From assembly GCA_963813075.1 (NCBI GenBank), contig CAWEXU010000013.1, positions 128,001 to 192,000 of the forward strand: a DNA stretch of 64,000 bases, written 5' to 3'. The position numbers were made by a program, and so were the translations under genes. Every line of letters starts with the position of its first letter. Position 1 is the stretch's first letter. Source of the DNA: Methanotrichaceae archaeon. GTDB lineage: Archaea > Halobacteriota > Methanosarcinia > Methanotrichales > Methanotrichaceae. The notes beneath the pieces were generated by a model. It was given only the letters and a program-made list of their open reading frames with translations. It had not been told where the DNA came from and ran no database searches. This document shows, piece by piece, positions 1-64,000 of the stretch.

Positions 1-74
1 TAAGGACTGTGCAATCAATCTATAAATACTTATATAATTCGTTTCATCTTAACTGAGCAAAAATTTTCCGTTTC

Positions 75-842
75 TCAAGTTCTTCTGTTGAGAGTTTCCA
101 GATCTGACCAAATGCGACCAGAAAGATAATCCGGAAATGAATAAATACCAGTCACCTGCAAATAACATCTATCCGGGTATTTAGCCAATTTCGAGCTGAA
201 AACCAATCCTTAGGATGATCTCAGATTTTTGCAGATCTTCTGTAACAGATTGAGCTGCATTGCCTTGAGTCAATTTTTCTCTAAAGCATAAATGGTCAAG
301 GTAGTACCTAAAAGTCAAATCGGTTATAGGTAATCGATATAATGCCTTGCAGGAATCTTTGTAATACCAATCGATATTCTAAATTACCAAATTGCTTCCC
401 ATAATGTACTCCAATAATTTCTGGATGTGCTATCGTTCCTAATGATCGCTTCCTTCACCTCTACCAACATACCAGCCGCTTGTCCAGCCAGTCGATTTGT
501 GTACTGTTGCACCGAAAATCTTATCAACGCTCTTATCACAGATTCTTAATAAAAAGGATCTTTTTTGCTCTAAATTTAATAACCCTAAGTATATGCAATA
601 ATTCGGGGATGCCAGCCAGTCTTCTGTGTGAGGTGGGCAAGATCTTGCATCAGGCTCCACAAAATTGAAATCTACGATGGAAAAAGGACGAATTATCGTT
701 ATTATACTTTCTTTAAGATAATTTTTCGTTAACTTTTCGTCAATTATTGGGCGCACACATCTCCATCTTGAAGATAACCCGCAATGCATATTCTATTTTG
801 GCTCATTTGAGTTAAATCGGTGATAACTAACGGTTTCTTCAT
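75..842 (-). CDS. Putative dual-OB-fold protein of the DUF488-associated type, broken by several frameshifts
   Basis: ATG at 842 gives MKKPLVITDLTQMSQNRICIAG. Other frames continue ..RCVRPII..PPHTEDW..(RSLGTI)..YRLPITDLTFR..DRCYLQVTGIYSFPDYL. Lies directly downstream of two DUF488 genes. 3' end approximate. Confidence 0.6.
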
Positions 843-859
843 GTTAATCAAAAATGTAT

Positions 860-1299
860 TTATATAATATGTTTGATTTCAATGTTATGCCAATGTCTTC
901 CTAATCTCTCAGCCACAAGTCTCCTATGACATTTTTCTGGTGTGGCCTCACTGCACAGCAAACAGCAATTCTTTTCCTCGAACAAGCGCTTATCTAATGA
1001 ATTTGGAATATTTCTTTCATCCATTAATTCTTCAAATCGAGTAGCGTATTTGCTCCAATCTTATCATCTCGATACATAGATAATATCTCATCCGTCGGTG
1101 CTAACATTTTTAAATGATGATATTCGCAATTAAGTAGTTTAGAAAGGAAAAAAGATAAATCATCCTTTTTGGCAAATCCAGCAAGCTGACCCTGTGGATT
1201 TAGCCTGATATCCAGCAAGCGTTCTATATGATTTTCGTTCAACAAGTTAAAGAATCGTTCTGCCGATTTTTTGGTAAATCCTATTGTGCAGAGTTTCAT
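860..1299 (-). CDS. DUF488 family protein (frameshift near 1060)
   Basis: MKLCTIGFTKKSAERFF..LLDIRLNPQGQLAGFAKKDDL; the alternative frame continues to CLLCSEATPEKCHRRLVAERL with a stop at 860. Confidence 0.8.
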
Positions 1300-1303
1300 G
1301 GAT

Positions 1304-1876
1304 TTACACCGTTACAGCATAATCCCCAAGTCTATATTGGACCGGTTGTTTTTTCTTTTTAATAAGCGAGATTTCAGTCTCAAGAACACCAATGCCTCGA
1401 ATGTGGCTAATGGTTATTCCCAATTCTATCAAGGTCTTAGTGATCAAGTATTTTCTATGACAACGATTTGGATTTTCCTCACTGCAAAGTATCGCTGTCT
1501 TATGATCCCTAGCGATATCTATAAGCTGTTGAATCCCTTGCTTATAAAAATCGCGTTTAGCAACTTCGTTATAATCGACTAATTCCAAATAATTCGCTTT
1601 TCCTTCTGGCAAAGTTCCATTCTTATAGCATGTAGGATCTTTTGGACGACCACCCAGACAGGATCCGAGGAATTTGTAATTGATTCCATAGCTGGTTAAG
1701 GTTTCAGATAGCGTTTTTTGATTAAATTGCGGAACAAATCGGCTATATGGAAAACTTCGCACATCCACTAGGGTATCAATTTGATACTTCCTTAGTAAAC
1801 TTATAAATTCTTGATCTGTCCTATTGCTGTGGCCTATTGTGTATATTTCCATTTGTTGAATTTTAGCAGCCATCAT
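1304..1876 (-). CDS. DUF488 family protein
   Basis: IYTIGHSNR, LVDVRSFPYSR, LGGRP and ILCSEENPNRCHRKYLI motifs. Confidence 0.9.
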   Translation of the reverse strand: MMAAKIQQMEIYTIGHSNRTDQEFISLLRKYQIDTLVDVRSFPYSRFVPQFNQKTLSETLTSYGINYKFLGSCLGGRPKDPTCYKNGTLPEGKANYLELVDYNEVAKRDFYKQGIQQLIDIARDHKTAILCSEENPNRCHRKYLITKTLIELGITISHIRGIGVLETEISLIKKKKQPVQYRLGDYAVTV

Positions 1877-2000
1877 GCCTAAACACCAGCAAATTGTATC
1901 TTATCTCTCCTTATTGATAAAGATACACTATAACAAGAGAAATGGACCAAGTAAATCGCGCAACAACCTGCGAGTTGTGATGTTTTACTTATTTTAAAAG

Positions 2001-2495
2001 TTAAGAATACATCTCTACGTTATTCCAGCTAAGGCTATCATTTCCCACCCGGGGCACATAAGCCTGATAGCTCTTCTTGACATCCTCAGCATCTATATGA
2101 TAGTATTCATCGATTCCTCCATGGCATCTCCTCGGGTCCACTTCACATGATCTCGACTCATCCCGGCCCGGAGCAGGTGGGATTACCAGCCAGTGCCTGC
2201 AGCAGTACGGAGTGAGCCGATCGGCCAGTCTCTCCGAGGCCGAATTACAGCCCGACGCGAGCGGCATGCTTCCTGGTGCTAATAAACAGAGCTAATCTGT
2301 CACGTATATCCGGCTTGCCAAATAGGCATGTAGCATCCACGTCATCTTGTGGTCGAAAGAGCTGCCTATCACTTTTCTTTGCGGTGGCTTCAGGACCAGG
2401 GACATGTCTTGCATATCTAAGTCACTCACATCCAATTTTAAGGAGTAGACTAGAAACGCTTTATAACGGTTATGCAAGATGGAATTGATTAGCAT
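2001..2495 (-). pseudogene. Degenerate tyrosine recombinase/integrase, C-terminal half
   Basis: Fragments MLINSILHNRYKAFLVYSLK-LDVSDLD..LVLKP..FDH, RLTPYCCRHW and IDEYYHIDAEDVKKSYQAYVP resemble Methanosarcinales integrases. The TGxRxxE catalytic-Arg segment is missing and there are several frameshifts. Confidence 0.65.
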
Positions 2496-2628
2496 GCTGC
2501 CAGATCCGCCTCAGACAAATTGGTTTACACTGTGACAGATCCCGCCTCGCCAGGTCTTCCCCATCAAAGCCGGGTCAAAGCATAAAATAATAATACCAGT
2601 ATGCCCTTCTATTATTGGTGAACTTCCT

Positions 2629-3645
2629 TTGCACTTAAGCGAGTCCAGAACCATCTGGTGGGACGAAGGCCTCTGGCTTATCGATCAGACCCAGCTTCCC
2701 GAGAAGCTTGTTCCCCTGAAAATCGAGAGCATAAAGCAGCTGGTGGCCGCCATAAAGTCGCTGTCCGTCCGTGGTGCCCCAGCTCTTGGGGCCGCCGGGG
2801 CCTACGGCATCGCTCTGGCCGCAGAGAAATCCCACGCCAGCAACGCTTTTGATATGATCGACGAGCTGGAATTGGCCGCCGATATGATCCGCAGCTCCCG
2901 ACCCACGGCGATCAACCTCTCCTGGGGGGTGGACAGAGCCCTGAAGGAGGCCAGAGAGGGAGTGAGCACGGAGGAGATCCGCGAGGCAGCGCTGCGATCG
3001 GCAGAGGGGATCGCTGAAGAGGACATCAGGGTCAATCGAGCCCTAGGAAAGAACGGTGCAAGGCTTTTGGAGGACGGGGACACCATTCTCACCCACTGCA
3101 ATGCCGGCAGGCTGGCCTGCGTGGGCTGGGGAACCGCTCTGGGAGTGGTGCGCTCGGCGGTCGAATTGGGAAAGAATATCCGGGTATTCGCCTGCGAGAC
3201 CAGGCCTCTGCATCAGGGCTCCCGTCTGACCGCCTGGGAGCTGATGGAGGACAAAATCCCGGTAACCCTGATCTGCGAGAGCATGTCCGGCAGCCTGATG
3301 CGTAAAGGTAAGATCGATAAGGTCATCGTGGGGGCGGACCGGATCACCAGGGATGCGGTCTTCAATAAGATCGGCACCTACAATCATGCTGTCCTGGCCA
3401 AATACCACAAGGTGCCCTTCTATGTGGCCGCGCCCCTCTCCACCTTCGACCGTACAAACGACGAGGAGGACATCATAATAGAGGAACGGGACCCTGAGGA
3501 GATCTGCACCCTGGGTGGAGTGCGTCTCGCCCCCCTGGGGGTCAACGTCTACAACCCGGCATTCGATGCCACTCCCCTGGAGCTGATCTCTGCCTTGATA
3601 ACCGAGAAGGGCGTCTTTCGGCCGCCGCTCATGCCTCCAATATAG
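2629..3645 (+). CDS. mtnA: S-methyl-5-thioribose-1-phosphate isomerase (eIF2B-like family)
   Basis: VRGAPALG, SRPTAINL, LTHCNAG, ETRPLHQGSRLTAWEL, NKIGTY and NPAFDATP motifs. Confidence 0.9.
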   Translation: MHLSESRTIWWDEGLWLIDQTQLPEKLVPLKIESIKQLVAAIKSLSVRGAPALGAAGAYGIALAAEKSHASNAFDMIDELELAADMIRSSRPTAINLSWGVDRALKEAREGVSTEEIREAALRSAEGIAEEDIRVNRALGKNGARLLEDGDTILTHCNAGRLACVGWGTALGVVRSAVELGKNIRVFACETRPLHQGSRLTAWELMEDKIPVTLICESMSGSLMRKGKIDKVIVGADRITRDAVFNKIGTYNHAVLAKYHKVPFYVAAPLSTFDRTNDEEDIIIEERDPEEICTLGGVRLAPLGVNVYNPAFDATPLELISALITEKGVFRPPLMPPI

Positions 3646-3685
3646 ATTCATGGATATCTGATTGGATACCTCATATACCGATAGG

Positions 3686-3723
3686 AGACCTGATCGGATA
3701 CCTGATCGGATACCTGATCGGAT
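3686..3723. repeat. 12-bp tandem repeat (ACCTGATCGGAT) x3, with degenerate copies upstream
   Basis: gacctgatcggatacctgatcggatacctgatcggat read directly in the mtnA-mtnP spacer. Confidence 0.85.
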
Positions 3724-3777
3724 TGAAAGCCCTCTTTTTACAGAAAGGTAGTTTAAGATAAAAGAGAATCCATTCTT

Positions 3778-4546
3778 ATGGATGCAGAAATCGCAGTCAT
3801 CGGCGGAGTGGGCTTCACCTTAGAGGGGGTAGCAGATGAGGTGGACACGGCCTATGGTCCCGTCCCTGCTGTTCGCAGCCGGATAAAAAGCCAGAGGCTG
3901 GCCTTCATCCCCCGCCACGGCAATGGCCACCCTCCCCCTCATAAGATCAACTACCGGGCCATCATCTCTGCAGTCAAGAAGATCGGCGCTCAATGGGTCA
4001 TATCGGTCAATAGCGTGGGAGGGATGGCATCTCAGCCCGTGGGGAGCATATTCCTGCCCAATGACTTCGTCGAGTTCACCAAATGCCGGCCCAACACATT
4101 CTATGAGGACCGGGCAGTGCATATAGGCCTGAAGGAACCCTACTGCCCAAGTCTTCGAGGCCATCTTTCTTCAGCAGCGCAGTCGCTTGATCTGAAGATA
4201 TCGGAAGGGGTCTACGTCTGCGCTGAAGGCCCCCACCTGGAGTCGCCCGCCCAGATCAGAATGATGCGCCAGTTCGGGAATGTGGTGGGTATGACCGGCT
4301 ATCCGGAGGTGGTCCTGGCCAGAGAGGCAGAGCTATGTTATGCCTCCATCTGCATCAGTCACCAATCCCGCCGCCGGAATGGAGGAATCGGAGAGCTTTT
4401 CCGCCAGCGATATCCCTGGGCGGATGAAAAAGTGCCACCAGGATGTCAGGGAGATGATATATCAGGCAGCTATAAAAATGGACGAAAAACTGGGTGAAAA
4501 TAGATCCTGCCATTGCAGAGAATCCCTATCGGGAGCCACTCTATAA
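3778..4546 (+). CDS. mtnP: MTAP-family purine nucleoside phosphorylase (frameshift near 4358)
   Basis: PRHG..PPHKINYRA, EGPHLESPAQIRM, VVGMTGYPEVVLARE; the C-terminus (VTNPAAG..CHC) is in the alternative frame ending at 4546. Confidence 0.8.
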
Positions 4547-4557
4547 AGGTGGCTCCC
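4531..4557. terminator. Hairpin between convergent genes
   Basis: Perfect 9-bp inverted repeat gggagccac/gtggctccc overlapping the mtnP stop. Confidence 0.45.
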
Positions 4558-4594
4558 CGCGGGCCTTGCCCAGAAAAAAGGCCGTTTGATAAGC

Positions 4595-4990
4595 TCACAT
4601 CACCTCGACCTGAACACTCCCCTGCCCGGTCCTGCCGCTCTCGTCCATTGCCTTGAGGATGATGATATGTCCTCCTTTTTCCAGGTCGGCTGGATTCAGC
4701 TCGAACGACTTGGTGCTAGACAGCTTTCCATCGATGCTCGAGCTCCATTCGTAGCTCAGATCTCCTTTGCCCCCTTCTGCAGAACCGTCAAAGCTCATAT
4801 CCTCATCTCCCTGGATGATCTGTCCCGCACCTGGTGAGGTGATGGTCACTTTTATCTCCTCAGAGCTGTCGGCTTCTGCCGGCGAGGCTCCAGCACTTTC
4901 TTTCGCAGAATCGTCGCCACTGTCTCCCTGCTCCATGCACCCTGCGGATAGAAGGGCAAGGAATGTTGCCAGTATGATTATCAGCTTCAT
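4595..4990 (-). CDS. Lipoprotein with a PKD/Ig-like domain
   Basis: MKLIIILATFLALLSAGC lipobox; VTITSP..FDGSA..YEWSSSIDG..GGHIIILKAMD. Confidence 0.75.
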   Translation of the reverse strand: MKLIIILATFLALLSAGCMEQGDSGDDSAKESAGASPAEADSSEEIKVTITSPGAGQIIQGDEDMSFDGSAEGGKGDLSYEWSSSIDGKLSSTKSFELNPADLEKGGHIIILKAMDESGRTGQGSVQVEVM

Positions 4991-5209
4991 GGAATGAATG
5001 GGTGCCATTAATAGAATATATCTTCTCCTATAGAAAATATCTTTATTAGAATAAAAGCAAAGCTAACCATACTGCAGGTTGAGAAATTCTCCGGCTAGCG
5101 CCCTTCCCACAGGGCAGGAAAGGCGCTTAGCTGATGCAGAACGATCCTTGAATCAACGATGGGCATAACTAATGGACATCGGATGATTCCAATGGGCTGG
5201 CCGTAAGGC

Positions 5210-5842
5210 TTATGATGCCGATGGCGCAGCGGGCGGGACCGGCTCAGGCGCTGAGATTATGCTGGGCTCAGTTCTGATCTCCGTCTTTCGCACCTCTACC
5301 CTCCGCAGGGGGTAGATCATTTTCGCTTCCTTATAGATATCCAGTGAGATCTTTCCTCCCACCACATCCTGGATCAACTGGTTCAGGTCCAGGTTCTTTG
5401 ACCTCTCCAAAACCACTGTCTTTGAGAGATCTCTTATGGATTTGACCTGGTTAGCCCGTGCTCTCTTAACTGTAAAGCAGCTGGGCTTGATCCTGACAGT
5501 GTAGCCATCTGTGGTGGTTACATCGACTATGGAATCGATGCGAGAGGTCCTTCTCTTGACCAGTGAGCGCACATAATCTGTGGTCATCTCATGGCCCAGG
5601 AACTTGGTGTATGCCGAGTCGCCGGCCACACGGTCCACTCTGAACTTGAGCTTGGTATTCTGCTTGGAGAAGTTGTTTGTTAGGTCTCCCAGGGTGGTCT
5701 CAATGATCCTTCCCACAATCCTCTCTGGATCGTTGGCGATCGTCTCCCCAAAGGGAACCCTGCCGAACATCTCCGGACTTACAACCTTATACCATTGTTT
5801 GGCCTTTCTGCTATCAGCCTTTCTTTGTGATCTTCTAGCCAA
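5210..5842 (-). CDS. rps3ae: 30S ribosomal protein S3Ae (eS1)
   Basis: KQWYKVVSPEMF, DYVRSLVKRRTSRID and IYPLRRVEVRK motifs. Confidence 0.97.
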   Translation of the reverse strand: MARRSQRKADSRKAKQWYKVVSPEMFGRVPFGETIANDPERIVGRIIETTLGDLTNNFSKQNTKLKFRVDRVAGDSAYTKFLGHEMTTDYVRSLVKRRTSRIDSIVDVTTTDGYTVRIKPSCFTVKRARANQVKSIRDLSKTVVLERSKNLDLNQLIQDVVGGKISLDIYKEAKMIYPLRRVEVRKTEIRTEPSIISAPEPVPPAAPSAS

Positions 5843-6015
5843 TAAACATCCTCCGAGGTAATATTAATCCGAGCTTCGTTCAAGCTCACTGTATTTAAAC
5901 CGATCGCCCAAAAAAAATGCCCTGATCCTCTGGCAGTGACTGCGCCTGAATAATAAAAAAGGCAGCACTTCTTTATATCCGGGTGGTCTCTTGATGCGAT
6001 TACAGCTGTTTTCTT

Positions 6016-6291
6016 TCATTCAACGATCTCTATCTGAAACGATCTCTCTTCTGAAGATTTGCTCTCCCACGGCCTTTTGTGGACCATGATAATCTCGGTC
6101 AAACCAGTCTTGACCGGAACAAAGGTGAATATTTCTATTCCGCCAGAGCCAACGGATTTTGCATCGGATGCTTTGAAATCCTTTTTCTTCAAATCCAGAT
6201 AAGCGCTGTCAAATACCGCCTCCCAGACGTATCCCGTGGTAGGATTAGACTCCAGCGACAAATTGAATTCCACATTCAGGCTCGCATTCAT
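6016..6291 (-). CDS. Chagasin-like protease inhibitor (family I42)
   Basis: LESNPTTGYVW, GSGG and RPWE loops. Confidence 0.9.
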   Translation of the reverse strand: MNASLNVEFNLSLESNPTTGYVWEAVFDSAYLDLKKKDFKASDAKSVGSGGIEIFTFVPVKTGLTEIIMVHKRPWESKSSEERSFQIEIVE

Positions 6292-6332
6292 TGCATCACC
6301 AGGAATGAATATAAAAAAGAATGGACTTTCGA

Positions 6333-7244
6333 CTATTTATACTCAAACTGCCCGGTCTCAATCCAGGTTCCTTTAATGAGCGTCCACCAGTCATCTGCCT
6401 GCCCCGTCAGGACATAGTCATATGGAAGCCATCCATAACCCCCGTCGCCCCAGGATTCTCCCCAGGAGTTTCTTATGAGGAGAGCACCCGTGGTCTCGGT
6501 GCCGCAATTGGTGTTCTTGATCTTCATCTTATCGTCATAGCCCATGGCAACTATGGCATGGCCGCCCATAACATCCTCGTTCTTGCAGGGATAGGGGATC
6601 TTGCCGGTGGTTGCTGCCTGGCTGATTGAGTCGTAGACGGTGAATCCGAAGATCGCCGGAATTCCTGCCGCTATATTCGCTTTGATGCTGGAAAGAAGCT
6701 TGGTGGGCGAGATTCCGGGCGGGTCCAGGTTCACATACTTGAGGGCTTTGTAGTTCTCTGCAAAGCCGAAGAGAAAGGCGGAGGGCTCTTCATCGAATCT
6801 GGAAATATCATACGGCCAGTATTTCTCCGGCGGGACACCAAACAGCACCATCGCTCCCATGGTCGTGCGCAGATAAGCACCCGTGTCTCCTGTCTCTTGC
6901 ATCAAGTTTCTCGTCACCTTGTAAAGAAACAGCCTGGAAGCATCGATGTGCTCTCCGAATGCCCTTCTCTCGAAATACTCAAAGACCCCAACACCGGCAT
7001 TTGCAGTGCATGACCCCAACTCTCCCTGATCCTCTATGGGGGAGAACCATTTTTTGAGATCAACCGATGCGGGCAGAGTGGAGGCCGCTGCCTTGGAGAG
7101 CTTAAGCGGACCTAGAATATCAGCTATCTCGCTGGTCTGGATGGTATAGTCCCTCAAGTCAGGAAGCTCGGGGCGCCAGCCCATTCCTTTCGTCTTCTCG
7201 CCTTCCTTTGATTCCAACCCCAAATCTTTTAATAGTATAGACAT
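6333..7244 (-). CDS. Papain-like cysteine peptidase (family C1)
   Basis: DQGELGSCTA (Gln/Cys), GGHAI (His), RNSWGESWG (Asn). Confidence 0.92.
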   Translation of the reverse strand: MSILLKDLGLESKEGEKTKGMGWRPELPDLRDYTIQTSEIADILGPLKLSKAAASTLPASVDLKKWFSPIEDQGELGSCTANAGVGVFEYFERRAFGEHIDASRLFLYKVTRNLMQETGDTGAYLRTTMGAMVLFGVPPEKYWPYDISRFDEEPSAFLFGFAENYKALKYVNLDPPGISPTKLLSSIKANIAAGIPAIFGFTVYDSISQAATTGKIPYPCKNEDVMGGHAIVAMGYDDKMKIKNTNCGTETTGALLIRNSWGESWGDGGYGWLPYDYVLTGQADDWWTLIKGTWIETGQFEYK

Positions 7245-7390
7245 TAACCTTCACCACTGTATAGTCTGCTAAGCTCTAATGGTCCTTTTCCTGCCATCTG
7301 CGGAGGGATACATCTGTTAATAATTTTTTATTTATCCAGCCATTTTTGGTATTTAGATATTATCACTTATTACTATTTAAATATTTCGAA

Positions 7391-7454
7391 GTGTAGGGAT
7401 GGCTGTGTAGGGATGACTGTGTAGGGATGACTGTGCAGGGATGGCTGATAGGGA
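7391..7454. repeat. 14-bp tandem repeat (GTGTAGGGATG[G/A]CT), about 4.5 copies
   Basis: gtgtagggatggctgtgtagggatgactgtgtagggatgactgtgcagggatggctgataggga. Confidence 0.85.
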
Positions 7455-7509
7455 TAAGCAATGGTCGTGGCTGAGAAATTATATATCGCTTCCAGCCATA
7501 TCATCCTTG

Positions 7510-8406
7510 ATGGCCTACTATGATACTGTCCGGCGCACTCTGATAATGATATTTGCGCTAAACATAACCGTCGCCATTTTAAAAGGCGGCTATGGCCTTC
7601 TCACCAATTCCCTGAGCATGAGTGCGGACGGTCTGCATTCCCTCTTCGACAGCAGCTCCAACATTATCGGACTGGTGGGAATCTCCCTGGCCTCCCGCCC
7701 TCCGGACAGAGAGCATCCATACGGCCATGCCAAGTTCGAGACCTTTGCCTCGGTGGGCATCGCCGTTCTGCTCTTCGCCACCTGCTTTCAACTGATTATT
7801 GAGGCCATTGATCGCTTCCAAAACCCTTCCCTCCCCCAGGTGACCGAGCTTTCCTTTGCCATCATGGCGGTAACGCTGATCATCAACATTGCCGTCTCAG
7901 GATATGAGAATAAGATGGGAAATAGGCTAAAGAGCAGCATTCTGGTTGCTGACTCCAGGCACACCAGAAGCGACATCTTTGCCTCTGCAGGAGTAGTCTT
8001 GGGATTCGTGGCCATAAAGATGGGCTATCCCCAGGCCGATCCGGCGGCAACGCTTTTTGTCTGCGGTCTGATCATTATTACCGGCCTGGAAATCATAAGG
8101 GACAGCTCCAAAGTATTGCTGGACAGAGCGGTAATCAATGACAGGGTAATTGTCGATCTGGCCGGATCAGTAGATGGGGTCAACTCCTGCCATAACATCC
8201 GAACGCGCGGCCCGGCAGGAGAGGTGTATATGGATCTGCATATCGGTGTTGACCCGTCACTGTCCATGGATAGAGCTCATGAGGTGGGCAAAGCGGTCGA
8301 GCTGACGATAAAAAGCAGCATAGAAGGGGTCAGAGATGTGGTGGTGCACCTTGAGCCCTGGGATGAAGCCGGCCGTAAAAGAGATGAAAAACATATCAAT
8401 GGATGA
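7510..8406 (+). CDS. Cation diffusion facilitator (FieF-like) transporter
   Basis: ADGLHSLFD, HPYGHAKFE, ADSRHTRSD, plus a C-terminal dimerisation domain (DLHIGVD..VVVHLEP). Confidence 0.92.
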   Translation: MAYYDTVRRTLIMIFALNITVAILKGGYGLLTNSLSMSADGLHSLFDSSSNIIGLVGISLASRPPDREHPYGHAKFETFASVGIAVLLFATCFQLIIEAIDRFQNPSLPQVTELSFAIMAVTLIINIAVSGYENKMGNRLKSSILVADSRHTRSDIFASAGVVLGFVAIKMGYPQADPAATLFVCGLIIITGLEIIRDSSKVLLDRAVINDRVIVDLAGSVDGVNSCHNIRTRGPAGEVYMDLHIGVDPSLSMDRAHEVGKAVELTIKSSIEGVRDVVVHLEPWDEAGRKRDEKHING

Positions 8407-8424
8407 ATTATTGAGGATGAGCAA

Positions 8425-11400
8425 ATGCAAAAGGATATAGTAATTGAGGTTTGGGAGACAGGGACAGCTGCAGCCGGGACCCTGGAATTCAGAATAGCAG
8501 TGGAGGGCGAGGCGGTCGTGAACAGGCGACTCACTCCGGTTGAGGCGATGGAGGTCAGGGAGATCTCTGCCCAGTATGCTTCTTTATTTTCAGGCGGAAA
8601 GAAAAGCAACAGCAGCAGCTATCTTCACCTCCTGGGTGATGGCCTGTTTCGACTCTTTATTCAGCCGAACTGGCAGGAGCTGGGCCCCAAGATCCTCTCC
8701 GGTGGCAGGCTGCTTGTGGTATCGAGCATACCCCAGATCCTCCAGCTTCCCTGGGAGCTTCTCCGCCTCCCTGGCGACCAGGCAATCACCATTGGCCTCT
8801 CAGACGAATTTGCCGTCCTCCGACTGCCCCGGGAATGGGCCCCTCCCTCCGGCTCATCCCTTTCCCCTCCATCCCTTTCCCCTCCATCCCTTCCTGCTCC
8901 ACCCCTCTCCCCGCCTTCCCATGAACTGAGATCTGGCCCCTTGAGAATGCTCTTTTTCTCCGCCGACCCCCAGCATTTCGAGGAGGAGGAGCTTTTCCTT
9001 CTCAGGGCGGTGCAGGGACTGGACATCCATCTGGAGATCGGCGAAAGCGCATCCTTCGAGGAGCTGAATCGGTGCATAGAATCCTTCCAGCCTCATTTGG
9101 TATACCTCTCAGGGGAGGCAAATCTGTCCATTGGAATCTCCGGAGGAGAAGCGCGGTTCGCTTTCATGGATCCTGCAGGCAAGCCTGACCTGAGGTCTGC
9201 AGAGGAGATAGCGGCGGTTTTAAAGAGCGGCGGGGCGGAGTGCATAATTCTTGGCGGGCGGAAGACGGAGCCTGATCCGGCCAGGGATCTTCTCTGCCAG
9301 AGGCTGGCAGAAGATCTGCCCGCGGCGGTAGCCTGGAATGGTTCCGTCGCCCCTCAGGAGATCATTCGCTCTCTTTCTCTGGGTGAGTCGGTGCATGAAG
9401 CCGTATGGAGCACCGCCCGAATGATGCTGAAAAAAGTCCTGGATGAAAATGGTGGAGTGGATGCGGCGATACAGGCCTATCCCTTTGTTTATGTCACACG
9501 GGAGCCGACAGGGCTCTTTGATCCCAGTAAGAAGAAAGAGGAGATACTAATAGGGTATCAAGAGCTTCCTCCAATGCCGGGGATGACGGAAGGGCATGCC
9601 AGGGGCTTTATTGACCGGAGGAAGGATTTGCTCCGCCTCTATCCCGACCTGAGACAGGGCGTAATAAACACTCTGATCATCACCGGCGAGCCCGGCAGAG
9701 GGAAGAGCGCTCTTGCCAACCGTCTGGCCAGAATGCTGGCCGTTTCCGGCTATTTTGTCCTGCCCCTTGGGGGCACTCCTCATAACCCCATAACCTCAGC
9801 CCGCCTTTTGGAGGCGGCAGGCCGGCAGCTGGCAGCGGCAGAAGAATATCTGGTGCAGGAGGGGACAAAGAGGCTCTCAGATCTATCGCTCCCGGTTAAT
9901 GAGAGGCTGGCTGCATTGATGGAGCTATTCCGGTCCAATCGCATCCTCATATTCTGGGATGACCTCGGCCTGGATGAGAAGACGGGCAGGATATCCGATC
10001 CTTATCTTGGCCCGCTTTTTGATCAGATGACAAAGGGCCTGCGTTCCAGCCGGGCGATCGTCTCCTGCCCGCGGGTTCCAGAAGATGTTCCCATTCTGCC
10101 CCGTCTGGCCAGAAACTGGAGGCTGGATGGGCTCAATCAAGCCGCTTTTCTGAGGTTCATGCTCCAGAACAGAACGATAGCTGATGGCTACCGCAAAGGC
10201 GAGATCACATTTGATGGCCTGGTGGACTTCTATTCCCTTTACGAGGGAGATCCGTCTAAATTGGAGCTGATCCGCAGCGCTCTGGCAAGAGGTCTGCCCT
10301 CCGATGGCGATCCTCTGGCCTGGCTGGTCGAGAGCCTCAGCCCCGATTCTCTCTTTGCCCTCCAATGCATAGCGGTCTACGATGTAGCCATGAGCCCGGC
10401 AGGCTTTGCTGCCGCGGCAAGAATCGATGTGGAGAGGATAGCCGAGAGCTTGCCCCTCTGGGAGGAGCTGTCGCTCTGCTATAGGAGCGGTGATCTGTGG
10501 GCGGTTCATTCCTCTGCTCGCCCCATGCTTCGAGAGGGATCAAGCCCGGAGGAGAGAAGAGAGGCTCATATGAGGGCGGGCGGATTTCTGGAGGAGATGG
10601 CGGAATCGGGCCAATCTGCAGAGCTATCCCTGTTCCGTCTGGACGGCCTCATGGAGGCGCGGGGGCACTATCTTGAGGCCGGCGACCTGGCGGAGGCGAA
10701 ACGTGTGACCAGCAGGATCAGCAGCTACCTGGATCGGCGGGGGTATTACAGCGAGCTGATCAGACTGAACCGGGAGATACTGGACAGGGAGCCGGACAAA
10801 GATTCGATGAACTGGATCGCTCAGGCCTATGCTCATCAGATGGATCAGAAGAACGCTATTCAGTGGTACAAAAGTGCCCTGGATATTGCTCCTGATGCCA
10901 CCAGCTATCAGGGCTTGGGTTTGATACAGCTTGGCCAGGGCGAGTATGATCTGGCTGAGGAAAACCTGCAGAAAGCTCTGCAGATTCATCTTGACCAAAA
11001 GGACCGGCGGGGAGAGGCGGCAGTTCTGCATGCTCTGGCCACCATCGATATGGCAAATAAGAGCGGCTCTGCGGCAAAAGATAAGCTGGAGAGGGCTGCC
11101 CGGATCCTCGAGGATCTGGGAGATAAGATGGGGGAGGCTGCGGTCCAGCAGGATATGGCGAGTATTGATATGATGCAAGGCCACTACGATTCTGCCCGGC
11201 CCAGGCTGGCAAGATCCCTGGAGCTGGCCATAGAGACGGGTGACCGGGCAGGTGAGGCGGTGCTGCTCTTCAGTCTTGCCGATGTCGACCGGGAAAAGGG
11301 CGAGCTTGCTCGGGCAACAGAGGAGCTTGATTGTGCCCTGGCCATCACCAGGGATCTGGGCGACCGCAAAGGGATGGCCGCCAGCCTGCACGGACTGGGG

Positions 11401-11757
11401 ATGATCAATTCACTGGCCGGTGAGAAGGAGGAGGCGGCGAAACATTTCCGGGAGGCTTTGCAGGTCTATCAGGAGCTGAAAGATCAGCTGGGCGAGGCAG
11501 GAGCGCTCTTTCAGCTCGGCGCCCTGGCGGTACAGATGGACCGGGTCCCGGAGGGGCTCCGCCTGATGGCCCTCTCTGCGGTGGTCTTGAGGAGCATCAA
11601 GAGCGATGAGGTCAGGAACATCGAGCCGGTGGTAGAAAGGCTGGCTTCTCAGCTCAACTACAGCCAGGAGCAGTTTATGGCCATGCTGCAGGAGGTCATG
11701 CACGGCTATACAAAAGACCGGGGCATGGAGCTGGTGAATAAGGCCTTGAGGAAGTAG
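8425..11757 (+). CDS. CHAT-like domain + P-loop NTPase (STAND-like) + TPR protein
   Basis: LQLPWELL and PLRMLFFSADP (CHAT-like); GEPGRGKS Walker A; LIFWDD Walker B; C-terminal TPRs (GDRxGEAxxLxxL). Confidence 0.8.
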   Translation: MQKDIVIEVWETGTAAAGTLEFRIAVEGEAVVNRRLTPVEAMEVREISAQYASLFSGGKKSNSSSYLHLLGDGLFRLFIQPNWQELGPKILSGGRLLVVSSIPQILQLPWELLRLPGDQAITIGLSDEFAVLRLPREWAPPSGSSLSPPSLSPPSLPAPPLSPPSHELRSGPLRMLFFSADPQHFEEEELFLLRAVQGLDIHLEIGESASFEELNRCIESFQPHLVYLSGEANLSIGISGGEARFAFMDPAGKPDLRSAEEIAAVLKSGGAECIILGGRKTEPDPARDLLCQRLAEDLPAAVAWNGSVAPQEIIRSLSLGESVHEAVWSTARMMLKKVLDENGGVDAAIQAYPFVYVTREPTGLFDPSKKKEEILIGYQELPPMPGMTEGHARGFIDRRKDLLRLYPDLRQGVINTLIITGEPGRGKSALANRLARMLAVSGYFVLPLGGTPHNPITSARLLEAAGRQLAAAEEYLVQEGTKRLSDLSLPVNERLAALMELFRSNRILIFWDDLGLDEKTGRISDPYLGPLFDQMTKGLRSSRAIVSCPRVPEDVPILPRLARNWRLDGLNQAAFLRFMLQNRTIADGYRKGEITFDGLVDFYSLYEGDPSKLELIRSALARGLPSDGDPLAWLVESLSPDSLFALQCIAVYDVAMSPAGFAAAARIDVERIAESLPLWEELSLCYRSGDLWAVHSSARPMLREGSSPEERREAHMRAGGFLEEMAESGQSAELSLFRLDGLMEARGHYLEAGDLAEAKRVTSRISSYLDRRGYYSELIRLNREILDREPDKDSMNWIAQAYAHQMDQKNAIQWYKSALDIAPDATSYQGLGLIQLGQGEYDLAEENLQKALQIHLDQKDRRGEAAVLHALATIDMANKSGSAAKDKLERAARILEDLGDKMGEAAVQQDMASIDMMQGHYDSARPRLARSLELAIETGDRAGEAVLLFSLADVDREKGELARATEELDCALAITRDLGDRKGMAASLHGLGMINSLAGEKEEAAKHFREALQVYQELKDQLGEAGALFQLGALAVQMDRVPEGLRLMALSAVVLRSIKSDEVRNIEPVVERLASQLNYSQEQFMAMLQEVMHGYTKDRGMELVNKALRK

Positions 11758-11835
11758 GGCAGTTTGCTCGCCAGGACTTAGTGATCTCCTTAATTGAGGC
11801 AGATGATCAATATAAAAATATAAATGGAGATGTGC

Positions 11836-12819
11836 CTAACTTGTATAGCCCATCTCCCCGGCCCTGGCAATAGCGTCATCCGCATCAGAGTTGCGACCGA
11901 GAGCCTTCAATGCGAGGCCTTTTTTATACCAGATTTTTGGAAACATTGGGTCAATCTGTATGGCGCGATCATATTCGGTGAGGGCATCTTCATACTTGTC
12001 CATGGCCATGAGGACATCTCCCTTGCTTTGCATGGCTACAGAATAGTCAGGAGATATCTCTGTCGCCCTGTCAAAGGCATTGAGTGCATCATCGTATTTG
12101 CCCATATTAGCGAGAACTATGCCCTTTCCCGTCCAAGCTTTGGATGTTGATATTCCTGCCATATAATCTTTGGAGGGTTGAGCGGCATCGATGGCTTTGT
12201 CGTAAGCTTCAAGGGCTTCGCTATATCTTCCCAGTTTGTTGAGGGCATAGCCTTTGCTCGACCAGGCGTCAGAATCATTTGTTTTAGCCTGGATAGTTTC
12301 GTTTAGGATCTCCAGCGATCTCTTATAGTCTTTAACCGCATCATCCGATCTTCCTATATTATCAAGGGCATCGGCCCGGCCTATCCAATCACTGACCTTA
12401 TCCGGTTCCGTCTGAATGGCCATGTCATATGATTCTATAGATTCGTTGTATCTGCCTAATTCTGCAAAAAGGAAACCCTGTGTGCTCCAGATATCCAACT
12501 CCAGGGGATTTAGCTCTATAGCCATGCGATTCGCCTCTATGGCCTCTGGGAGCTTTCCCATCTCTTGCAGAGCAATGGCCTTGCCGCGCCATGCAGCTAC
12601 CTGCTCCTGGCTTGAATTGGCGAACTTAATGGCATTATCGAATGCAATAATACTTTCATTTAGGGATTGCTCTCCAATAAGCGCCTGGCCTTTATCTATC
12701 CAGTACTCCGGGGTGTTCTCCTGGGCCAAAGCGATTGTGCAGATCATGGCCAATGCCATTATGGTCTTAATCCAAATGTTGATCCGCATAGTTGATACCG
12801 ATCTATTTTTTTTGATCAT
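11836..12819 (-). CDS. Secreted TPR-repeat protein
   Basis: Signal-like IMALAMICTIALA; repeated AWxxKGxAL..GxYxEALxAYDxAI. Start uncertain (12789 or 12819). Confidence 0.85.
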   Translation of the reverse strand: MIKKNRSVSTMRINIWIKTIMALAMICTIALAQENTPEYWIDKGQALIGEQSLNESIIAFDNAIKFANSSQEQVAAWRGKAIALQEMGKLPEAIEANRMAIELNPLELDIWSTQGFLFAELGRYNESIESYDMAIQTEPDKVSDWIGRADALDNIGRSDDAVKDYKRSLEILNETIQAKTNDSDAWSSKGYALNKLGRYSEALEAYDKAIDAAQPSKDYMAGISTSKAWTGKGIVLANMGKYDDALNAFDRATEISPDYSVAMQSKGDVLMAMDKYEDALTEYDRAIQIDPMFPKIWYKKGLALKALGRNSDADDAIARAGEMGYTS

Positions 12820-13060
12820 TTGAAAACGTCTCCTTCTAAGGTATGTCCTAGCGATATTAGGACTGAAGTACGACATTTATCGAATATAAACTTTCGTCCC
12901 CCTTTCATAGATTACCAAATGGGGGACTCAAGATTACCCATGCAAAACAGCCAAGGGCCTGAAAACGCGGCAAAATCAACCGCCGATTGACGATAAATAA
13001 AGGACGCCCGTTCCCCGTCCCCCTTCCAGGCCATTCACCGCAGCCACCCCGTCTATCCCG

Positions 13061-13128
13061 GCAGGCGGCGATCTTCTCTGCCTGCTTTGCCAGGACCTCT
13101 TTTTATTATCTCGCCCACGAACTTGATG
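13061..13128. repeat. Degenerate direct copy of the 3' end of the recJ-like gene (13254-13320)
   Basis: Both copies share gcaggcggcgatcttctctgcc...cccacgaacttgatg, with about 7 substitutions and 1 indel. Confidence 0.85.
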
Positions 13129-13199
13129 TAGACAGGACTTTTGGGGGATAAGGGAAAATCAGAAAAGATGAGGATGATTGGTGTTCGGGATGAAGATGG

Positions 13200-15356
13200 T
13201 TACATTGCCTCTGCGCCCAATGCCGGTGCCTTCAGGGGAACCTCATCCACCGAGCAGGCGGCGATCTTCTCTGCCAGCTTCGCCAGGACATCTTTTCTCA
13301 TCCCACCCACGAACTTGATGGAGCCCACCACCAGGTGTCCTCCCCCTGAGACCCCTCCATTGGGTATCTCCTCCATCAATTCCCGGACCATCTGGGGGAT
13401 GTTCATCCTCACTCCCCGGCTGCGCAGCACTGCGAAATCCGGGCCATAGCCGATGGTGACCACCGGCTTTCCGTCGTACTTCTGGCAGAGGCGGTCGTGC
13501 ACCTCTCCGGAGGTCTTGCCGGGCGGGGGGAAGGTGAACTTATGGGCGAAGTTCTCCACATCCAGGACGTTCATGATGATCCCATTGGGAAGCTTGGTGC
13601 TCTTGACATTGCCCATGCTCGCCCGGAGCTGCTCGTCTATGGCGGCATTGGCCTGCTCACAGAGAAGCTCGACGATCTTCTGGTGCCGGTCAAGCCTGCC
13701 CAGGCACAGGATATCGTTTATCAGGCCCCGACCGTCGTTAAAACGCTGCCAGAAGGCCTCATAGTCAAGAGCTAAGGCGATCTTTTTCAGGTCATCTCTC
13801 GGGAACCTGTCCTCTACCAGGCTGATGTATGCAGCAGCCTCCGGGGCCTCGCTGCGGTCGCCTATCGCGGATACTGCCGGAAAATGGCGGATCTTGTTCT
13901 CGACATCAGGGTGGATCATGCGGGCGATCTCCGTGGCCAGCATGCCCGTGGTCAGGCCGAAGTCCCCTCCTGCGTGAGCGGGGTTGACGTGGGCCACCAG
14001 GAACTGGTCCACGATCTTGTGGGGATGGTGATGGTCGACGACGAGCATCTCCATGCCGTAGACCTGAGCCTGGCGCATGGCAGGCACATCCTCCTCGGTG
14101 GAGCCGTTGTCCATCAGGATGATCAGTGGCATCTTCTGGCCGTGCCGGCTCTGGTCTTCCAGGGCGTATGTCAGGTCCTTGGTCACATCCTCCAGCTCGT
14201 AGAATGGGGCTTTGCTGGGGGCGCGGCGGTAGTTGTGGTACTCGGCATCCGGGCCGCTCACCTCGGCAATCAATGGGAGGACGGCCATCTCAATGGCCAC
14301 TGCGGCGGAGATACCATCGGCATCGGCATGATGGCGGACCACAACCGGCCGGGACTTTAGGACGGCGCGGCGGATCTCTTTGGCCACCGCCTTCATCGCC
14401 GGACGCAGCCGGTCCATGATCTCGCTTTTGACCAAAAACTCCGTTTCTGCCGGCTCAGCCCGGAGATCAATGGCCTTCTCTATCTGGTCTTTCACTGCCG
14501 AGGCATCGCCTCCCCAGAGGCGTTTCATGGATTTTATCTCCACCTGAACCTGGTTGTTGCGCAGGCTGACCTCGCCGATTACCCGGACCATCATATCGCT
14601 ATCAATTTCAGCGTAGGCCCGCACCCCGGCCCGCTCGAAGGCGGCGCCGAAGACCAGGCCGCTGTCATCGGCCAGGGTGAAGATGGTCGGACCGCCGGTC
14701 TGCTTGACCTGGATCACCTCTCCCTTGATCATGACCGTCTTGCCCACCTGGCTGTGCAGATCAGCCGCCTTGGAGAGGGGAAGGTCCTTTTCCACCTCGA
14801 CGGTGTTGTACTCCTTAAGCTCCGCCGGTTCCAGCTCGATGTTGCCGTTGGGAAGGATGTTTCTCACCGTCACCAGTATGGTGTCGCCAGCCTCCGGACG
14901 GCTCTTGAGATATTTGTTGTGGGCAAGGCCGCGCACAGAATCGGTTAGATCGACAAAAGCCCCGAAGTTTGCCAGACCGGAGACCTTGCCCTGGTAGATA
15001 TCCCCCACAGAAATGTCTCTGATGTCGCAGGCCGGATCAAGGATGTGGACCAGCGGCTTTTTGGCGCAGCGCTCACACAGCTCCTTTTTGCTGTCCAGCT
15101 TCGTCTTGCAGACCACGCAGATATATTCCCGGCCAAGGCCCTGGCAATCAGGGCAGCTCTCGGTGAGCGGAATCATGCCGCTGCCCTGGCAGACGGTGCA
15201 TTTGGTCGAGCCGCTCTCGATCAGAGACTTCATGTCTTTATCCGAAGCCTCTCCCAGGGAGATGGACTCGGTCGTTCCCTTGCCATTGCAGTTGGGGCAG
15301 GGCTTCTCTCCAACCTTGAGCACTCCACGGCCCTGGCATCTCTCACACTGATTCAT
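13200..15356 (-). CDS. Archaeal RecJ-like DHH phosphoesterase with DnaJ-type Zn finger and S1/OB domains
   Basis: CxxCxGxG repeats, S1 (FGAFVDL), HHADADG, DHHH and GGGH. Probable start MNQCERC. Confidence 0.9.
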   Translation of the reverse strand: MNQCERCQGRGVLKVGEKPCPNCNGKGTTESISLGEASDKDMKSLIESGSTKCTVCQGSGMIPLTESCPDCQGLGREYICVVCKTKLDSKKELCERCAKKPLVHILDPACDIRDISVGDIYQGKVSGLANFGAFVDLTDSVRGLAHNKYLKSRPEAGDTILVTVRNILPNGNIELEPAELKEYNTVEVEKDLPLSKAADLHSQVGKTVMIKGEVIQVKQTGGPTIFTLADDSGLVFGAAFERAGVRAYAEIDSDMMVRVIGEVSLRNNQVQVEIKSMKRLWGGDASAVKDQIEKAIDLRAEPAETEFLVKSEIMDRLRPAMKAVAKEIRRAVLKSRPVVVRHHADADGISAAVAIEMAVLPLIAEVSGPDAEYHNYRRAPSKAPFYELEDVTKDLTYALEDQSRHGQKMPLIILMDNGSTEEDVPAMRQAQVYGMEMLVVDHHHPHKIVDQFLVAHVNPAHAGGDFGLTTGMLATEIARMIHPDVENKIRHFPAVSAIGDRSEAPEAAAYISLVEDRFPRDDLKKIALALDYEAFWQRFNDGRGLINDILCLGRLDRHQKIVELLCEQANAAIDEQLRASMGNVKSTKLPNGIIMNVLDVENFAHKFTFPPPGKTSGEVHDRLCQKYDGKPVVTIGYGPDFAVLRSRGVRMNIPQMVRELMEEIPNGGVSGGGHLVVGSIKFVGGMRKDVLAKLAEKIAACSVDEVPLKAPALGAEAM

Positions 15357-15493
15357 CGCTCTTCGGATGTTTTGGAGGAATTTATAGCTTCGGGATGAAG
15401 GCGGATGCCAATTTCCGCCCATCCCGTCTGGGGGGCATAGTAGAGCATGATCCTGGAAGGCTCTAAATAAGGGGGGGCCATATCTTTGCGCCC

Positions 15494-16118
15494 GTGCGAG
15501 CAGTGGTTTTGCGTCTGGGGCATAGGCCGGAGAGGGACAAGAGGATCACCACTCATGTGGGCCTGGTCGCCCGGGCCTTTGGAGCGGAGGAGATGCTTCT
15601 TTGCGGTCGCGATGCCCATGTGGAGGAGAGCCTGAATGATGCGGCCAGGCGGTGGGGAGGCAGCTTCCGCCTCAAACCGGATGCATCATGGAAAGGGGAG
15701 ATCGTGCGCTGGAGGGAGATGGGGGGAAAGGTGGTTCACCTCACCATGTACGGCTCGAATCTGCCCGATGTGATCGATGAGATCCGTAAGAGCGAGGATA
15801 TACTGATCGTGGTGGGAGCGGAGAAGGTTCCGGCAGAGGTGTACCAATTGGCGGACTGGAATGTGGCGGTGGGCAACCAGCCCCATTCCGAGGTGGCGGC
15901 GCTGGCGGTATTTCTTGGACCGGCTCTTTTTGGGCCAGGAGCTGTGCCAGCAGTTTGAGGGGGGGCTGAAGATTGTGCCCTCCTCCCGGGGAAAGGAGGT
16001 CATCTATCCGGAGTACGGCTCGAAGAAGGAGGAAGAGGATAGGGACGATGATGATGATGAGGTGGGGGATGATGACGGGGCCGCCCCTGGCGAGGCCGCT
16101 AGCCTCCTATCATGGTGA
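15494..16118 (+). CDS. trm56: tRNA (cytidine56-2'-O)-methyltransferase (frameshift near 15915)
   Basis: [54 protein letters not shown]; the alternative frame continues DRLF..IVPS..GK. Confidence 0.93.
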
Positions 16119-16145
16119 TAACGATCTTATGAGAGTCATAGAGCG

Positions 16146-17244
16146 ATGAAGCTTCTGGTAATTGGAATCAACATTCGCCATATCGCCTGTTCTGCCTGCC
16201 GGGCGGGGCATGAGGTCCATGCCGTCGATGGCTACTGCGACCTGGACCTGGAGAGCTGCGCTGGGGATATGGCATTCTTGTCCCGGGATGGATTGACAGG
16301 TTCTGATGGTCAGGACAGAATCGATGAGCAGATCTGCGAGCACATCGAGAGGGTTCGACCGGATGCCGTCGTCCTCGGTCCGGGGCTGGAGGAGGCCAGT
16401 GTCAAAGGGGTGCCGGTGCTCAATAATTCGCCCGAGAAGGCCCACCGGATCTCGGACAAGCTCTGGCAGGCCCGCTGGCTGGAGAAGAATGGCTTTCCCT
16501 CCATCAGGACATGGACCTCGACGGAGGAGCTGGACTTTCCGGTGATGGTCAAGCCCCGGCGGGGAGCGGGCGGGGTGGGCTGCAGAATAGCCCAATCTCG
16601 ATCGGATCTTGATTGGCAGGAGGGATTGATTGCTCAGGAGATCGTCTCCGGCCGGCCGGCGAGCGTCTCGGTCATCGGCGACGGGAAAGATGCGCGGGCC
16701 CTGGCAACAAACGAGCAGCTGATCGGGGAGGGCTGGACGGGAGCGAAGGGATTTCGCTATTGCGGGAACATCACACCCCTGGAGCCGTTGCCCAAGAGTG
16801 ATATAGCGAGCATGGCGGAGCGGATCGTCGCCCGGCTGGGTCTTTTGGGCAGCAATGGGGTTGATTTCCTGCTCACTGAGGATGGACCGGTGGTGGTGGA
16901 GGTCAACTGCCGCTTCCAGGGGAGCCTGGACACAGTGGAGTGCGCCACTGGAGTCAACCTCTTCCAGGCTCATCTGAACTCCTTCCGGGGAGTGCTGCCC
17001 GAAAGGCCGGCCATCAGTGCACTGCCGGGAGGGCGATAGTCTATGCACCACGTCACCTCGGAGATCAAAGGAGAAGCTGCTCTTTCCCTGGACGGCGGAT
17101 GTCCCCCGTCCTGGATCGGTGATAGGAGGAGATGATCCCATCCTCTCCGTCCTGGCCCGAGGAAGAGATCGAGGGGCAGTCCTCGCCCGGCTGCAAGATC
17201 GGGCGGCAAAGGTTAGGGAATTGACAGCTTCATCAGGCAGATAG
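16146..17244 (+). CDS. ATP-grasp domain protein (frameshifts near the 3' end)
   Basis: VMVKPRRGAGG, QEIVSG, YCGNITP, GSNGVDF..EVNCRF; the ADVP..DPILSV tail is in another frame. Confidence 0.85.
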
Positions 17245-17831
17245 CAAAAGAAAAGATCCAGTACGCTGAAACAGCAAGAAAAAGGAATAGAAGAGCGCTC
17301 CGATCTGGGTAAAGAGTCGATACGAGCCGCTAGAATTTAATAAGCAAGATAGATTCCACTAAGAAAAGTACATGCAAAAAATTGCAAAGATTATACCGTT
17401 ATTGATTGCCTGCGGAAAAGCCAAGCTACCAGGATATGAGTCTGTAGACCCAGTTGCTTAGCAGCGTCCAGACCCTGACATAACCAGACCCTTTTTCCAG
17501 CTTCTGCTTGTCCTTTTCAGAATATCTAACCCTATCCTTCATCCACGAGTCCATGGTAAGCTCTCACTTCTCTTTTGAATATAACAATATCGGTCTGCAT
17601 GATGCGATAGGTCAGATCGATTGCGTATTGAATTGGGGATGGGATCGGATTGAGGGCGCTGATCATTGAGCGAATTGGATAAGATTATTAAGCAATTTAC
17701 AGGAATGTACCTTCCGATATGGATATAAAAAGCTAATGCCAGATAAAGGTAATATAGCATAAGCGCGAAGATGTTGGCATAAGCATTGAGCGGCAGCGAG
17801 CAGCAATTGAGCAGAAGCATTAAGCAGAAGA

Positions 17832-18407
17832 TTGAGCAGGAAAATACCAGAGGATGAAATGAAGTCGCCGGAAAGGATCACCATAGCACTGGACGAAGAG
17901 ACCGCAGGCCTGTTCAAGAAGATGAAAGAGGACTCGAACATGTCCCAGAGCGAGCTGATGCGCGAATCCCTTAAGTTCTTTGGCAAGCATAAGATGCTCT
18001 TTGAGTACTCAGAGGACAACAAGGTCTACACCCATGCCGAGATGCTCGCTGCCGGGGAGCATGTCATCCTTGATATCGACCACTGGATAATGTTTCTCAG
18101 CTTCATCGAGACTCACCCGGAGAAAGAGAAGTTCTGGAGCCTGCATAAAGAGGTCAGCCGGGCTCATGCCGAGCAGTTCAAGCATAAGCTCTTCAATGCC
18201 GAGACCATCCTCCGCCGGCTGGAGATCTGCAACCTCTTCACCATGAATAAGACCGGCAAGAACGAGTTCACTCTGATCTTCGGATCGGATGCCCCCAAGA
18301 AGTTCGTGCTCAAAGAATTAGAGGAGATCTTCGCGGGAATGGGCTTTTTAGTGGAGATCAAAGAGGACTTCTCCAAGCTCAGAATAAAGGTAATTCACGA
18401 TCTATAA
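17832..18407 (+). CDS. Ribbon-helix-helix (CopG-like) regulator with a C-terminal extension
   Basis: RITIALDEET..MSQSELMRESL RHH pattern. Confidence 0.75.
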   Translation: MSRKIPEDEMKSPERITIALDEETAGLFKKMKEDSNMSQSELMRESLKFFGKHKMLFEYSEDNKVYTHAEMLAAGEHVILDIDHWIMFLSFIETHPEKEKFWSLHKEVSRAHAEQFKHKLFNAETILRRLEICNLFTMNKTGKNEFTLIFGSDAPKKFVLKELEEIFAGMGFLVEIKEDFSKLRIKVIHDL

Positions 18408-18446
18408 GAAAAATTAATCCCCTAGAAGGATCATACCGCCGAAAAG

Positions 18447-18950
18447 ATGAACGACGTTGCCCCTTCCCAGGATCTCATCTCCCTGGCAGAGGATTTCATT
18501 GCCGTAAAGCAGGAAGAGATGAGCCGGGATCTGGCGGAAAAATATCTGCTATCCTCAGACGAGGTCTCGGAGATAGTATCTTCATTTCTCGATGATTCTT
18601 ATGGGTCGGCCATGGCCCGGGCAGAGGAGATTGCGAAGAGAGAGGGTTTGGTGCTGCTATTTATCGGCAGAAAGGATTGCAGCATCTGCCAGAGATGTCT
18701 TCCGGTTTTAGAGGATTTTGTAGCTGAGCACAAAGATCTGGAGCCGGTAATCCTCGACTACTCCCGGCCGGAGGGACTGCTTTATCATCTGATCCATAGA
18801 GCAAAGCAAGGGATGCTGCCATTAATTGCCTTTATCTTTCGCGGTAAGATCATGATGAAGACCTGTGGCGAGTGCGCCACGATCCACGTTTATGAAGAGT
18901 ATTATCGCGACATGGATCAGGAGTGCAGGCAAAATTTATATGTCCACTGA
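18447..18950 (+). CDS. Thioredoxin-fold protein
   Basis: FIGRKDCSICQ CxxC motif and LPLIAFIFRGK cis-Pro-like segment. Confidence 0.65.
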   Translation: MNDVAPSQDLISLAEDFIAVKQEEMSRDLAEKYLLSSDEVSEIVSSFLDDSYGSAMARAEEIAKREGLVLLFIGRKDCSICQRCLPVLEDFVAEHKDLEPVILDYSRPEGLLYHLIHRAKQGMLPLIAFIFRGKIMMKTCGECATIHVYEEYYRDMDQECRQNLYVH

Positions 18951-18977
18951 AGTCGCACCGGAGAGGCGAGGAAGAAA

Positions 18978-19643
18978 ATGACCATAATTGTGCTCAATTT
19001 CAAGACCTACCGAGAGTCTACAGGCCCCGAGGCTCTGCGCCTGGCCGAGATCTGCGAGGATATCGCTAAAGACTATTCTGTGCAGATGATCGTGGCACCC
19101 CAAACGGCAGACATCCATGCTATATCTCAGGAGGTTAAAATTCCGGTCTACGCCCAGCATGTTGATGGCGTCGGCTATGGCGGCTTTACCGGACACGTGA
19201 CCGCAGCTGCCTTAAAGGCCGCGGGCGCGGCGGGTTCGCTCATTAACCACTCGGAGAGAAGGATCAAGCTGGCCGATATGGAGGCCTCCCTTTCCGCCTG
19301 CCGGGATTTCAGCCTCAAGAGCATCATCTGCACCAACAATGTGGCCACCACCAGGGCGGCGGCAGCTCTTGAACCCGACTATGTGGCAGTGGAGCCTCCA
19401 GAGCTGATAGGTAGCGGAATTCCCGTATCCAAGGCCAATCCCAGCGTGGTTAGCGATTCGGTAACCGCTGTCAAGAAGATCGCCCCGGGAGTGGGGGTCC
19501 TGTGCGGCGCGGGGATAACCCATGGCGAGGACCTGAGAAGCGCTCTGGAGCTGGGATCGGAGGGGGTCTTGCTGGCATCGGGAATTATAAAAGCCAAGGA
19601 TCAGCGTCAGGCTTTAGAAGATCTGGTGACTGGGGCAAAATAG
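18978..19643 (+). CDS. tpiA: Triosephosphate isomerase (archaeal type)
   Basis: LNFKTY, INHSERR, AVEPPELIGSG and LCGAGI motifs. Confidence 0.97.
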   Translation: MTIIVLNFKTYRESTGPEALRLAEICEDIAKDYSVQMIVAPQTADIHAISQEVKIPVYAQHVDGVGYGGFTGHVTAAALKAAGAAGSLINHSERRIKLADMEASLSACRDFSLKSIICTNNVATTRAAAALEPDYVAVEPPELIGSGIPVSKANPSVVSDSVTAVKKIAPGVGVLCGAGITHGEDLRSALELGSEGVLLASGIIKAKDQRQALEDLVTGAK

Positions 19644-19913
19644 ATGATGTCGGTGCACGTCAGGGTCTCTGGCCGGGTGCAGGGTGTATATTATCGCGCC
19701 TATACTCGCGACCGGGCCAAATCCCTGGGAGTCAATGGATGGGTGCAAAATATTCCCGGGGGGGGAGTGGAGGCGGTGCTGGAGGGAGAAAGACGACAGG
19801 TGGGCGAACTGCTCCGAGCCATGAAGTCCGGGCCTTCCGGTTCTGTGGTCCTGGGAATGGAGCTCTCGGAGATCGAGGTCAAAGGCTATAATGACTTTGA
19901 AATAAAATATTAA
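19644..19913 (+). CDS. acyP: Acylphosphatase
   Basis: SGRVQGVYYR and GWVQN motifs. Confidence 0.9.
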   Translation: MMSVHVRVSGRVQGVYYRAYTRDRAKSLGVNGWVQNIPGGGVEAVLEGERRQVGELLRAMKSGPSGSVVLGMELSEIEVKGYNDFEIKY

Positions 19914-19929
19914 AAATGGATGTGATTTA

Positions 19930-20100
19930 TTGCTTACCGTCAACAGATACAAGTGCTGCTACTGTGGTGCCTGCGTCAGCGTCTGCCCGACATGCGCCCT
20001 GGAGCTGGTGGAGACCTGGCTGGAGATTTCCGCAGACTGCAAAGAGTGCGGCATCTGCACCAAGATATGTCCGGTGGGTGCGCTAGAGGTCGAGGCATGA
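19930..20100 (+). CDS. 2x[4Fe-4S] ferredoxin (56 aa, not in the ORF track)
   Basis: TTG start gives MLTVNRYKCCYCGACVSVCPTCALELVETWLEISADCKECGICTKICPVGALEVEA; its stop overlaps the next ATG. Confidence 0.9.
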   Translation: MLTVNRYKCCYCGACVSVCPTCALELVETWLEISADCKECGICTKICPVGALEVEA

Positions 20101-21272
20101 AATGTGATGTGATTGTAGTGGGAGCGGGGCCGGGCGGCTCTATGGCCGCGAAGAAGGCGGCAGAATCCGGCCTGAATGTGGTGATGCTGGAAAAGCGCCA
20201 GGAGATCGGCGATCCGGTACGCTGCGCTGAAGGAGTGGGCAAGAGGTCATTATGCAGTATGGTCAAGCCAGAGCCGGAGTGGATTGCCGCTGAGGTGAAG
20301 GGCGCTATGATCTATTCTCCGGACGGAAGCAGCATAGTCATGTCCGAGGACAGGAGCGGCAGCGAGGTGGGCTACGTTCTGGAGAGAAAGGTCTTCGACC
20401 GGGGCCTGGCCATGCAGGCCGCTCGCGCCGGGGCCAGGGTTATGGTCAAGACCCGAGCCACCGGCCTGTTGATGAATGATGGCGTTCCTTATGGCGTTAA
20501 TGCCATGCAGGTGGGCGAGCCCCTGCGGATCGAGGCCCCGATCATCATCGGTGCGGATGGAGTGGAGTCCAAGGTGGGCCGGTGGGCGGGAATCGACACC
20601 ACACTCAACCTGAAGGACATCGAGTCCTGCGCCCAGTTCCTGGTTTCGGATCCGGGGATCGACCAGGACTATACCAAATTTTACTTAGGAAACAGCATTG
20701 CACCTTCAGGCTACGCCTGGTCCTTTCCCAAGGGGGAGAAGCTGGCCAATATCGGCCTGGGTGTGCTGGGAAGCCGGTGCAAGCCCGGTGAAGCCATCCG
20801 CCTGCTGCGGGAGTTCACCAAAAAGCACTTTCCCAATGGCAAGATAGTGGAGATGGTGGTGGGCGGGGACCCCTGCTCCGGGCCCATCGAATCAACCACT
20901 GCTGATGGGGTGATGCTGGTGGGAGACGCTGCCCGCCAGACCGATCCATTGACCGGGGGAGGGATTCTCAATGCCATGGAGGCTGGGGTCATCGCCGCAG
21001 AGGTGGCAGCAAAAGCTATCGCCGCCGGCAACATCAGAAAAGAGGGGCTAAAGGAGTATGAGGACCGCTGGCGGGAGGGCATAGGCAGGCACCTGGCTCG
21101 CAGTCTGGAGTTCAAGGAGTTCTTTGTGAAGCTGACCGACAAAGATCTCAATATGCTGATCGGCTCCCTGGCAAAGGAGGACATATCCAAGATGGACCTG
21201 CAAGGCCTCTTGCGAGTGCTCTTCCGGTTGAATCCCAAGCTCCTCTGGGAGCTGCGCCACCTGATCACATAA
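20097..21272 (+). CDS. Digeranylgeranylglycerophospholipid (geranylgeranyl) reductase
   Basis: MKCDVIVVGAGPGG, RCAEG, YAWSFPKG, LVGDAA..PLTGGGI. Confidence 0.9.
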   Translation: MKCDVIVVGAGPGGSMAAKKAAESGLNVVMLEKRQEIGDPVRCAEGVGKRSLCSMVKPEPEWIAAEVKGAMIYSPDGSSIVMSEDRSGSEVGYVLERKVFDRGLAMQAARAGARVMVKTRATGLLMNDGVPYGVNAMQVGEPLRIEAPIIIGADGVESKVGRWAGIDTTLNLKDIESCAQFLVSDPGIDQDYTKFYLGNSIAPSGYAWSFPKGEKLANIGLGVLGSRCKPGEAIRLLREFTKKHFPNGKIVEMVVGGDPCSGPIESTTADGVMLVGDAARQTDPLTGGGILNAMEAGVIAAEVAAKAIAAGNIRKEGLKEYEDRWREGIGRHLARSLEFKEFFVKLTDKDLNMLIGSLAKEDISKMDLQGLLRVLFRLNPKLLWELRHLIT

Positions 21273-21310
21273 TCTGGATTCGGAGTCCGGCTTTCAGGTC
21301 CGGCTTTGGC

Positions 21311-21859
21311 CTATTCCAGGGTGGAGGTGCCATCTGCTTTCTTTGGCAGCCTCTCCAGGTCAAAGCCGATCTTCACCTTCTCTTTATCTGCATCCAGCGT
21401 CACCACACCCATGTGGAAAATGTAGCGCATGGTCCTGCGGCCATCGGGGATGCGCAATTTATGCTCCCGGCGGAGGATCATGGCGCTGGCAGTCTGCAGT
21501 GCCGGGCCGCTCTGCAAAAACAGCAGACCAGGAAGGTTGAGCCGCTGGTGGCTGGTCGTGGGATATCTCTCATCCATCAACTCGGCCAGCTCTTCGCGAC
21601 GAATCTCGACCACTGTATCTTTGTTCTGGACACGAATGAGGTTTTCGTGAGCATGCACCTCATCGATATGAGAATGAAGGGCACAGAGCACATAGCTCTC
21701 CCCAAGCCCCTTGTTTTCCGGCGGCAGAAGTGCTTCCAGCTTATGCATAAATGGCTTGAGAAGAGGACTGGCGCCGGAAAAAAGTGCACCCGGCAGGTTT
21801 TTGACCTCTGTCTTCGTCAGCTCATTGAGATCTCTTTTGCTAATCTCGATGGCTATCAT
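21311..21859 (-). CDS. Hypothetical protein
   Basis: 182-aa ORF filling the gap between GGR and an AT-rich spacer; no motif recognised. Confidence 0.65.
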   Translation of the reverse strand: MIAIEISKRDLNELTKTEVKNLPGALFSGASPLLKPFMHKLEALLPPENKGLGESYVLCALHSHIDEVHAHENLIRVQNKDTVVEIRREELAELMDERYPTTSHQRLNLPGLLFLQSGPALQTASAMILRREHKLRIPDGRRTMRYIFHMGVVTLDADKEKVKIGFDLERLPKKADGTSTLE

Positions 21860-22236
21860 AGTGGACGAAATCCTCTCACGAGATATATCTATGTCGGTAT
21901 ATCTATGTCAATCGAGTAAATTATGATTATAAATAAAATTTCAAACTTATACTAAATTATTCTCCCTAAATTAATTATTTAACTCCATTTTGTAGTTCCT
22001 TTTGCAAAATGGCATAAAAAGGGCGTTAATCCAAGGAGGCTTTTAACTCTGCCAAAAAATTTTGGTAATTATAAATTCTTAATCTATCCTATTTTATCCT
22101 CAATAATCACCTAAATGCTAATATCAACTGCTTTTTGACTTATTATCTAAAGTATTAGTCTAAATTAGAAAAATTAAAAGACCAAGCCTTTCAAAACAAA
22201 TTATTTATATCATTAAGTATTAGTGACAAGAAAAAT

Positions 22237-22626
22237 ATGGTGACGATTATGAGAGAGTCGACAGTAAAGATCCTGGATGACAAGGACATGGAATTCGTGG
22301 AGACGCTCCGCTCCCTGGGAGTGCCCCGCAATGTAGCAACCCTTATCACATTTCTGGCCAATGTGGATGAGGCCTCCTCAAGGGAGATCGAAATGGGCTC
22401 CGACCTCAGGCAGCCTGAGGTGAGCATTGCCATGAGAACCCTGCGCGATAACAACTGGATAGAGGAGAAGGAGATCAAACGCGAGGGCAAAGGAAGACCG
22501 ATGAAGGTCTACTCATTGAAAGCGGGCATTGATGAGGTCATAAAGCATTTCGAGGAAGAGAAGCTGCACGAGTCCGCTCAGGCCATGGAGAGCATCCAGA
22601 GGCTCAAGCAGCTCATATCAACCTAA
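22237..22626 (+). CDS. Archaeal winged-HTH transcriptional regulator
   Basis: SREIEMGSDLRQPEVSIAMRTL..KGRPMKVY. Confidence 0.85.
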   Translation: MVTIMRESTVKILDDKDMEFVETLRSLGVPRNVATLITFLANVDEASSREIEMGSDLRQPEVSIAMRTLRDNNWIEEKEIKREGKGRPMKVYSLKAGIDEVIKHFEEEKLHESAQAMESIQRLKQLIST

Positions 22627-22662
22627 AACATCCGGGGTCTATTGATCGATGGGATGAGGCTT

Positions 22663-22923
22663 TCAGATCCGGATCTTGCCGGCAGGAGATGAAAGCACCT
22701 CAACCTCTATTTTTGCTGCTATTCCTCGACCAAGTGAGATCTTCGATCCATTAAGCTCGATTACCACCGGACCACCAAAGGGATGGCAGGCTATTTTGCG
22801 TACACGGCTACCTCTTCTTATCCCCATGGATTCAAACCTCCTCTCCCAGCCGTACTCGCCGTTCACGGAATGAATCTCCAGGGTCTGGTTGCAGGGAGCC
22901 TTTGAGAGCTCTATGTATCTCAT
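22663..22923 (-). CDS. feoA: FeoA domain protein
   Basis: RRFESMGIRRG..PFGGPVVIELNGSKISLGRGIA. Confidence 0.85.
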   Translation of the reverse strand: MRYIELSKAPCNQTLEIHSVNGEYGWERRFESMGIRRGSRVRKIACHPFGGPVVIELNGSKISLGRGIAAKIEVEVLSSPAGKIRI

Positions 22924-23015
22924 CTCCGCTCATTCACCTCGTCGGCTTCATCTCCAGAACACTGGATAAATCTTGCGCAGCAATCATCCAAAAGCCAATC
23001 CCACATTATCTTCAT

Positions 23016-23828
23016 TCATACCCGCACATTCACCCCATTCTCTTTCAGATACTTTTTCACACTGGTGACGGTGCATTCCTGGAAGTGAAATATGCTGGCC
23101 GCGAGAGCTGCAGAGGCATCGGTCTCTTCGAATACCTGCAGCATATGCTCGGCACTTGCGCATCCTCCCGAGGCGATCACTGGAACCCTGACCATTTTCG
23201 CCACGGTTTCGGTGAGGGGGATGTCAAACCCCAGCTTTGTGCCATCTCTGTCCATGCTGGTAAGAAGAATCTCTCCTGCGCCAAGGGAGACTGCTTTTTC
23301 CGCCCAGGCGATGGCGTCAACTCCGGTGAACTTTCTGCCGCCGTAATAGGAGCATTCAAACCAGCAAGGCCCGTTTTCGGTCTCGACCATATTCCGGCCG
23401 TCCTCCTGGGAATATCGCCTCTTGGCATCGATAGCCAGAACCACGGCCTGATTTCCGTATCTATCAGCGATCTCGCTTATGAGGTCCGGTCGCTTGAGGG
23501 CGGAGGTGTTTACGGTGACCTTATCCGCACCGGCGTTGAATGCCTCTCTTGCCTGCTCCAGGCTGCTTATTCCCCCGCCAACGGCCAGTGGCACGAAGAC
23601 CGAGAGCGAGGTCTTCTTTATGACACTGGTCATGGTCTCTCGCCGGTCAGATGAGGCGGTGATATCCAAAAAGACGATCTCATCCGCTCCATCCTGGTAG
23701 TACTGGCCGGCCAGCTCCCAGGGGACACCAGCATATCTGATCTGCTTGAACTCAATTCCCTTGACCACTCGGCCACCGGGGACTCCCAGGTCGCAGTCCA
23801 GGCAGGGGATGATCCTTCTGGCTAGCAT
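23016..23828 (-). CDS. hisF: Imidazole glycerol phosphate synthase cyclase subunit
   Basis: [32 protein letters not shown] and ALAASIFH motifs. Confidence 0.97.
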
Positions 23829-24427
23829 CTCGCAGACCTCACGAAGTTCTCCAGGATTCTCAGGCCCTTTGGCCCTGATTTCTCCGGATGAAACTGGGTG
23901 GCAAAGAGGTTATCCTTATGGACTGCTGCTGTCAATTCCACTCCGTGCTCTGTGGTGGCGGCGACTATCGATCGATCAATTGGCTGGCCATAGTAGGAGT
24001 GGACGAAGTAGAACATGTCCCCGTCGCTTATGCCATCCAGAATTTCCACCGGGCGCTTGATGGAGAGGCTGTTCCAGCCCATCTGGGGGATCATTACCCC
24101 ATCCGGCAGGCGTACAACCTTTCCCTCTATCCAGCCCAATCCCGGCGCGCCCGGACTCTCCTCGCTCTCCTGAAAGAGCACCTGCATGCCCACGCATATG
24201 CCCAGCATGGGCACTCCCTCCTCGAAGCATGATCGGAGTGAGGCCGAGAATCGGGAGAGCTGATTCATGCAACTGCCAAAGGCTCCCACCCCCGGGACAA
24301 CAATGCCATTTGCGCCGGCCAACTCCTGTGGATCGCGGGCAATCTCAGGATTGCCGCCCACATATTCCAGGGCGTTGTATATGGAAAACAGGTTTCCCAT
24401 TCCATAATCCACTATGACTATTCTCAT
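23822..24427 (-). CDS. hisH: Imidazole glycerol phosphate synthase glutaminase subunit
   Basis: DYGMGNL, PGVGAF, GICVGMQ and QFHPEKSG motifs. Confidence 0.97.
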
Positions 24428-24892
24428 CTATTTCGTCCTTCTTGTTATCGTTCTTCTCGCAATCGTCTTTCTTGCTATCGTTCTTCTTGATATAATGCAA
24501 TTCCAGCCGCTATAAATATCTCTATTTGCGATCTCTTCATATCTTTTCATAACGCCCGTTCGCCCGCCGGAACATACCTTCCTGCGAAGCATCGATCCGG
24601 GCAGGGGGTGACGACGACGAACTTTAACTATAATTTTTTTAAGATTATTTCTGATTTTTTCACAATTACGCATTCATAAAACTTCATATCAGCTTTGATT
24701 CATCTCCTCAGCTCTTATTTCTTACATGTAATTTATTTACAGCAAATGTTTAAATAGGCCGACAATTCAATTCCGCCCTTCTTTATCATTTATAAATTTG
24801 ACCCATAATACTTAAATAGGCAACGATGGACATTTCCCTCCACCAGGTCACAAATAAAGATTTGGGTAGATGCTGAATGGAGATGCAATATA

Positions 24893-26140
24893 ATGTCCAA
24901 ATCGAATCCCTTTGAAATAGCTCAAAAACAGCTTGACGATTGTGCAAAGATCCTAAACCTCGATCCCGGGGTGCATGAGTTCCTCCGCCACCCCAGGCGA
25001 GAGTTCCACATATCGATTCCCGTGCGCATGGATGATGGCAGCATGAAGATCTTCCAGGGCTACAGGGTTCAGTATAACGATGCACTGGGCCCCTGCAAGG
25101 GCGGCATAAGATACCATCCGGATGAGACCATCGATACGGTCAGGGCTCTGGCCGCCTGGATGACCTGGAAGACCTCCCTTCTCGGCCTGCCCCTGGGCGG
25201 GGGCAAAGGGGGAGTGATCTGCAATCCCAAGGAGCTCTCTGCCGGGGAGCAGGAGAGGCTCTGCCGGGGCTATGTCGATATGGTCTGGCAGAACATCGGA
25301 CCGGAGAGGGACGTTCCTGCGCCTGACGTATACACCACCCCCCAGATGATGGCTTGGATGATGGATGAGTACTCAAAACTGACCGGCTCGAACAACTTCG
25401 GCTGCATCACCGGCAAGCCGCTATGCGTGGGCGGCTCCTGCGGCAGGAGCGATGCCACCGCCCGGGGAGGCATGTATGCTCTGAGGGAGGCGGCAAGGGA
25501 ATTCAACATCGATCTCTCGAAAGCCACAGTAGCCATTCAGGGATACGGAAATGCCGGCAGCTATGCTCACAGTCTGGCCAATGAGCTTTTCGGCAGCAAG
25601 GTGGTAGCGGTGAGCGACTCCAAAGGAGGAGTCTTCAATGCCGCTGGTATAGATGCCTGTGATGCAGTTGCCGTAAAAGTCCAGACCTCCACGGTGGCCA
25701 ATATTCCAGGCGGCAAGAAGATCACCAACGAGGAGCTGCTGGAGCTGGATGTGGACATCCTCATCGCTGCCGCTCTGGAGAACGTGATCACCAAGGATAA
25801 TGCCGGAAAGGTCAAGGCCAAGATCATTCTGGAGCTGGCCAATGGCCCCACCACACCCGAGGCGGATGAGATACTCTTCCAGAACAAAGTGCACGTCATA
25901 CCCGACTTCCTGGCCAATGCCGGCGGAGTTACCGTCTCCTACTTCGAGATGGTGCAGAACATCATGCGCTACTGCTGGTCATTCGACGAGGTCTACCAGA
26001 GGCTGGACGAGAGGATGACCATGGCTTACCAGGGTGTCCTGGCTGCATCCAAGCAGTACAATATCAACATGCGCCAGGCAGCCTACACCGTGGCCGTGGC
26101 CAGGGTGGTAGATGCCATGAAGACCCGCGGCTGGGTTTAG
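24893..26140 (+). CDS. gdhA: Glutamate dehydrogenase (Glu/Leu/Phe/Val family)
   Basis: GPCKGGIRYHP, GGGKGG, DVPAPD, QGYGNAG, ELANGP and NAGGVTVSYFE motifs. Confidence 0.95.
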   Translation: MSKSNPFEIAQKQLDDCAKILNLDPGVHEFLRHPRREFHISIPVRMDDGSMKIFQGYRVQYNDALGPCKGGIRYHPDETIDTVRALAAWMTWKTSLLGLPLGGGKGGVICNPKELSAGEQERLCRGYVDMVWQNIGPERDVPAPDVYTTPQMMAWMMDEYSKLTGSNNFGCITGKPLCVGGSCGRSDATARGGMYALREAAREFNIDLSKATVAIQGYGNAGSYAHSLANELFGSKVVAVSDSKGGVFNAAGIDACDAVAVKVQTSTVANIPGGKKITNEELLELDVDILIAAALENVITKDNAGKVKAKIILELANGPTTPEADEILFQNKVHVIPDFLANAGGVTVSYFEMVQNIMRYCWSFDEVYQRLDERMTMAYQGVLAASKQYNINMRQAAYTVAVARVVDAMKTRGWV

Positions 26141-26521
26141 GAGAATAAAAATCTTCAACTGATTGGTATTGAGGTCTGAGGTCCATTGCACTTTGCCAGA
26201 ATTGGCAGGAGCCCGAGTTCTGGTGAGGCGCACAGATCTCATATCTTTCTATTTTGAGATTCAATCCCTTAACCTGCGTTGCTTTGGCAGCATGTTAGTG
26301 TCCCGATATGATGTAAAATAGTAGTAATAATCCTGGTGATGTATTGAATGCTGCTTTGATCGTGGCAGCATTCTGATCATTCTCCGGAATTATAATATGT
26401 TCTGTATCCATACTTGAATTGTTTCTACCACCCTTTTCCCCTTTCTTTTCTTAGTTGAATCAGTAGGATGCTATGGTCCGACTCCGTTCGGCGGTATTAT
26501 GGGTAATGTGGATAAGTAGCA

Positions 26522-29500
26522 CTATAAGGCCAGATCATTTTTGGGCGCGGTCACGTTGCCGGTCAGCCGCTTGAATTCGACCGGAAGCTCTACCGCAGCT
26601 TCACCACCGACAGTAGTCTCCACGGCTGTGCCCGCTTTGATATGGCCCAAATCCAATCCATCGAGGTTTAACCCCAACTGCCCTTCCAGATCCGCTTTCA
26701 AGGTTCCGCTGCCGGTCACTTTCACGGTGATCTTGATATCTTTGGCCACTTCTTCCGCCACGATGGTGATATTGATGGCCTTGCGGCCTTTGGTGATGGT
26801 CGCGACGATATTTGCTTCAATCGGCACTTCGCGCTTGGTCACGTGATTGCTGAGATCGATATTAAAGGCGGGATTGCCGGCAACGGATGGAATGCGCGCG
26901 ATGGTATCCAGGGAAAGCGGAAGCCTGGTTCGAGTGCCCTTGATCTGGATGGTATACTCAGCGCCGGTTTGAATATTGACTTTGCCCGCGCCAACCCCAC
27001 CGGCGGTCGAAGTAGTAAACGAATCGCCGATCGGCCCAATGAATTCTATGTTGAACACACCATTCAGCGGCCCGGAGATCGAATGCTTGAAGTTAATCGT
27101 CACCGTAACATCGCTGCCCGCCTTGCCTCCCTGCATCTGCTGGATAGCCTTTTTCACGTTTTCGTTGTTGTCTTGCTTGGTGATGGTTCCCTTTACGGCC
27201 TGGTTCTCGGATACTTTTATCTGTTGCTGCGCTTCCGCTGGGGAAATCGTCTTTTGCGACGGCTGTTGTTGGGCTGGTTGGCTCACCACCACCGGCGTGT
27301 TGGCGTTTTTGCTCGCTTTATGCTGCTGCTGGATTTCCTTGGCTTTATTGGACGCTTGGTTAATGTCGACGGATTTGTCTGCCAGTTTTTCAAGCAGGTC
27401 TTCCACTTCTTTACTCACCGACATATCGCGGAAGATGTCTGCTTTGCCCAGCAAGTTCAGCGCGCCCGCCATACCGGTTGGGTCGGGCAGATTTTGCGGC
27501 GCGACTATATTGACGATGGAAGCGGGCATCGGCGTAGGGGTCAGGTTCTGCGATACGTTGCGGGATTCGTTGATATTGAGGTTATCAATCCCCGGAGCCT
27601 CTTCCGTGATGGGTGAGGTCTGCCAATCCCAAAAACGGGTGTCGTCAATTTCTTCACTGATATTGCAGTGCCCGAGTTTGCCTTCCGCAAATACCCCACG
27701 CGTGGGCAGGGTCATCAGTTTCTCGACCTTGATCGGCTGCAGGGCGTTCAGGTCTTCATTTTCCTGGAAAGATTTCCGCGCCGGAAAGACTACGTAGTCC
27801 CCCAGAACGTCGATCGCGCGATTATCTATCATATCGAGAATGGACGTGCCCGATGAGACCACATCCTTGAAGCGGTAAGCTCTTTCGTTGGGATCTTCCA
27901 GGAGCCACAGCGCTTTTTGATAGTGGAAGGCATTTGCCGATAGGTGGCTCTTCAGGTCGTTAATGCAGCAACGTTCTGCTTCGGTCAGAAGGTCAGCGGG
28001 ATCCTTGGGGATCTCGCGATAGGGGATTAGGTTAAACAGATGCTCTGCATCCACCGGGATATTGATCACATCCGTGCTTCTTACCATGACCCAGACCTTG
28101 TCGCCGCTGGTCGTCATTATTTGCACGCCCTCGATCTCCCATGGTTCAGATGGGCCGGATGAGCTGCCCTTATCCTGGCTGTTTACCCGCAGGATGATGC
28201 CATCGATATCGTTCCACAACACTTTACGGAAAGGCTCAACGTTGAAAACATTTTCCTGCCCGGCCTGCCGGTAATTGGCACTGACCAAATAGGTCGTGCC
28301 ATCATCGACGAAATCTGGGAGAGATAAATCGGTATGAGCCAAACGAAACCCGCTTGCCCAGAGCGGGTCTTTTTCCAGGCAATTTATCCTCTCGCCGCTC
28401 TTTGTTTTCACCGCTACGGATGGGAAACCATGCGTTGCTGTCTTTGTTTTAATGACCAGTTTGATCGGGCCTAACTCGTTGACGTTATTCAAATCGGGCT
28501 GCAATGCCGCCTGGGCGGTTTTCCGGGCAAACTCAAGGGTAAAGCAGACCAGTTTTTGCACGGCATCGAAACAACCGGCGTAGCGCGAATCGAGCAGCAC
28601 ACTTTCCAGAATCTTGCGATATTTGTAGATAATATTGGTGTCCAAAAAATCCACAGGCAGGTACTGGACCAGCAAGGATGGCCTGAACCGCATATACTGG
28701 GTGGTGACCTTATAGTGCCGCAACACCTCGTAGTACAGTATGGTCAGGGTGTGAGAATGGTTGTGGTTGGCTACCACCCTGGTTTCGGCTTTGGCCTGCT
28801 CCTGCTGATCCGATTGGACCACGATAGTGCTTCGTAGCTCTCGCACCGCAGAGCTGGCCTGAGCAAAGGCGTCCGAAATTTGCTGCGCAGTAGAAGCGTG
28901 GATATTCCGGTCGCCTGAGCTGGTGGAATAGCCGCCGCCAAGCGCGCCGGAAACTCCCATACCACCTCCTCCATACGAACCAGCTACCCCACCCATAAAG
29001 CTGCCGCCTCGCTGCCATTCGCGCAAGGCCGCATCCACCGTTTCGGACACGCTGCGGTCGCGGTGCGTATTGTGCGCTAACTGCTCCTTCACGGTCAGGT
29101 CTTCATCCCTTGAATCGATCGATTTTCTCGCCCAATCGATCACCGCCATTTTTCTCGTTTCTCCAGGCGCTAAAGGCAGGCTGTAGATAATTTGCCCCAA
29201 CGTGTGCCCCAGCGGCTGCCAGGAAACCAGGTACTCTAGCGACCACCCCGTGCGAACCTCGGGTTTCACCAGAATCTTTTTTGTGATGACCTGATTGCCA
29301 ACCTGGGATTCTTCGTCCCTCGTTTCTGCGGGGATGATAATTTTGCTGCCGCGCAGGATCTGGAAGAAACGGAACTCGTGGGTAGCGAAATTGGCCGGAT
29401 ATAGATTTTCGCATCCGTCGACGCCGATAAAGAACGCCGGATTGACTGCGAAGGAACCGGGCGAAAGGTACCAGTCTTCCAGGCTGGGGTTCTGCATCGA

Positions 29501-30196
29501 AGGCAGGTTGACCGCCTCAAGGAAATGGTAATCCTCTGGGACGTCGAAGTGAACCTTGCCAAAAACCACGTTCGGGGTAAAGCGGGCCTGCTGGGAAACA
29601 TCGATGATCATATCATCTTTGCCCAGCGGGTAGACGTTAAACGCAACGCTACTGGCGACAAACTCTTTGCTGCGGGTCAGCTCCTTGAATCGGGCCAGCG
29701 CATGGGTCAGGTCATACGACAGGTAGCCAGCCTGATCGCTGGCCAATGTGCCCAGTGGATAGGTGTACAGTGTTATTTTGTTCGGCTGCGAGCTGGTGGG
29801 AACCTGAAAATGATCCAGCCGGTCTTTGACGATGTCTCTGACCAGGCGTTTCTTATTTTCCTCGGTTTCGGAATTGACCCAATTTCCCTGGATTTTTTCG
29901 AGGATGTCAATATAAAATGCTCGCTTGTCTGGAATATTATTGAAATCCTCCTCTGTAACGCTGGCAGCAATGGCTTCATTAATCCACTGCAATAGATAGG
30001 TGCGGCTGGAATACCACTGGCGGATCGAAGATTCATTCTCCAAAAATTCGATCGGCTCGTCGATGTTGTACGGCGGCTCTTCGGTGGTGATACTGATTTC
30101 GGCGTAGATAGGGATGTTTTTCAGTAAAACGCTGGTGGTTTTGGTAAATAAAACCAGGCTCAGGTGGGTTTGCGTGAACTCCGCAATCGTGGGCAT
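26522..30196 (-). CDS. Large hypothetical protein (~1224 aa), candidate pore-forming/toxin-like
   Basis: Uninterrupted ORF; GGAGGA sits just upstream of MPTIAEF (30196). Motifs YSLPLAPGETRKMAVIDW, VANHNHSHTLTILYYEVLRHY and LPTRGVFAEGKLG..DDTRFWDWQ. Function is inference only. Confidence 0.75.
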   Translation of the reverse strand: MPTIAEFTQTHLSLVLFTKTTSVLLKNIPIYAEISITTEEPPYNIDEPIEFLENESSIRQWYSSRTYLLQWINEAIAASVTEEDFNNIPDKRAFYIDILEKIQGNWVNSETEENKKRLVRDIVKDRLDHFQVPTSSQPNKITLYTYPLGTLASDQAGYLSYDLTHALARFKELTRSKEFVASSVAFNVYPLGKDDMIIDVSQQARFTPNVVFGKVHFDVPEDYHFLEAVNLPSMQNPSLEDWYLSPGSFAVNPAFFIGVDGCENLYPANFATHEFRFFQILRGSKIIIPAETRDEESQVGNQVITKKILVKPEVRTGWSLEYLVSWQPLGHTLGQIIYSLPLAPGETRKMAVIDWARKSIDSRDEDLTVKEQLAHNTHRDRSVSETVDAALREWQRGGSFMGGVAGSYGGGGMGVSGALGGGYSTSSGDRNIHASTAQQISDAFAQASSAVRELRSTIVVQSDQQEQAKAETRVVANHNHSHTLTILYYEVLRHYKVTTQYMRFRPSLLVQYLPVDFLDTNIIYKYRKILESVLLDSRYAGCFDAVQKLVCFTLEFARKTAQAALQPDLNNVNELGPIKLVIKTKTATHGFPSVAVKTKSGERINCLEKDPLWASGFRLAHTDLSLPDFVDDGTTYLVSANYRQAGQENVFNVEPFRKVLWNDIDGIILRVNSQDKGSSSGPSEPWEIEGVQIMTTSGDKVWVMVRSTDVINIPVDAEHLFNLIPYREIPKDPADLLTEAERCCINDLKSHLSANAFHYQKALWLLEDPNERAYRFKDVVSSGTSILDMIDNRAIDVLGDYVVFPARKSFQENEDLNALQPIKVEKLMTLPTRGVFAEGKLGHCNISEEIDDTRFWDWQTSPITEEAPGIDNLNINESRNVSQNLTPTPMPASIVNIVAPQNLPDPTGMAGALNLLGKADIFRDMSVSKEVEDLLEKLADKSVDINQASNKAKEIQQQHKASKNANTPVVVSQPAQQQPSQKTISPAEAQQQIKVSENQAVKGTITKQDNNENVKKAIQQMQGGKAGSDVTVTINFKHSISGPLNGVFNIEFIGPIGDSFTTSTAGGVGAGKVNIQTGAEYTIQIKGTRTRLPLSLDTIARIPSVAGNPAFNIDLSNHVTKREVPIEANIVATITKGRKAINITIVAEEVAKDIKITVKVTGSGTLKADLEGQLGLNLDGLDLGHIKAGTAVETTVGGEAAVELPVEFKRLTGNVTAPKNDLAL

Positions 30197-30828
30197 ATAA
30201 GTTCCTCCATAGATATCGGTTGATTGAGGCTCTTCCAAAATTGCGTCATTTGACGTATTCAGACCACCATATGCAGTGGTTTCCCAAAGAATGTCACACA
30301 TGATGCGCAATTTTGCAACTGGCCCGTTTTTCCAATTTGTGTGATCACTTCCGTTGTCCGAACTTAGAGCAGACAGTTTTCTCTTGTCGAAGCCGAAGTT
30401 CGGCATGCTGCCGTAGTCCAAGCCTAAGCCGTCGTCTTTTTCCTAATTTCTTTTATTCCCTTTTCGCATGGCTATGGCGGTGGATGATCATTGTCAAACC
30501 CTCAGCGGCGCGGCGTCGCAGCATCTGCTGGAAGGTCTAGTGGGGATTCTGACCCTCAATACATCTACATTTGATACTATTCCATAGATTTAAAGCTATT
30601 TATAAGTATTTAAGAGGACTCCTATGAACCTACTTTCCTTAGCTATCGAAAAATTATATAATAATAAAACTATCCATTAAAATGAATTTGCTAACAGCTC
30701 GGGGCCTCCGAGATGCCCAGAGAGCTTCAGAAGTCCTGCAATAATAAAGTTAAATTTGATTGTCGGTATTTATAAGTAATATAAAAGCTATATAATGATT
30801 AATCAAGCAAAAGTTGTGGAGGCTACAT

Positions 30829-32784
30829 ATGACAAATACGGCAATCAAGCTCATGGGGCTGATTGTTCTCTTATCCTGCAGCTGCCAGTCGGCTTATGGC
30901 ATAAGCTTTGGGGCATCGAGCAATGGCGTATCGAACCAGTTCGATGTACAGGCTGATGAATCATCCAGCATCAGCGGAAGTATACTACTGGACAACATGG
31001 GATTGGAGACAGTCTTTTCTGGAAGCAATATCAAGAAGTTCAACCATACTTATGAGTATCCCGATTCAGAAGGGAATAAGGCTATTTTATCGGTTGACCT
31101 GGAGAAGGCAAAGAAAGTTCATCTCTCCGTTTCTCCAGCCGTGGGCTTTGCCGAAGCCTCTGAGACCTTGAGCGTAAAGGATGCAGATTTGATAAAGGCT
31201 GGATCACAAGCCATTACCTCAGAGGGCGATAGCGCTAAGGTGGAACTGAAAATTATTGAAGGATCTCTTCAGGGATACGAGAACTATGCCAATGCTAACC
31301 TGATAAACGACTTTGGCGATAGGGTATTTGTCGCCTGGCAGAGGGCAGATATTGCTTCTGGAGAGATGGTTGAATCCAGCTCACAGGCCGCTTATGGCCC
31401 AGAAGACTCTTCCCTTCCACCTGTATCCCAGGTAAATTCTAAGATGGTGGTGACAGACGGACAAATCAGTGATCTATTCAGTGAAGCGGGAAGACGTACG
31501 GCTTTCTATTCCTGGGATAATGAAAACAATAACGGGTTTAGTACCTATAATCAGATATATGCAAGCCAATCTGCAAGTGCCATAGGCGCAACCGCACGCA
31601 TGGGTAAAAAGCCCTCAACAATTGCGATGGTCTTTAAATCAGAGACTTCCTCCATTGATTCAGAGGGGAATACTGCAGGACTAAGAACATCAGTGCTGGA
31701 GGGGACCATTAACAATTACAGCATTGAGGCCTATGTAGGTTCGCAAGTACGCTCAATTTTGTCCTCTGATGGTTCCTACAGCAATCATGAACTCGATAAT
31801 TACACGTCTACATGGCAGAATACGGGCAATATATCTTCAAATGAATTCAAGACGCAAGTGATCGCTGCGGAAAAAGATAAAAATACCGCCATGCTGGAAA
31901 CATCTTTAATAAACGGTACAGTCAACGGTTACAGCAATGGAGCCGGTGCAGACTCAAGTTACCATTATAATTCTAACGGCTATTTTGAGGCCGCAAGAAA
32001 TGCAAATGCAGATTGGTCTGCTGCGGATGCAGATGCAAGCGATTTTAAAACATTTATGTCCGCTGAGAACGCTGATGGTGATAGAGACATCCTAATGAAT
32101 TCCTTGATTGATGGTGCATTCAATGATCTTTGGAGCAGCAGAATACAGGCATCCACTTATTCATATTTTAATCCGGAAGAGGGTTTCCATAAGCATAAAG
32201 AATTAAGCTCAGAGCAGATTATTGGAGCCTTAAACGCAGGCAGTCTCACAAGCTCTTTGATCGCTTCAGGTACAAATAAAAGCAAGTCGATAGCCAGTTT
32301 AAATGCATCGGATGCATATCTGGAGAACCTATATTCACATAGCATAGTCTCAAATGATGACCCTTACGAAGTCCCAAATACTGAAACCTATAATCAAGCG
32401 GATTTTATCTCCGGAAGCCTGATAGAAGCATTGTCTTATTCTCGAGATCAGATGAACAATGCTACATATGCAGCCATGCGACTGGAGGGCACTGATGATG
32501 CAGATGGATCGACTGCAGTGTATCGCCAAATTGCCCTGACCGCTGGTCCAACTTTCGAGTACTATCCAATCACATTAAGCTGGATAATATCCGTAGAATC
32601 AGCTTCAGGAAACGGAACATTCTATGCTGGGGCCACTGATGGAATGGCAACGAGGAAGCTTATGGTGAGCACAATCCTCGAAAACGAGACATTCACCACC
32701 TTCGGGAGAGTGAGAGACAGCAGTCCTGGCACTTACTTTAGCATACCGGATACGGGGGTCGATCCATATAACTATATTTTTTAA
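30829..32784 (+). CDS. Secreted Ser/Asn-rich protein with internal repeats
   Basis: Signal peptide MTNTAIKLMGLIVLLSCSCQSAYG; recurring block (S/A)EG(D/N)xAxLxxxxxEGxxxxY. Confidence 0.75.
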   Translation: MTNTAIKLMGLIVLLSCSCQSAYGISFGASSNGVSNQFDVQADESSSISGSILLDNMGLETVFSGSNIKKFNHTYEYPDSEGNKAILSVDLEKAKKVHLSVSPAVGFAEASETLSVKDADLIKAGSQAITSEGDSAKVELKIIEGSLQGYENYANANLINDFGDRVFVAWQRADIASGEMVESSSQAAYGPEDSSLPPVSQVNSKMVVTDGQISDLFSEAGRRTAFYSWDNENNNGFSTYNQIYASQSASAIGATARMGKKPSTIAMVFKSETSSIDSEGNTAGLRTSVLEGTINNYSIEAYVGSQVRSILSSDGSYSNHELDNYTSTWQNTGNISSNEFKTQVIAAEKDKNTAMLETSLINGTVNGYSNGAGADSSYHYNSNGYFEAARNANADWSAADADASDFKTFMSAENADGDRDILMNSLIDGAFNDLWSSRIQASTYSYFNPEEGFHKHKELSSEQIIGALNAGSLTSSLIASGTNKSKSIASLNASDAYLENLYSHSIVSNDDPYEVPNTETYNQADFISGSLIEALSYSRDQMNNATYAAMRLEGTDDADGSTAVYRQIALTAGPTFEYYPITLSWIISVESASGNGTFYAGATDGMATRKLMVSTILENETFTTFGRVRDSSPGTYFSIPDTGVDPYNYIF

Positions 32785-32981
32785 ATTCGAAGCTCTTTTG
32801 GGCTTAAGGAAGTGGCATCGGGGCAGGGCAGGACAATACAAATGGGAGGGTTGGGCAAAGTCGATTGAAAACCAGGTAGGAGGAAAAGATGGTCGTGATG
32901 GTTGTGGTCGACTTTCGCCCGCTCTATACTCGTCATTCAACGATATATAAATCTATGGTACAGATCGAGCAAGACCATCAA

Positions 32982-33857
32982 CTAAACAACGCTGACAACT
33001 ACAAACCCGATGACAAAAATCATGGTGGAGAGGTACAGCTGGCGGATCCTCATCCTTCCTTCCTCCGCCCTCCGGCTCGCCATAAGCTTTGAGGCAAAGT
33101 AGAGGATGGCCAGGTCCATGGGCACAAAGACGAATAGCAGAGAGCTTCCAATCCAGCCCATCAGGAATGGAATCATGCTTATCAAGACAAATAGGGAGAA
33201 CAGCAGGCCTGAAAGGCGCAGGGCGTTCTCCCTTCCGTATAGAAGGGCAATGCTCCGGGCTGATCGCTTGCGGTCACCCTCCATATCCATCGCTCCGCCC
33301 GCGATCTCCTCTCCCAGGTCGAAGACGAATACCAGAGCGGCAAAGGTCCAGAGCATGGGATTGTCCAGCCGGCCCACCGCCACTCCACCGAGGACGAAGA
33401 GCTGAGAAAGGCAGAAGGCCACCATCATGTTTCCAAAGAGGCCCGTCTCCTTGTACCGCCAGTTGTAGAGGTTGCTTACAATCCACATGACTAAAGCCAG
33501 AGCAAGGGCGATGGGGCCCAGAAGTCCCGCCGCTACCAGGCCTGCTGCAGAAAAGAGCAATGCCAAAATCATGACCTCATTCGCTGATATCCTTCCGGAT
33601 GGAAGGGGCCTGGTGGGATGATTCACCCGGTCCACCTCCAGATCGAAGTAGTCGTTGGTGATCATGGCAGTGCCGGAGATGAAAAAACCGACCAGAAAGC
33701 CCGGAATTGAGATGGATATGTCGGGCAGTGCCCCTGATGCGATCACCTCGCCGACCACTACGCACACCCCTGCCGCAACCGGCAGCTCGGGCTTGACCAG
33801 ATCGTGCAAGGCTATCGCTTTTGCTGCAACTCCAGTGCCAGGAGAATTGTCGCTCAT
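32982..33857 (-). CDS. UbiA-family prenyltransferase (DGGGP synthase-like)
   Basis: NDYFDLEVDRVNHPTRPLPSG and DMEGD motifs; multiple TM helices. Confidence 0.88.
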   Translation of the reverse strand: MSDNSPGTGVAAKAIALHDLVKPELPVAAGVCVVVGEVIASGALPDISISIPGFLVGFFISGTAMITNDYFDLEVDRVNHPTRPLPSGRISANEVMILALLFSAAGLVAAGLLGPIALALALVMWIVSNLYNWRYKETGLFGNMMVAFCLSQLFVLGGVAVGRLDNPMLWTFAALVFVFDLGEEIAGGAMDMEGDRKRSARSIALLYGRENALRLSGLLFSLFVLISMIPFLMGWIGSSLLFVFVPMDLAILYFASKLMASRRAEEGRMRIRQLYLSTMIFVIGFVVVSVV

Positions 33858-34089
33858 AGTCTTTCGTCTTTATTCCGGCTTAAGAGAGATCTAATGTACT
33901 ATTATGATCAATACATATAAGTTTAGCTCATGGATCATGCTCTTTTGATCTTGACTGTTCTGTCTAGGGGCGATACAAAAGGGAAAAGACCTTATCTTTT
34001 CGTTCGTTATTGCCGGTTCTCAGATGCAGAACCACCATCCAGAGATGCCAGGGCAAAGAGATATATCCAATGAGCCTAATTATAATCCG

Positions 34090-34800
34090 ATGAAACGACT
34101 CAGGGCCTTCGTCTCCGGAAAGGTGCAGATGACTGGCTATCGGGCAAGGGTGGTAAATCTGGCAAATTTTCTCGGGCTGGTGGGATTTGTGCAGAACCTT
34201 CCTGATGGCAGGGTTAAGGTTGTTGCCGAAGGCGAGGAGTCCGTTCTTGAGCGTTTTCTTCACGATCTGCGGATCAATGATCCTCTGATCGATGTGCAGG
34301 ATATTGAGGTTGATTACACCGGCGCTATGGGCGATTTCTTAAGATTTGAAAAGATGGTGGGAACTGGAGAAACTGATCAGCGCCTGGATAAGGCAGCAGA
34401 GCTGCTTAGCGAGCTGATTGTCGTTAACAAGCAAATCGTAGGCCAATTGATCGTAAATAATGAGGTTCTAAAAGATGTCCGGGAAGAGGTCAAAGGATCT
34501 CGCGAGGACATAAGGGCCGTTTATGATGCGGTCAAAGGCGTTCATGAAGAGGTCAAAGGCGTCCGGGATGAGGTTAGAGGATCTCGAGAGGACATAAATA
34601 AAGTCTACGAATCCACCCAGGATATCGCCCAAAAGATCACATCTTCCAGTGAATTGATCGCTGAGAAGATTGACGATGCCAGAGAGGAGATCATCAGCGA
34701 GGTCAAAGAGCTTCGCTCAGATCTGAAGGATGACCTGAAAGAGAGACTGGTCCGAATGGAAGCAGATGTCTCGCAGATAAAAGCCAGAATTGGTCTATAG
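34090..34800 (+). CDS. Acylphosphatase-domain protein with a C-terminal coiled coil
   Basis: SGKVQMTGYR..GFVQNLPDG, followed by heptad repeats (VREEVKG/VHEEVKG/VRDEVRG). Confidence 0.85.
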   Translation: MKRLRAFVSGKVQMTGYRARVVNLANFLGLVGFVQNLPDGRVKVVAEGEESVLERFLHDLRINDPLIDVQDIEVDYTGAMGDFLRFEKMVGTGETDQRLDKAAELLSELIVVNKQIVGQLIVNNEVLKDVREEVKGSREDIRAVYDAVKGVHEEVKGVRDEVRGSREDINKVYESTQDIAQKITSSSELIAEKIDDAREEIISEVKELRSDLKDDLKERLVRMEADVSQIKARIGL

Positions 34801-34881
34801 AGAGTTTGAGAATCTGCCTACCATGTCCTATTATTGAGGGATACAAGGCGTAAAAAAAAAGACTGGATTTCCCGAGTAGCC

Positions 34882-35631
34882 TCAGGAAACCGGCTCAGAG
34901 ATCTGGTAGACAATGGAGATCGAGGCCTCCACAGTAACATTTCTGGGCTGCAATGGTATTGAGATGCTGGAGATCGTATCTTCTGCCTCAAAAACCGCAT
35001 ACTCTGCAGCTGCTGCGTAAGATCTATAGCCCTGGTCGATATTCAGCACTCTGATGATCTGCACACCGGCAGACGAGGCGATGATATCTGCCTTATGCCT
35101 GGCATCGGCCACTGCTTTGGCCAGGGCTTCATCTCTATACTGCTCTGAGTCCTTCAGGCTGTAGCTCACGCTCTTCACGCTGTTAGATCCGGCTTTTATG
35201 GCTGCTCCCAGGATCTTGCCCACATCTTCGCTGGCATTCATGGTCACAGTGACCCTGCTGATGGCGGTATACTCCATTGGCTCTTCCACTCCGGCGATAG
35301 CTTTTATCAGCTCCTCAGATTCAGAGGGCATGGCGAGACTGTACCGGCTGGTCTCAACCTGATCCTCTCGCAAGCCTGCCGAGAGCAGTGCATTGATCGT
35401 CTGGTTCATGAGGATTGCATTCTCTGCAGCAGCGGCATCAGAGCTGGTGTTCTTCGTCTCTACCCCCAGCACAATGGTCACCAAATCAGGAGGTACCGAT
35501 ACCTCGCCGCTTCCACTGACACTCAATTTTGGCACTATTTCATTCGATGCCATCTCATCGGTCTGCGCATATCCGGGAATGGCCAGGACTATCAGCATCA
35601 GTCCCAGGAGTGCTATAATAGATTGTCTCAT
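34882..35631 (-). CDS. SIMPL domain (DUF541) secreted protein
   Basis: Signal peptide; LSVSGSGEVSVPPD and ALAKAVADARHKA motifs. Confidence 0.88.
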   Translation of the reverse strand: MRQSIIALLGLMLIVLAIPGYAQTDEMASNEIVPKLSVSGSGEVSVPPDLVTIVLGVETKNTSSDAAAAENAILMNQTINALLSAGLREDQVETSRYSLAMPSESEELIKAIAGVEEPMEYTAISRVTVTMNASEDVGKILGAAIKAGSNSVKSVSYSLKDSEQYRDEALAKAVADARHKADIIASSAGVQIIRVLNIDQGYRSYAAAAEYAVFEAEDTISSISIPLQPRNVTVEASISIVYQISEPVS

Positions 35632-35820
35632 AGATATCCCAACTAATATTCTGATTGAACACTATTAAGTATTATGGTATTTATTGATTCATATGGATTT
35701 TGTGAATCGATGCCTTCAGAAGTCAATCGTTCATGATTTTGCCAGGGCAAAGGAGCTGATGGCCAAGTAAAGCAGTGTTATTGAGGATGTAAAAATATGG
35801 AAAATAAGGGTCAGTGCGTA

Positions 35821-37233
35821 TTACTTCTCGCACCACGTCCCATCATTTAGCAGCCAGTGGTCCATGTCCGCGGCAGCGATCTTGCCCGCACCCATGGCGC
35901 TGATCACTGTGGCTCCGCCGGTGGTGATGTCGCCGCCTGCCCAGACCCCCTCCATGGTGGTCCTGCCCTTCTCATCCACCACTAAGGTTCCCCATTTGGT
36001 GGTCTTCAGTTGAGGGGTGCTGGAGGCGATAAGAGGATTGGGCACCGTTCCCACAGCGATGACCACGGTATCCACATCCACCATATGCTCTGAGCCTTTC
36101 TTCACCCGGGGGCTTCTCCTGCCGGAGGCATCTGGCTCGCCCAGCTCCATCTGGACCACCTCCATAGAATTGACCATCCCCCGGTGGTCGCCCAAGAACC
36201 GGGTGGGGTTGGTGAGGAAGTCGAATATCACCCCTTCTTCCATGGCGTTCTCCACCTCCTCAAGCCGGGCGGGCATCTCCTCCCGGGAGCGGCGATAGAT
36301 GACGTGCACCTCATCTGCCCCCAGGCGCAATGCCGATCGGGCGGCGTCCATGGCCACATTTCCTCCACCGACCACCGCCACCTTCTTGCCCTTTTTAATG
36401 GGGGTGTCATAATCTGGGAACTTGTAGGCCTTCATCAGGTTGACCCGGGTGAGGTACTCATTGGCCGAATAGATGCCGCTCAGGTTCTCGCCCGGTACAT
36501 TGAGAAATCGCGGTGCTCCGGCTCCGATCCCCAGGAATACCGCATCGTAGTCGCCCTTGAGAAGCTCATCGATCTGGACCTGTTTTCCCACCACCGAATC
36601 CAATTCCAGCTCAGCGCCAAGGGATTTGACATACTCGATCTCCGAGCGGACGATTCCCTTGGGCAGGCGGAACTCGGGAATGCCGTAGACCAGGACTCCT
36701 CCCCCCTCATGCAGGGCCTCGAAGATGGTGACCTTATGGCCCATTCTGGCCAGGTCTGCAGCGCAGGTGAGCCCGGCGGGACCCGATCCCACGACTGCGG
36801 CGCTCTTGCCTGAGGGAGGGAGCAGCTCGCAGGGCGGGCACTTTTTCGTCACCCTCTCCCAATCGGCCACAAATCGCTCCAGCCGACCTATGGCTATGGG
36901 TGCGCCCTTCTTTCCCAGGACGCAGCGGCTCTCGCACTGCACCTCCTGGGGACAGACCCGGCCGCAGATTCCGGGGAGGCTGTTCTTGCCTTTTAGCGAT
37001 AATGCCGCTCCGGGCATATCATTATCCCGCAGGGCGAGGATGAACTCGGGGATGTTCACGCCCACCGGGCAGCCTTCAACGCATTTGGGCTTCTTGCACT
37101 GGATGCACCTTTTCGCCTCTTCCGCCGCCTGCTCTGGAGCGTATCCCAGGGCAACCTCCTCGAAATTGCTCTTCCTCTTCTCTGGAGATTGCTTGGGCAT
37201 CTCCACCCGGTTTAAATTCAACTTTTCTGCCAT
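35821..37233 (-). CDS. NfnB/SudA-like flavo-Fe-S subunit (often annotated as homotetrameric glutamate synthase)
   Basis: EAKRCIQCKKPKCVEGCPV, ICGRVCPQEVQCE, VGSGPAG, YGIPEFRLP, VVGGGNVAMDAAR and AGGDITTG motifs. Start MAEKL inferred. Confidence 0.9.
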   Translation of the reverse strand: MAEKLNLNRVEMPKQSPEKRKSNFEEVALGYAPEQAAEEAKRCIQCKKPKCVEGCPVGVNIPEFILALRDNDMPGAALSLKGKNSLPGICGRVCPQEVQCESRCVLGKKGAPIAIGRLERFVADWERVTKKCPPCELLPPSGKSAAVVGSGPAGLTCAADLARMGHKVTIFEALHEGGGVLVYGIPEFRLPKGIVRSEIEYVKSLGAELELDSVVGKQVQIDELLKGDYDAVFLGIGAGAPRFLNVPGENLSGIYSANEYLTRVNLMKAYKFPDYDTPIKKGKKVAVVGGGNVAMDAARSALRLGADEVHVIYRRSREEMPARLEEVENAMEEGVIFDFLTNPTRFLGDHRGMVNSMEVVQMELGEPDASGRRSPRVKKGSEHMVDVDTVVIAVGTVPNPLIASSTPQLKTTKWGTLVVDEKGRTTMEGVWAGGDITTGGATVISAMGAGKIAAADMDHWLLNDGTWCEK

Positions 37234-37366
37234 CTCTTCCACACCGCGCCTCAGAGGCTGTGATCTCTTAAGGCTGAGCATCGCCCTGCTATATAAAAAA
37301 GATTTTCCTTTCAGAGCAACCTACTAATACGATCAATCCGCATCACCTTCTGGCGCGGTTGGGAAC

Positions 37367-40126
37367 ATGTCGGAAATTAGACTCACCATTGATGGTCAGG
37401 AGGTAGTGGTTCCAGAGGGTTCTAGCATTCTTGATGCCTGCCGGAAAGCGGATTCATATGTGCCGGCGCTCTGCGATCATCCCGACCTCGAAGCCCATAG
37501 GCTCCTGCAAGCTCTGCATAGTCTCGGTAGAGGGGATGGACGGCTATCCCACTGCCTGCAACACCCCGGCAGTTGAGGGAATGGTGGTGCAGACGGTGAC
37601 CGAGGAGCTGCAGGATATGAGAAGGCACACCCTGGAGATGATCCTCGCTCTAACCAACCATCCCATCAGCTGCCTGGTCTGCGAGAGGAAGAACGAATGC
37701 GGTGACCTGCGCGAGTGCATGAGAAAGTTCCCGGTCACTGTGGGCTGCAAGTACTGCCCCAAAGACGGCGAATGCGAGCTGCAAAGGGCAGTGGAGTTCG
37801 TGGGCCTGGAGAGGGTCCGATACCAGATCTCCTTCAAAGACAGGCCAGTCTTGAGAGAGCCTTTTTTCGATCGCAACTACAACCTCTGCATCCTGTGCGG
37901 CCGGTGCGTGCGCGTCTGCCAGGAGGTCAGAGGGGAGGGAGTGCTATCGACCAACCCAGATTTCCACCGCTTGCACTGGATAGGCCCCGAATCGCTGCAG
38001 GACTCAAGACTGCAAGTTCTGCGGGGCATGCGTGGACATCTGCCCTACCGGAGCCCTTTACGCCCGGTTTGAGAAGTGGCAGAGGCCGGAGAGGACCACG
38101 GATACCATCTGCCCCTACTGCGGTGTGGGCTGCCGGATAGAGGTGGGAGTGCAGGATGAGAGAGTGGTGAGGGTGAGGGCCAAGAGGGACTGTTACCCCA
38201 ATTTCGGCCAGCTCTGCGTCAAAGGCCGCTTCGGCCTGGGATTTGTGGATAGCCCGGAGCGCCTCACCGTCCCCCTCATCCGGAAGGACGGCAGGCTTGA
38301 GCCGATAACCTGGGAGGAAGCCCTCAGTATCCTGACCGAGAAGCTGAACCAGTACAAGGGAGACTGTTTTGCATTCCTGTCGTCGGCCAAGTGCACCAAC
38401 GAGGAGAACTATCTGGCCCAGAAGTTCGCCAGGCTGGTGATGCAGACCAACAATGTGGATCACTGCGCCCGGCTCTGCCATGCCTCTACCGTATCCGCCC
38501 TGGCCCTGGCTTTCGGCAGCGGCGCTATGACCAATTCCATCTCTGAGCTTCCCGATGCCGGCTGCATATTCATCATCGGCTCGAACACCTCTGAGCAGCA
38601 TCCAGTGATCGCCCTGAAGATCAAGGAGGCCAAAAGAAGAGGGGCGAAGATAATCGTGGCCAACCCCCGCTGGATCGACCTGTGCAAGATCGCTGACGTC
38701 TGGCTGCGCCAGACCCCGGGAACGGATGTGGCTCTGGCCCTGGAGATGTGCCGGGTGATCCTGGAGGAGGGGCTAATGGACGAGGAGTTCATCTCCCAGA
38801 GGACGGAGGGATTCGAGGAGTTCAAAAATTCCCTTCTTCAGCTATCCGGAGATGACGCAGCAAAGATCACCGGCATCAGCTCTGATCTGATCCGGGAGGC
38901 GGCGAGGATCTATGCCCGGGGCAATCCCTCTTCCATCATCTATGCCATGGGGATCACCCAGCACTCTCATGGGGTGGAGAACATCTTCGCCCTGGCCAAC
39001 CTGGCCATGATGACCGGGAACGTGGGCCGGCCATCTTCCGGCATCAACCCCCTGCGGGGCCAGAACAATGTGCAGGGCTCCTGCGACATGGGAGCCCTTC
39101 CCAATGTATTCCCTGCCTACCAGGCGGTGACCAATCCCAGATCTGCGCCAGAAGTTCGAAGAGGCCTGGGGAAGTGTCCAGCCTATTCCGGAAAATCCTG
39201 GCCTCACGGTGGTGGAGATGATGAACGCTGCCCATGAGGGAAGTATCAGGGCGATGTACATCATGGGCGAGAATCCGGTTGTGAGCGATCCGGACAGCAG
39301 CCACGTGGTAGAGGCCCTGAAGTCGCTGGAATTTCTGGTGGTGCAGGACATCTTCCTCTCCGAGACTGCAGCTCTGGCGGACCTGGTCCTGCCGGCGACG
39401 AGCAGCCTGGAGAAGGACGGGACATTCACCAACACCGAGCGGCGGGTGCAGAGGATCAGAGAGGCCCTGCATCCAGTGGGCGAGTCCAGACCGGATTGGG
39501 TAATACTGTGCGATCTGGCCGCCCGGATGGGCTACAAAGAGCAGTTCAGCTACGTTGATCCCGGCCAGATCATGGCCGAGGCAGCCAGGCTCTCACCCAG
39601 CTACGGCGGCATCAGCTACGACCGGCTGGAGAAAGACGGCCTGCAGTGGCCCTGCCCCAATCCCGATCATCCTGGGACCCAGTTTCTGCATAAGGGCCAG
39701 TTCACCCGCGGCCGGGGCAAGTTCAATGTGGTCGACTACCGGCCGTCGATGGAGCTGCCGGACGAGGAGTATCCGTTCATCCTCACCACCGGAAGGATTC
39801 TGTGCCATTACCACACCGGGACCATGACCCGGAAGGTGAATGACCTCAATGTTCTCCGGGACGAGGAGCTATTGGAGATCAATCCACAGGATGCCCGAAA
39901 TCTTGGGATCGAGGATGGCGAATTGGTAGATGTGACCAGCCGGCGGGGCAAGGTTCGGGTTAAGGCCAGGGCCACGGAGAAGTCCCCGGTAGGAGTGGTG
40001 TTCATGACCTTCCACTTCTCTGAGACCCCCACCAATGTCCTCACCAATCCCGCTCTGGATCCGATAGCCAAGATCCCGGAGCTGAAGGTCTGTGCCGTGA
40101 AGCTAGATAAAGTTCGAGGAGGCTAG
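37367..40126 (+). CDS. fdhA: Formate dehydrogenase alpha subunit (Cys-type) with N-terminal [2Fe-2S]/[4Fe-4S] domains; three frameshifts (~37490, ~38005, ~39140)
   Basis: ITIDG-like start..GSCKLC..TACNT; CILCGRCVRVC; CPYCGVGC..LCVKG; NNVDHCARLCHAST; PLRGQNNVQG; GTFTNTERR; LTTGR..HYHTGTMT. Confidence 0.9.
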
Positions 40127-41053
40127 ATGTACGAGATAGTAACCAAGGAGACAGTGGCTCCCAATATCATCCATATGAAGTTCAAGGCGCCCAAGATCGC
40201 CAGCAGCGCAAAGCCCGGTCAGTTTGTGATCATCAGGGTGGACGAGAAAGGGGAGAGGATCCCCATGGGCCTTGCCGGCTGGGACGAGAAAGAGGGCACA
40301 ATAGACATCGTCTTCTATGTCCTGGGGACCAGCACGGCAAAGCTGTCCACCATGTGTGAAGGCGATTCTCTGGCCAACATCGCCGGCCCCCTGGGCAAGC
40401 CCTCGGAGATCGAGAACTTCGGAAGGGTGATATGCGCCTGCGGCTGCTTCGGCGTGGGGCCCTCGCTACCACTGGTCAAGGCCCTCAAGGAGAAGGGCAA
40501 CTATGTGATCACGGTGGTGGAGGGCCGGGGTCCTGATTTCGTATTCTGGACCGACAGGCTGGGCGAGTTCAGCGATGAGGTTCATGTGGTGACCGGCTGC
40601 GGCAAGACCGCCTGGGCCAATGACTTCATCGAGCAGGAGCTGCAGTCCGGAAAGAAGATCGACCGGATCTTCGCCCACGGCTGTCCCTTTATGATGAAGG
40701 TCTCTTCAGACGCCTCCCGGGCGGCGGGAGTGGATACCACGGTGAGCCTGACTCCGATCATGGTGGACGGCACTGGCATGTGCGGAGCCTGCCGGGTGGA
40801 GGTGGGAGGAGAGACCAAGTTCGCCTGCGTGGACGGACCGGAATTCGAGGGGCATGACATCAACTGGGATGGCCTGGTCTTAAGGCTCCGCCAGCTGATA
40901 CCGGAGGAGGACAAGTCCTTCAATATCTGGGAGAGGGATAACTGGCACAAATTGATGGACTGCAGGCATAAGAAGAGCTTCAACCCGGCGAAGAGGATGA
41001 ACGTCGAGGAGATTGAGCATAGCGAGGCCAACTGCAAGCTGGCAGGGGTATAA
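40127..41053 (+). CDS. NfnA/SudB-like FAD/[2Fe-2S] subunit
   Basis: KPGQFVIIRVDEKGERIP, GPLGKP and MVDGTGMCGACRV..FACVDGPEF motifs; abuts the fdhA stop. Confidence 0.9.
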   Translation: MYEIVTKETVAPNIIHMKFKAPKIASSAKPGQFVIIRVDEKGERIPMGLAGWDEKEGTIDIVFYVLGTSTAKLSTMCEGDSLANIAGPLGKPSEIENFGRVICACGCFGVGPSLPLVKALKEKGNYVITVVEGRGPDFVFWTDRLGEFSDEVHVVTGCGKTAWANDFIEQELQSGKKIDRIFAHGCPFMMKVSSDASRAAGVDTTVSLTPIMVDGTGMCGACRVEVGGETKFACVDGPEFEGHDINWDGLVLRLRQLIPEEDKSFNIWERDNWHKLMDCRHKKSFNPAKRMNVEEIEHSEANCKLAGV

Positions 41054-41252
41054 AGGCCAGGGATGCTGTGGTTCTGCAGAAGCGTGATCGATTTAATTTT
41101 TAATTATTTTTTTAGCATTATAAAAATTTAATAAATGGGTTAGCGAGATCTGTAGTATTTATGGGGCTCATCCGGTAGCGAGAGAGTGGATATCTCCATC
41201 AATCCCTGTACTATCTCTTCATCGGATAGGGTAACATCGGATTTATACGATC

Positions 41253-41612
41253 TCATTTGATCCTCTTCGATGGGTCAGTGCTATCCATCATCAAGTTTGC
41301 CTTGAGCAATAGGAGGGCGGTGAGGACCTGAGCGTATTCGGCCATTCGCATGACATCGCCATCGTAATCGGAGAATTTGATGCTGGAGACCTCTGCTCCG
41401 GAGGGCTTTTTGGTTTCTGCATACTCCTTGAAAGCTTCAACCTGGCTCTCCTTGCCATCAATTACGATATCGACCACCTGATTCTTGCCATCGGTCAGGT
41501 TGCTGGCATCGAATCCCGGCAGGTGCAAGCCCATGGCTCCGCCCAGCAGGAGATACCTGTAGCCCACATCGTGCACCCTGGGGCCGGTGATGGTAATCCT
41601 GAGCTTCATCAT
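41253..41612 (-). CDS. Acylphosphatase-like protein
   Basis: ITGPRVHDVGYR..FDASN; divergent acylphosphatase fold. Confidence 0.7.
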   Translation of the reverse strand: MMKLRITITGPRVHDVGYRYLLLGGAMGLHLPGFDASNLTDGKNQVVDIVIDGKESQVEAFKEYAETKKPSGAEVSSIKFSDYDGDVMRMAEYAQVLTALLLLKANLMMDSTDPSKRIK

Positions 41613-41859
41613 GGAGATATTAGGTCTGTTCTGGATTATAGTCTCTGCCCTTCCCAGGATTGGCTTTGATCGTGAGCCTGGTCAGAAGACTCCGAAATGT
41701 TTTTATCTGTATAATACTTAAATATGTATATTCCTGCAGTGCGAAGGGCGCCGTATGAACAGCTCAAGGAGACAACATAACGATCGAAATCTACTTCGCT
41801 TCGATTTGATAGGTTAACAGCAGAGGTTAGTTATATTTGAAAATACTATTTTGATTGCG

Positions 41860-42096
41860 ATGAAGGTCCTAAAGTACCACGTTATGCTGAGATGGGAACC
41901 GGAAGATGAGGTTTATACCGCATGGGTTCCATCACTTCCGGGATGCGTTACCTTTGGAAAGACCATTGATGAGGCCCTCGATATGGCAAGAGATGCTATT
42001 GAGGGCTATGTGCAGATATTGATTGCTCATGGCGAAGAAGTCCCAACCGACGAAGATATCATTGATCGCACTGTAGAGATCGTTGCCCATGCCTAA
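41860..42096 (+). CDS. hicB: HicB-family antitoxin (short form, no obvious DNA-binding domain)
   Basis: YTAWVPSLPGCVTFGKTIDEALDMARDAIEGY..GEEVP. Confidence 0.92.
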   Translation: MKVLKYHVMLRWEPEDEVYTAWVPSLPGCVTFGKTIDEALDMARDAIEGYVQILIAHGEEVPTDEDIIDRTVEIVAHA

Positions 42097-42313
42097 GCTG
42101 CCTTCGGTCTCTTCTCAGGAGCTTGCCAAAGCTTTGGAGAAGGCAGGTTTTATTCTTGAGCGGACCACGGGAAGCCACAGCATCTATTACCATCCACAAA
42201 CCCGCAGGAAAGCGGTTGTACCCATTCACAGTAAAGATGTTCCGAAGGGAACGTTGTGCAAGCTTTTGAAGGAAGCTGGAATTAGTAAGGAAGAGCTAAC
42301 GGATCTGCTATAG
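42089..42313 (+). CDS. hicA: HicA-family mRNA interferase toxin
   Basis: LEKAGF..RTTGSH..VPIHSKDVPKGTL..LLKEAGI; overlaps the hicB stop. Confidence 0.92.
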   Translation: MPKLPSVSSQELAKALEKAGFILERTTGSHSIYYHPQTRRKAVVPIHSKDVPKGTLCKLLKEAGISKEELTDLL

Positions 42314-42566
42314 GCATTATTGCCATAAGTTTGCAGTAGCTCTTTCTGTTCCGATGAACCGGGCTTAAAGAGGTCCGGTCTGCCTATGGCTACGGATCGG
42401 CTAAAAAGAGCGGTTGCAGTGCTGCTCGTAAAGATGCCAAAATGTTTTTATCTGTATAATACCTAAATATCTTCATTGTTTGTTATCTTTAATCCGAGCC
42501 TGAATGCCAGCCCTGCATAGCCGAGGCCTTTCGCAATCGAGCTGACAGCAATTAGGCGTGATAAAA

Positions 42567-44700
42567 ATGAGCGGAAAAACAGGCGACCTGTTCGCCCTCC
42601 TGATAGGAATAGACTGCTATCTGCCCAATAGGCTCCCAGGCGGATACTACTACTCCAATCTCGGCGGCTGCGTGAGGGATGTGGATAATGTTCACCGCGA
42701 TCTTCTGCAAAGAAGGCTGAATATACCAGAAAGCAATGTGATCAAGCTCACATCGACCGCCTCCGCTGCAGGTCAGCCACTTGAGCCCCAGGATCTGTGG
42801 CCCACATATGAGAATATGGTGACGGCATTCAAGAAGATTGCCGATATGGCCAGCCCGGGCGATCAGGTCTATATCCACTATGCCGGCCACGGCGGCAGGA
42901 CCTGCGACCATCGATCAGAGGCACAAAGGAGAGTACGGAATCGATGAGGCACTGGTGCCCATGGATATCGGCAACACCGAGGCCAGATACCTGCGAGATA
43001 TAGAGCTGGCCAAGCTCCTCAATGACATGGCCAAAAAGGGGCTCATAGTTACCGCTGTCCTGGATAGTTGCCACTCCGGGGGCATGGTCCGGGGCCGGAA
43101 TGCCGTGTCCGGTAATGTGGCAGTTCGGGGCCTGAGCATCGTTGACACCACCCCTCGCCCAACTGAGAGCCTGGTTGCACCTCTAGAAGAGCTGATTGGC
43201 AACTGGGATGATCTTGGGGGTGGATTTGGCCCCACACGCAAACTGGCTGTAGGTAGCGGCTGGCTTCCCGTGCCCAGGGGTTTTGTCCTTTTGGCCGCAT
43301 GCCGGCCCTCTGAGTCCGCTCTGGAGTACGACTTCGATGGAAAGGAGAGGAACGGCGTCCTGACCTACAACCTTCTCCGATCCCTGGACGACCTGGGACC
43401 GGGCTTGAGCTACAAGACCCTCTACGACCGGATAGTCTCCAGGGTCCATAGCAAATTCAGAGAGCAGACACCACTCCTGGAGGGCGATGGCGACAGGGAG
43501 GTCTTCGGGAGCGAGAGGATCTCTCCCTATTATGCGGTCAATGTTATGGAATACGATGCAGCGGGCAATAGAGTTCTCCTTGACGCCGGCCAGGCTCATG
43601 GCCTGCGCAAGGGCGCTCAGTTCCGCATCTATCCTTCTGGAAGTGCCGATCTCTCCGTCATGAAAAGGGGCCTGGCCCTGACGGAGATCACAGAGCTTGG
43701 GGAGACTGAGTCCTGGGCTAAAATAGTTGATCAATTCAGGGATGCGGCCATAGAGCAGGGGGCGCAGGCAGTCCTGCTGGCAGCCAATTCCCTCGACCTG
43801 GTCAGCATGATCCATTTGTATCAGCGCCGCGATCTGAGCCCGTCCATCGATCAGGCCCGGTTCCTGGAGGCGGTGGGCAAGGTGGCAGAAGAGAACAGAT
43901 GGCTCAAGTTCGTCTCTGAAAAAGAGAGGATAGACTACCAGGTAGCAGTCAACGATGATGGCTACTATGAGATCTGGGATCCATCGGGCAGGAAGATCGA
44001 GAATCTCAGGCCGGATCTTTTGGCTGGAGAGGCCGGGGCCGCTGCGGAGGTGGTCCGCCGCCTGGAGCACATGACCCGGTTCAATGCAGCCAGAGAGCTG
44101 AGAAACCATGATCCCACATCTCCTCTGGCCAGAAAGCTCATCGTCGAGTTCGTGGGCAAAGAGGATAGCGACTACGATCCGGTAAACGAGGCCCATCCCA
44201 AGGCCTTTGACAATCCAATGCTGCCCGAGGTGAACAACGGAGAATGGGCTATTGTGAGGATAAAGAATGGCTTTCCAGAGCATCAGCCGAATAACGTCCT
44301 GAACATCACCGTCCTTGGCCTTCAGCCGGATTGGGGCATCACTCAGATATACCCATCAGGTGCTGCTGAGTGGTTTGTCCCTCTTGATCCAGGAATGGAA
44401 GTTCTCCTTCCCCTTCAATCCATTCTGCCCGAGGGCTATACCGAAGGTATCGATACCATCAAGGTCTTTGCCACCCTTGGAGAGAGTACCACGAACTTCC
44501 AGTGGCTGCAGCTGCCTTCCCTGGACCAGCCTCCCAGAAGGGCGACGACGAGGGGCGAGAGTCCAAAAGATCCCCTGGAGGAGATGATGGTGGCGATAAC
44601 CTCGGAATTGCCCACCATGAGAACTCTGGAGCCAGCCCGTTATCCCAGCAAGGTCTGGACCACTGCTCAGATTGAGCTGAGGACTAAAAGCATAAAATAG
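42567..44700 (+). CDS. Caspase-family (C14) protease with a long C-terminal extension (frameshift near 42900)
   Basis: FALLIGIDCY, LGGCVRDV, HYAGHG (His) in the first frame; EALVPMD, LDSCHSGG (Cys), LAAC..E..G.LT in the second. Confidence 0.88.
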
Positions 44701-44737
44701 AATAGACGCATTATAGAATAGTGCAGGAGAAGAAAAA

Positions 44738-46433
44738 ATGCCAGACGATAGTATTTCTCGTAATCTCCGCCTGCCGAATACTGTAATTAGCCCAGCAGGC
44801 CCCCAGGCATATTACGAGAAGAGCTGGGCTTTGGTCATTGGCATTAATGATTACGAAGGCATGCGTCTGGGAAATGCCAGGAACGATGCTGAGGCGGTTG
44901 CTGCTCTCTTGAAAGAGAAATACGGCTTTGATGAGGTCATCTCTCTGCTGGACAAGGACGCCAGCCGGGAAAATATCCTCCGTTATCTGAGGGAAGATCT
45001 CCGGGATCGGGTTGGTGCTGAGGACAGGCTGATAATCTTCTTTGCTGGACACGGTGAGAGTCAGCCCAGCAAAGGCGGTGGGAGGATTGGCTATATCATC
45101 CCCCAGGATGCCCGAAAGGACACCTCGATTGATCACATCGATATGGATGAGCTGAGAAAGGCCTGCGATAGAATCCCGGCCAAGCATATCCTGATAATTC
45201 TGGACTGCTGCTTCAGCGGAGTAGCAGCCATCACCTCCCGGATTCGAGGAAAGCCCGAGCAGTCTCCCAAAAAGCTCACTGATATGTATTTGCGCAAGCT
45301 CACTGAGAAGAAGTCCTATCAGATAATGACCGCAGGAGATGTGGATCAGCCCATAAGAGATAGTGGCTGTGTCCCTGGGCACTCCGCCTTCACCGCTGCA
45401 TTGCTCGATGGCCTGCGGGGAGATGCCGATCGAGATAATAATGGCCTGATCACAGCAACCGAGCTTTACGATTACATCCAGCCCAGAGTGTCCTGCGAGA
45501 CATCTGCAGACGGGGCGGAAGGCCAGATGCCCTTCCTTGATTATATAAAAGGCGTTGATATTTACCACCCTGGAAACTTCGTCTTCATGCTTCCCAATAT
45601 TATGGTAAGCAATGGAGATGAAGAGAGAAAGGATGGTATGCAAAGTGATGGGCAGAGAAAGGATGAGGTGCGAAGTGATGCCCTCTCCAGGAAGGTTGAG
45701 AATCGATATTCAAATGTGATTGAAAAGAGATTGCCTATTTTAGCGGCTGTGATCGTTTTGATTTTAGCTCTGGTTACAGTGAACTACTTCTATCCATTCT
45801 TCCCAGTTCCTCCTCCAGATGGCAATATAAATCAAATTCAAACCAACACTCCATATTCCCCTTCGGAAACATCTCCCCAGAAGCAGATGGACATGCCTGC
45901 AGACCTGGTTAATTCCTATTCCAGGATCAATAGCCTGGTTGAGAAAGCGTGAATTCGTAAATGCTTTAGATATTATAAATAATGTAATTGAAAAGTATCC
46001 GGAATACAATGAATACAATCTTCTTTTAAAGGGCTGGGCTTTAAACAAGAAGGGTTTTTACGAAATGCAGAGCAATTCGGAAGACGCCGACAATACATTT
46101 GCAGAGGCAATAGATGCATTGGAGCTGGCCTATGCGCTCGATCCTAAAAATGAAAAGGATCCGCCTAATGTATATATTTTAAATGAAAAAGGAAACGCCT
46201 ATCATTACATGGGCAAGTATGACCTGGCTATTGAGTGGAACAATGCAGCGATTGAAATGGACCCCAATATGGATTTTGTCTGGTTCGACCGAGGGCTCAT
46301 ATTTCTGGATCAGAAGAAATGCAAAGAGGCAATCGAAGCCTTTGATAGAGCCATTGAATTGAATCCAGATGATACGCAGAGCAAAGATCTGCGGGAAAGA
46401 GCTATCCAATGCGCTCAGGAGGCAGATTCCTAG
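44738..46433 (+). CDS. Caspase-family (C14) protease + TM helix + TPRs (probably one gene, frameshift near 45940)
   Basis: [54 protein letters not shown]; the TPR ORF 45939-46433 overlaps the first ORF's end. Confidence 0.8.
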
Positions 46434-46669
46434 ATCATACCGATCCTGGGCGGCTGATTTGCCGATTCTGCTACCCAGTAGCTGATCCGCTGCAACCGCA
46501 ACCCTTTTACATAATATCCCGGCAAGCATTGGCCACCATAGCGGGTGAAGCTGCAGAGCAGGTTTGGAGAGATGCTCCTAAAAGCTCCCTTTCAAGGCCA
46601 AAAAAACCTGAAAAGGAAATTGGATGCTCCTGGCCGGGACTGCACTCGCCCGTCCAGGAGGGAGAGATC

Positions 46670-47585
46670 ATATCATTCAAAGTTCCCGCTGATATCGCTA
46701 AGGCAGCCATAGCTGCCGGATGCACGAAATGCAATATGACCTGGCAGAAGCTGCTGGTGCTGGGCTTCCTCGCCGGGGCCTATATCGCCTTTGGAGCCCT
46801 TTTGAGCGAGATTGTGGCTGGAGGCCTATCGAATGGCACCATCACCGGCCCGGACGGCGAGATCTGGAAGATCGCTATCCCCGGGGGCCTGGTCAAGTTC
46901 GCCGCCGGAGCGGTCTTCCCCGTGGGCCTGATGCTGGTCGTGATCGCCGGATCGGAGCTGTTTACCGGCAACTGCATGTTCGCCCCCATCAGCGTCCTGA
47001 ACGGCGAGGCGAGCTTCCGGGGCCTGGTGAAGAACTGGTCGCTTGGTCTACGTGGGCAACCTGGTGGGATCGGTCTTCGTCGCCTACTTCCTGGCTTACC
47101 AGTGCGGCTTGTTCGACAGCCTCCCCTGGGCGGGCTGGGCGGCAACTGTGGCCAACACCAAATGCGGCCTGGACTTCGGCACCGCCTTCCTGCGGGGGAT
47201 CGGCTGCAACTGGCTGGTCTGCCTCGCCGTCTGGCTGGCCATCAGCTCTGAGGACATAATTAGCAAGATCTTCTCCTGCTGGTTCCCCATCATGGCCTTC
47301 GTGACCATCGGCTTTGAGCACAGCGTGGCCAATATGTTCTTCATTCCCCTGGGCATCTTCGCCGCTAATGATCCGGCCATTGCTGCAGAACTTGGCTCGG
47401 CGAGCGTGGCCACGACAAACCTTGTCGGCGGAGCAGGATGGTACAACTTCTTCATCACCAACCTGATCCCGGTCACTTTGGGCAACATCGTCGGAGCGGC
47501 CCTGTTCGTGGCGGCACTCTACTGGTATGTCTATCTGAGGGGGCCAGTCTGCGTAATAAAAGAGGAGAAGCCGACAAAGAGATGA
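46670..47585 (+). CDS. Formate/nitrite transporter (FdhC/FocA family), frameshift near 47042
   Basis: [50 protein letters not shown] and VTLGNIVG motifs. Confidence 0.92.
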
Positions 47586-47670
47586 TGAACCTGGTTTGAT
47601 GTTGAGGATCAAGACTCATCGATCCTCGAATTCATATTTATACGTTTATTTTTTTTTTATAATTATAACT

Positions 47671-48973
47671 CTACTCCGTCCAGTCCAGGACCGCCAGCCA
47701 GTCGAAGTCGGTGAAGCTCTCCGGCCCCAGGGGGAAGTAGGTGGGATTCTTCGCGCTCCCGGACCGGCGGGGGAGGGAGGCGATCTCATCTGCAGGAAGC
47801 CCCTGACCTTTGAAGGTAGGGATGAGTCGCGCCGGTCCGGCTGAGGCGGTCAGCCGCGCCTCCAGGGTACGGTCCTCGGGTCTTCCGATGCCATTGGCAT
47901 CTGACATCCCAACTGCTGTCCCTATGACTGCATAGCCTGGGCCCAGGATCTGGTCCAGGTGCGAGCCCGCCGGCCACCAGGAATAAAGGTCATCCAGATA
48001 TTGCCATTCGGCCCGACCTCGCTGTAGATGGCGGTTATGGGCGAAGGCCAGCACCCGTCCTCCTCCGCAGCCCTCCCGGGATGCTATGTAGGCCAGGTTT
48101 TCCGCCATCATGACATCACGAATGCCAAGCAGCCTGCTCGTCCGGTCGGTCGAGTTGCCGGCAAGCTCGGCATGATAGCTGAGCTGTTGCCGGGCAAGGG
48201 CAGCATAATGCACCGCCTCATGATAGCGAGCGCTATCGCTTCTGGCCACCAGCTCGGGCCTGCGAACGAGCAGCTCCTCATTCAGATCCTCCGTTTCTGC
48301 TCGCAGGGCGACCGCGTTGGGAGAGCGGCCAACGGACTTGGCCGGATCGATCAGATGCATCTGGATTATCCCAATCGGAGTCCTGGCCCAGGAGCGGATC
48401 GATCCTTTGCCGGTGCTGCTCGCACTGGGCAGTGTCGATTGAGCCCAGGTAGTCCAGGACGAAATGCACCAGCTGCTTTGGGCTGTCGCTGCCCATCATC
48501 TCCGTCGGGCTGTCAAAGCCGTAGAAATGGAGCTTGTGGGGATGAGACGGATCGGCATTGTACTCTTTCATCCACTCCACCAGCTCTCGATTGGCATCGA
48601 TGCGGCCAAAGCCGTGGCTGAATCCCTACTCCAGGATTTCGTCGTATGATTCCGGGCCCAGGCCGGCGATATACTCGTCCACCAGCCGGCCGCGGGGAAA
48701 GCTGCTCTCAATGGCGATGGCCGCAAAGCCGTGCTTTTCCACCAGGCGAATGAAAAGCCGGTTGCGCAAGAGGAGGATGTCGCGGCTTCCGTGGAGGGCC
48801 TCTCCCAAGCCCAGGAGCCTCACTGAGCCTCCTATCCTGGTCATCGCCTCGTCTATGGCATAGTTGAGCGTTTCTATTGAATCAAGAGAGAACGGGACCG
48901 CCTTGGCATTGATCCATTCGTCAAGGGTGGCATACTCTGGCTCAAGGCCGTTTTTTCGAGATGATCTGACCAT
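47671..48973 (-). pseudogene. Erythromycin esterase family protein, with an in-frame TAG at 48626 and a frameshift near 48355
   Basis: LGLGEALHG, AIAIES, HFYGFD, RDVMMAEN and AFAHNRHL motifs spread over three fragments. Confidence 0.8.
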
Positions 48974-49100
48974 TAAAAAGAACCTCCGGCATATCAGGAT
49001 TACACATCGATATCATAAAGTGGATGTCATGAAGGCGGTTATTCTTTATGGTAATTGAACCCGAATGACACAAAATAAGAACCATATCACAAATCAAGCA

Positions 49101-49526
49101 TCAAATTCGCTTGCATCTTACTTCATCCTGACTTTTTTTCACTAAATAGTATCCCGCAGCAAGAGCAAGGATGATAAATCCGATGCCCACAAGAGTTAAA
49201 CTCTGCATCTCTTTAGAATCTAAAATAATTACTTTTCTGGCCAGAGCGATCATAGCGACTAAGAAGACGACCTGCACATTGATAGCATGTTCTTTAAGAT
49301 AAATTCTAAACGTCTCTAAAAGCTCGATGCCTATTAAAATCAGCAGAAAATACCCAAATATATTAAGCAGCTCATTTGCATCTAATAGAATAAATGGTGG
49401 GGATAATATATCCAGGGCCATGATGTAAACCAGCTCCAAAGTAGCCAGCAGCAAAATAACTGCCATTAGAGCTGTTAAAACCGTAATAATTGTCTTATGG
49501 AATGTATCCAGGTAGCTCATAAGCAT
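49101..49526 (-). CDS. Phosphate-starvation-inducible PsiE-like membrane protein
   Basis: LLILIGIELLET..VAMIALARKVIILD; four TM segments. Confidence 0.85.
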   Translation of the reverse strand: MLMSYLDTFHKTIITVLTALMAVILLLATLELVYIMALDILSPPFILLDANELLNIFGYFLLILIGIELLETFRIYLKEHAINVQVVFLVAMIALARKVIILDSKEMQSLTLVGIGFIILALAAGYYLVKKSQDEVRCKRI

Positions 49527-49769
49527 CACCATTATGCAGCGGTTACGATTATGTATATCTATTATAAATATGCATAATACCTTGGAATATAGATGTGCCG
49601 CCTGGAGTGGTTTGATTGAAGCATTCCGATTCCGAGAGTGCGACCTCAAGCTATCGGGACTCAAGACACCATCAGAACCGATTATGGAAATAATGGAATG
49701 CAGAAGAATGGAGTGCAAGGGACTCAGATAAAAAAGGAATAAGGAAAAATATAAACTGTATAAAAAAGA

Positions 49770-51196
49770 TCACTTCTTTTTTTTCTTGCTGAAGAATTCG
49801 ATCGCCTCGGCCAGTTCCCTGTGATCCTTCGCATAGTCCGCGATGTCGATCTTCTTTATGTAGGCCTCGCATGCCTGCACCAGGGCCATCGCACCGGCGC
49901 GTGTTCCTCTCGGGTGAGCGTGGCAACCGGCGCCCATGGTTGTGATGAAATCGACTCCGCCCATGACATCGATGAAAGGCTCGAGAAGCGTCGGGTTCAG
50001 TCCTCCAGAGATGATCGGGCAGCATTTCTTGAGGCCGCGCCAGGAGTCGTCCTCCAGGACAACCTGGTGAGCATCGTCCATCTCCACCATCTTGATGGCA
50101 TCCTCGTCCTGCGGCGGGATCCTTCCCCAGTTCTGGGTGAAGAAGTGACCTTTGCCCTCGACTTTCAGGATGTTCCTCGCCGCAGTTACGTCCTCCTCGG
50201 GGCTGCCTGCCATCTTGCCGACGCCTGCCGTCCCGGTGTGGATACCTGATGCGCCTGCCAGCCTGGCAAACTTCGAGAGCACGAGCACCGAGAAGCCGAT
50301 GGGGTTCTCGGTCTGGTAAAGCCACCGTGGCCCGCCCGGTGGAAGTGCAAAAAGACATCCGGATACCTCCGCCTGAGCGTCTGGACCGCCATCCACCCGG
50401 CGGTGATGCCGTCTATGAGGAAAGCGTACGAACCCGGCTCGAAGCCCGCCTCCCTGATCATCTCACACCTTTCGATCATGGTGTCGAAATCGGCTGAGGA
50501 TACATTGAACGAGTGGACCTTCTTCTTCCCCGTCTCCTTGACTGCCTTGTCCATGGCCATCTTGACATACTTGACCATCTTGTCGTAGGGGCAGAAGTCC
50601 TGGTCGGCTTGGGGCTCGTCGTTCTTGACGAAGTCGCCTCCGCCCACCCAGAAGTCGTAGCAGACCTCGGCGTACTCAGACGAGGTGAGTCCCATCTTGG
50701 GCTTGATTATGGTCCCCAGTATCGGCCTGTCGTGCACATTGAGGTAGTTTCTCATGTCGTCGAGTGTGTAGCTTGGGCCGTCGTACTGCTCCAGCATGGA
50801 CGGGGGGAACCAGATGTCCAGGAGCTTGAGAGCCTTGATCTCCTTCATGCCCAGGGCGTTCCCGGCAATGTAGGTCATGATGTTCTGGACGTTGCCGTTC
50901 CTATCGAACAGGCGCCAGGGATAGGCGATCCAGACCAGGTTCTTCTCGATGTCCACCTTGTAGACCAGGGCGTTCATCACCCTTGAGAAGGGAGTCTCGG
51001 TCTTCACGGGAAAATTGGTGCCTGTTGAGCTCTCGGATGCGACCTCGGCGGCGGCTTGCATGATGTTGAGCTCGCCGCCGGGGATCAGGTGAAAGACGGC
51101 CAGAAGATACTCGCCGTTCCTCGGATCAGGAAGGTCCATCCTCGTGTACTGGACCTGCTTTGGGTTGAGCGTTTTTAGGAGTTCTTCTTGAATCAT
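49770..51196 (-). CDS. rbcL: RuBisCO large subunit, form II/III type (frameshift near 50312)
   Basis: ASESSTGT, GTIIKPKMGL, GGDFVKNDE, HFHRAGHG, HTGTAGVGKM, PIISGG and HAHPRG motifs, with an insertion before SWRG. Confidence 0.92.
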
Positions 51197-51322
51197 TGAA
51201 AAAACCTTCCGGTTCTGCATACAGGCCATTGCATATATTTGTTTGTCATCTAATCCAAAAAATCGGGCCGCTACTTTCAGCAGATGGATTTTCCAATACA
51301 AAGCATTCTGCGGGCGAAAGAA

Positions 51323-51406
51323 TGCGGGGTACGGGATTCGAACCCGCGAACTCCTGCGAGACAGGATCTTAAGTCCTGCGCCTTTGGCCAGCTTGGCGAA
51401 CCCCGC
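51323..51406 (-). tRNA. tRNA-Leu(UAA)
   Basis: Reverse complement GCGGGGTTCGCCAAGCTGGCCAAAGGCGCAGGAC-TTAAGA-TCCTG...GGTTCGAATCCCGTACCCCGCA; long variable arm; CCA not encoded. Confidence 0.95.
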
Positions 51407-51636
51407 GACCTATGTTAAGACCGCCGCTCATAATAGGATCTGATGGATAAATAGTTTCCCCGAATGGTTCTCTGAAAAAGGAGAATTGCTGTTTAGAGGC
51501 AAAGGGAAGGCCTTCTCGGCCTGCTCTTTGCCGATATCGCATCAGGGGTCGGCTTATGCCTAAAGCCCAAGCCTATGCCAGTGCTTGTATACTCTCTTAC
51601 TGGTCGTATCTTGATATTATTGATTTATCGTATTGC

Positions 51637-52231
51637 TCATTCCGGAGGCAGAACCTGTCCGCTCTCGCTCTCTGCTGTCGCCTCGCCCTTGGCCACCTGC
51701 AGGCTGTTGACCAGGTTCATGGTCACATCCTCGGGGAAAGTGGAGACGTATACTTACGCTGGTTTTGCCCACCGAAACCGGTCCACATTCGCACTTCTCG
51801 CCGTCAAGCCAGTAAACAACCTCATAACGGGTGATACCCGCTGGAGCCATTTCGTTGTATGAATTGGGGACTGCGCTGACCATGAATCCTTCCTTCCCAT
51901 CTATGGTAATGTCATCCACACTGGTTACATTATACAAGTTGAGCAGAGCGGTCAATGCGGATATTTGTTTTTGAGGCACAAGTGTTGCATCTATCGGCTC
52001 GTTGTACTCGCTTATAATCACGCTCACCCAGGTGGTGTTGTCTGCAGATGCCTGCAAGACATATGTGGTGGCAGATTCAGCCACATTTGGCTCCAATTCA
52101 GCCACTTCGTACTGCAGATCAGTATTCATGTCGAAGTTAACTACATACGGTCCAAGCTGATGGCTCTCCGGCGCAGCTGTAGCCAGAGAGGAGAGCATCA
52201 GCACCAATGCAAATGCTAATATCGTTCTCAC
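51637..52231 (-). CDS. Secreted hypothetical protein (frameshift near 51748)
   Basis: Signal peptide MRTILAFALVLMLSSLATA; ITIDGKEG; the alternative frame gives STFPEDVTMNLVNSLQV..LPPE*. Confidence 0.7.
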
Positions 52232-52351
52232 TCAATTCACCGAGCCATCCATTGCTCTTCATCCTAGAAAAGTCTTGCTTTGATATAAATCTCGTATCAT
52301 CCCTACAAAAGAGCATTAGTATCAAATAGCGATAATGGCGAACGGATTCAC

Positions 52352-52819
52352 ATGAGATATGGCTGCGAGGGGCCGGGAATCTACACCCTTATCCTCTCCC
52401 TGCACAAGTGCGAGCAGATCGGCATAGGATCACTGGGTAAGATCGATTTCGCCCCCGGATACTATGCTTACACCGGCTCTGCCCGGGGGCCGGGCGGCTG
52501 CAAGAGGGTGGACCGGCACATAGAGATTTTGCAGGGCACAAGAAACACCCGGAGATGGCATATCGACTACCTCCTCGCCCAAGCGGGTTTGGTGGAGGTA
52601 TTCATAACCAGGACCTCGCGCGACCTGGAGTGCAGCATAGCAAGGGTGGTGGGAGAGCATCTGATACCGGTCAAGGGCTTCGGCTGCTCCGACTGCCGCT
52701 GCATCAGTCACCTTCATTATGGCAGGGATCTGGAAGGCACGAGGGCTGCTGTATCTCTGGCTCATTCTCTCGCCCATTCTCAGGCTGCATCAACGGCTTT
52801 GGAGCTCTCGCGAGATTGA
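52352..52819 (+). CDS. GIY-YIG (Uri/DUF123) nuclease family protein
   Basis: GIYTL..YAYTGSA, RWHIDYL and GFGCSDCRCISHL motifs. Confidence 0.88.
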   Translation: MRYGCEGPGIYTLILSLHKCEQIGIGSLGKIDFAPGYYAYTGSARGPGGCKRVDRHIEILQGTRNTRRWHIDYLLAQAGLVEVFITRTSRDLECSIARVVGEHLIPVKGFGCSDCRCISHLHYGRDLEGTRAAVSLAHSLAHSQAASTALELSRD

Positions 52820-53144
52820 TAAAAAATGGTAATCCGGCTTTTATTATAGGCCGTTATGCACCTGTGGTCCGCGACGCTTGCCCGCAGGAGGGGTCTATTT
52901 ATAAATCATATAAAATGAAAAAGTTAGTATGGAATAAGCATAAGTTCCGCAGATGCTGATATATCACTTACGCTATAAATCCAGAAGTATGCATGCACCG
53001 CCTTTTTTGCTCAAACATCCGAAACGCATTTATAGATTGAAATATAAAAATTGCTCAAAAGGGAAATAATCATAATAAATTAGCAGGGAACACCAATCAC
53101 GATCTATTGAAGGGATAGATCAGATATAGAAAGGGAGTAGTTGA

Positions 53145-56100
53145 ATGAGGAGGGGGAGCTCCAGGCTCAGACTACCTCGGGGGAAGCGTAGTCCGAAGGC
53201 AAGCCCTGTGCTTATGGGCATCGCCATATTTCTGGTTATTCTAGTCCCAACTATATTCTATCTATTCCCCGGAGGAGAAACCGGAGGGGTGGACTCCCAA
53301 TCCTCCAATTCGCTCTCCTCTGACCAGGATTCCGGGATCGGAAATCCCGCTGCCGCCTCCCTGGCACCAGAAGAAAAAGAGGATCCAGAAAGCCGTCCCT
53401 CTGAGCCGATTCTAAGGGTTGCCTCCTCAGACGTCTCATTGCTGGCACATGTCAACTCCACTCCGGAGCTCTCCCAGGTCTATCTGGAGAACAACGGCAT
53501 TACCAGTCTTCATAAGATTATGGTGACGGACCGGGATAGGTCTTTAGGCACCCTCTCTGAGCTTGACCCGGGGGAGAAGAAGGTCTTATCCTTAAGCGGC
53601 AGGGCGGAGAAGGTGGCGGTCTTCGCTTTAGACCCAACCGGCCTGGAGATTCAGGGACGGGTTTTGTACAACTCCACCAGGGAAGAGAAGAATGTACCAG
53701 ACGTTCTGGCCAAAGAGGGGATAGTCGAGCCGGTTTTATTCCCCATGTCCATTCCCGCCGGAGGGGCCATGCCGGTGGAGGCTCCGGCACCAATACCTGA
53801 AGAGCCGGCCAATCCAGCCGTCGCCCAGAACTCCAGCCCATCTCTGGCCCTGAATTTATCTGTTAATAGATCCGCCTGCCTGGCAGGGGAAGTGATAAGC
53901 TACCGATGCCTGGCCTCCAACATCGGCGAGGATGAGCTCTCCCGTGTCCTCATTACCTGCGGGGGCAAGGTCGCCTCTACCAGTTTCCTCACCCCGCATA
54001 AGGAGCTTCAGCTGGACGGCATTCTGCGGATCGAGAATAATACCCGGCTTACCGCTCAGGTCAGCGCCAAAGATGGCAAAGGCAATAACCATACCAATAT
54101 CACCAGCATCGATGTCCGCATGATCTCTCCCCAGATCGACCTCCTTCTCAAGGCTCCGGAGCTTGTTCACCGGGGGGAGAACGCCTCCATCCTGATCCAG
54201 ATCGAGAACAGCGGCAAGGATGACCTGACCGACCTTGAAGTCGACGATGGATTTGGAGCGGTGGCTAAAATCCCCGCCCTCGGGGCAGGAGAGGTCAAGA
54301 CGGTGCAACAGAGGAGGATAATTCTCCAAAGCCTGCCCTATGAGGTCACAGTCTCCGCAAGGGACGAATTGGGGGGAGAGGTCTATGCCAGCCAGATCCA
54401 AACGATTGCCGTGATGAACTCCTCCCTGGAGATTCAGAGCGATAAAGCAGAGGTGGCCGCATACCCCGGAGAGCCGGCAGAGGTCACCTGGGTCCTGAAG
54501 AACACCGGCCAGGAGATCCTTAAAAATGTCACATTGCAGGGCGACGGAACGGACTGCATTCTGCCCCAGATGCTCCCGGGAAAATCGGTGCGGATGGCAG
54601 CCATCTACCGCAAGAATTCCACTACCGTAATCAATGTCACCGCCCGGGGAACAGATATCCGCGGTTTTGAGACCGCGGCCAATGCCAGTGTGCTTATAAG
54701 GGCCATCCAGCCTGGGATAAGCTTGAAGGTCATGCCCGAAAATATCGAGGCCGCCCCGGGAGACACGGCAGAGATCAGCTGTCTGGTCAGCAACACCGGC
54801 GAGGACCAACTTCGTGGGGTGGTCATCACCCTGGATGGCGCAGCTCTCAGCTCGCTGGGCGACCTGGAGCCGGGAGAGTTCAGAGTGGTGGCGGCCGAAC
54901 CGCTGATCGAAGAGAACCGCACCCTGCAGTTCGCAGTTTCGGGAGAGGACTCTCTGGGTGTGGTCTGGTCGGACCGGGTGGCCGTCGAGGCAAAGACGGT
55001 CACAATGGCGATCAGGGTCTTCGCCAGCGCCTCGCCCTCGGCGGTGGCCCCCGGAGGCACCAGCAGCATCACCTGCACGGTGGCCAATCCGGGCAGCGTG
55101 CCACTGTACAACATCTTCGTGATCAGCGAAAGTCTTGGCCCGCTGGGCAGCATAGACTTCCTCTCCCCCAAGCACCAGAAGACGATCACCGCGAAAAAGA
55201 CGGTCAGCAGGGGAGGAGAAGACACCATAACTGCAGAGGGCTTCACCATGGACCGGAAGTCAGTGCGGGGTGAGCACCATCTGAACCTGGTCATAATGGA
55301 GGGCGCACCTGCAGAAAGGAGTGCTGAGCCGTCGGACGATTATCCGGAATACAGCGTCAGAATGGTTCCGTCTCGCGTCAGCTATGGAAACCAGAGCCTG
55401 CCCTTCAACCTGCCGGAAGAAGAATCGACCATCACCCAGGTTTCGGGAACGATGGGCAGGGATCTGGAGAAATCAGCTCAAAAGTCCAACAACGCCGTGG
55501 TAGAGGGAGTCTCAAACCTCCTCCGCTATGTGGAAAACCTCCTGGGCCTCTCCGGCGAAAAGGGTGATGATAGAGTAATGACAAATGATTCCGAAGCGAA
55601 TGATGAAAACCTCAGCTCCGACTCTCCACGCGAGGACGAACAGTTGCCCATGCCCTCCATCCAGCCCTCGATCAAACCTGAATTTCAGGAGAGGAACCTG
55701 TCTGGCTCGGAGAACTATGAGCTGAGCATCGAGGGAGTGAAAAGCTCTGAGCACGGGGCAATCGCCATTCTCGATGTGAACGCCCAGCCCAGCCAGCCGG
55801 CGGCAGAGGAGGATGTCAAGGTCACAGTTCATATCAGGAGTTCAACTCCGGTGGAGGATGCCTCGGTGAATTACGGGCTCTCTGATGCACCTTTAACCCG
55901 ACAGAGCATGATAGGAATTGACAGGGTCTATGAAACCGAGCTGGTCCTCGAGTCGGGAGACGAGATGGATGGATACTGGAGCGGCACCATACCCGGCAGA
56001 TCAGCAGGCACCTACATGCCTCTCTCCGTCTGGATAACTGATGGATCGAGCACGGCAGAGGGCGGACCCTACCTGATCCACTGGAGCACCGTCAACGTCG

Positions 56101-56634
56101 CTGCTAGATGCAAATAAAGAGGAAAGCGTCTCTACATCTTTAAATAAGAAGCTCTTCATTGAATCCTCCTCGGTAAAAGGCGAGGGAGAGGTCTCCATAA
56201 AGGAAAACTTCAATGGTGCGGCCATGCACTACAATGAAAAGATGATGGGCAACGGATCGATATCCATGGAGACCGAGAGGAGCATTGATAGAAGTCAATC
56301 AATAGACAGCTTCACCGAGAACAAGGACCTGGTTTTCACTGGCGGCAGCCTCAAAGGCCACAAGAGCGTCGAATCGCCAAGGTTCGATGGCGGCATGGGG
56401 GCCTCGGTCAGCGAGAGGTACAACCTCAGCCATGTGGACCGGTCTGAAAGCTCCAGCGTCTCCAGCGCCGGTTACGCCAACAACTCTCTGAACTTCAAGA
56501 CCGAACAGGCCTTCAATGGAACCTGGAATATTCAGACCAAGTACGCCAAGCTCTTCAAGAAGGTCAAGGCGGATCAGCAGTACAAGGGCTCCTTCCAGAC
56601 GGAGAAGGATATCCAGTTCCAGGACGCCAAGTAA
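53145..56634 (+). CDS. Large membrane-anchored protein with repeated Ig-like domains (frameshift near 56105 joins the 56224 ORF)
   Basis: N-terminal TM; repeated G(E/D)..xxNxG..L..V...L.PGE units. The frame upstream of 56224 is open back to about 56105. Confidence 0.75.
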
Positions 56635-56716
56635 AATACGGACTCATGATCCGATTCTGATATGATGCTCTGATATAATTGTGGCTATTAAAAAATCTAT
56701 AAATGGGACCGGGCTC

Positions 56717-57073
56717 TTAGCCCCGTCTGGCTCCTGCCGCCCCTCTCCAGATCTCGTCGTAATTGTCCAGGGACTCGATCTGATCGTGAATATCGATGCG
56801 GCGCTGAACCTCAGCCGCACGCAGGGTCTTTTCCATGGAAAGCCGCATCAATTCCCGGCTCTCGTCTTTTAGGCTCTCCGCCTCCTGCCAGAAGCTCTCC
56901 GCCAGCTCGGCATTAACCGGCCTGGTTTCTACGGACTTGCGGCGCAGCTCGATCTCCTTCTGGTTGAGTGCCTCGCTCTTCTCTCTCTCTTCCCTGGCCT
57001 GAGCTTGCAGCTCTGCTACCTCTTTCGCCATATCCTCTATGCTTCTGGCCACCAGATCCTTCTCCGAGAACAT
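56717..57073 (-). CDS. Hypothetical coiled-coil protein
   Basis: Glu/Arg-rich helical ORF immediately downstream of pdxT. Confidence 0.7.
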   Translation of the reverse strand: MFSEKDLVARSIEDMAKEVAELQAQAREEREKSEALNQKEIELRRKSVETRPVNAELAESFWQEAESLKDESRELMRLSMEKTLRAAEVQRRIDIHDQIESLDNYDEIWRGAAGARRG

Positions 57074-57074
57074 A

Positions 57075-57653
57075 TTAAGCCTCCAGCATCTTTAAAAACA
57101 ACTGATGAAATCGCATATCATCGGTCAGCTCAGGATGAAAGGCAAGGGCGAGCAGGTTCTTCTCCCGCACTGCCACCGCCGCTTTTCCCACCCTCGCCAG
57201 GACCTGGACATCTCCACCCACCTCGGATACCGCAGGAGCGCGGATGAAGACTGCCCGATAAGGACGGTCCATGCCCACTACATCCAGGTCCGCCTCAAAG
57301 GACTCCCTCTGAGGGCCAAAGGCATTCCGGCTGACTTTGATGTCCATCAGACCCAGGGGCTGGACATGCCTGTCGCCCTCTATCTCTTTGGAGATCAGCA
57401 CCAGACCGGCACAGGTGGCAAGGATGGGCTTGCCCGAGGTCGCTGCTGCCACCAGCTCCCCGACAAGACCTGAGCTATTCAATTGCTGGAAGATGGTGGT
57501 GCTCTCTCCACCGGGCAGGACCAGGGCGGAGCAGGACTTCATCTGGCCGGGCTTTCTGACCTCCAGCACTTCGATTCTCTCCGGAATCTTCTGCAGAGCA
57601 TTGACATGTTCCCAGACGTCGCCCTGCAGGGCCAGTACACCTATTTTTAGCAC
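57075..57653 (-). CDS. pdxT: Pyridoxal 5'-phosphate synthase glutaminase subunit
   Basis: GVLALQG, PGGESTT, TCAG, RNAFG, FIRAP and FHPELT motifs. Confidence 0.97.
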   Translation of the reverse strand: MLKIGVLALQGDVWEHVNALQKIPERIEVLEVRKPGQMKSCSALVLPGGESTTIFQQLNSSGLVGELVAAATSGKPILATCAGLVLISKEIEGDRHVQPLGLMDIKVSRNAFGPQRESFEADLDVVGMDRPYRAVFIRAPAVSEVGGDVQVLARVGKAAVAVREKNLLALAFHPELTDDMRFHQLFLKMLEA

Positions 57654-58559
57654 CTACCAGCCTCTCGTCTGCAGGGCTTCAGCTTCGGGAATGCTCGCAG
57701 CATCAAGGCCCTTCATGGCTGCTCCCAGACCCTTTGAGACCTCGGCCAGGTGAAGTGGGTCGTCATAATGATGCACTGCCTCCACTATCGCTTTGGCCAT
57801 TGCCTCCGGGCTCTCGGACTTGAATATGCCCGAGCCCACGAAGACCCCGTCGGCACCAAGCTGCATCATAAGAGCGGCATCTGCAGGCGTAGCCACTCCA
57901 CCGGCAGCGAAGTTGACCACCGGGAGGCGCTGCATTTTGGCGCACTCTTTGACCAGATCTAAATCGGCCTCGATCTCCCTGGCCACCTCCATCAGCTGAA
58001 GATCATCCATTCCCTTCAGGCTCCTGATCTGGCCCAGGATCATCCTCATATGCAGGACCGCCTGGCTAACGTCTCCAGTTCCTGCTTCGCCCTTGGTCCT
58101 GATCATGGCCGCCCCCTCTTTGATCCGCCGGCAGGCCTCTCCCAGGTTCCGGGCACCGCAGACGAAAGGAATGGTGAACCTGGTCTTTTCGATATGAAAT
58201 TCGTCCGCAGGGGTCAGGACCTCGGACTCATCCACCATATCCACGCCCAAGGCTTCCAGTATCTGAGCCTCGACAAAGTGGCCGATCCTGGCCTTTGCCA
58301 TGACCGGGATGGTCACCGCCTCTATGATCCCCTCAATGATCTGAGGATCTGCCATTCTGGCCACCCCGCCCATCTTCCTGATATCGGCGGGAACGGCATG
58401 CAAGGCCATTACGGCTACCGCGCCCGCTTCTTCCGCTATTATGGCCTGTTCAGGGTTTGTGACGTCCATGATCACTCCCCCTTTCTGCATCTTTGCGAAA
58501 CCGCGTTTGAGCAGTTCCGTACCAAATCGAAGATTTTCAAGTTCCATGAATTGCCCCAA
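57654..58559 (-). CDS. pdxS: Pyridoxal 5'-phosphate synthase lyase subunit
   Basis: [31 protein letters not shown] and [10 protein letters not shown] motifs. Confidence 0.97.
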
Positions 58560-58710
58560 ATGTTCTTAAGGGGAAAGCTAGGCCTAGAGAATAAATAAAC
58601 TTTGCCCCGACGGACTGCGATATCTCTTGAAAAAATGAGATGAAAGCGGAAAAGATCGGGGAGAGAAAAAGAGCCATAAAAGGAAGGAACTGGGCCCTTC
58701 CTATTCTCTC

Positions 58711-61700
58711 TTATGGCATATAGTTTTCGTAGATGTATATATCTTTGTCTCCGCTGCGATCATCCGTCCAGACGATCCTCGCCGCCCTTATGCGCGGCTC
58801 CATCTGATTGCCGGGATCGGTGCAGATGGGCGTCTCTCGGGCCACATTCAGGTCGTAGACATAGATATCCGATTCTCCATTCCGCTTATCCTGCCAGACA
58901 ATGACCCCGTTCTCGACATCGGGATTGATCTGATCGGCTGAATCGGTGGTTATCTGCACCTCCTCGGCTCGTGTTCAGGTCGTAGGCATAGATATCCCAG
59001 TTTCCGTTGCGATTGTCCTGCCAGACCACAGTGCGACCGTCCGTTGAGGCATTGATCTGGTCGGCAGCATCAGTGACAATCGCCTGTGGCTCGGCTCCCC
59101 TACCCTGCTTCCAGAGGAGGATATCCCAGCTTCCCGCTTTGTTGTTCTGGTAGACCACGTAATCCCCTCCCGCCCGGGCATTGATGCCGCTGGGAGGCGA
59201 TTCGGGAGCAACCTCCTTCTCGTAAAGTGGTCGGGAGTAGACCATCCAGCCGAAGTAGGTCTTTCTCAAATAGGTCAGGTAATCATCGCTCAGAGAGATG
59301 GGGGTGGCATTCTCCAGGCCGTAGACCAATTCCGTCGAGTTGTCTATGGAAACGTCAAATGTCCTGATGCTCCAGTAATCCTCAATCTGGTATTGATTAT
59401 TTGGATTTCTGGCCACCCAGGCGATGATGCTTCCTCTTATGTCCGGATACATGTCCTCGTAGGGACTGGCAGCCAGCGGAAGCTCCAGCTCCTGAGCCAG
59501 GCTGTAGACGTAGATATCTGGATTGCCGGTGCGGTTGTCCATCCAGGCCACATAATAGCCCACCTGATCGTTTCCGCCTACAACCGGATGGCTCTGGTCT
59601 CCGGGGACCTTGCTGATAACGCTGCTCTGGCCGGCGGTAACTGCCACTGACCTGGGTTTGCCGCTGTGGGTATTGATCCAGACCAGCTTCCTGTCCATGC
59701 TCGGTTTGGCCTGGCCGGGACCGGCCTGGACCAATTCGTCCTTCCAGCTGGCCAGGTCCAGCTTTCTTATGGAAGTGTCCTCGCCCGAGCCGTCCACATA
59801 GGCGATATAATTACCCGATACCACGGGGTTGGACTGCTCACCTTCTCGGGGATAGGTCTTGCCCCATTTCTTATCCCAGAAGTAATAAGAGATATCACTC
59901 GTCTTGGCATCCTGCCAGGCAATGGTGTATCCGGAGATGTCCGGATAGAGCTGATCACCATCCTCAGTGAGCTTGGTCTCGGTTCCATTGACAAGGTCTT
60001 TTACATAGATATCGAAGTTGCCATTTCTGTTGTCCTGCCAGACCACCAGATCGCCGCTGATGACAGGATACATCTGCTGGCCTGATCCCTTGTAGATGGG
60101 CGTTGTCTTGTCCGCGGAAAGCTCTTTCATGTAGACATCCCAGTTGCCGCTGGAGTTGTCCTGCCAGACCACCTGGTCTCCGGAGATGGAGGGCCACATC
60201 TGATCGCCCTTGCCCGTGGCCACAGGGGACTCGACTCCGGTGGCGATGTTCGTCATATAAATATCCGAGTCTCCGCTCCGGTAGTCCGAGAAGACCACTA
60301 TATCCCCGGAGGACCGGGGGTAAAGCTGGTCGTAATCCCCTCGGGTTATGGGCTTTTCCGATCGGGTGAAGAAGTCAAAGCCGTAGATATTCCAGTTGCC
60401 CCTCCGGTTGTCGCTCCATACCAGCAGGCTGCCGTTGGTGCTTGGATAGTCTGCATCCAAAAGCAGAAGCGGATCGGAGTTTATGTATCTCATCCTGATC
60501 TGCGAATGGCCGTCGCTGTTGTCCATCCACACGATCTTGTTGTTGCTTATGATCTTGCTGGAGAGATAGGGCTTGACCTGGTCTGGATCGCCCTTGCCGT
60601 CGTTAGGGGTCTGCTGGTTGGGCAAAGTGGATATGGGCACCTCCAACCCCTTTCTCAGGTCAAACAGATAGATGTCCGAATCCCCCTGCCGGACGTCGAG
60701 CCAGGCTATATAATTGCCGTGGACAACCGGATTTCCCTGATTGGAGGGGTCGATCACCACAACTCTCTCCGTACTCGTGACCAGGTCATAGGTATAGATA
60801 TCCCAGTTCTCATGTCTGCCGTCCGCCCAGACCACAGTATTGCCCCATATCCAGGGTTGAGCCTGACGCGACGGGTCGGTGCAGATGGCGGTCTCCTTGC
60901 CCGTGGTGAGGTTAATGAGATAAAGGTCCCATTTGTCCTCGCCGCTGCGGGAATCGATCCAGACTATTCGGTCTTTATCGATCACCGGGGAGAGCTTCAT
61001 GGACTGGACGGTGGTAACCTGCTTTTCCTGGCCGGTGGTGATATCATAGAGGTAGATCTGCTCACCGCCTGAGCGCTGATCGATCCAGATGATGTTATTT
61101 CCATCGATCATTCCATAGCGGTGGTCGGACTGATCAGTGGTTACCTGCTTGGTCTCCCTGGTAGACAGGTTATAGAGGAATATGTGCAGATTGCCCTGAC
61201 TCTTATCCGTCCAGATCACATTTCCGTTGCTGATATCGGGGCTGCTGTGATCGAAGCTGCCCTCGGTTATCTGCGTCTCCTTTTCGGTGGTGGTGTTGAA
61301 CAGATAGACATTGAAGTTGCCGTCTCTGTTGTCCGTCCAGACGACATCATCCCCTGAGATCGAGGGATTGGTGTGATTGAAGGGGCCGCTGGTTATGGAT
61401 ATATCGGCCAGCATCTTGAAGTCCAACATCTGAATGTCCGGGTCAAGAGTCCCCTTTCTGAAGTCGGTCCAGACTATGCCCCGATCGCTGATGGCCGGTT
61501 CCATCTTGATGCTTCCAGCCGCTATCGGGAAGTCACTGCCTGTTTCGATATCATAGAGATTGATGTCCGTGTGGTTGTTCAGGTAGGTGATGTAGTGGCC
61601 ATAGACCCTGGGGTCGGTCTGCATGCCTGGTTTGCTGATGGTGGTCTCCTTGCCGGATCCCAGGTCCTTGAAGGCGATATCGGATTCGCCAGTGCGATTG

Positions 61701-62362
61701 TCGGCCCAGGCTACAATGTCTCCGCTCGCCGAGGGAAAAGACTGGTCACCGGCACCTGTCGAGACGGCAGACTCTTTGCCCGAGGCGATATCAAATGAAT
61801 AGATGTCGAAGTCGCCGGAACGCCTGTCCATCCAGACAACCCGGTCATCGCTGATCCTGGGCCTGATTTGCTCACCATTTGCTGAGGATACGACCGTCTC
61901 TTTCTGGGAGGGCAGGTCCATGAGGTGGATCTGATAGGTTCCTGTGCGGTCGTCCGCCCAGACCACCCTGTTGCCGCTGATGTCCGGTTGGGTCTGGTTT
62001 CCTTCAGCGATAGTTACCGCGGACTCGGTCTTGTTGATGACATCATACATGTAGACGTCTCCATTTCCAGAGCGCATATCCTGCCAGACGATGCGCTCGC
62101 CGGAGACGGCAGGACTGATCTGGAAGAAGGGATCTATGCAAACCCATCTCTCCAGGCCGGTCTCCAGGTCGTACATGAATATGTCGAAGTTTCCGCTCCT
62201 GTTATCTGACCAGGCGACAACATGTTCGTCTATTGCAGGCTGCAGCTGTTCTGAGCCTGCGATAATGGCTATGGGGCGCTCCTTTCCAAAGTCCGCCCCG
62301 CTGGCAGCTCCCGCCAATAGGAGGGCCGCCATCATGATCAAAAGCCTAATTGCCTTATGCAT
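58711..62362 (-). CDS. Secreted beta-propeller repeat surface protein, Methanosarcinales type (frameshift near 58965)
   Basis: Signal peptide followed by many P.ISG..VVW.D.R.GN.DIY.YDL repeats; the last repeats are in ORF 58711-58959. Confidence 0.9.
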
Positions 62363-62482
62363 CTCATCACTCTGTGATCGATATATTATGTTCTTCCTCG
62401 ATACTCGTCTGATGGTTTTGGCGAACCACTATAAGGACTTTTCTCGACGTTTGCCGTGATCAATCCGAAAGGAATTTGGATG

Positions 62483-64000
62483 CTAACGGATCATCGTTCT
62501 GCCCAGGGATACGAGGAAGAGGGCGAGGAGTAGCCATCCCAGGATGGACTCGACCGTGGCCAGGTAGCGGTAGACTCCTACCGGGTACCATTTCACCTGG
62601 GTCTTGGCGGTAAAAACCATAGCGCTGAAGTAGAGGTTGTCCAGGAATGTGAGCGACGCGCTCTGCCCCTGAAGGTATTCGGAGCCATTCAGCGGCTCCA
62701 CTACGATTCCAGCTCCCTGCCAGTATAAAAATGCGAACAGCAGGATGAATAAGCCGCTCAGGAATACCGTGTGTCTGGGTCGGACCCCGTATCCGCAGGA
62801 GATCCAGGCCAGGCCGTCCAATAGCTTTGACCAGTTGATCTTTCTCTTTTCTCCTTCCTGGATGGTAAATTCCTTGGCCGATTGGCTCATCCGACGGTAG
62901 TGGTAATAGCAGTCATCAGCATCCTCGAACCACTCCAGGTTCCGGTAGTTCCTGGCCAAAGAGAGGTATGCTTCGCCATCATATGTCAGGTGATTGCACA
63001 GCAGTGGCCACCTGGCCTCCAGGCGGATGAATTCGCAGTTATGAAGCGACATCTGCCCACGGATTTGCGCTTTTGTTAGGCGCATCTTATGGATGCTGGC
63101 GCTGGCAAGAGAGATGTCCTTGTGAAAACTGGCGGCCTTGAGATCCGCGGTCTTCGTGAATGCCGTCCCCTCAAAGAGAGCATCCTCCATAAAGCATGCC
63201 GTGACCAGACTGACATTTGCCATGAAAGCGGCCTGAGAGAAGGTGGCCGATCCACGAAAGAGAGTGTTCTCGAAGCACGCATCCCCCTGAAATGATGATC
63301 CCTGCCAGGAGGATCCGCCCCTGAACTGAGCACCTTTGAAGGTCGCCATGCCAAAGGTGGCCCAGGAGAACTGGGCATCCTTCTCTATGGTTGCCTCCTG
63401 GAAGTTCACATCGGAAAACTGGGCGCGAAAGAAGTTTGCATTGCCGGATATGCATGTACCGATGAATATCGCATCCATTCGAAACAGAGCGAACTCCATA
63501 TTCAGCTCCTCTTGGAAAAAGGTAGCTCGAAAGTCAGCATTACCCGAGAGAAGGGCTCCTTGAAAGCTGGCGTAGCCAGCGAATTTTGCCCCCTGAAACG
63601 AGGCTTCGGCATGAAAATACGACTTCCAGAAGCTCGTTGATCCATCAAAAGAGACCAGATTGAAGTTGGCGGTCCCTGAGAACCGGGCCCCTGTCCAGTC
63701 TGCGTCCCTCCGGAAGGAGGCCTCCAGGAAGTTGGCGCACAGCTCGCTGAATGTGGCAGAGACGAAAATGGCCGGGCAGTCGAAGAGGGCTTTGCCGAAG
63801 TTTGCTATAGCGGAAAAGCTCGCCTCCTGGAATCGGGCCTCTTTTAGGAATCCGGCATCTCTGAAGGAGGCGTATCTGAGAAAGCTGGTCCCCTCGAATC
63901 TGGCACCATCCTCGAATGTTGACCCTTTAAAGCTTGCCTCCTGGCAGAAGGTCGAGCCGCCAAGGTCCAGAGGCTCGCGGAAGATGGTGTTGGCTAAATT
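62483..64000 (-). CDS. Pentapeptide-repeat protein with a C-terminal ion-channel-like 2TM domain (5' end outside the window)
   Basis: A.F..A.F repeats, CGYGVRP, TM, LYFSAMVFT, ESILGWLLLALF. The pentapeptide pattern continues to the window edge. Confidence 0.85.
   Translation of the reverse strand, partial: NLANTIFREPLDLGGSTFCQEASFKGSTFEDGARFEGTSFLRYASFRDAGFLKEARFQEASFSAIANFGKALFDCPAIFVSATFSELCANFLEASFRRDADWTGARFSGTANFNLVSFDGSTSFWKSYFHAEASFQGAKFAGYASFQGALLSGNADFRATFFQEELNMEFALFRMDAIFIGTCISGNANFFRAQFSDVNFQEATIEKDAQFSWATFGMATFKGAQFRGGSSWQGSSFQGDACFENTLFRGSATFSQAAFMANVSLVTACFMEDALFEGTAFTKTADLKAASFHKDISLASASIHKMRLTKAQIRGQMSLHNCEFIRLEARWPLLCNHLTYDGEAYLSLARNYRNLEWFEDADDCYYHYRRMSQSAKEFTIQEGEKRKINWSKLLDGLAWISCGYGVRPRHTVFLSGLFILLFAFLYWQGAGIVVEPLNGSEYLQGQSASLTFLDNLYFSAMVFTAKTQVKWYPVGVYRYLATVESILGWLLLALFLVSLGRTMIR

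Follow-up and report, generated by a model that had tools for sequence, protein, structure and literature searches.

A large, unnamed protein family with a long nested hairpin and exchangeable C-terminal modules: a candidate envelope-spanning toxin or translocase in a methanogenic archaeon

The stems of aerolysin and protective antigen are about 100 Å long, and in protective antigen and the related B components of binary toxins a long beta-barrel stem, located mostly outside the membrane, delivers an enzyme. In CEL-III, the pore region changes from helix to strand. A helix-to-strand switch is also a feature of the CDCs, in which each protomer contributes two hairpins from one domain (PMC9558359, available text). 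In polymorphic toxins, a constant N-terminal part and an optional papain-like peptidase are combined with C-terminal domains that are exchanged, OmpA and REase-9 types among them (Zhang et al. 2012, PMC3482391, available text). Here, we describe a gene for a 1224-aa protein in a 64,000-nucleotide stretch of DNA (the window) from an archaeon of the Methanotrichaceae. By analogy, its family appears to resemble aerolysin, protective antigen, and CEL-III in a single-hairpin stem and polymorphic toxins in its exchanged C-termini. The protein probably acts against other microbes, as a toxin or translocase that oligomerizes into an envelope-spanning beta-barrel, a reading in which we infer the oligomer, the pore, translocation, export, and target alike.

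The gene, its site of insertion and its family

The gene and the segment in which it lies have the following features, given as window positions:

26522..30196, minus strand: gene for the 1224-aa protein (open frame; homologs align from M1)
30203..30208, minus strand: GGAGGA ribosome-binding site, 6 nt 5' of the ATG (from the sequence)
26295..30740, no strand: inserted segment of ~4.4 kb (comparison with genome G062, L098, which has an 83-bp spacer between gdhA and a 656-aa ORF)
26294..26425, plus strand: terminal fragment of an IS256/Mutator-type element, without transposase (86% identity to the end of a multicopy element)

The frame runs uninterrupted from the ATG at 30196 to the TAG at 26522; this, the ribosome-binding site, and all peptides quoted in an earlier note on this DNA were recovered from the window and its translation. 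An in-frame TTG at 30421, up to which the frame is open, would lengthen the protein by 75 residues, but 30196 is the likely start because the closest homologs align from M1. Hydropathy revealed neither a signal-peptide-like stretch nor a transmembrane helix (N-terminal window 1.44; best 19-residue window 1.19), in line with the absence of a signal peptide reported earlier. The deviant codon style claimed at that time holds for GAA and AAA, whose usage lies at the 98.9th percentile when ranked against 174 long ORFs rich in GC3, but not for the overall codon distance, which reaches only the 78th percentile (n=223 ORFs), or for the CAI (25th percentile, n=882). Contigs from RNA libraries of four studies overlap parts of the gene, which is not proof of transcription. 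The presence of mcrA on the same contig identifies the host as a methanogenic archaeon, and its gene content suggests a Methanothrix-like organism.

In G062, gdhA adjoins the 656-aa ORF and window positions 26295-30740 are replaced by the 83-bp spacer, which is unrelated in sequence. The insert begins exactly with the 132-bp end of a Mutator-family transposase element, and the ORF of the multicopy element sharing this end is a Transposase_mut (E 3e-47). With the 1224-aa protein as query, none of 58 other genomes of the genus gave a match; within the host family, one of 104 genomes did, with a distant 449-aa form. The host phylum yielded matches in 4 of 400 other genomes. Bacteria supply the nearest relatives that have a name (Flavitalea, an Acidobacteriota bin, and Caballeronia; 74-79% over the core), and we infer that the archaeon acquired the gene recently from bacteria. 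The horizontal acquisition proposed earlier is thus supported by the empty site in G062, the IS256-type end at the junction, and the lack of matches in the genus.

The protein had also been called an orphan, which is wrong: 458 of 7999 scored candidates are homologs, and a profile search with a limit of E<=0.001 yielded 3972 clusters (50% identity), of which 2141 also pass 1e-30. The family is mostly bacterial, its distribution is patchy and mobile with some plasmid-borne members, and 403 of 480 genome stretches were confirmed as carriers (Actinomycetota, Pseudomonadota, Bacteroidota, Bacillota, Cyanobacteria, and others). A short branch of 440 aa, with 2675 matches among 8000 scored, is homologous to the core of the long family (hhalign 97%, E 3e-11, 180 columns). 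The homologs inspected are named "hypothetical" or after an accessory domain, and the 1224-aa protein matched nothing in Pfam, NCBIfam, PADLOC, or the PDB sequences. No description of the family was found in the available texts of the literature searched, and the accessible part of 10.64898/2026.07.27.741052 holds no relevant mention of it. The family is large, unnamed, and undescribed.

Core architecture and the long hairpin

The protein is modular, and the regions listed below, all on the minus strand, were delimited from structure models, conservation, and a mean-field coupling analysis of covariation in 309 sequences (Neff 225):

29507..30196, minus strand: N-terminal region (aa 1-230), helical insert surrounded by beta strands, variable in length within the family, no signal peptide (model, alignments)
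29159..29383, minus strand: core base strands (aa 272-346), with 312-330 antiparallel to 494-512 (models, covariation)
29006..29158, minus strand: stem arm 1 (aa 347-397), modelled as a helix in the monomer, covarying with arm 2 in a beta register (models, covariation)
28928..29005, minus strand: Gly-rich hairpin tip (aa 398-423), putatively membrane-spanning, length steps of 4 (covariation, indels; disordered in the models)
28769..28927, minus strand: stem arm 2 (aa 424-476; covariation, models, indels)
28661..28768, minus strand: near-invariant N-x-N-H-x-H motif and return strand (aa 477-512), residue 481 covarying with 847 (conservation)
28031..28498, minus strand: PLAT/C2-like insert (aa 567-722), putatively membrane- or receptor-binding (predicted structure)
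27362..27994, minus strand: second conserved block (aa 735-945) with helices, a returning strand (823-839), a Pro-rich segment, and the motifs H-C-N-x-x-E-x-x-D and W-x-W (model, conservation)
27131..27361, minus strand: Gln-rich linker with short helices (aa 946-1022; sequence, alignment, model)
26525..27130, minus strand: exchangeable domain at the C-terminus (aa 1023-1224), an Ig/transthyretin-like sandwich
26564..26740, minus strand: second, strictly alternating amphipathic hairpin (aa 1153-1211; p=0.0006, conserved pattern, low pLDDT)

Fold searches gave no clear match of the core to any solved structure, and this includes the aerolysin, MACPF, gasdermin, and binary-toxin folds against which a check had been proposed. 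The inserted beta-rich domain recognized in the earlier note corresponds to residues 567-722, a beta-sandwich with the membrane-binding PLAT fold in the predicted structure. The match to the clostridial alpha-toxin C-domain and lipoxygenase PLAT domains is confined to this 155-residue insert and, on their side, to the binding domain (chain 250-370), with no catalytic part; in one plasmid relative (L110), a tectonin domain occupies the position of the insert. Cysteines 542 and 744 covary, both being present in 71 of 309 sequences and only one of them in 10 of 309.

In each of four segments between residues 340 and 408, the best anti-diagonal is i+j = 821 or 823; therefore, the chain turns back at ~410 and stays in register to the pair 347/476. 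Residues ~347-476 form one nested hairpin with a beta-type register along its whole length. For residues 361-392, which are modelled as a helix, the sums 817, 819, 821, and 823 score 0.45, 0.78, 1.27, and 0.50, and the even sums 818, 820, 822, and 824 score ~0, so that only the odd sums from 817 to 823 are positive; sum 821 lies 7.2 SD above 72 other diagonals. In random half-samples, 821 ranked first in 5/8 and among the top three in 8/8, and one of 819, 821, and 823 was first in 7/8. As controls, the signal of a modelled helix pair spread across odd and even sums alike, and that of a modelled strand pair peaked at one sum. The 440-aa branch independently gave 317/319/321, with a weaker signal (Neff 47), and its arms comprise 63 + 63 residues in 118/118 members. 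The arms of the long family are free of indels (190/190 and 191/191 non-redundant members), which is weak evidence alone because several other core blocks are 96-99% invariant.

The tip measures 21, 25, 29, 33, 37, 41, or more residues, a length of 1 mod 4 in 162 of 191 non-redundant members, a count inflated by relatedness; such four-residue steps are expected if both strands of a hairpin with in/out alternation lengthen together. Seven of eight very long relatives obey this rule, the remaining one being mis-anchored, and two of the three plasmid relatives parsed are off by one. Register and indel period are those of a single beta-hairpin stem per protomer, which would insert into a membrane. 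The tip of the 1224-aa protein consists mostly of Gly, Ser, and Ala; one face bears Phe400, Tyr408, and Tyr423. Its hydropathy alternation is not significant (p=0.90), which counts against a membrane role. The Gly/Ser-rich hairpin of the earlier note is supported by covariation and indel period, not by hydropathy alone; with ~130 residues it is far longer than had been assumed, and its supposedly strand-like flanks are modelled as helices.

AlphaFold predicts the arms as helices, and hydropathy in the arms across the family has a helical (3.6-residue) period. Set against the beta covariation, the model suggests a helix-to-strand switch, with arms that may be helical in the soluble protein and beta in the assembly; from 63 residues per strand at 2.8-3.2 Å, we estimate that the barrel would be ~175-200 Å long. 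If the arms instead stayed helical, the protein would be a long alpha-helical hairpin with a beta tongue, a channel or adaptor like ClyA, the Tc A subunits, or efflux adaptors. Helices are favoured by the two models and by the 3.6-residue period, and weak MexA/AcrA rows occur in Foldseek (E 1.8-4.7); we regard a permanently helical device as very improbable.

A beta-barrel built from single hairpins is reminiscent of aerolysin/ETX-MTX2 proteins, which share a single long, Ser/Thr/Gly-rich hairpin per subunit nested in twisted strands and a swappable binding domain placed before the returning strand, and whose ESM clusters are the named ones closest to the short branch (0.77-0.78; a lead only). 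Unlike them, the family has a stem of ~130 residues with helical arms, no signal peptide, and variable C-terminal cargo, and it matched them neither in Pfam (Aerolysin, ETX_MTX2, and Toxin_10: 0 families at E<=1 for the 1224-aa protein) nor in PDB sequences, while fold searches gave no clear match to their five-stranded core with its pre-stem loop. With MACPF/CDC proteins it would share the helix-to-strand switch that makes the barrel. These have two hairpins on a bent four-stranded sheet, whereas covariation places one in the core of the family; its second hairpin, at a distance of 700 residues and in a module missing from 167 of 287 relatives, is unlike the CDC pair, and the Foldseek rows for MACPF/CDC were all non-significant. 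A long barrel stem outside the membrane for enzyme delivery, known for protective antigen, may be common to both, but here the cargo is fused and the estimated stem exceeds the ~105 Å of the antigen. PA14 and Binary_toxB domains gave no Pfam or PDB sequence match and were not among the fold matches listed, and no conserved neighbour at 79 long-family loci would serve as a separate enzymatic A component.

C-terminal modules and gene neighbourhood

The C-terminal hairpin described in the earlier note is real and amphipathic, alternating beyond chance (p=0.0006, 5000 shuffles), and it is the more classical amphipathic hairpin of the two. Its best PDB profile match, CEL-III residues 309-366, covers the hairpin only and is not significant (E 0.19). 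The domain in which it lies must be seen as one of many swappable C-termini: besides the 1224-aa protein, 120 of 287 relatives have the sandwich with the 60-residue alternating hairpin. When grouped, the 287 C-termini form 58 communities, and C-termini from different clusters are found on cores that share as much as 84% identity. Among 72 C-termini from genome loci, nine have a Pfam match (four of them amidases) and 63 none. C70 peptidase, Amidase_6, Amidase_2, OmpA, GH25-like, and PG_binding_1 domains were found in 35 proteins partly picked for their annotations, and M48 peptidase also belongs to the named cargo. In all eight relatives >2140 aa, the core is followed by a C70 peptidase, and this by an amidase in two and, below the cut-off, by a REase-9-like domain in one. 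Plasmid members end in DUF2272 (in the archaeon Haladaptatus), Hedgehog/M15, or OmpA (below the cut-off), and a 1817-aa member from another archaeon has an HExxH motif at its end. Archaeal peptidoglycan hydrolases are reportedly able to kill bacteria (PMC12352652). The available text of PMC10318531 places Amidase_6 and DUF2272 in one group with peptidoglycan amidases.

The family thus combines a constant N-terminal core with exchanged C-terminal domains and an optional papain-like peptidase, as polymorphic toxins do, but unlike these it has no known trafficking domain, adjacent immunity gene, or cassette array, and its core is not described in the accessible part of PMC3482391. The lack of an immunity gene and toxin cassettes close by would suit a tube or stalk whose barrel is anchored in the membrane of its producer, where it would present or release the C-terminal domain across the producer's envelope as an adhesin or wall remodeller; Ig-like, OmpA, and peptidoglycan-binding domains are appropriate for anchoring, and L110 and the 440-aa branch have no C-terminal module at all. 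Conflict accounts better for unrelated C-termini on near-identical cores, for a peptidase followed by a nuclease-like domain, and for wall-hydrolase-like domains in archaea without peptidoglycan (L107), and the very patchy, mobile distribution also speaks against self-anchoring, which we consider unlikely.

In an all-against-all comparison of 79 loci, none of the clusters listed was a neighbour that recurs for reasons other than genus synteny. Of the 143 nearest neighbours at 72 loci, 128 were searched with Pfam; they are a mixture of housekeeping, regulatory, and mobile-element genes with a few toxin-antitoxin or defence genes. No small downstream gene that might confer immunity recurs, except for a ~120-aa ORF at three encapsulin-linked loci. 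Neither a known export signal or system nor a trafficking domain was found for the 1224-aa protein; an eCIS (injection-system) marker is present in the host genome, but only 17 of 50 carriers have one, compared with 37 of 104 genomes of the host family. At four loci, an encapsulin gene lies 31-66 bp upstream of the family gene, whose product has an extra N-terminal domain; the ~120-aa ORF, which is conserved, follows at three of them. Among three such encapsulins from metagenomes, two are followed by the same N-terminal domain and one by another protein. This linkage defines one clade, and the window copy is outside it.

The missing signal peptide, the peptidases fused in some relatives, and the fact that PLAT domains also act from the cytosol would be compatible with an intracellular suicide or anti-phage effector that, like bacterial gasdermins, resides in the cytoplasm, is triggered by a protease, and pierces the cell's own membrane, with fused amidases acting like endolysins. 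A few neighbours are indeed TIR, caspase, PIN, ParE, HepT, or patatin genes. Most of the 128 scanned neighbours are unrelated housekeeping or regulatory genes, however; PADLOC gave no match, and lectin inserts and the covarying Cys pair suggest an extracellular role. Such an effector appears quite unlikely. A gasdermin fold was not among the fold-search matches listed.

Proposed mode of action and significance

As a single-chain, modular toxin or translocase, the protein, which has no signal peptide, would exit the cell by lysis, in vesicles, or in a particle. Its likely targets would be microbes other than the producer, chiefly bacteria with a wall. The predicted PLAT insert, or in some relatives a lectin in its place, would bind the target surface. 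Monomers would form a ring, in which the helical arms 368-397 and 429-455 would refold into one beta-hairpin of ~130 residues per subunit. The joined hairpins would make up the barrel of ~175-200 Å, which would span wall or periplasm, with the Gly-rich tip 398-423 crossing the membrane. The C-terminal module on its Gln-rich tether would be a variable warhead: cell-wall hydrolases and peptidases might clear the path or be delivered, nuclease-like domains would be delivered, and the second amphipathic hairpin of the 1224-aa protein would itself insert into a membrane.

A bolder and decidedly tentative proposal is that the thousands of clusters constitute a new superfamily of single-chain nanosyringes, in which a helical hairpin becomes a ~18-20 nm barrel bridging a cell wall, S-layer, or periplasm and is combined with interchangeable surface-binding domains and with wall-cutting, protease, nuclease, or second-pore modules. 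The two hairpins of the 1224-aa protein could then pierce two membranes, one clade might be packaged or displayed by an encapsulin, and archaea free of peptidoglycan could have adopted the device against bacteria without need of immunity genes.

The residue register, the barrel length, and the membrane-spanning segment are all predicted and hence concretely testable. If the proposed action is true, the ~4,000 clusters at 50% identity would represent a new structural class of beta-pore-formers or translocases, with a stem exceeding the classic ones and a range of cargo that points to microbes and not to animals as targets. One encapsulin clade would then be tied to conflict instead of metabolism, and bacteria and archaea would have an added route to attack walled cells without a secretion machine or an immunity gene.

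Conserved motifs and branches of the family

Two near-invariant motifs were located in the gene of the window protein:

28754-28768, minus strand: N-x-N-H-x-H motif
27644-27673, minus strand: H-C-N-x-x-E-x-x-D motif

Together, they possibly represent a metal site, a latch or a self-cleavage site. Residues 481 and 847 of the protein change jointly, being S/S in 206, C/C in 40 and A/A in 32 of the 309 sequences of the covariation alignment.

Distant branches are exemplified by three loci:

L081:901-2250, minus strand: 449-aa form that consists of the core only, from a genome of the host's own family
L117:4585-7860 and L118:2266-5643: very distant archaeal branch

The 449-aa form represents a highly conserved branch (2675 matches) with longer hairpin arms; in the archaeal branch, whose L117 copy is split over two ORFs, the hairpin is shorter and the N-terminus is long and helical. 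The relative P0354 contains a restriction-endonuclease-like domain (residues ~1920-2060), which is preceded by a C70 peptidase and followed by a hydrophobic stretch, and a motif resembling that of this domain is present at the end of the relative P0180.

Encapsulin operons and injection-system markers

Relatives are also encoded in encapsulin operons:

L018:4246-10361
L027:8566-14325
L046:120-5926
L053:3287-6165

In all four, a divergent encapsulin is joined by a member of the family that carries an additional N-terminal domain; three also contain a ~120-aa helical ORF. The start of such an operon was likewise seen in two metagenome loci (L104 and L106). At L105:2692-7933, an encapsulin of the same type is followed by a PG_binding_1/YHS protein and by a galactose-oxidase-like gene. 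Contractile injection system markers are present in the host genome itself:

G000:C31:68550-71362: tube and Pvc16_N

Pvc16_N was found in 37 of the 104 genomes of the host family.

Variability at the gdhA site

Upstream of the 1224-aa gene, 290 bases (30245-30534) are missing from one contig of run X5, possibly a strain variant (30 letters on the short side). Beyond them lies a further gene:

30814-32784, plus strand: 656-aa ORF, 45% GC, start signal-peptide-like

Searches of Pfam and NCBIfam gave no match for this ORF. A ~120-bp stretch (32842-32965), which directly follows gdhA in the compared genomes G035 and G044, may mark the older right-hand limit of the variable region. Since the 656-aa ORF adjoins gdhA in a third genome, G062, and is absent there in G035 and G044, the gdhA site has taken up more than one insertion.

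What the first reader, a model, noticed from the sequence alone, without database searches (positions are those of the whole stretch)
42567..46433. Tandem caspase pair: a soluble multidomain caspase plus a receptor-like caspase-TM-TPR, directly behind a toxin-antitoxin module
Seen: two co-directional C14 genes 37 nt apart, both with an intact His-Gly/Asp-x-Cys dyad (HYAGHG/DSCHSG and FAGHG/DCCFSG). The second has an N-terminal protease, one TM helix, a Pro-rich stalk and TPRs on the other side of the membrane. The first has Arg-Gly motifs in probable linkers (MVRG, AVRG, TTRG), and the second has IRG after its Cys; these may be processing sites. Known: prokaryotic caspase homologs activate death effectors in several defence systems. 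Inference: a trans-membrane sensing protease cascade (external TPR sensor, initiator, executioner) in a methanogen. The substrate is unknown; HicB, the 1224-aa protein and the pseudo-CHAT protein are speculative candidates. This is my best candidate for an undescribed system in the window.
Basis: partly seen in the sequence, partly recalled or inferred. Interest (0 to 1): 0.78.

Follow-up and report, generated by a model that had tools for sequence, protein, structure and literature searches.

The report
Caspase pair in Methanothrix accessory island
Two caspase-like protease genes lie side by side in a small accessory island of a Methanothrix genome; they likely act as a membrane sensor protease and a soluble executioner protease, a design already known from bacterial defence systems.

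Summary
Window 42567-44700 and 44738-46433 encode two co-directional Peptidase_C14 genes 37 nt apart, each with an intact His/Cys dyad. Both frameshifts are single extra bases that are missing from every public contig laid across them (3 DNA studies, 1 RNA library), and close relatives are intact, so they are most likely assembly errors.

Casp1 belongs to a widespread ~700-aa family: a metacaspase-like domain plus a conserved ~390-aa beta-barrel/Ig-like module. By residue numbering this family very probably includes the orthocaspase MaOC1. In 78 loci from many phyla its neighbours are strongly enriched for a second caspase/CHAT protease fused to sensors (nSTAND1-TM-WD40, TPR).

Casp2 is a caspase-TM-TPR protein of that sensor-linked class.

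Two Methanothrix relatives carry a CHAT-like-nSTAND1-TM-WD40 gene in front of casp1. The window has lost it through a 2.9-kb deletion, which is why casp1 now follows HicBA. The ~5.3-kb island is missing from 3 of 3 related genomes examined.

The best reading is a horizontally acquired sensor-protease/executioner-protease module, conceptually like SAVED-CHAT/PCaspase. It is a new variant of a known kind, and the cascade itself is inferred, not shown.

The parts
41253..41612 (-). Acylphosphatase-like gene, the first gene of the accessory island
   Evidence: Pfam Acylphosphatase E 3e-11. It is absent between the PyrK-like gene and FocA in 3 of 3 related genomes examined.
41686..41732 (+). Copy 1 of a 47-nt AT-rich direct repeat upstream of hicB (promoter-like; that role is inferred)
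   Evidence: the repeat finder family D1, 85% identical to copy 2; sequence read.
41851..42096 (+). HicB-like antitoxin gene
   Evidence: Pfam HicB_lk_antitox E 5e-12.
42083..42313 (+). HicA toxin gene
   Evidence: Pfam HicA_toxin E 2e-19.
42431..42477 (+). Copy 2 of the 47-nt repeat. In G077 it lies just upstream of the STAND gene; here it lies about 90 nt upstream of casp1.
   Evidence: L015 2458-2504.
42484..42552 (+). Remnant (last 23 codons) of a deleted CHAT-like-nSTAND1-TM-WD40 gene; deletion junction at about 42497
   Evidence: tblastn gives 78% identity to residues 939-961 of the G077 protein. blastn shows the window lacks L015 2525-5399, i.e. 2875 bp.
42567..44700 (+). casp1: soluble orthocaspase of the MaOC1-like family, made of a metacaspase-like domain and a conserved C-terminal module. 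One extra base near 42901-42904 breaks the frame in this assembly.
43084..43242 (+). Linker after the catalytic Cys carrying conserved Arg sites: MVRG 43084-95, AVRG 43120-31, PTRK 43231-42. The last aligns with Arg219, the reported MaOC1 autoprocessing site.
   Evidence: Alignment A1: R175/G176 and R187/G188 nearly invariant, R224 invariant. AF2 pLDDT is below 50 at residues 170-181 and 220-230. Numbering in the Microcystis member; coordinates.
43519..44697 (+). casp1 C-terminal module (393 aa): an N-terminal beta-barrel, an alpha/beta middle part and an Ig-like beta-sandwich. No Pfam family covers it.
   Evidence: AF2 model pLDDT 89.7, pTM 0.78. VIA-align: FlgT C-terminal domain Z 10.1, ATPase N-terminal barrels Z 9-9.8, Ig-like folds Z 7-8. 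phmmer finds 733 representatives, almost always placed behind a caspase domain.
44738..46433 (+). casp2: caspase domain, one TM helix (45731-45802), a Pro-rich stretch (45803-23) and TPRs (from about 45945). One extra base at 45943/45944 breaks the frame in this assembly.

Best explanation
The region holds two C14 protease genes with intact catalytic dyads: a soluble MaOC1-like orthocaspase (casp1) and a membrane-anchored caspase with predicted external TPRs (casp2). They likely work as the executioner and a sensor-linked initiator of a proteolytic growth-arrest/defence cascade.

Shown:
- Both genes are intact in other samples and in close relatives.
- They lie in a ~5.3-kb accessory island inserted between a PyrK-like gene and focA.
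- The casp1 family is spread patchily over many bacterial phyla, Nitrososphaerota and Methanotrichaceae.
- Casp1 is preferentially encoded next to, and sometimes fused with, a second caspase/CHAT protease that carries sensor modules.
- In two Methanothrix relatives a CHAT-like-nSTAND1-TM-WD40 gene directly precedes casp1. That gene is deleted in this window.

Inferred:
- A cue at or beyond the membrane activates the cytoplasmic protease domain of the sensor protein. Here that is casp2; in relatives the STAND protein as well.
- This protease cuts casp1 at conserved Arg residues in disordered linkers.
- Activated casp1, predicted to be Arg/Lys-specific, then degrades cellular proteins and stops growth of the infected or damaged cell in the filament.
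- The C-terminal beta-barrel/Ig-like module would act as a regulatory or docking part, not as an enzyme.
For: Gene integrity:
- One base is left out at 42901/42903/42904 and at 45943/45944 in all contigs across those sites in runs X1, X4 and X11, which come from 3 studies.
- The same is seen at 45944 in the RNA-library run X18.
- Intact relatives exist: P0002/P0003/P0004 for casp1 and P0121/P0122 for casp2.

Casp1 family:
- 760 hits at E<=1e-3, about 700 aa long, around 50% identical over the full length across phyla.
- More than 530 genomic loci.
- H108, C168 and R224 are invariant.
- The fold matches metacaspase 9/4 at E 1e-14. The best PDB sequence matches are metacaspases.

Neighbourhood, using my own HMMs on 78 loci:
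- The share of ORFs with a C14/CHAT domain falls with distance: 46/163 within 700 nt, 14/144 at 0.7-3 kb, 13/191 at 3-6 kb, 4/234 at 6-12 kb.
- nSTAND1 follows the same trend: 25/163, 11/144, 5/191, 6/234.
- 39 of 78 loci have a second protease gene within 700 nt, and 50 of 78 within 3 kb.
- Pfam on 55 of the 69 adjacent neighbours shows C14/CHAT-nSTAND1-WD40, TPR-CHAT, caspase-TIR, caspase-nSTAND2 and CHAT-SIR2 architectures.

Fusions of the casp1 unit: CHAT, nSTAND1, Trypco1/Pepco, metallophosphoesterase, patatin, serpin and protein kinase.

Receptor-like partners: 7 caspase/CHAT-nSTAND1 partners have a TM helix, preceded by a basic stretch, in front of the WD40 part. Casp2 has the same layout.

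Casp2 protease domain: about 50% identical to caspases fused to nSTAND1, FGE-sulfatase, S8 and EAD domains. Its nearest NCBIfam model is 'caspase, EACC1-associated type'.

Methanothrix synteny and deletion. Island absent in 3 of 3 relatives examined.

Precedents read: SAVED-CHAT cleaves and activates PCaspase (bioRxiv 10.1101/2023.06.23.546230, passages). Protease-gated effectors are widespread in defence (PMC12642450, sections 3, 4, 8).

PADLOC: its 'caspase' model matches P0003 over residues 8-678 at E 4e-34.
Against: - No cleavage, binding or phenotype was tested, and the complex predictor was unavailable.
- The literal casp1-casp2 pair recurs in only 1 of 100 other Methanotrichaceae genomes searched, G077.
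- G066 keeps casp1 and the STAND gene without casp2, so casp2 is dispensable for casp1.
- 17 of 78 loci show no protease or nSTAND1 gene within 3 kb, though many of those contigs are short.
- MaOC1 is reported to autoprocess without a partner (review PMC7475262, passages).
- In this window the STAND gene, the best-conserved partner, is deleted, so the module may be crippled.
- Genomes rich in caspases and WD40 genes (filamentous cyanobacteria make up 40 of 61 tree rows) inflate chance adjacency. The distance gradient argues against chance but is not an independent-lineage test.
- The C-terminal module matches only common folds.
- Transcription evidence is weak: a few contigs in RNA libraries.
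Confidence: 0.5

Rival explanations
1. The two proteases are independent. Both genes merely share a defence or accessory island. Each protease self-activates and has its own substrates, and casp2 does not act on casp1.
For: MaOC1 autoprocesses at Arg219 without a partner (PMC7475262, passages). G066 has casp1 without casp2. Caspase-TM-sensor proteins occur in other systems with other partners, such as EACC1 (PMC7159879, section 33). Casp2-like caspase domains carry many different C-terminal domains.
Against: Second proteases are strongly enriched with proximity to casp1, and direct casp1-CHAT fusions exist. The 37-nt spacing and shared orientation are conserved in G077.
Confidence: 0.2
2. The caspase is coupled to the toxin-antitoxin pair. 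Casp1 (or casp2) would cleave the HicB antitoxin and free HicA, as MaOC1 does with a ParD-like antitoxin.
For: MaOC1 cleaves the antitoxin of an adjacent TA pair that is fenced by direct repeats (PMC7935541, abstract and passages). Here HicBA lies directly upstream and is fenced by a 47-nt direct repeat. HicBA belongs to the same accessory island and accompanies casp1 in G077 and G066.
Against: The adjacency is secondary to a 2.9-kb deletion. Only 1 TA-like protein (PIN, in Microcystis) was found among 81 small ORFs within 3 kb of casp1 in 50 loci; ORFs under 80 aa were not called, so this test is weak. The three Methanothrix genomes are syntenic kin, not independent cases.
Confidence: 0.08
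3. The proteases have a non-defence role: regulated proteolysis in filament or sheath development, or in envelope stress signalling, rather than immunity.
For: The family is concentrated in filamentous or multicellular prokaryotes: cyanobacteria, Chloroflexota, Methanothrix. The external TPR/WD40 domains could sense envelope or neighbour-cell cues. No phage-sensing domain was identified.
Against: The distribution is patchy, 3 of 100 family genomes. Placement in the tree looks like horizontal transfer. The gene sits in an accessory island. It associates with STAND, TIR, SIR2, Pepco and patatin modules typical of conflict systems. PADLOC 'caspase' matches it.
Confidence: 0.12
4. The locus is a decaying remnant. 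In this strain it is non-functional because the sensor STAND gene is deleted and the two frameshifts are real.
For: The STAND gene is reduced to 23 codons. Both caspase genes are out of frame in the assembly. One run holds a contig with the deletion form: X8 record 25 spans 42400-42725.
Against: No laid contig carries either extra base. Housekeeping genes in the window are broken in the same way: FdhA in three frames, FocA, RuBisCO. That points to assembly error. Apart from the single extra base, each gene shows no other internal stop and stays full-length relative to its intact relatives: casp1 is 79% identical to P0003 over residues 112-709, and the casp2 N-terminal piece is 97% identical to P0121 at 100% query coverage.
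Confidence: 0.1

Closest known systems
MaOC1 orthocaspase of Microcystis aeruginosa PCC 7806 (Klemencic et al.; PMC7935541 abstract and passages, PMC7475262 passages)
   Same: Casp1 shares full-length architecture with a 698-aa Microcystis ichthyoblabe member of the family. That member has Cys at 169 and Arg at 219, the residues named for MaOC1 (C169A mutant, autocleavage at Arg219 leaving about 55 kDa). Arg219 aligns with the family-invariant Arg. A toxin-antitoxin pair fenced by direct repeats lies next to the gene in both cases.
   Different: The MaOC1 sequence itself was not in hand, so membership is inferred from numbering. Casp1 is archaeal, about 43% identical, and sits beside HicBA rather than ParDE. 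The orthocaspase papers I read do not describe a partner protease.
SAVED-CHAT / PCaspase cascade of the Haliangium ochraceum type III-B CRISPR locus (bioRxiv 10.1101/2023.06.23.546230, passages)
   Same: Two caspase-superfamily proteases sit in one cluster. A sensor-linked one cleaves and activates a second, broadly acting one. This is the same logic proposed here.
   Different: The sensor there is a cA3-binding SAVED domain with no membrane part and is CRISPR/CBASS-linked. Here the sensors are TM-TPR or nSTAND1-TM-WD40. Sequence relatedness of casp1 to PCaspase (H79/C146) was not tested.
EACC1-caspase two-gene system ('System 4', Kaur et al. 2020, PMC7159879 section 33; EACC1 cleavage in PMC12642450 passages)
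   Same: The 3' gene encodes an N-terminal caspase, often followed by a TM helix and variable, sometimes extracellular, C-terminal domains. The best NCBIfam hit for casp2 is 'caspase, EACC1-associated type'. The 5' gene product is the protease's target.
   Different: There is no EACC1 gene here, and the 5' gene is casp1. The NCBIfam score of 91 is below the cut-off of 140.
Caspase/CHAT-STAND (nSTAND1) conflict-system proteins (Kaur et al. 2020; the Pfam nSTAND1 family)
   Same: The usual partner of the casp1 family, and the gene preceding casp1 in G077 and G066, has this architecture.
   Different: That gene is deleted in the window. A TM helix between NTPase and WD40 was seen in 7 partners; among the papers I read I saw it mentioned only as 'transmembrane STAND ATPases' (PMC12642450 section 8).
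Eukaryotic type II metacaspases and the MALT1 paracaspase (PDB 8a53, 9n3d, 6w8s, 4i1p)
   Same: These are the best structural and sequence matches of the casp1 protease domain. MALT1 also has an Ig-like domain behind its caspase domain.
   Different: Only the N-terminal ~315 residues match. The 390-aa C-terminal module has no counterpart.

Membership tests
Peptidase C14 (caspase superfamily, metacaspase-like branch) | Pfam PF00656 match above the gathering score | tested here: met
   Casp1 halves score 29 and 33 bits, the intact relative P0003 scores 69 bits, and casp2 scores 76 bits, against a cut-off of 21.4.
Peptidase C14 (caspase superfamily, metacaspase-like branch) | Catalytic His-Cys dyad present | tested here: met
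   HYAGHG/DSCHSG in casp1 and FFAGHG/LDCCFSG in casp2. The His and Cys columns are invariant in alignments A1 and A3.
Peptidase C14 (caspase superfamily, metacaspase-like branch) | Caspase/hemoglobinase fold | tested here: met
   The AF2 model of P0003 matches metacaspase 9/4 by Foldseek at E 1e-14, TM(target) 0.63-0.67. Casp2 was not modelled.
Peptidase C14 (caspase superfamily, metacaspase-like branch) | Cleavage after Arg/Lys (acidic S1 pocket) | not testable with these tools
   The Asp two residues before the Cys (D166 in casp1, D156 in casp2) and the Asp in the CVRD / NARND motifs are invariant. Their S1-pocket role is recalled from metacaspase structures, not tested.
MaOC1-type orthocaspase family | About 700 aa: caspase domain plus the conserved ~390-aa C-terminal module | tested here: met
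   Full-length hits at 48-57% identity. The C-terminal module is found in 733 representatives, nearly always at about residues 310-700.
MaOC1-type orthocaspase family | Conserved Arg at the reported autoprocessing site (Arg219 of MaOC1) | tested here: met
   Invariant R224 in A1, corresponding to PTR|K at 43231-42. R219 in the 698-aa Microcystis member.
MaOC1-type orthocaspase family | MaOC1 (IPF_1068) itself clusters with the family | tested here: inconclusive
   Shown only through a Microcystis ichthyoblabe homologue whose residue numbers fit the published ones. The 2015 paper is not held.
SAVED-CHAT/PCaspase-like two-protease cascade | Two caspase-superfamily protease genes in one cluster, one of them fused to a sensor | tested here: met
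   Casp1 plus casp2 (TM-TPR). In G077 a CHAT-like-nSTAND1-TM-WD40 gene as well.
SAVED-CHAT/PCaspase-like two-protease cascade | SAVED sensor and cyclic-oligonucleotide signalling genes | tested here: not met
   No SAVED, cyclase or CRISPR genes appeared among the ORFs scanned in window 19.9-64 kb or among the partners scanned.
SAVED-CHAT/PCaspase-like two-protease cascade | [quoted passage not shown] | not testable with these tools
SAVED-CHAT/PCaspase-like two-protease cascade | Casp1 is homologous to PCaspase (Hoch_1323) beyond the C14 domain | not tested
EACC1-caspase system (System 4) | A 5' gene encoding EACC1 | tested here: not met
   The 5' gene is casp1. No EACC1 hit in Pfam, and the casp1 family has no TM helix.
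EACC1-caspase system (System 4) | A caspase of the EACC1-associated type (NCBIfam NF047832 at or above its cut-off) | tested here: not met
   91.2 bits against a cut-off of 140.
HicAB type II toxin-antitoxin | Adjacent HicB-like and HicA genes | tested here: met
   Pfam E 5e-12 and 2e-19; the two genes overlap by 14 nt.
nSTAND1 STAND-NTPase partner | An nSTAND1 gene next to casp1 | tested here: not met
   It is deleted in the window and only 23 codons remain. It is present in G077 and G066.

The most novel reading that the evidence does not exclude
MaOC1-type orthocaspases, whose cellular role has stayed open since 2015, are the executioner half of a widespread two-protease cascade. Its initiators are single-pass membrane receptors with a cytoplasmic caspase/CHAT domain (with or without a STAND NTPase) and extracytoplasmic WD40 or TPR sensors. 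The cell would read a cue outside the membrane and answer with intracellular proteolysis. Methanothrix acquired this module horizontally, giving a receptor-driven caspase cascade in an archaeon.
Probability: 0.3. Interest if true: 0.7.

Novelty: new variant of a known kind. Interest (0 to 1): 0.5.

Why it matters
Caspase homologues are rare in archaea: 93 of 11,208 prokaryotic p20 sequences in the 2019 survey (PMC6426788, passages). Their roles in prokaryotes are mostly unknown.

If the reading is right, three things follow:
- The founding orthocaspase family gets a testable place as the second protease of a sensor-driven cascade.
- Many of the sensors appear to be membrane receptors with external repeat domains.
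- Such a module has moved into Methanothrix, a key filamentous methanogen of digesters and sediments, where regulated cell death or virus defence could affect granule and filament stability.

It also shows that this assembly's frameshifts should not be read as pseudogenes.

Tried and rejected
- Complex prediction (casp1 family alignment with the casp2 protease domain) was never accepted. The queue was full and the other tries came too early (103, 110, 112, 116, 118, 119). No result exists.
- Loose ends at 42440/42470 first looked like alternative junctions. They are contigs of repeat copy 1 (41664-41742) partly laid on copy 2, so they were dropped as evidence.
- Pfam on the family at E<=1 gave only weak hits for the C-terminal module: FlgT_C in 16 of 30 members, DUF4384 in 2 of 30, MbtH in 4 of 30. 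The ESM Atlas pointed to a DUF4384 cluster (0.93), which is a lead only.
- Foldseek on the C-terminal model gave nothing convincing. VIA-align gave only common barrel and Ig-like folds, and residues 91-199 were barely tested.
- NCBIfam gave no hit for casp1. PADLOC gave none for HicA or HicB.
- The careful ML tree did not finish in two 300-s runs, so only the quick tree is used.
- The earlier-findings index was empty.
- The 2015 MaOC1 paper is not held. Literature searches for 'orthocaspase' from 2022 on and for caspase-cascade wording in PMC8195603 found no description of orthocaspase-STAND pairing. 'CATASP' gave nothing useful.
- RNA-library contigs are too few to claim expression or co-transcription.
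- I considered reading the frames through with a four-letter step and left it out, because intact relatives served instead.


Full report
**1. What is in the sequence**

Window 42.5-46.5 kb holds two co-directional gene pairs of fragments.
- Casp1 runs 42558-42947 in one frame and 42838-44700 in the next.
- Casp2 runs 44738-45952 and 45939-46433, again shifted by +1.

Pfam finds Peptidase_C14 in both halves of casp1 (E 1e-6 and 5e-8). It finds the same family in casp2 (E 5e-21), with TPR families in the casp2 tail (TPR_1 E 9e-18). HicB (41851-42096) and HicA (42083-42313) lie in front, and an acylphosphatase-like gene lies on the other strand at 41253-41612.

The casp1 stop (44698-44700) and the casp2 ATG (44738) are 37 nt apart, with GGAG just upstream of the ATG. 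The true casp1 start is the ATG at 42567, judged from the intact relatives.

The catalytic motifs are HYAGHG/DSCHSG in casp1 and FFAGHG/LDCCFSG in casp2.

**2. The frameshifts**

Public contigs were laid on the stretch.
- Every contig crossing the casp1 break in runs X1, X4 and X11 (three studies) lacks one base at 42901, 42903 or 42904.
- Every contig crossing the casp2 break lacks one base at 45943 or 45944.
- X8 does not cover either place.
- A contig of an RNA library (X18) also lacks the base at 45944.

Removing one base gives ...HYAGHGGRTATIDQRHKGE... and ...NSLVEKREF.... The first is exactly the sequence of the intact database relatives P0002 and P0003 (casp1). The second differs by a residue or two from P0121 (...SLVEKGEFI...) and P0122 (...SLVERREFV...), the intact casp2 relatives.

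Housekeeping genes in the window are broken in the same way: FdhA in three frames, FocA, RuBisCO and an esterase. A second caspase gene elsewhere in the genome is split as well. I therefore read both frameshifts as consensus errors of this assembly. The source reads themselves were not seen, so about one chance in ten remains that the frameshifts are real.

**3. Casp1**

The 598-aa unbroken part finds 760 proteins at E<=1e-3 among the 7999 candidates scored. Most are 690-720 aa and 48-57% identical over the whole length. Source names include Syntrophobacter, Thermodesulfobacteriota, KSB1, Blastocatellia, cyanobacteria and a Halobacteriota archaeon.

In a 30-member alignment the His, the Cys and an Arg 56 residues after the Cys are invariant. 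Two Arg-Gly pairs just after the Cys are nearly invariant.

By sequence the nearest solved proteins are metacaspases, and they match only the first ~220 residues. An AlphaFold model of the intact relative P0003 has pLDDT 81. It matches Arabidopsis metacaspase 9/4 over about 300 target residues (Foldseek E 1e-14). Its only very low-confidence stretches, apart from the first four residues, are 170-181 and 220-230, the loops that carry the conserved Arg residues.

The remaining ~390 residues were modelled from the window's own sequence with 61 aligned relatives (pLDDT 89.7, pTM 0.78). The model has three parts.
- An N-terminal beta-barrel resembles the FlgT C-terminal domain (Z 10.1, 82 residues aligned, rmsd 2.7) and the N-terminal barrels of rotary ATPases.
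- A middle alpha/beta part was hardly tested.
- A C-terminal Ig-like sandwich matches at Z 7-8, which is a common fold.

No enzyme or pore fold appeared. An exhaustive phmmer search finds this module in 733 cluster representatives, almost always at about residues 310-700 of ~700-aa proteins. It is therefore a family-specific appendage of this caspase.

**4. Link to MaOC1**

A 698-aa member from a Microcystis chromosome has Cys at position 169 and Arg at 219. The papers I read state that MaOC1 of M. aeruginosa is killed by C169A and autoprocesses at Arg219, leaving a 55-kDa piece (PMC7935541 passages; PMC7475262 passages).

Arg219 aligns with the invariant Arg of the family, which is PTR|K at 43231-43242 in the window. 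This makes it very probable, though not proven, that casp1 belongs to the family of the founding orthocaspase. The MaOC1 sequence and the 2015 paper were not available.

**5. Neighbours of the family**

Of these, 530 encode relatives, and the best 80 loci were kept.

Among the 822 ORFs called in them, the only widely shared neighbour cluster was a large caspase/CHAT/WD40/TPR/STAND cluster, present in all 80 loci. The next cluster occurred in 7 loci.

Pfam on 55 of the 69 cluster members lying within 700 nt of casp1 showed these architectures:
- C14- or CHAT-nSTAND1-WD40 proteins of 1200-1900 aa, usually directly downstream and co-directional
- TPR-CHAT proteins
- caspase-TIR, caspase-nSTAND2 and CHAT-SIR2 proteins
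- NACHT proteins

With HMMs of my own, the share of ORFs carrying a C14/CHAT domain falls with distance from casp1: 46/163 within 700 nt, 14/144 at 0.7-3 kb, 13/191 at 3-6 kb and 4/234 at 6-12 kb. nSTAND1 shows the same gradient. A second protease gene lies within 700 nt in 39 of 78 loci and within 3 kb in 50 of 78.

The casp1 unit is also fused in single polypeptides to CHAT, nSTAND1, Trypco1/Pepco, metallophosphoesterase, patatin, serpin and a protein kinase. These partners match the protease-associated effectors, inhibitors and kinases described for bacterial defence modules (PMC12642450 sections 3, 4, 8; the PCaspase preprint, passages).

Caveats apply. The loci are dominated by filamentous cyanobacteria, kin are not independent, and 14 of the 69 neighbours were not scanned by Pfam.

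**6. Casp2**

Its intact form (P0121, 564 aa, 97% identical) and seven close homologues each have one strongly hydrophobic helix after the caspase domain. In P0121 there are 4 K/R in the 15 residues before the helix and none in the 15 after it. That predicts a cytoplasmic protease and an external C-terminal part, which is TPR in some homologues and unassigned in others.

The caspase domain is about 50% identical to caspases fused to nSTAND1, FGE-sulfatase, subtilase, EAD and VMAP-C domains. Its best NCBIfam model is 'caspase, EACC1-associated type', below the cut-off.

Kaur et al. 2020 describe such caspases with TM helices and extracellular domains in a two-gene system whose 5' gene is EACC1 (PMC7159879 section 33). 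Here the 5' gene is casp1.

The same receptor-like plan recurs among partners of casp1 elsewhere. Seven caspase/CHAT-nSTAND1 proteins carry a TM helix, preceded by a basic stretch, between the NTPase and the WD40 part.

**7. The Methanothrix context**

Record titles place the closest loci in Methanothrix/Methanotrichaceae. Casp1 was found in 3 of 100 other genomes of the family, all in the same genus.
- G077 has [CHAT-like-nSTAND1-TM-WD40, 961 aa] - 6 nt - casp1 - casp2 - FocA, with HicBA upstream.
- G066 has the STAND gene and casp1 but no casp2.
- G084 has a divergent casp1 next to a 1254-aa protein with three caspase-domain stretches.

The STAND protein keeps a His/Cys pair (FHYGGH, LNGCAT).

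In the window only its last 23 codons remain (42484-42552). blastn shows that 2875 bp are missing relative to G077, from 48 nt before the gene's start to 56 nt before its stop, with the junction near 42497. A 1196-nt contig of run X8 spans this junction.

A 47-nt AT-rich repeat lies upstream of hicB and again upstream of the (former) STAND gene. Casp1 now sits about 90 nt behind the second copy.

In 3 of 3 related genomes examined that lack casp1, the PyrK-like gene is followed directly by focA. The whole 41.1-46.5 kb block is therefore an accessory island: acylphosphatase-like gene, HicBA, STAND remnant, casp1 and casp2.

A quick ML tree of the C-terminal module puts the three Methanotrichaceae lineages in three separate places inside a mixed bacterial/Nitrososphaerota clade. 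The careful search did not finish. This is consistent with repeated horizontal acquisition.

**8. Mechanism**

Shown so far are the gene integrity, architectures, predicted topology, family-level linkage to sensor-bearing proteases, fusions, island status and the deletion.

Inferred is the following chain. A sensor-linked protease (casp2, and in relatives the STAND protein) is switched on by a cue at or beyond the membrane. It cuts casp1 in its disordered Arg-bearing linkers. Casp1 then acts as a broad Arg/Lys-directed executioner. This mirrors SAVED-CHAT activating PCaspase (preprint passages).

I give this about 0.5. Four rivals remain:
- independent proteases sharing an island (0.2)
- a developmental or envelope-stress role (0.12)
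- a decaying remnant (0.1)
- TA coupling through HicB cleavage (0.08). The MaOC1 precedent and the repeat-fenced HicBA make it attractive. Against it, the adjacency is secondary, and only 1 TA-like ORF was found among the 81 scanned of 90 small ORFs near the family. The 9 omitted were caspase/WD40 fragments, and ORFs under 80 aa were not called.

**9. Novelty**

The components and the logic are in print: orthocaspases, caspase-STAND conflict systems, caspase-TM-sensor proteins and two-protease cascades.

I did not find the following in the papers searched:
- an explicit pairing of the MaOC1-type family with sensor-linked proteases
- its receptor-like TM-STAND partners
- an archaeal casp1 + caspase-TM-TPR variant

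Evans et al. list 'PCaspase' among the most abundant protease-associated modules, which may already cover part of this. Supplements of the preprints were not seen. I rate the finding a new variant of a known kind, of moderate interest.

Noticed in passing
window 37431-40126, 46409-47585, 47671-49009, 49770-51301: FdhA (three frames), the formate transporter FocA, an erythromycin-esterase-like gene and RuBisCO are each split by frameshifts. The assembly seems error-prone, so the 82.8% completeness figure may be an underestimate.
   Followed up: partly
window 41686-41732 and 42431-42477: A 47-nt AT-rich direct repeat (85% identical) fences the HicBA pair. This recalls the repeat-fenced TA pair next to MaOC1. 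The second copy also precedes the STAND gene in G077.
   Followed up: partly
window 42497-42536; L015 1464-1503 and 5400-5439: The 40 nt at the 3' end of the STAND gene occur a second time in G077, upstream of HicBA (95% identical). This hints at earlier rearrangements in the island.
   Followed up: no
window 45617-45676: A 30-nt tandem duplication (77% identical) inside casp2, in the juxtamembrane linker just before the TM helix.
   Followed up: no
window 26522-30439 (-) and 30799-32781 (+): Two large ORFs (about 1305 and 661 aa) have no Pfam hit even at E 0.5 and no hit to my C14/CHAT/nSTAND1 HMMs.
   Followed up: partly
L014/L034 (G084:C106) 239-4024 / 5141-8902: A ~1254-aa Methanotrichaceae protein with three Peptidase_C14 stretches lies next to a divergent casp1 homologue.
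   Followed up: no
P0294, P0324, P0273, P0300, P0286, P0368: The casp1 unit occurs fused to Trypco1/Pepco (a protease-activated pore former according to PMC12642450), to a serpin, to patatin and to metallophosphoesterase domains.
   Followed up: partly
L131 (G049), L132 (G036), L133 (G091): The FdhA gene between the GltD-like and PyrK-like genes is variable. It is absent in G049, present once in G091 and in the window, and present twice in G036.
   Followed up: no
G000:C30:487045-487603 and C30:213643-214191: Two further Peptidase_C14 genes lie elsewhere in the genome. One of them is also split, and one has the caspase domain at the C-terminus of a 499-aa frame.
   Followed up: partly
L058 (Microcystis ichthyoblabe) 12323-13022: A PIN-domain (VapC-like) gene and an 88-aa ORF lie just downstream of the Microcystis casp1-family gene, and a TPR-CHAT gene lies upstream.
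   Followed up: no
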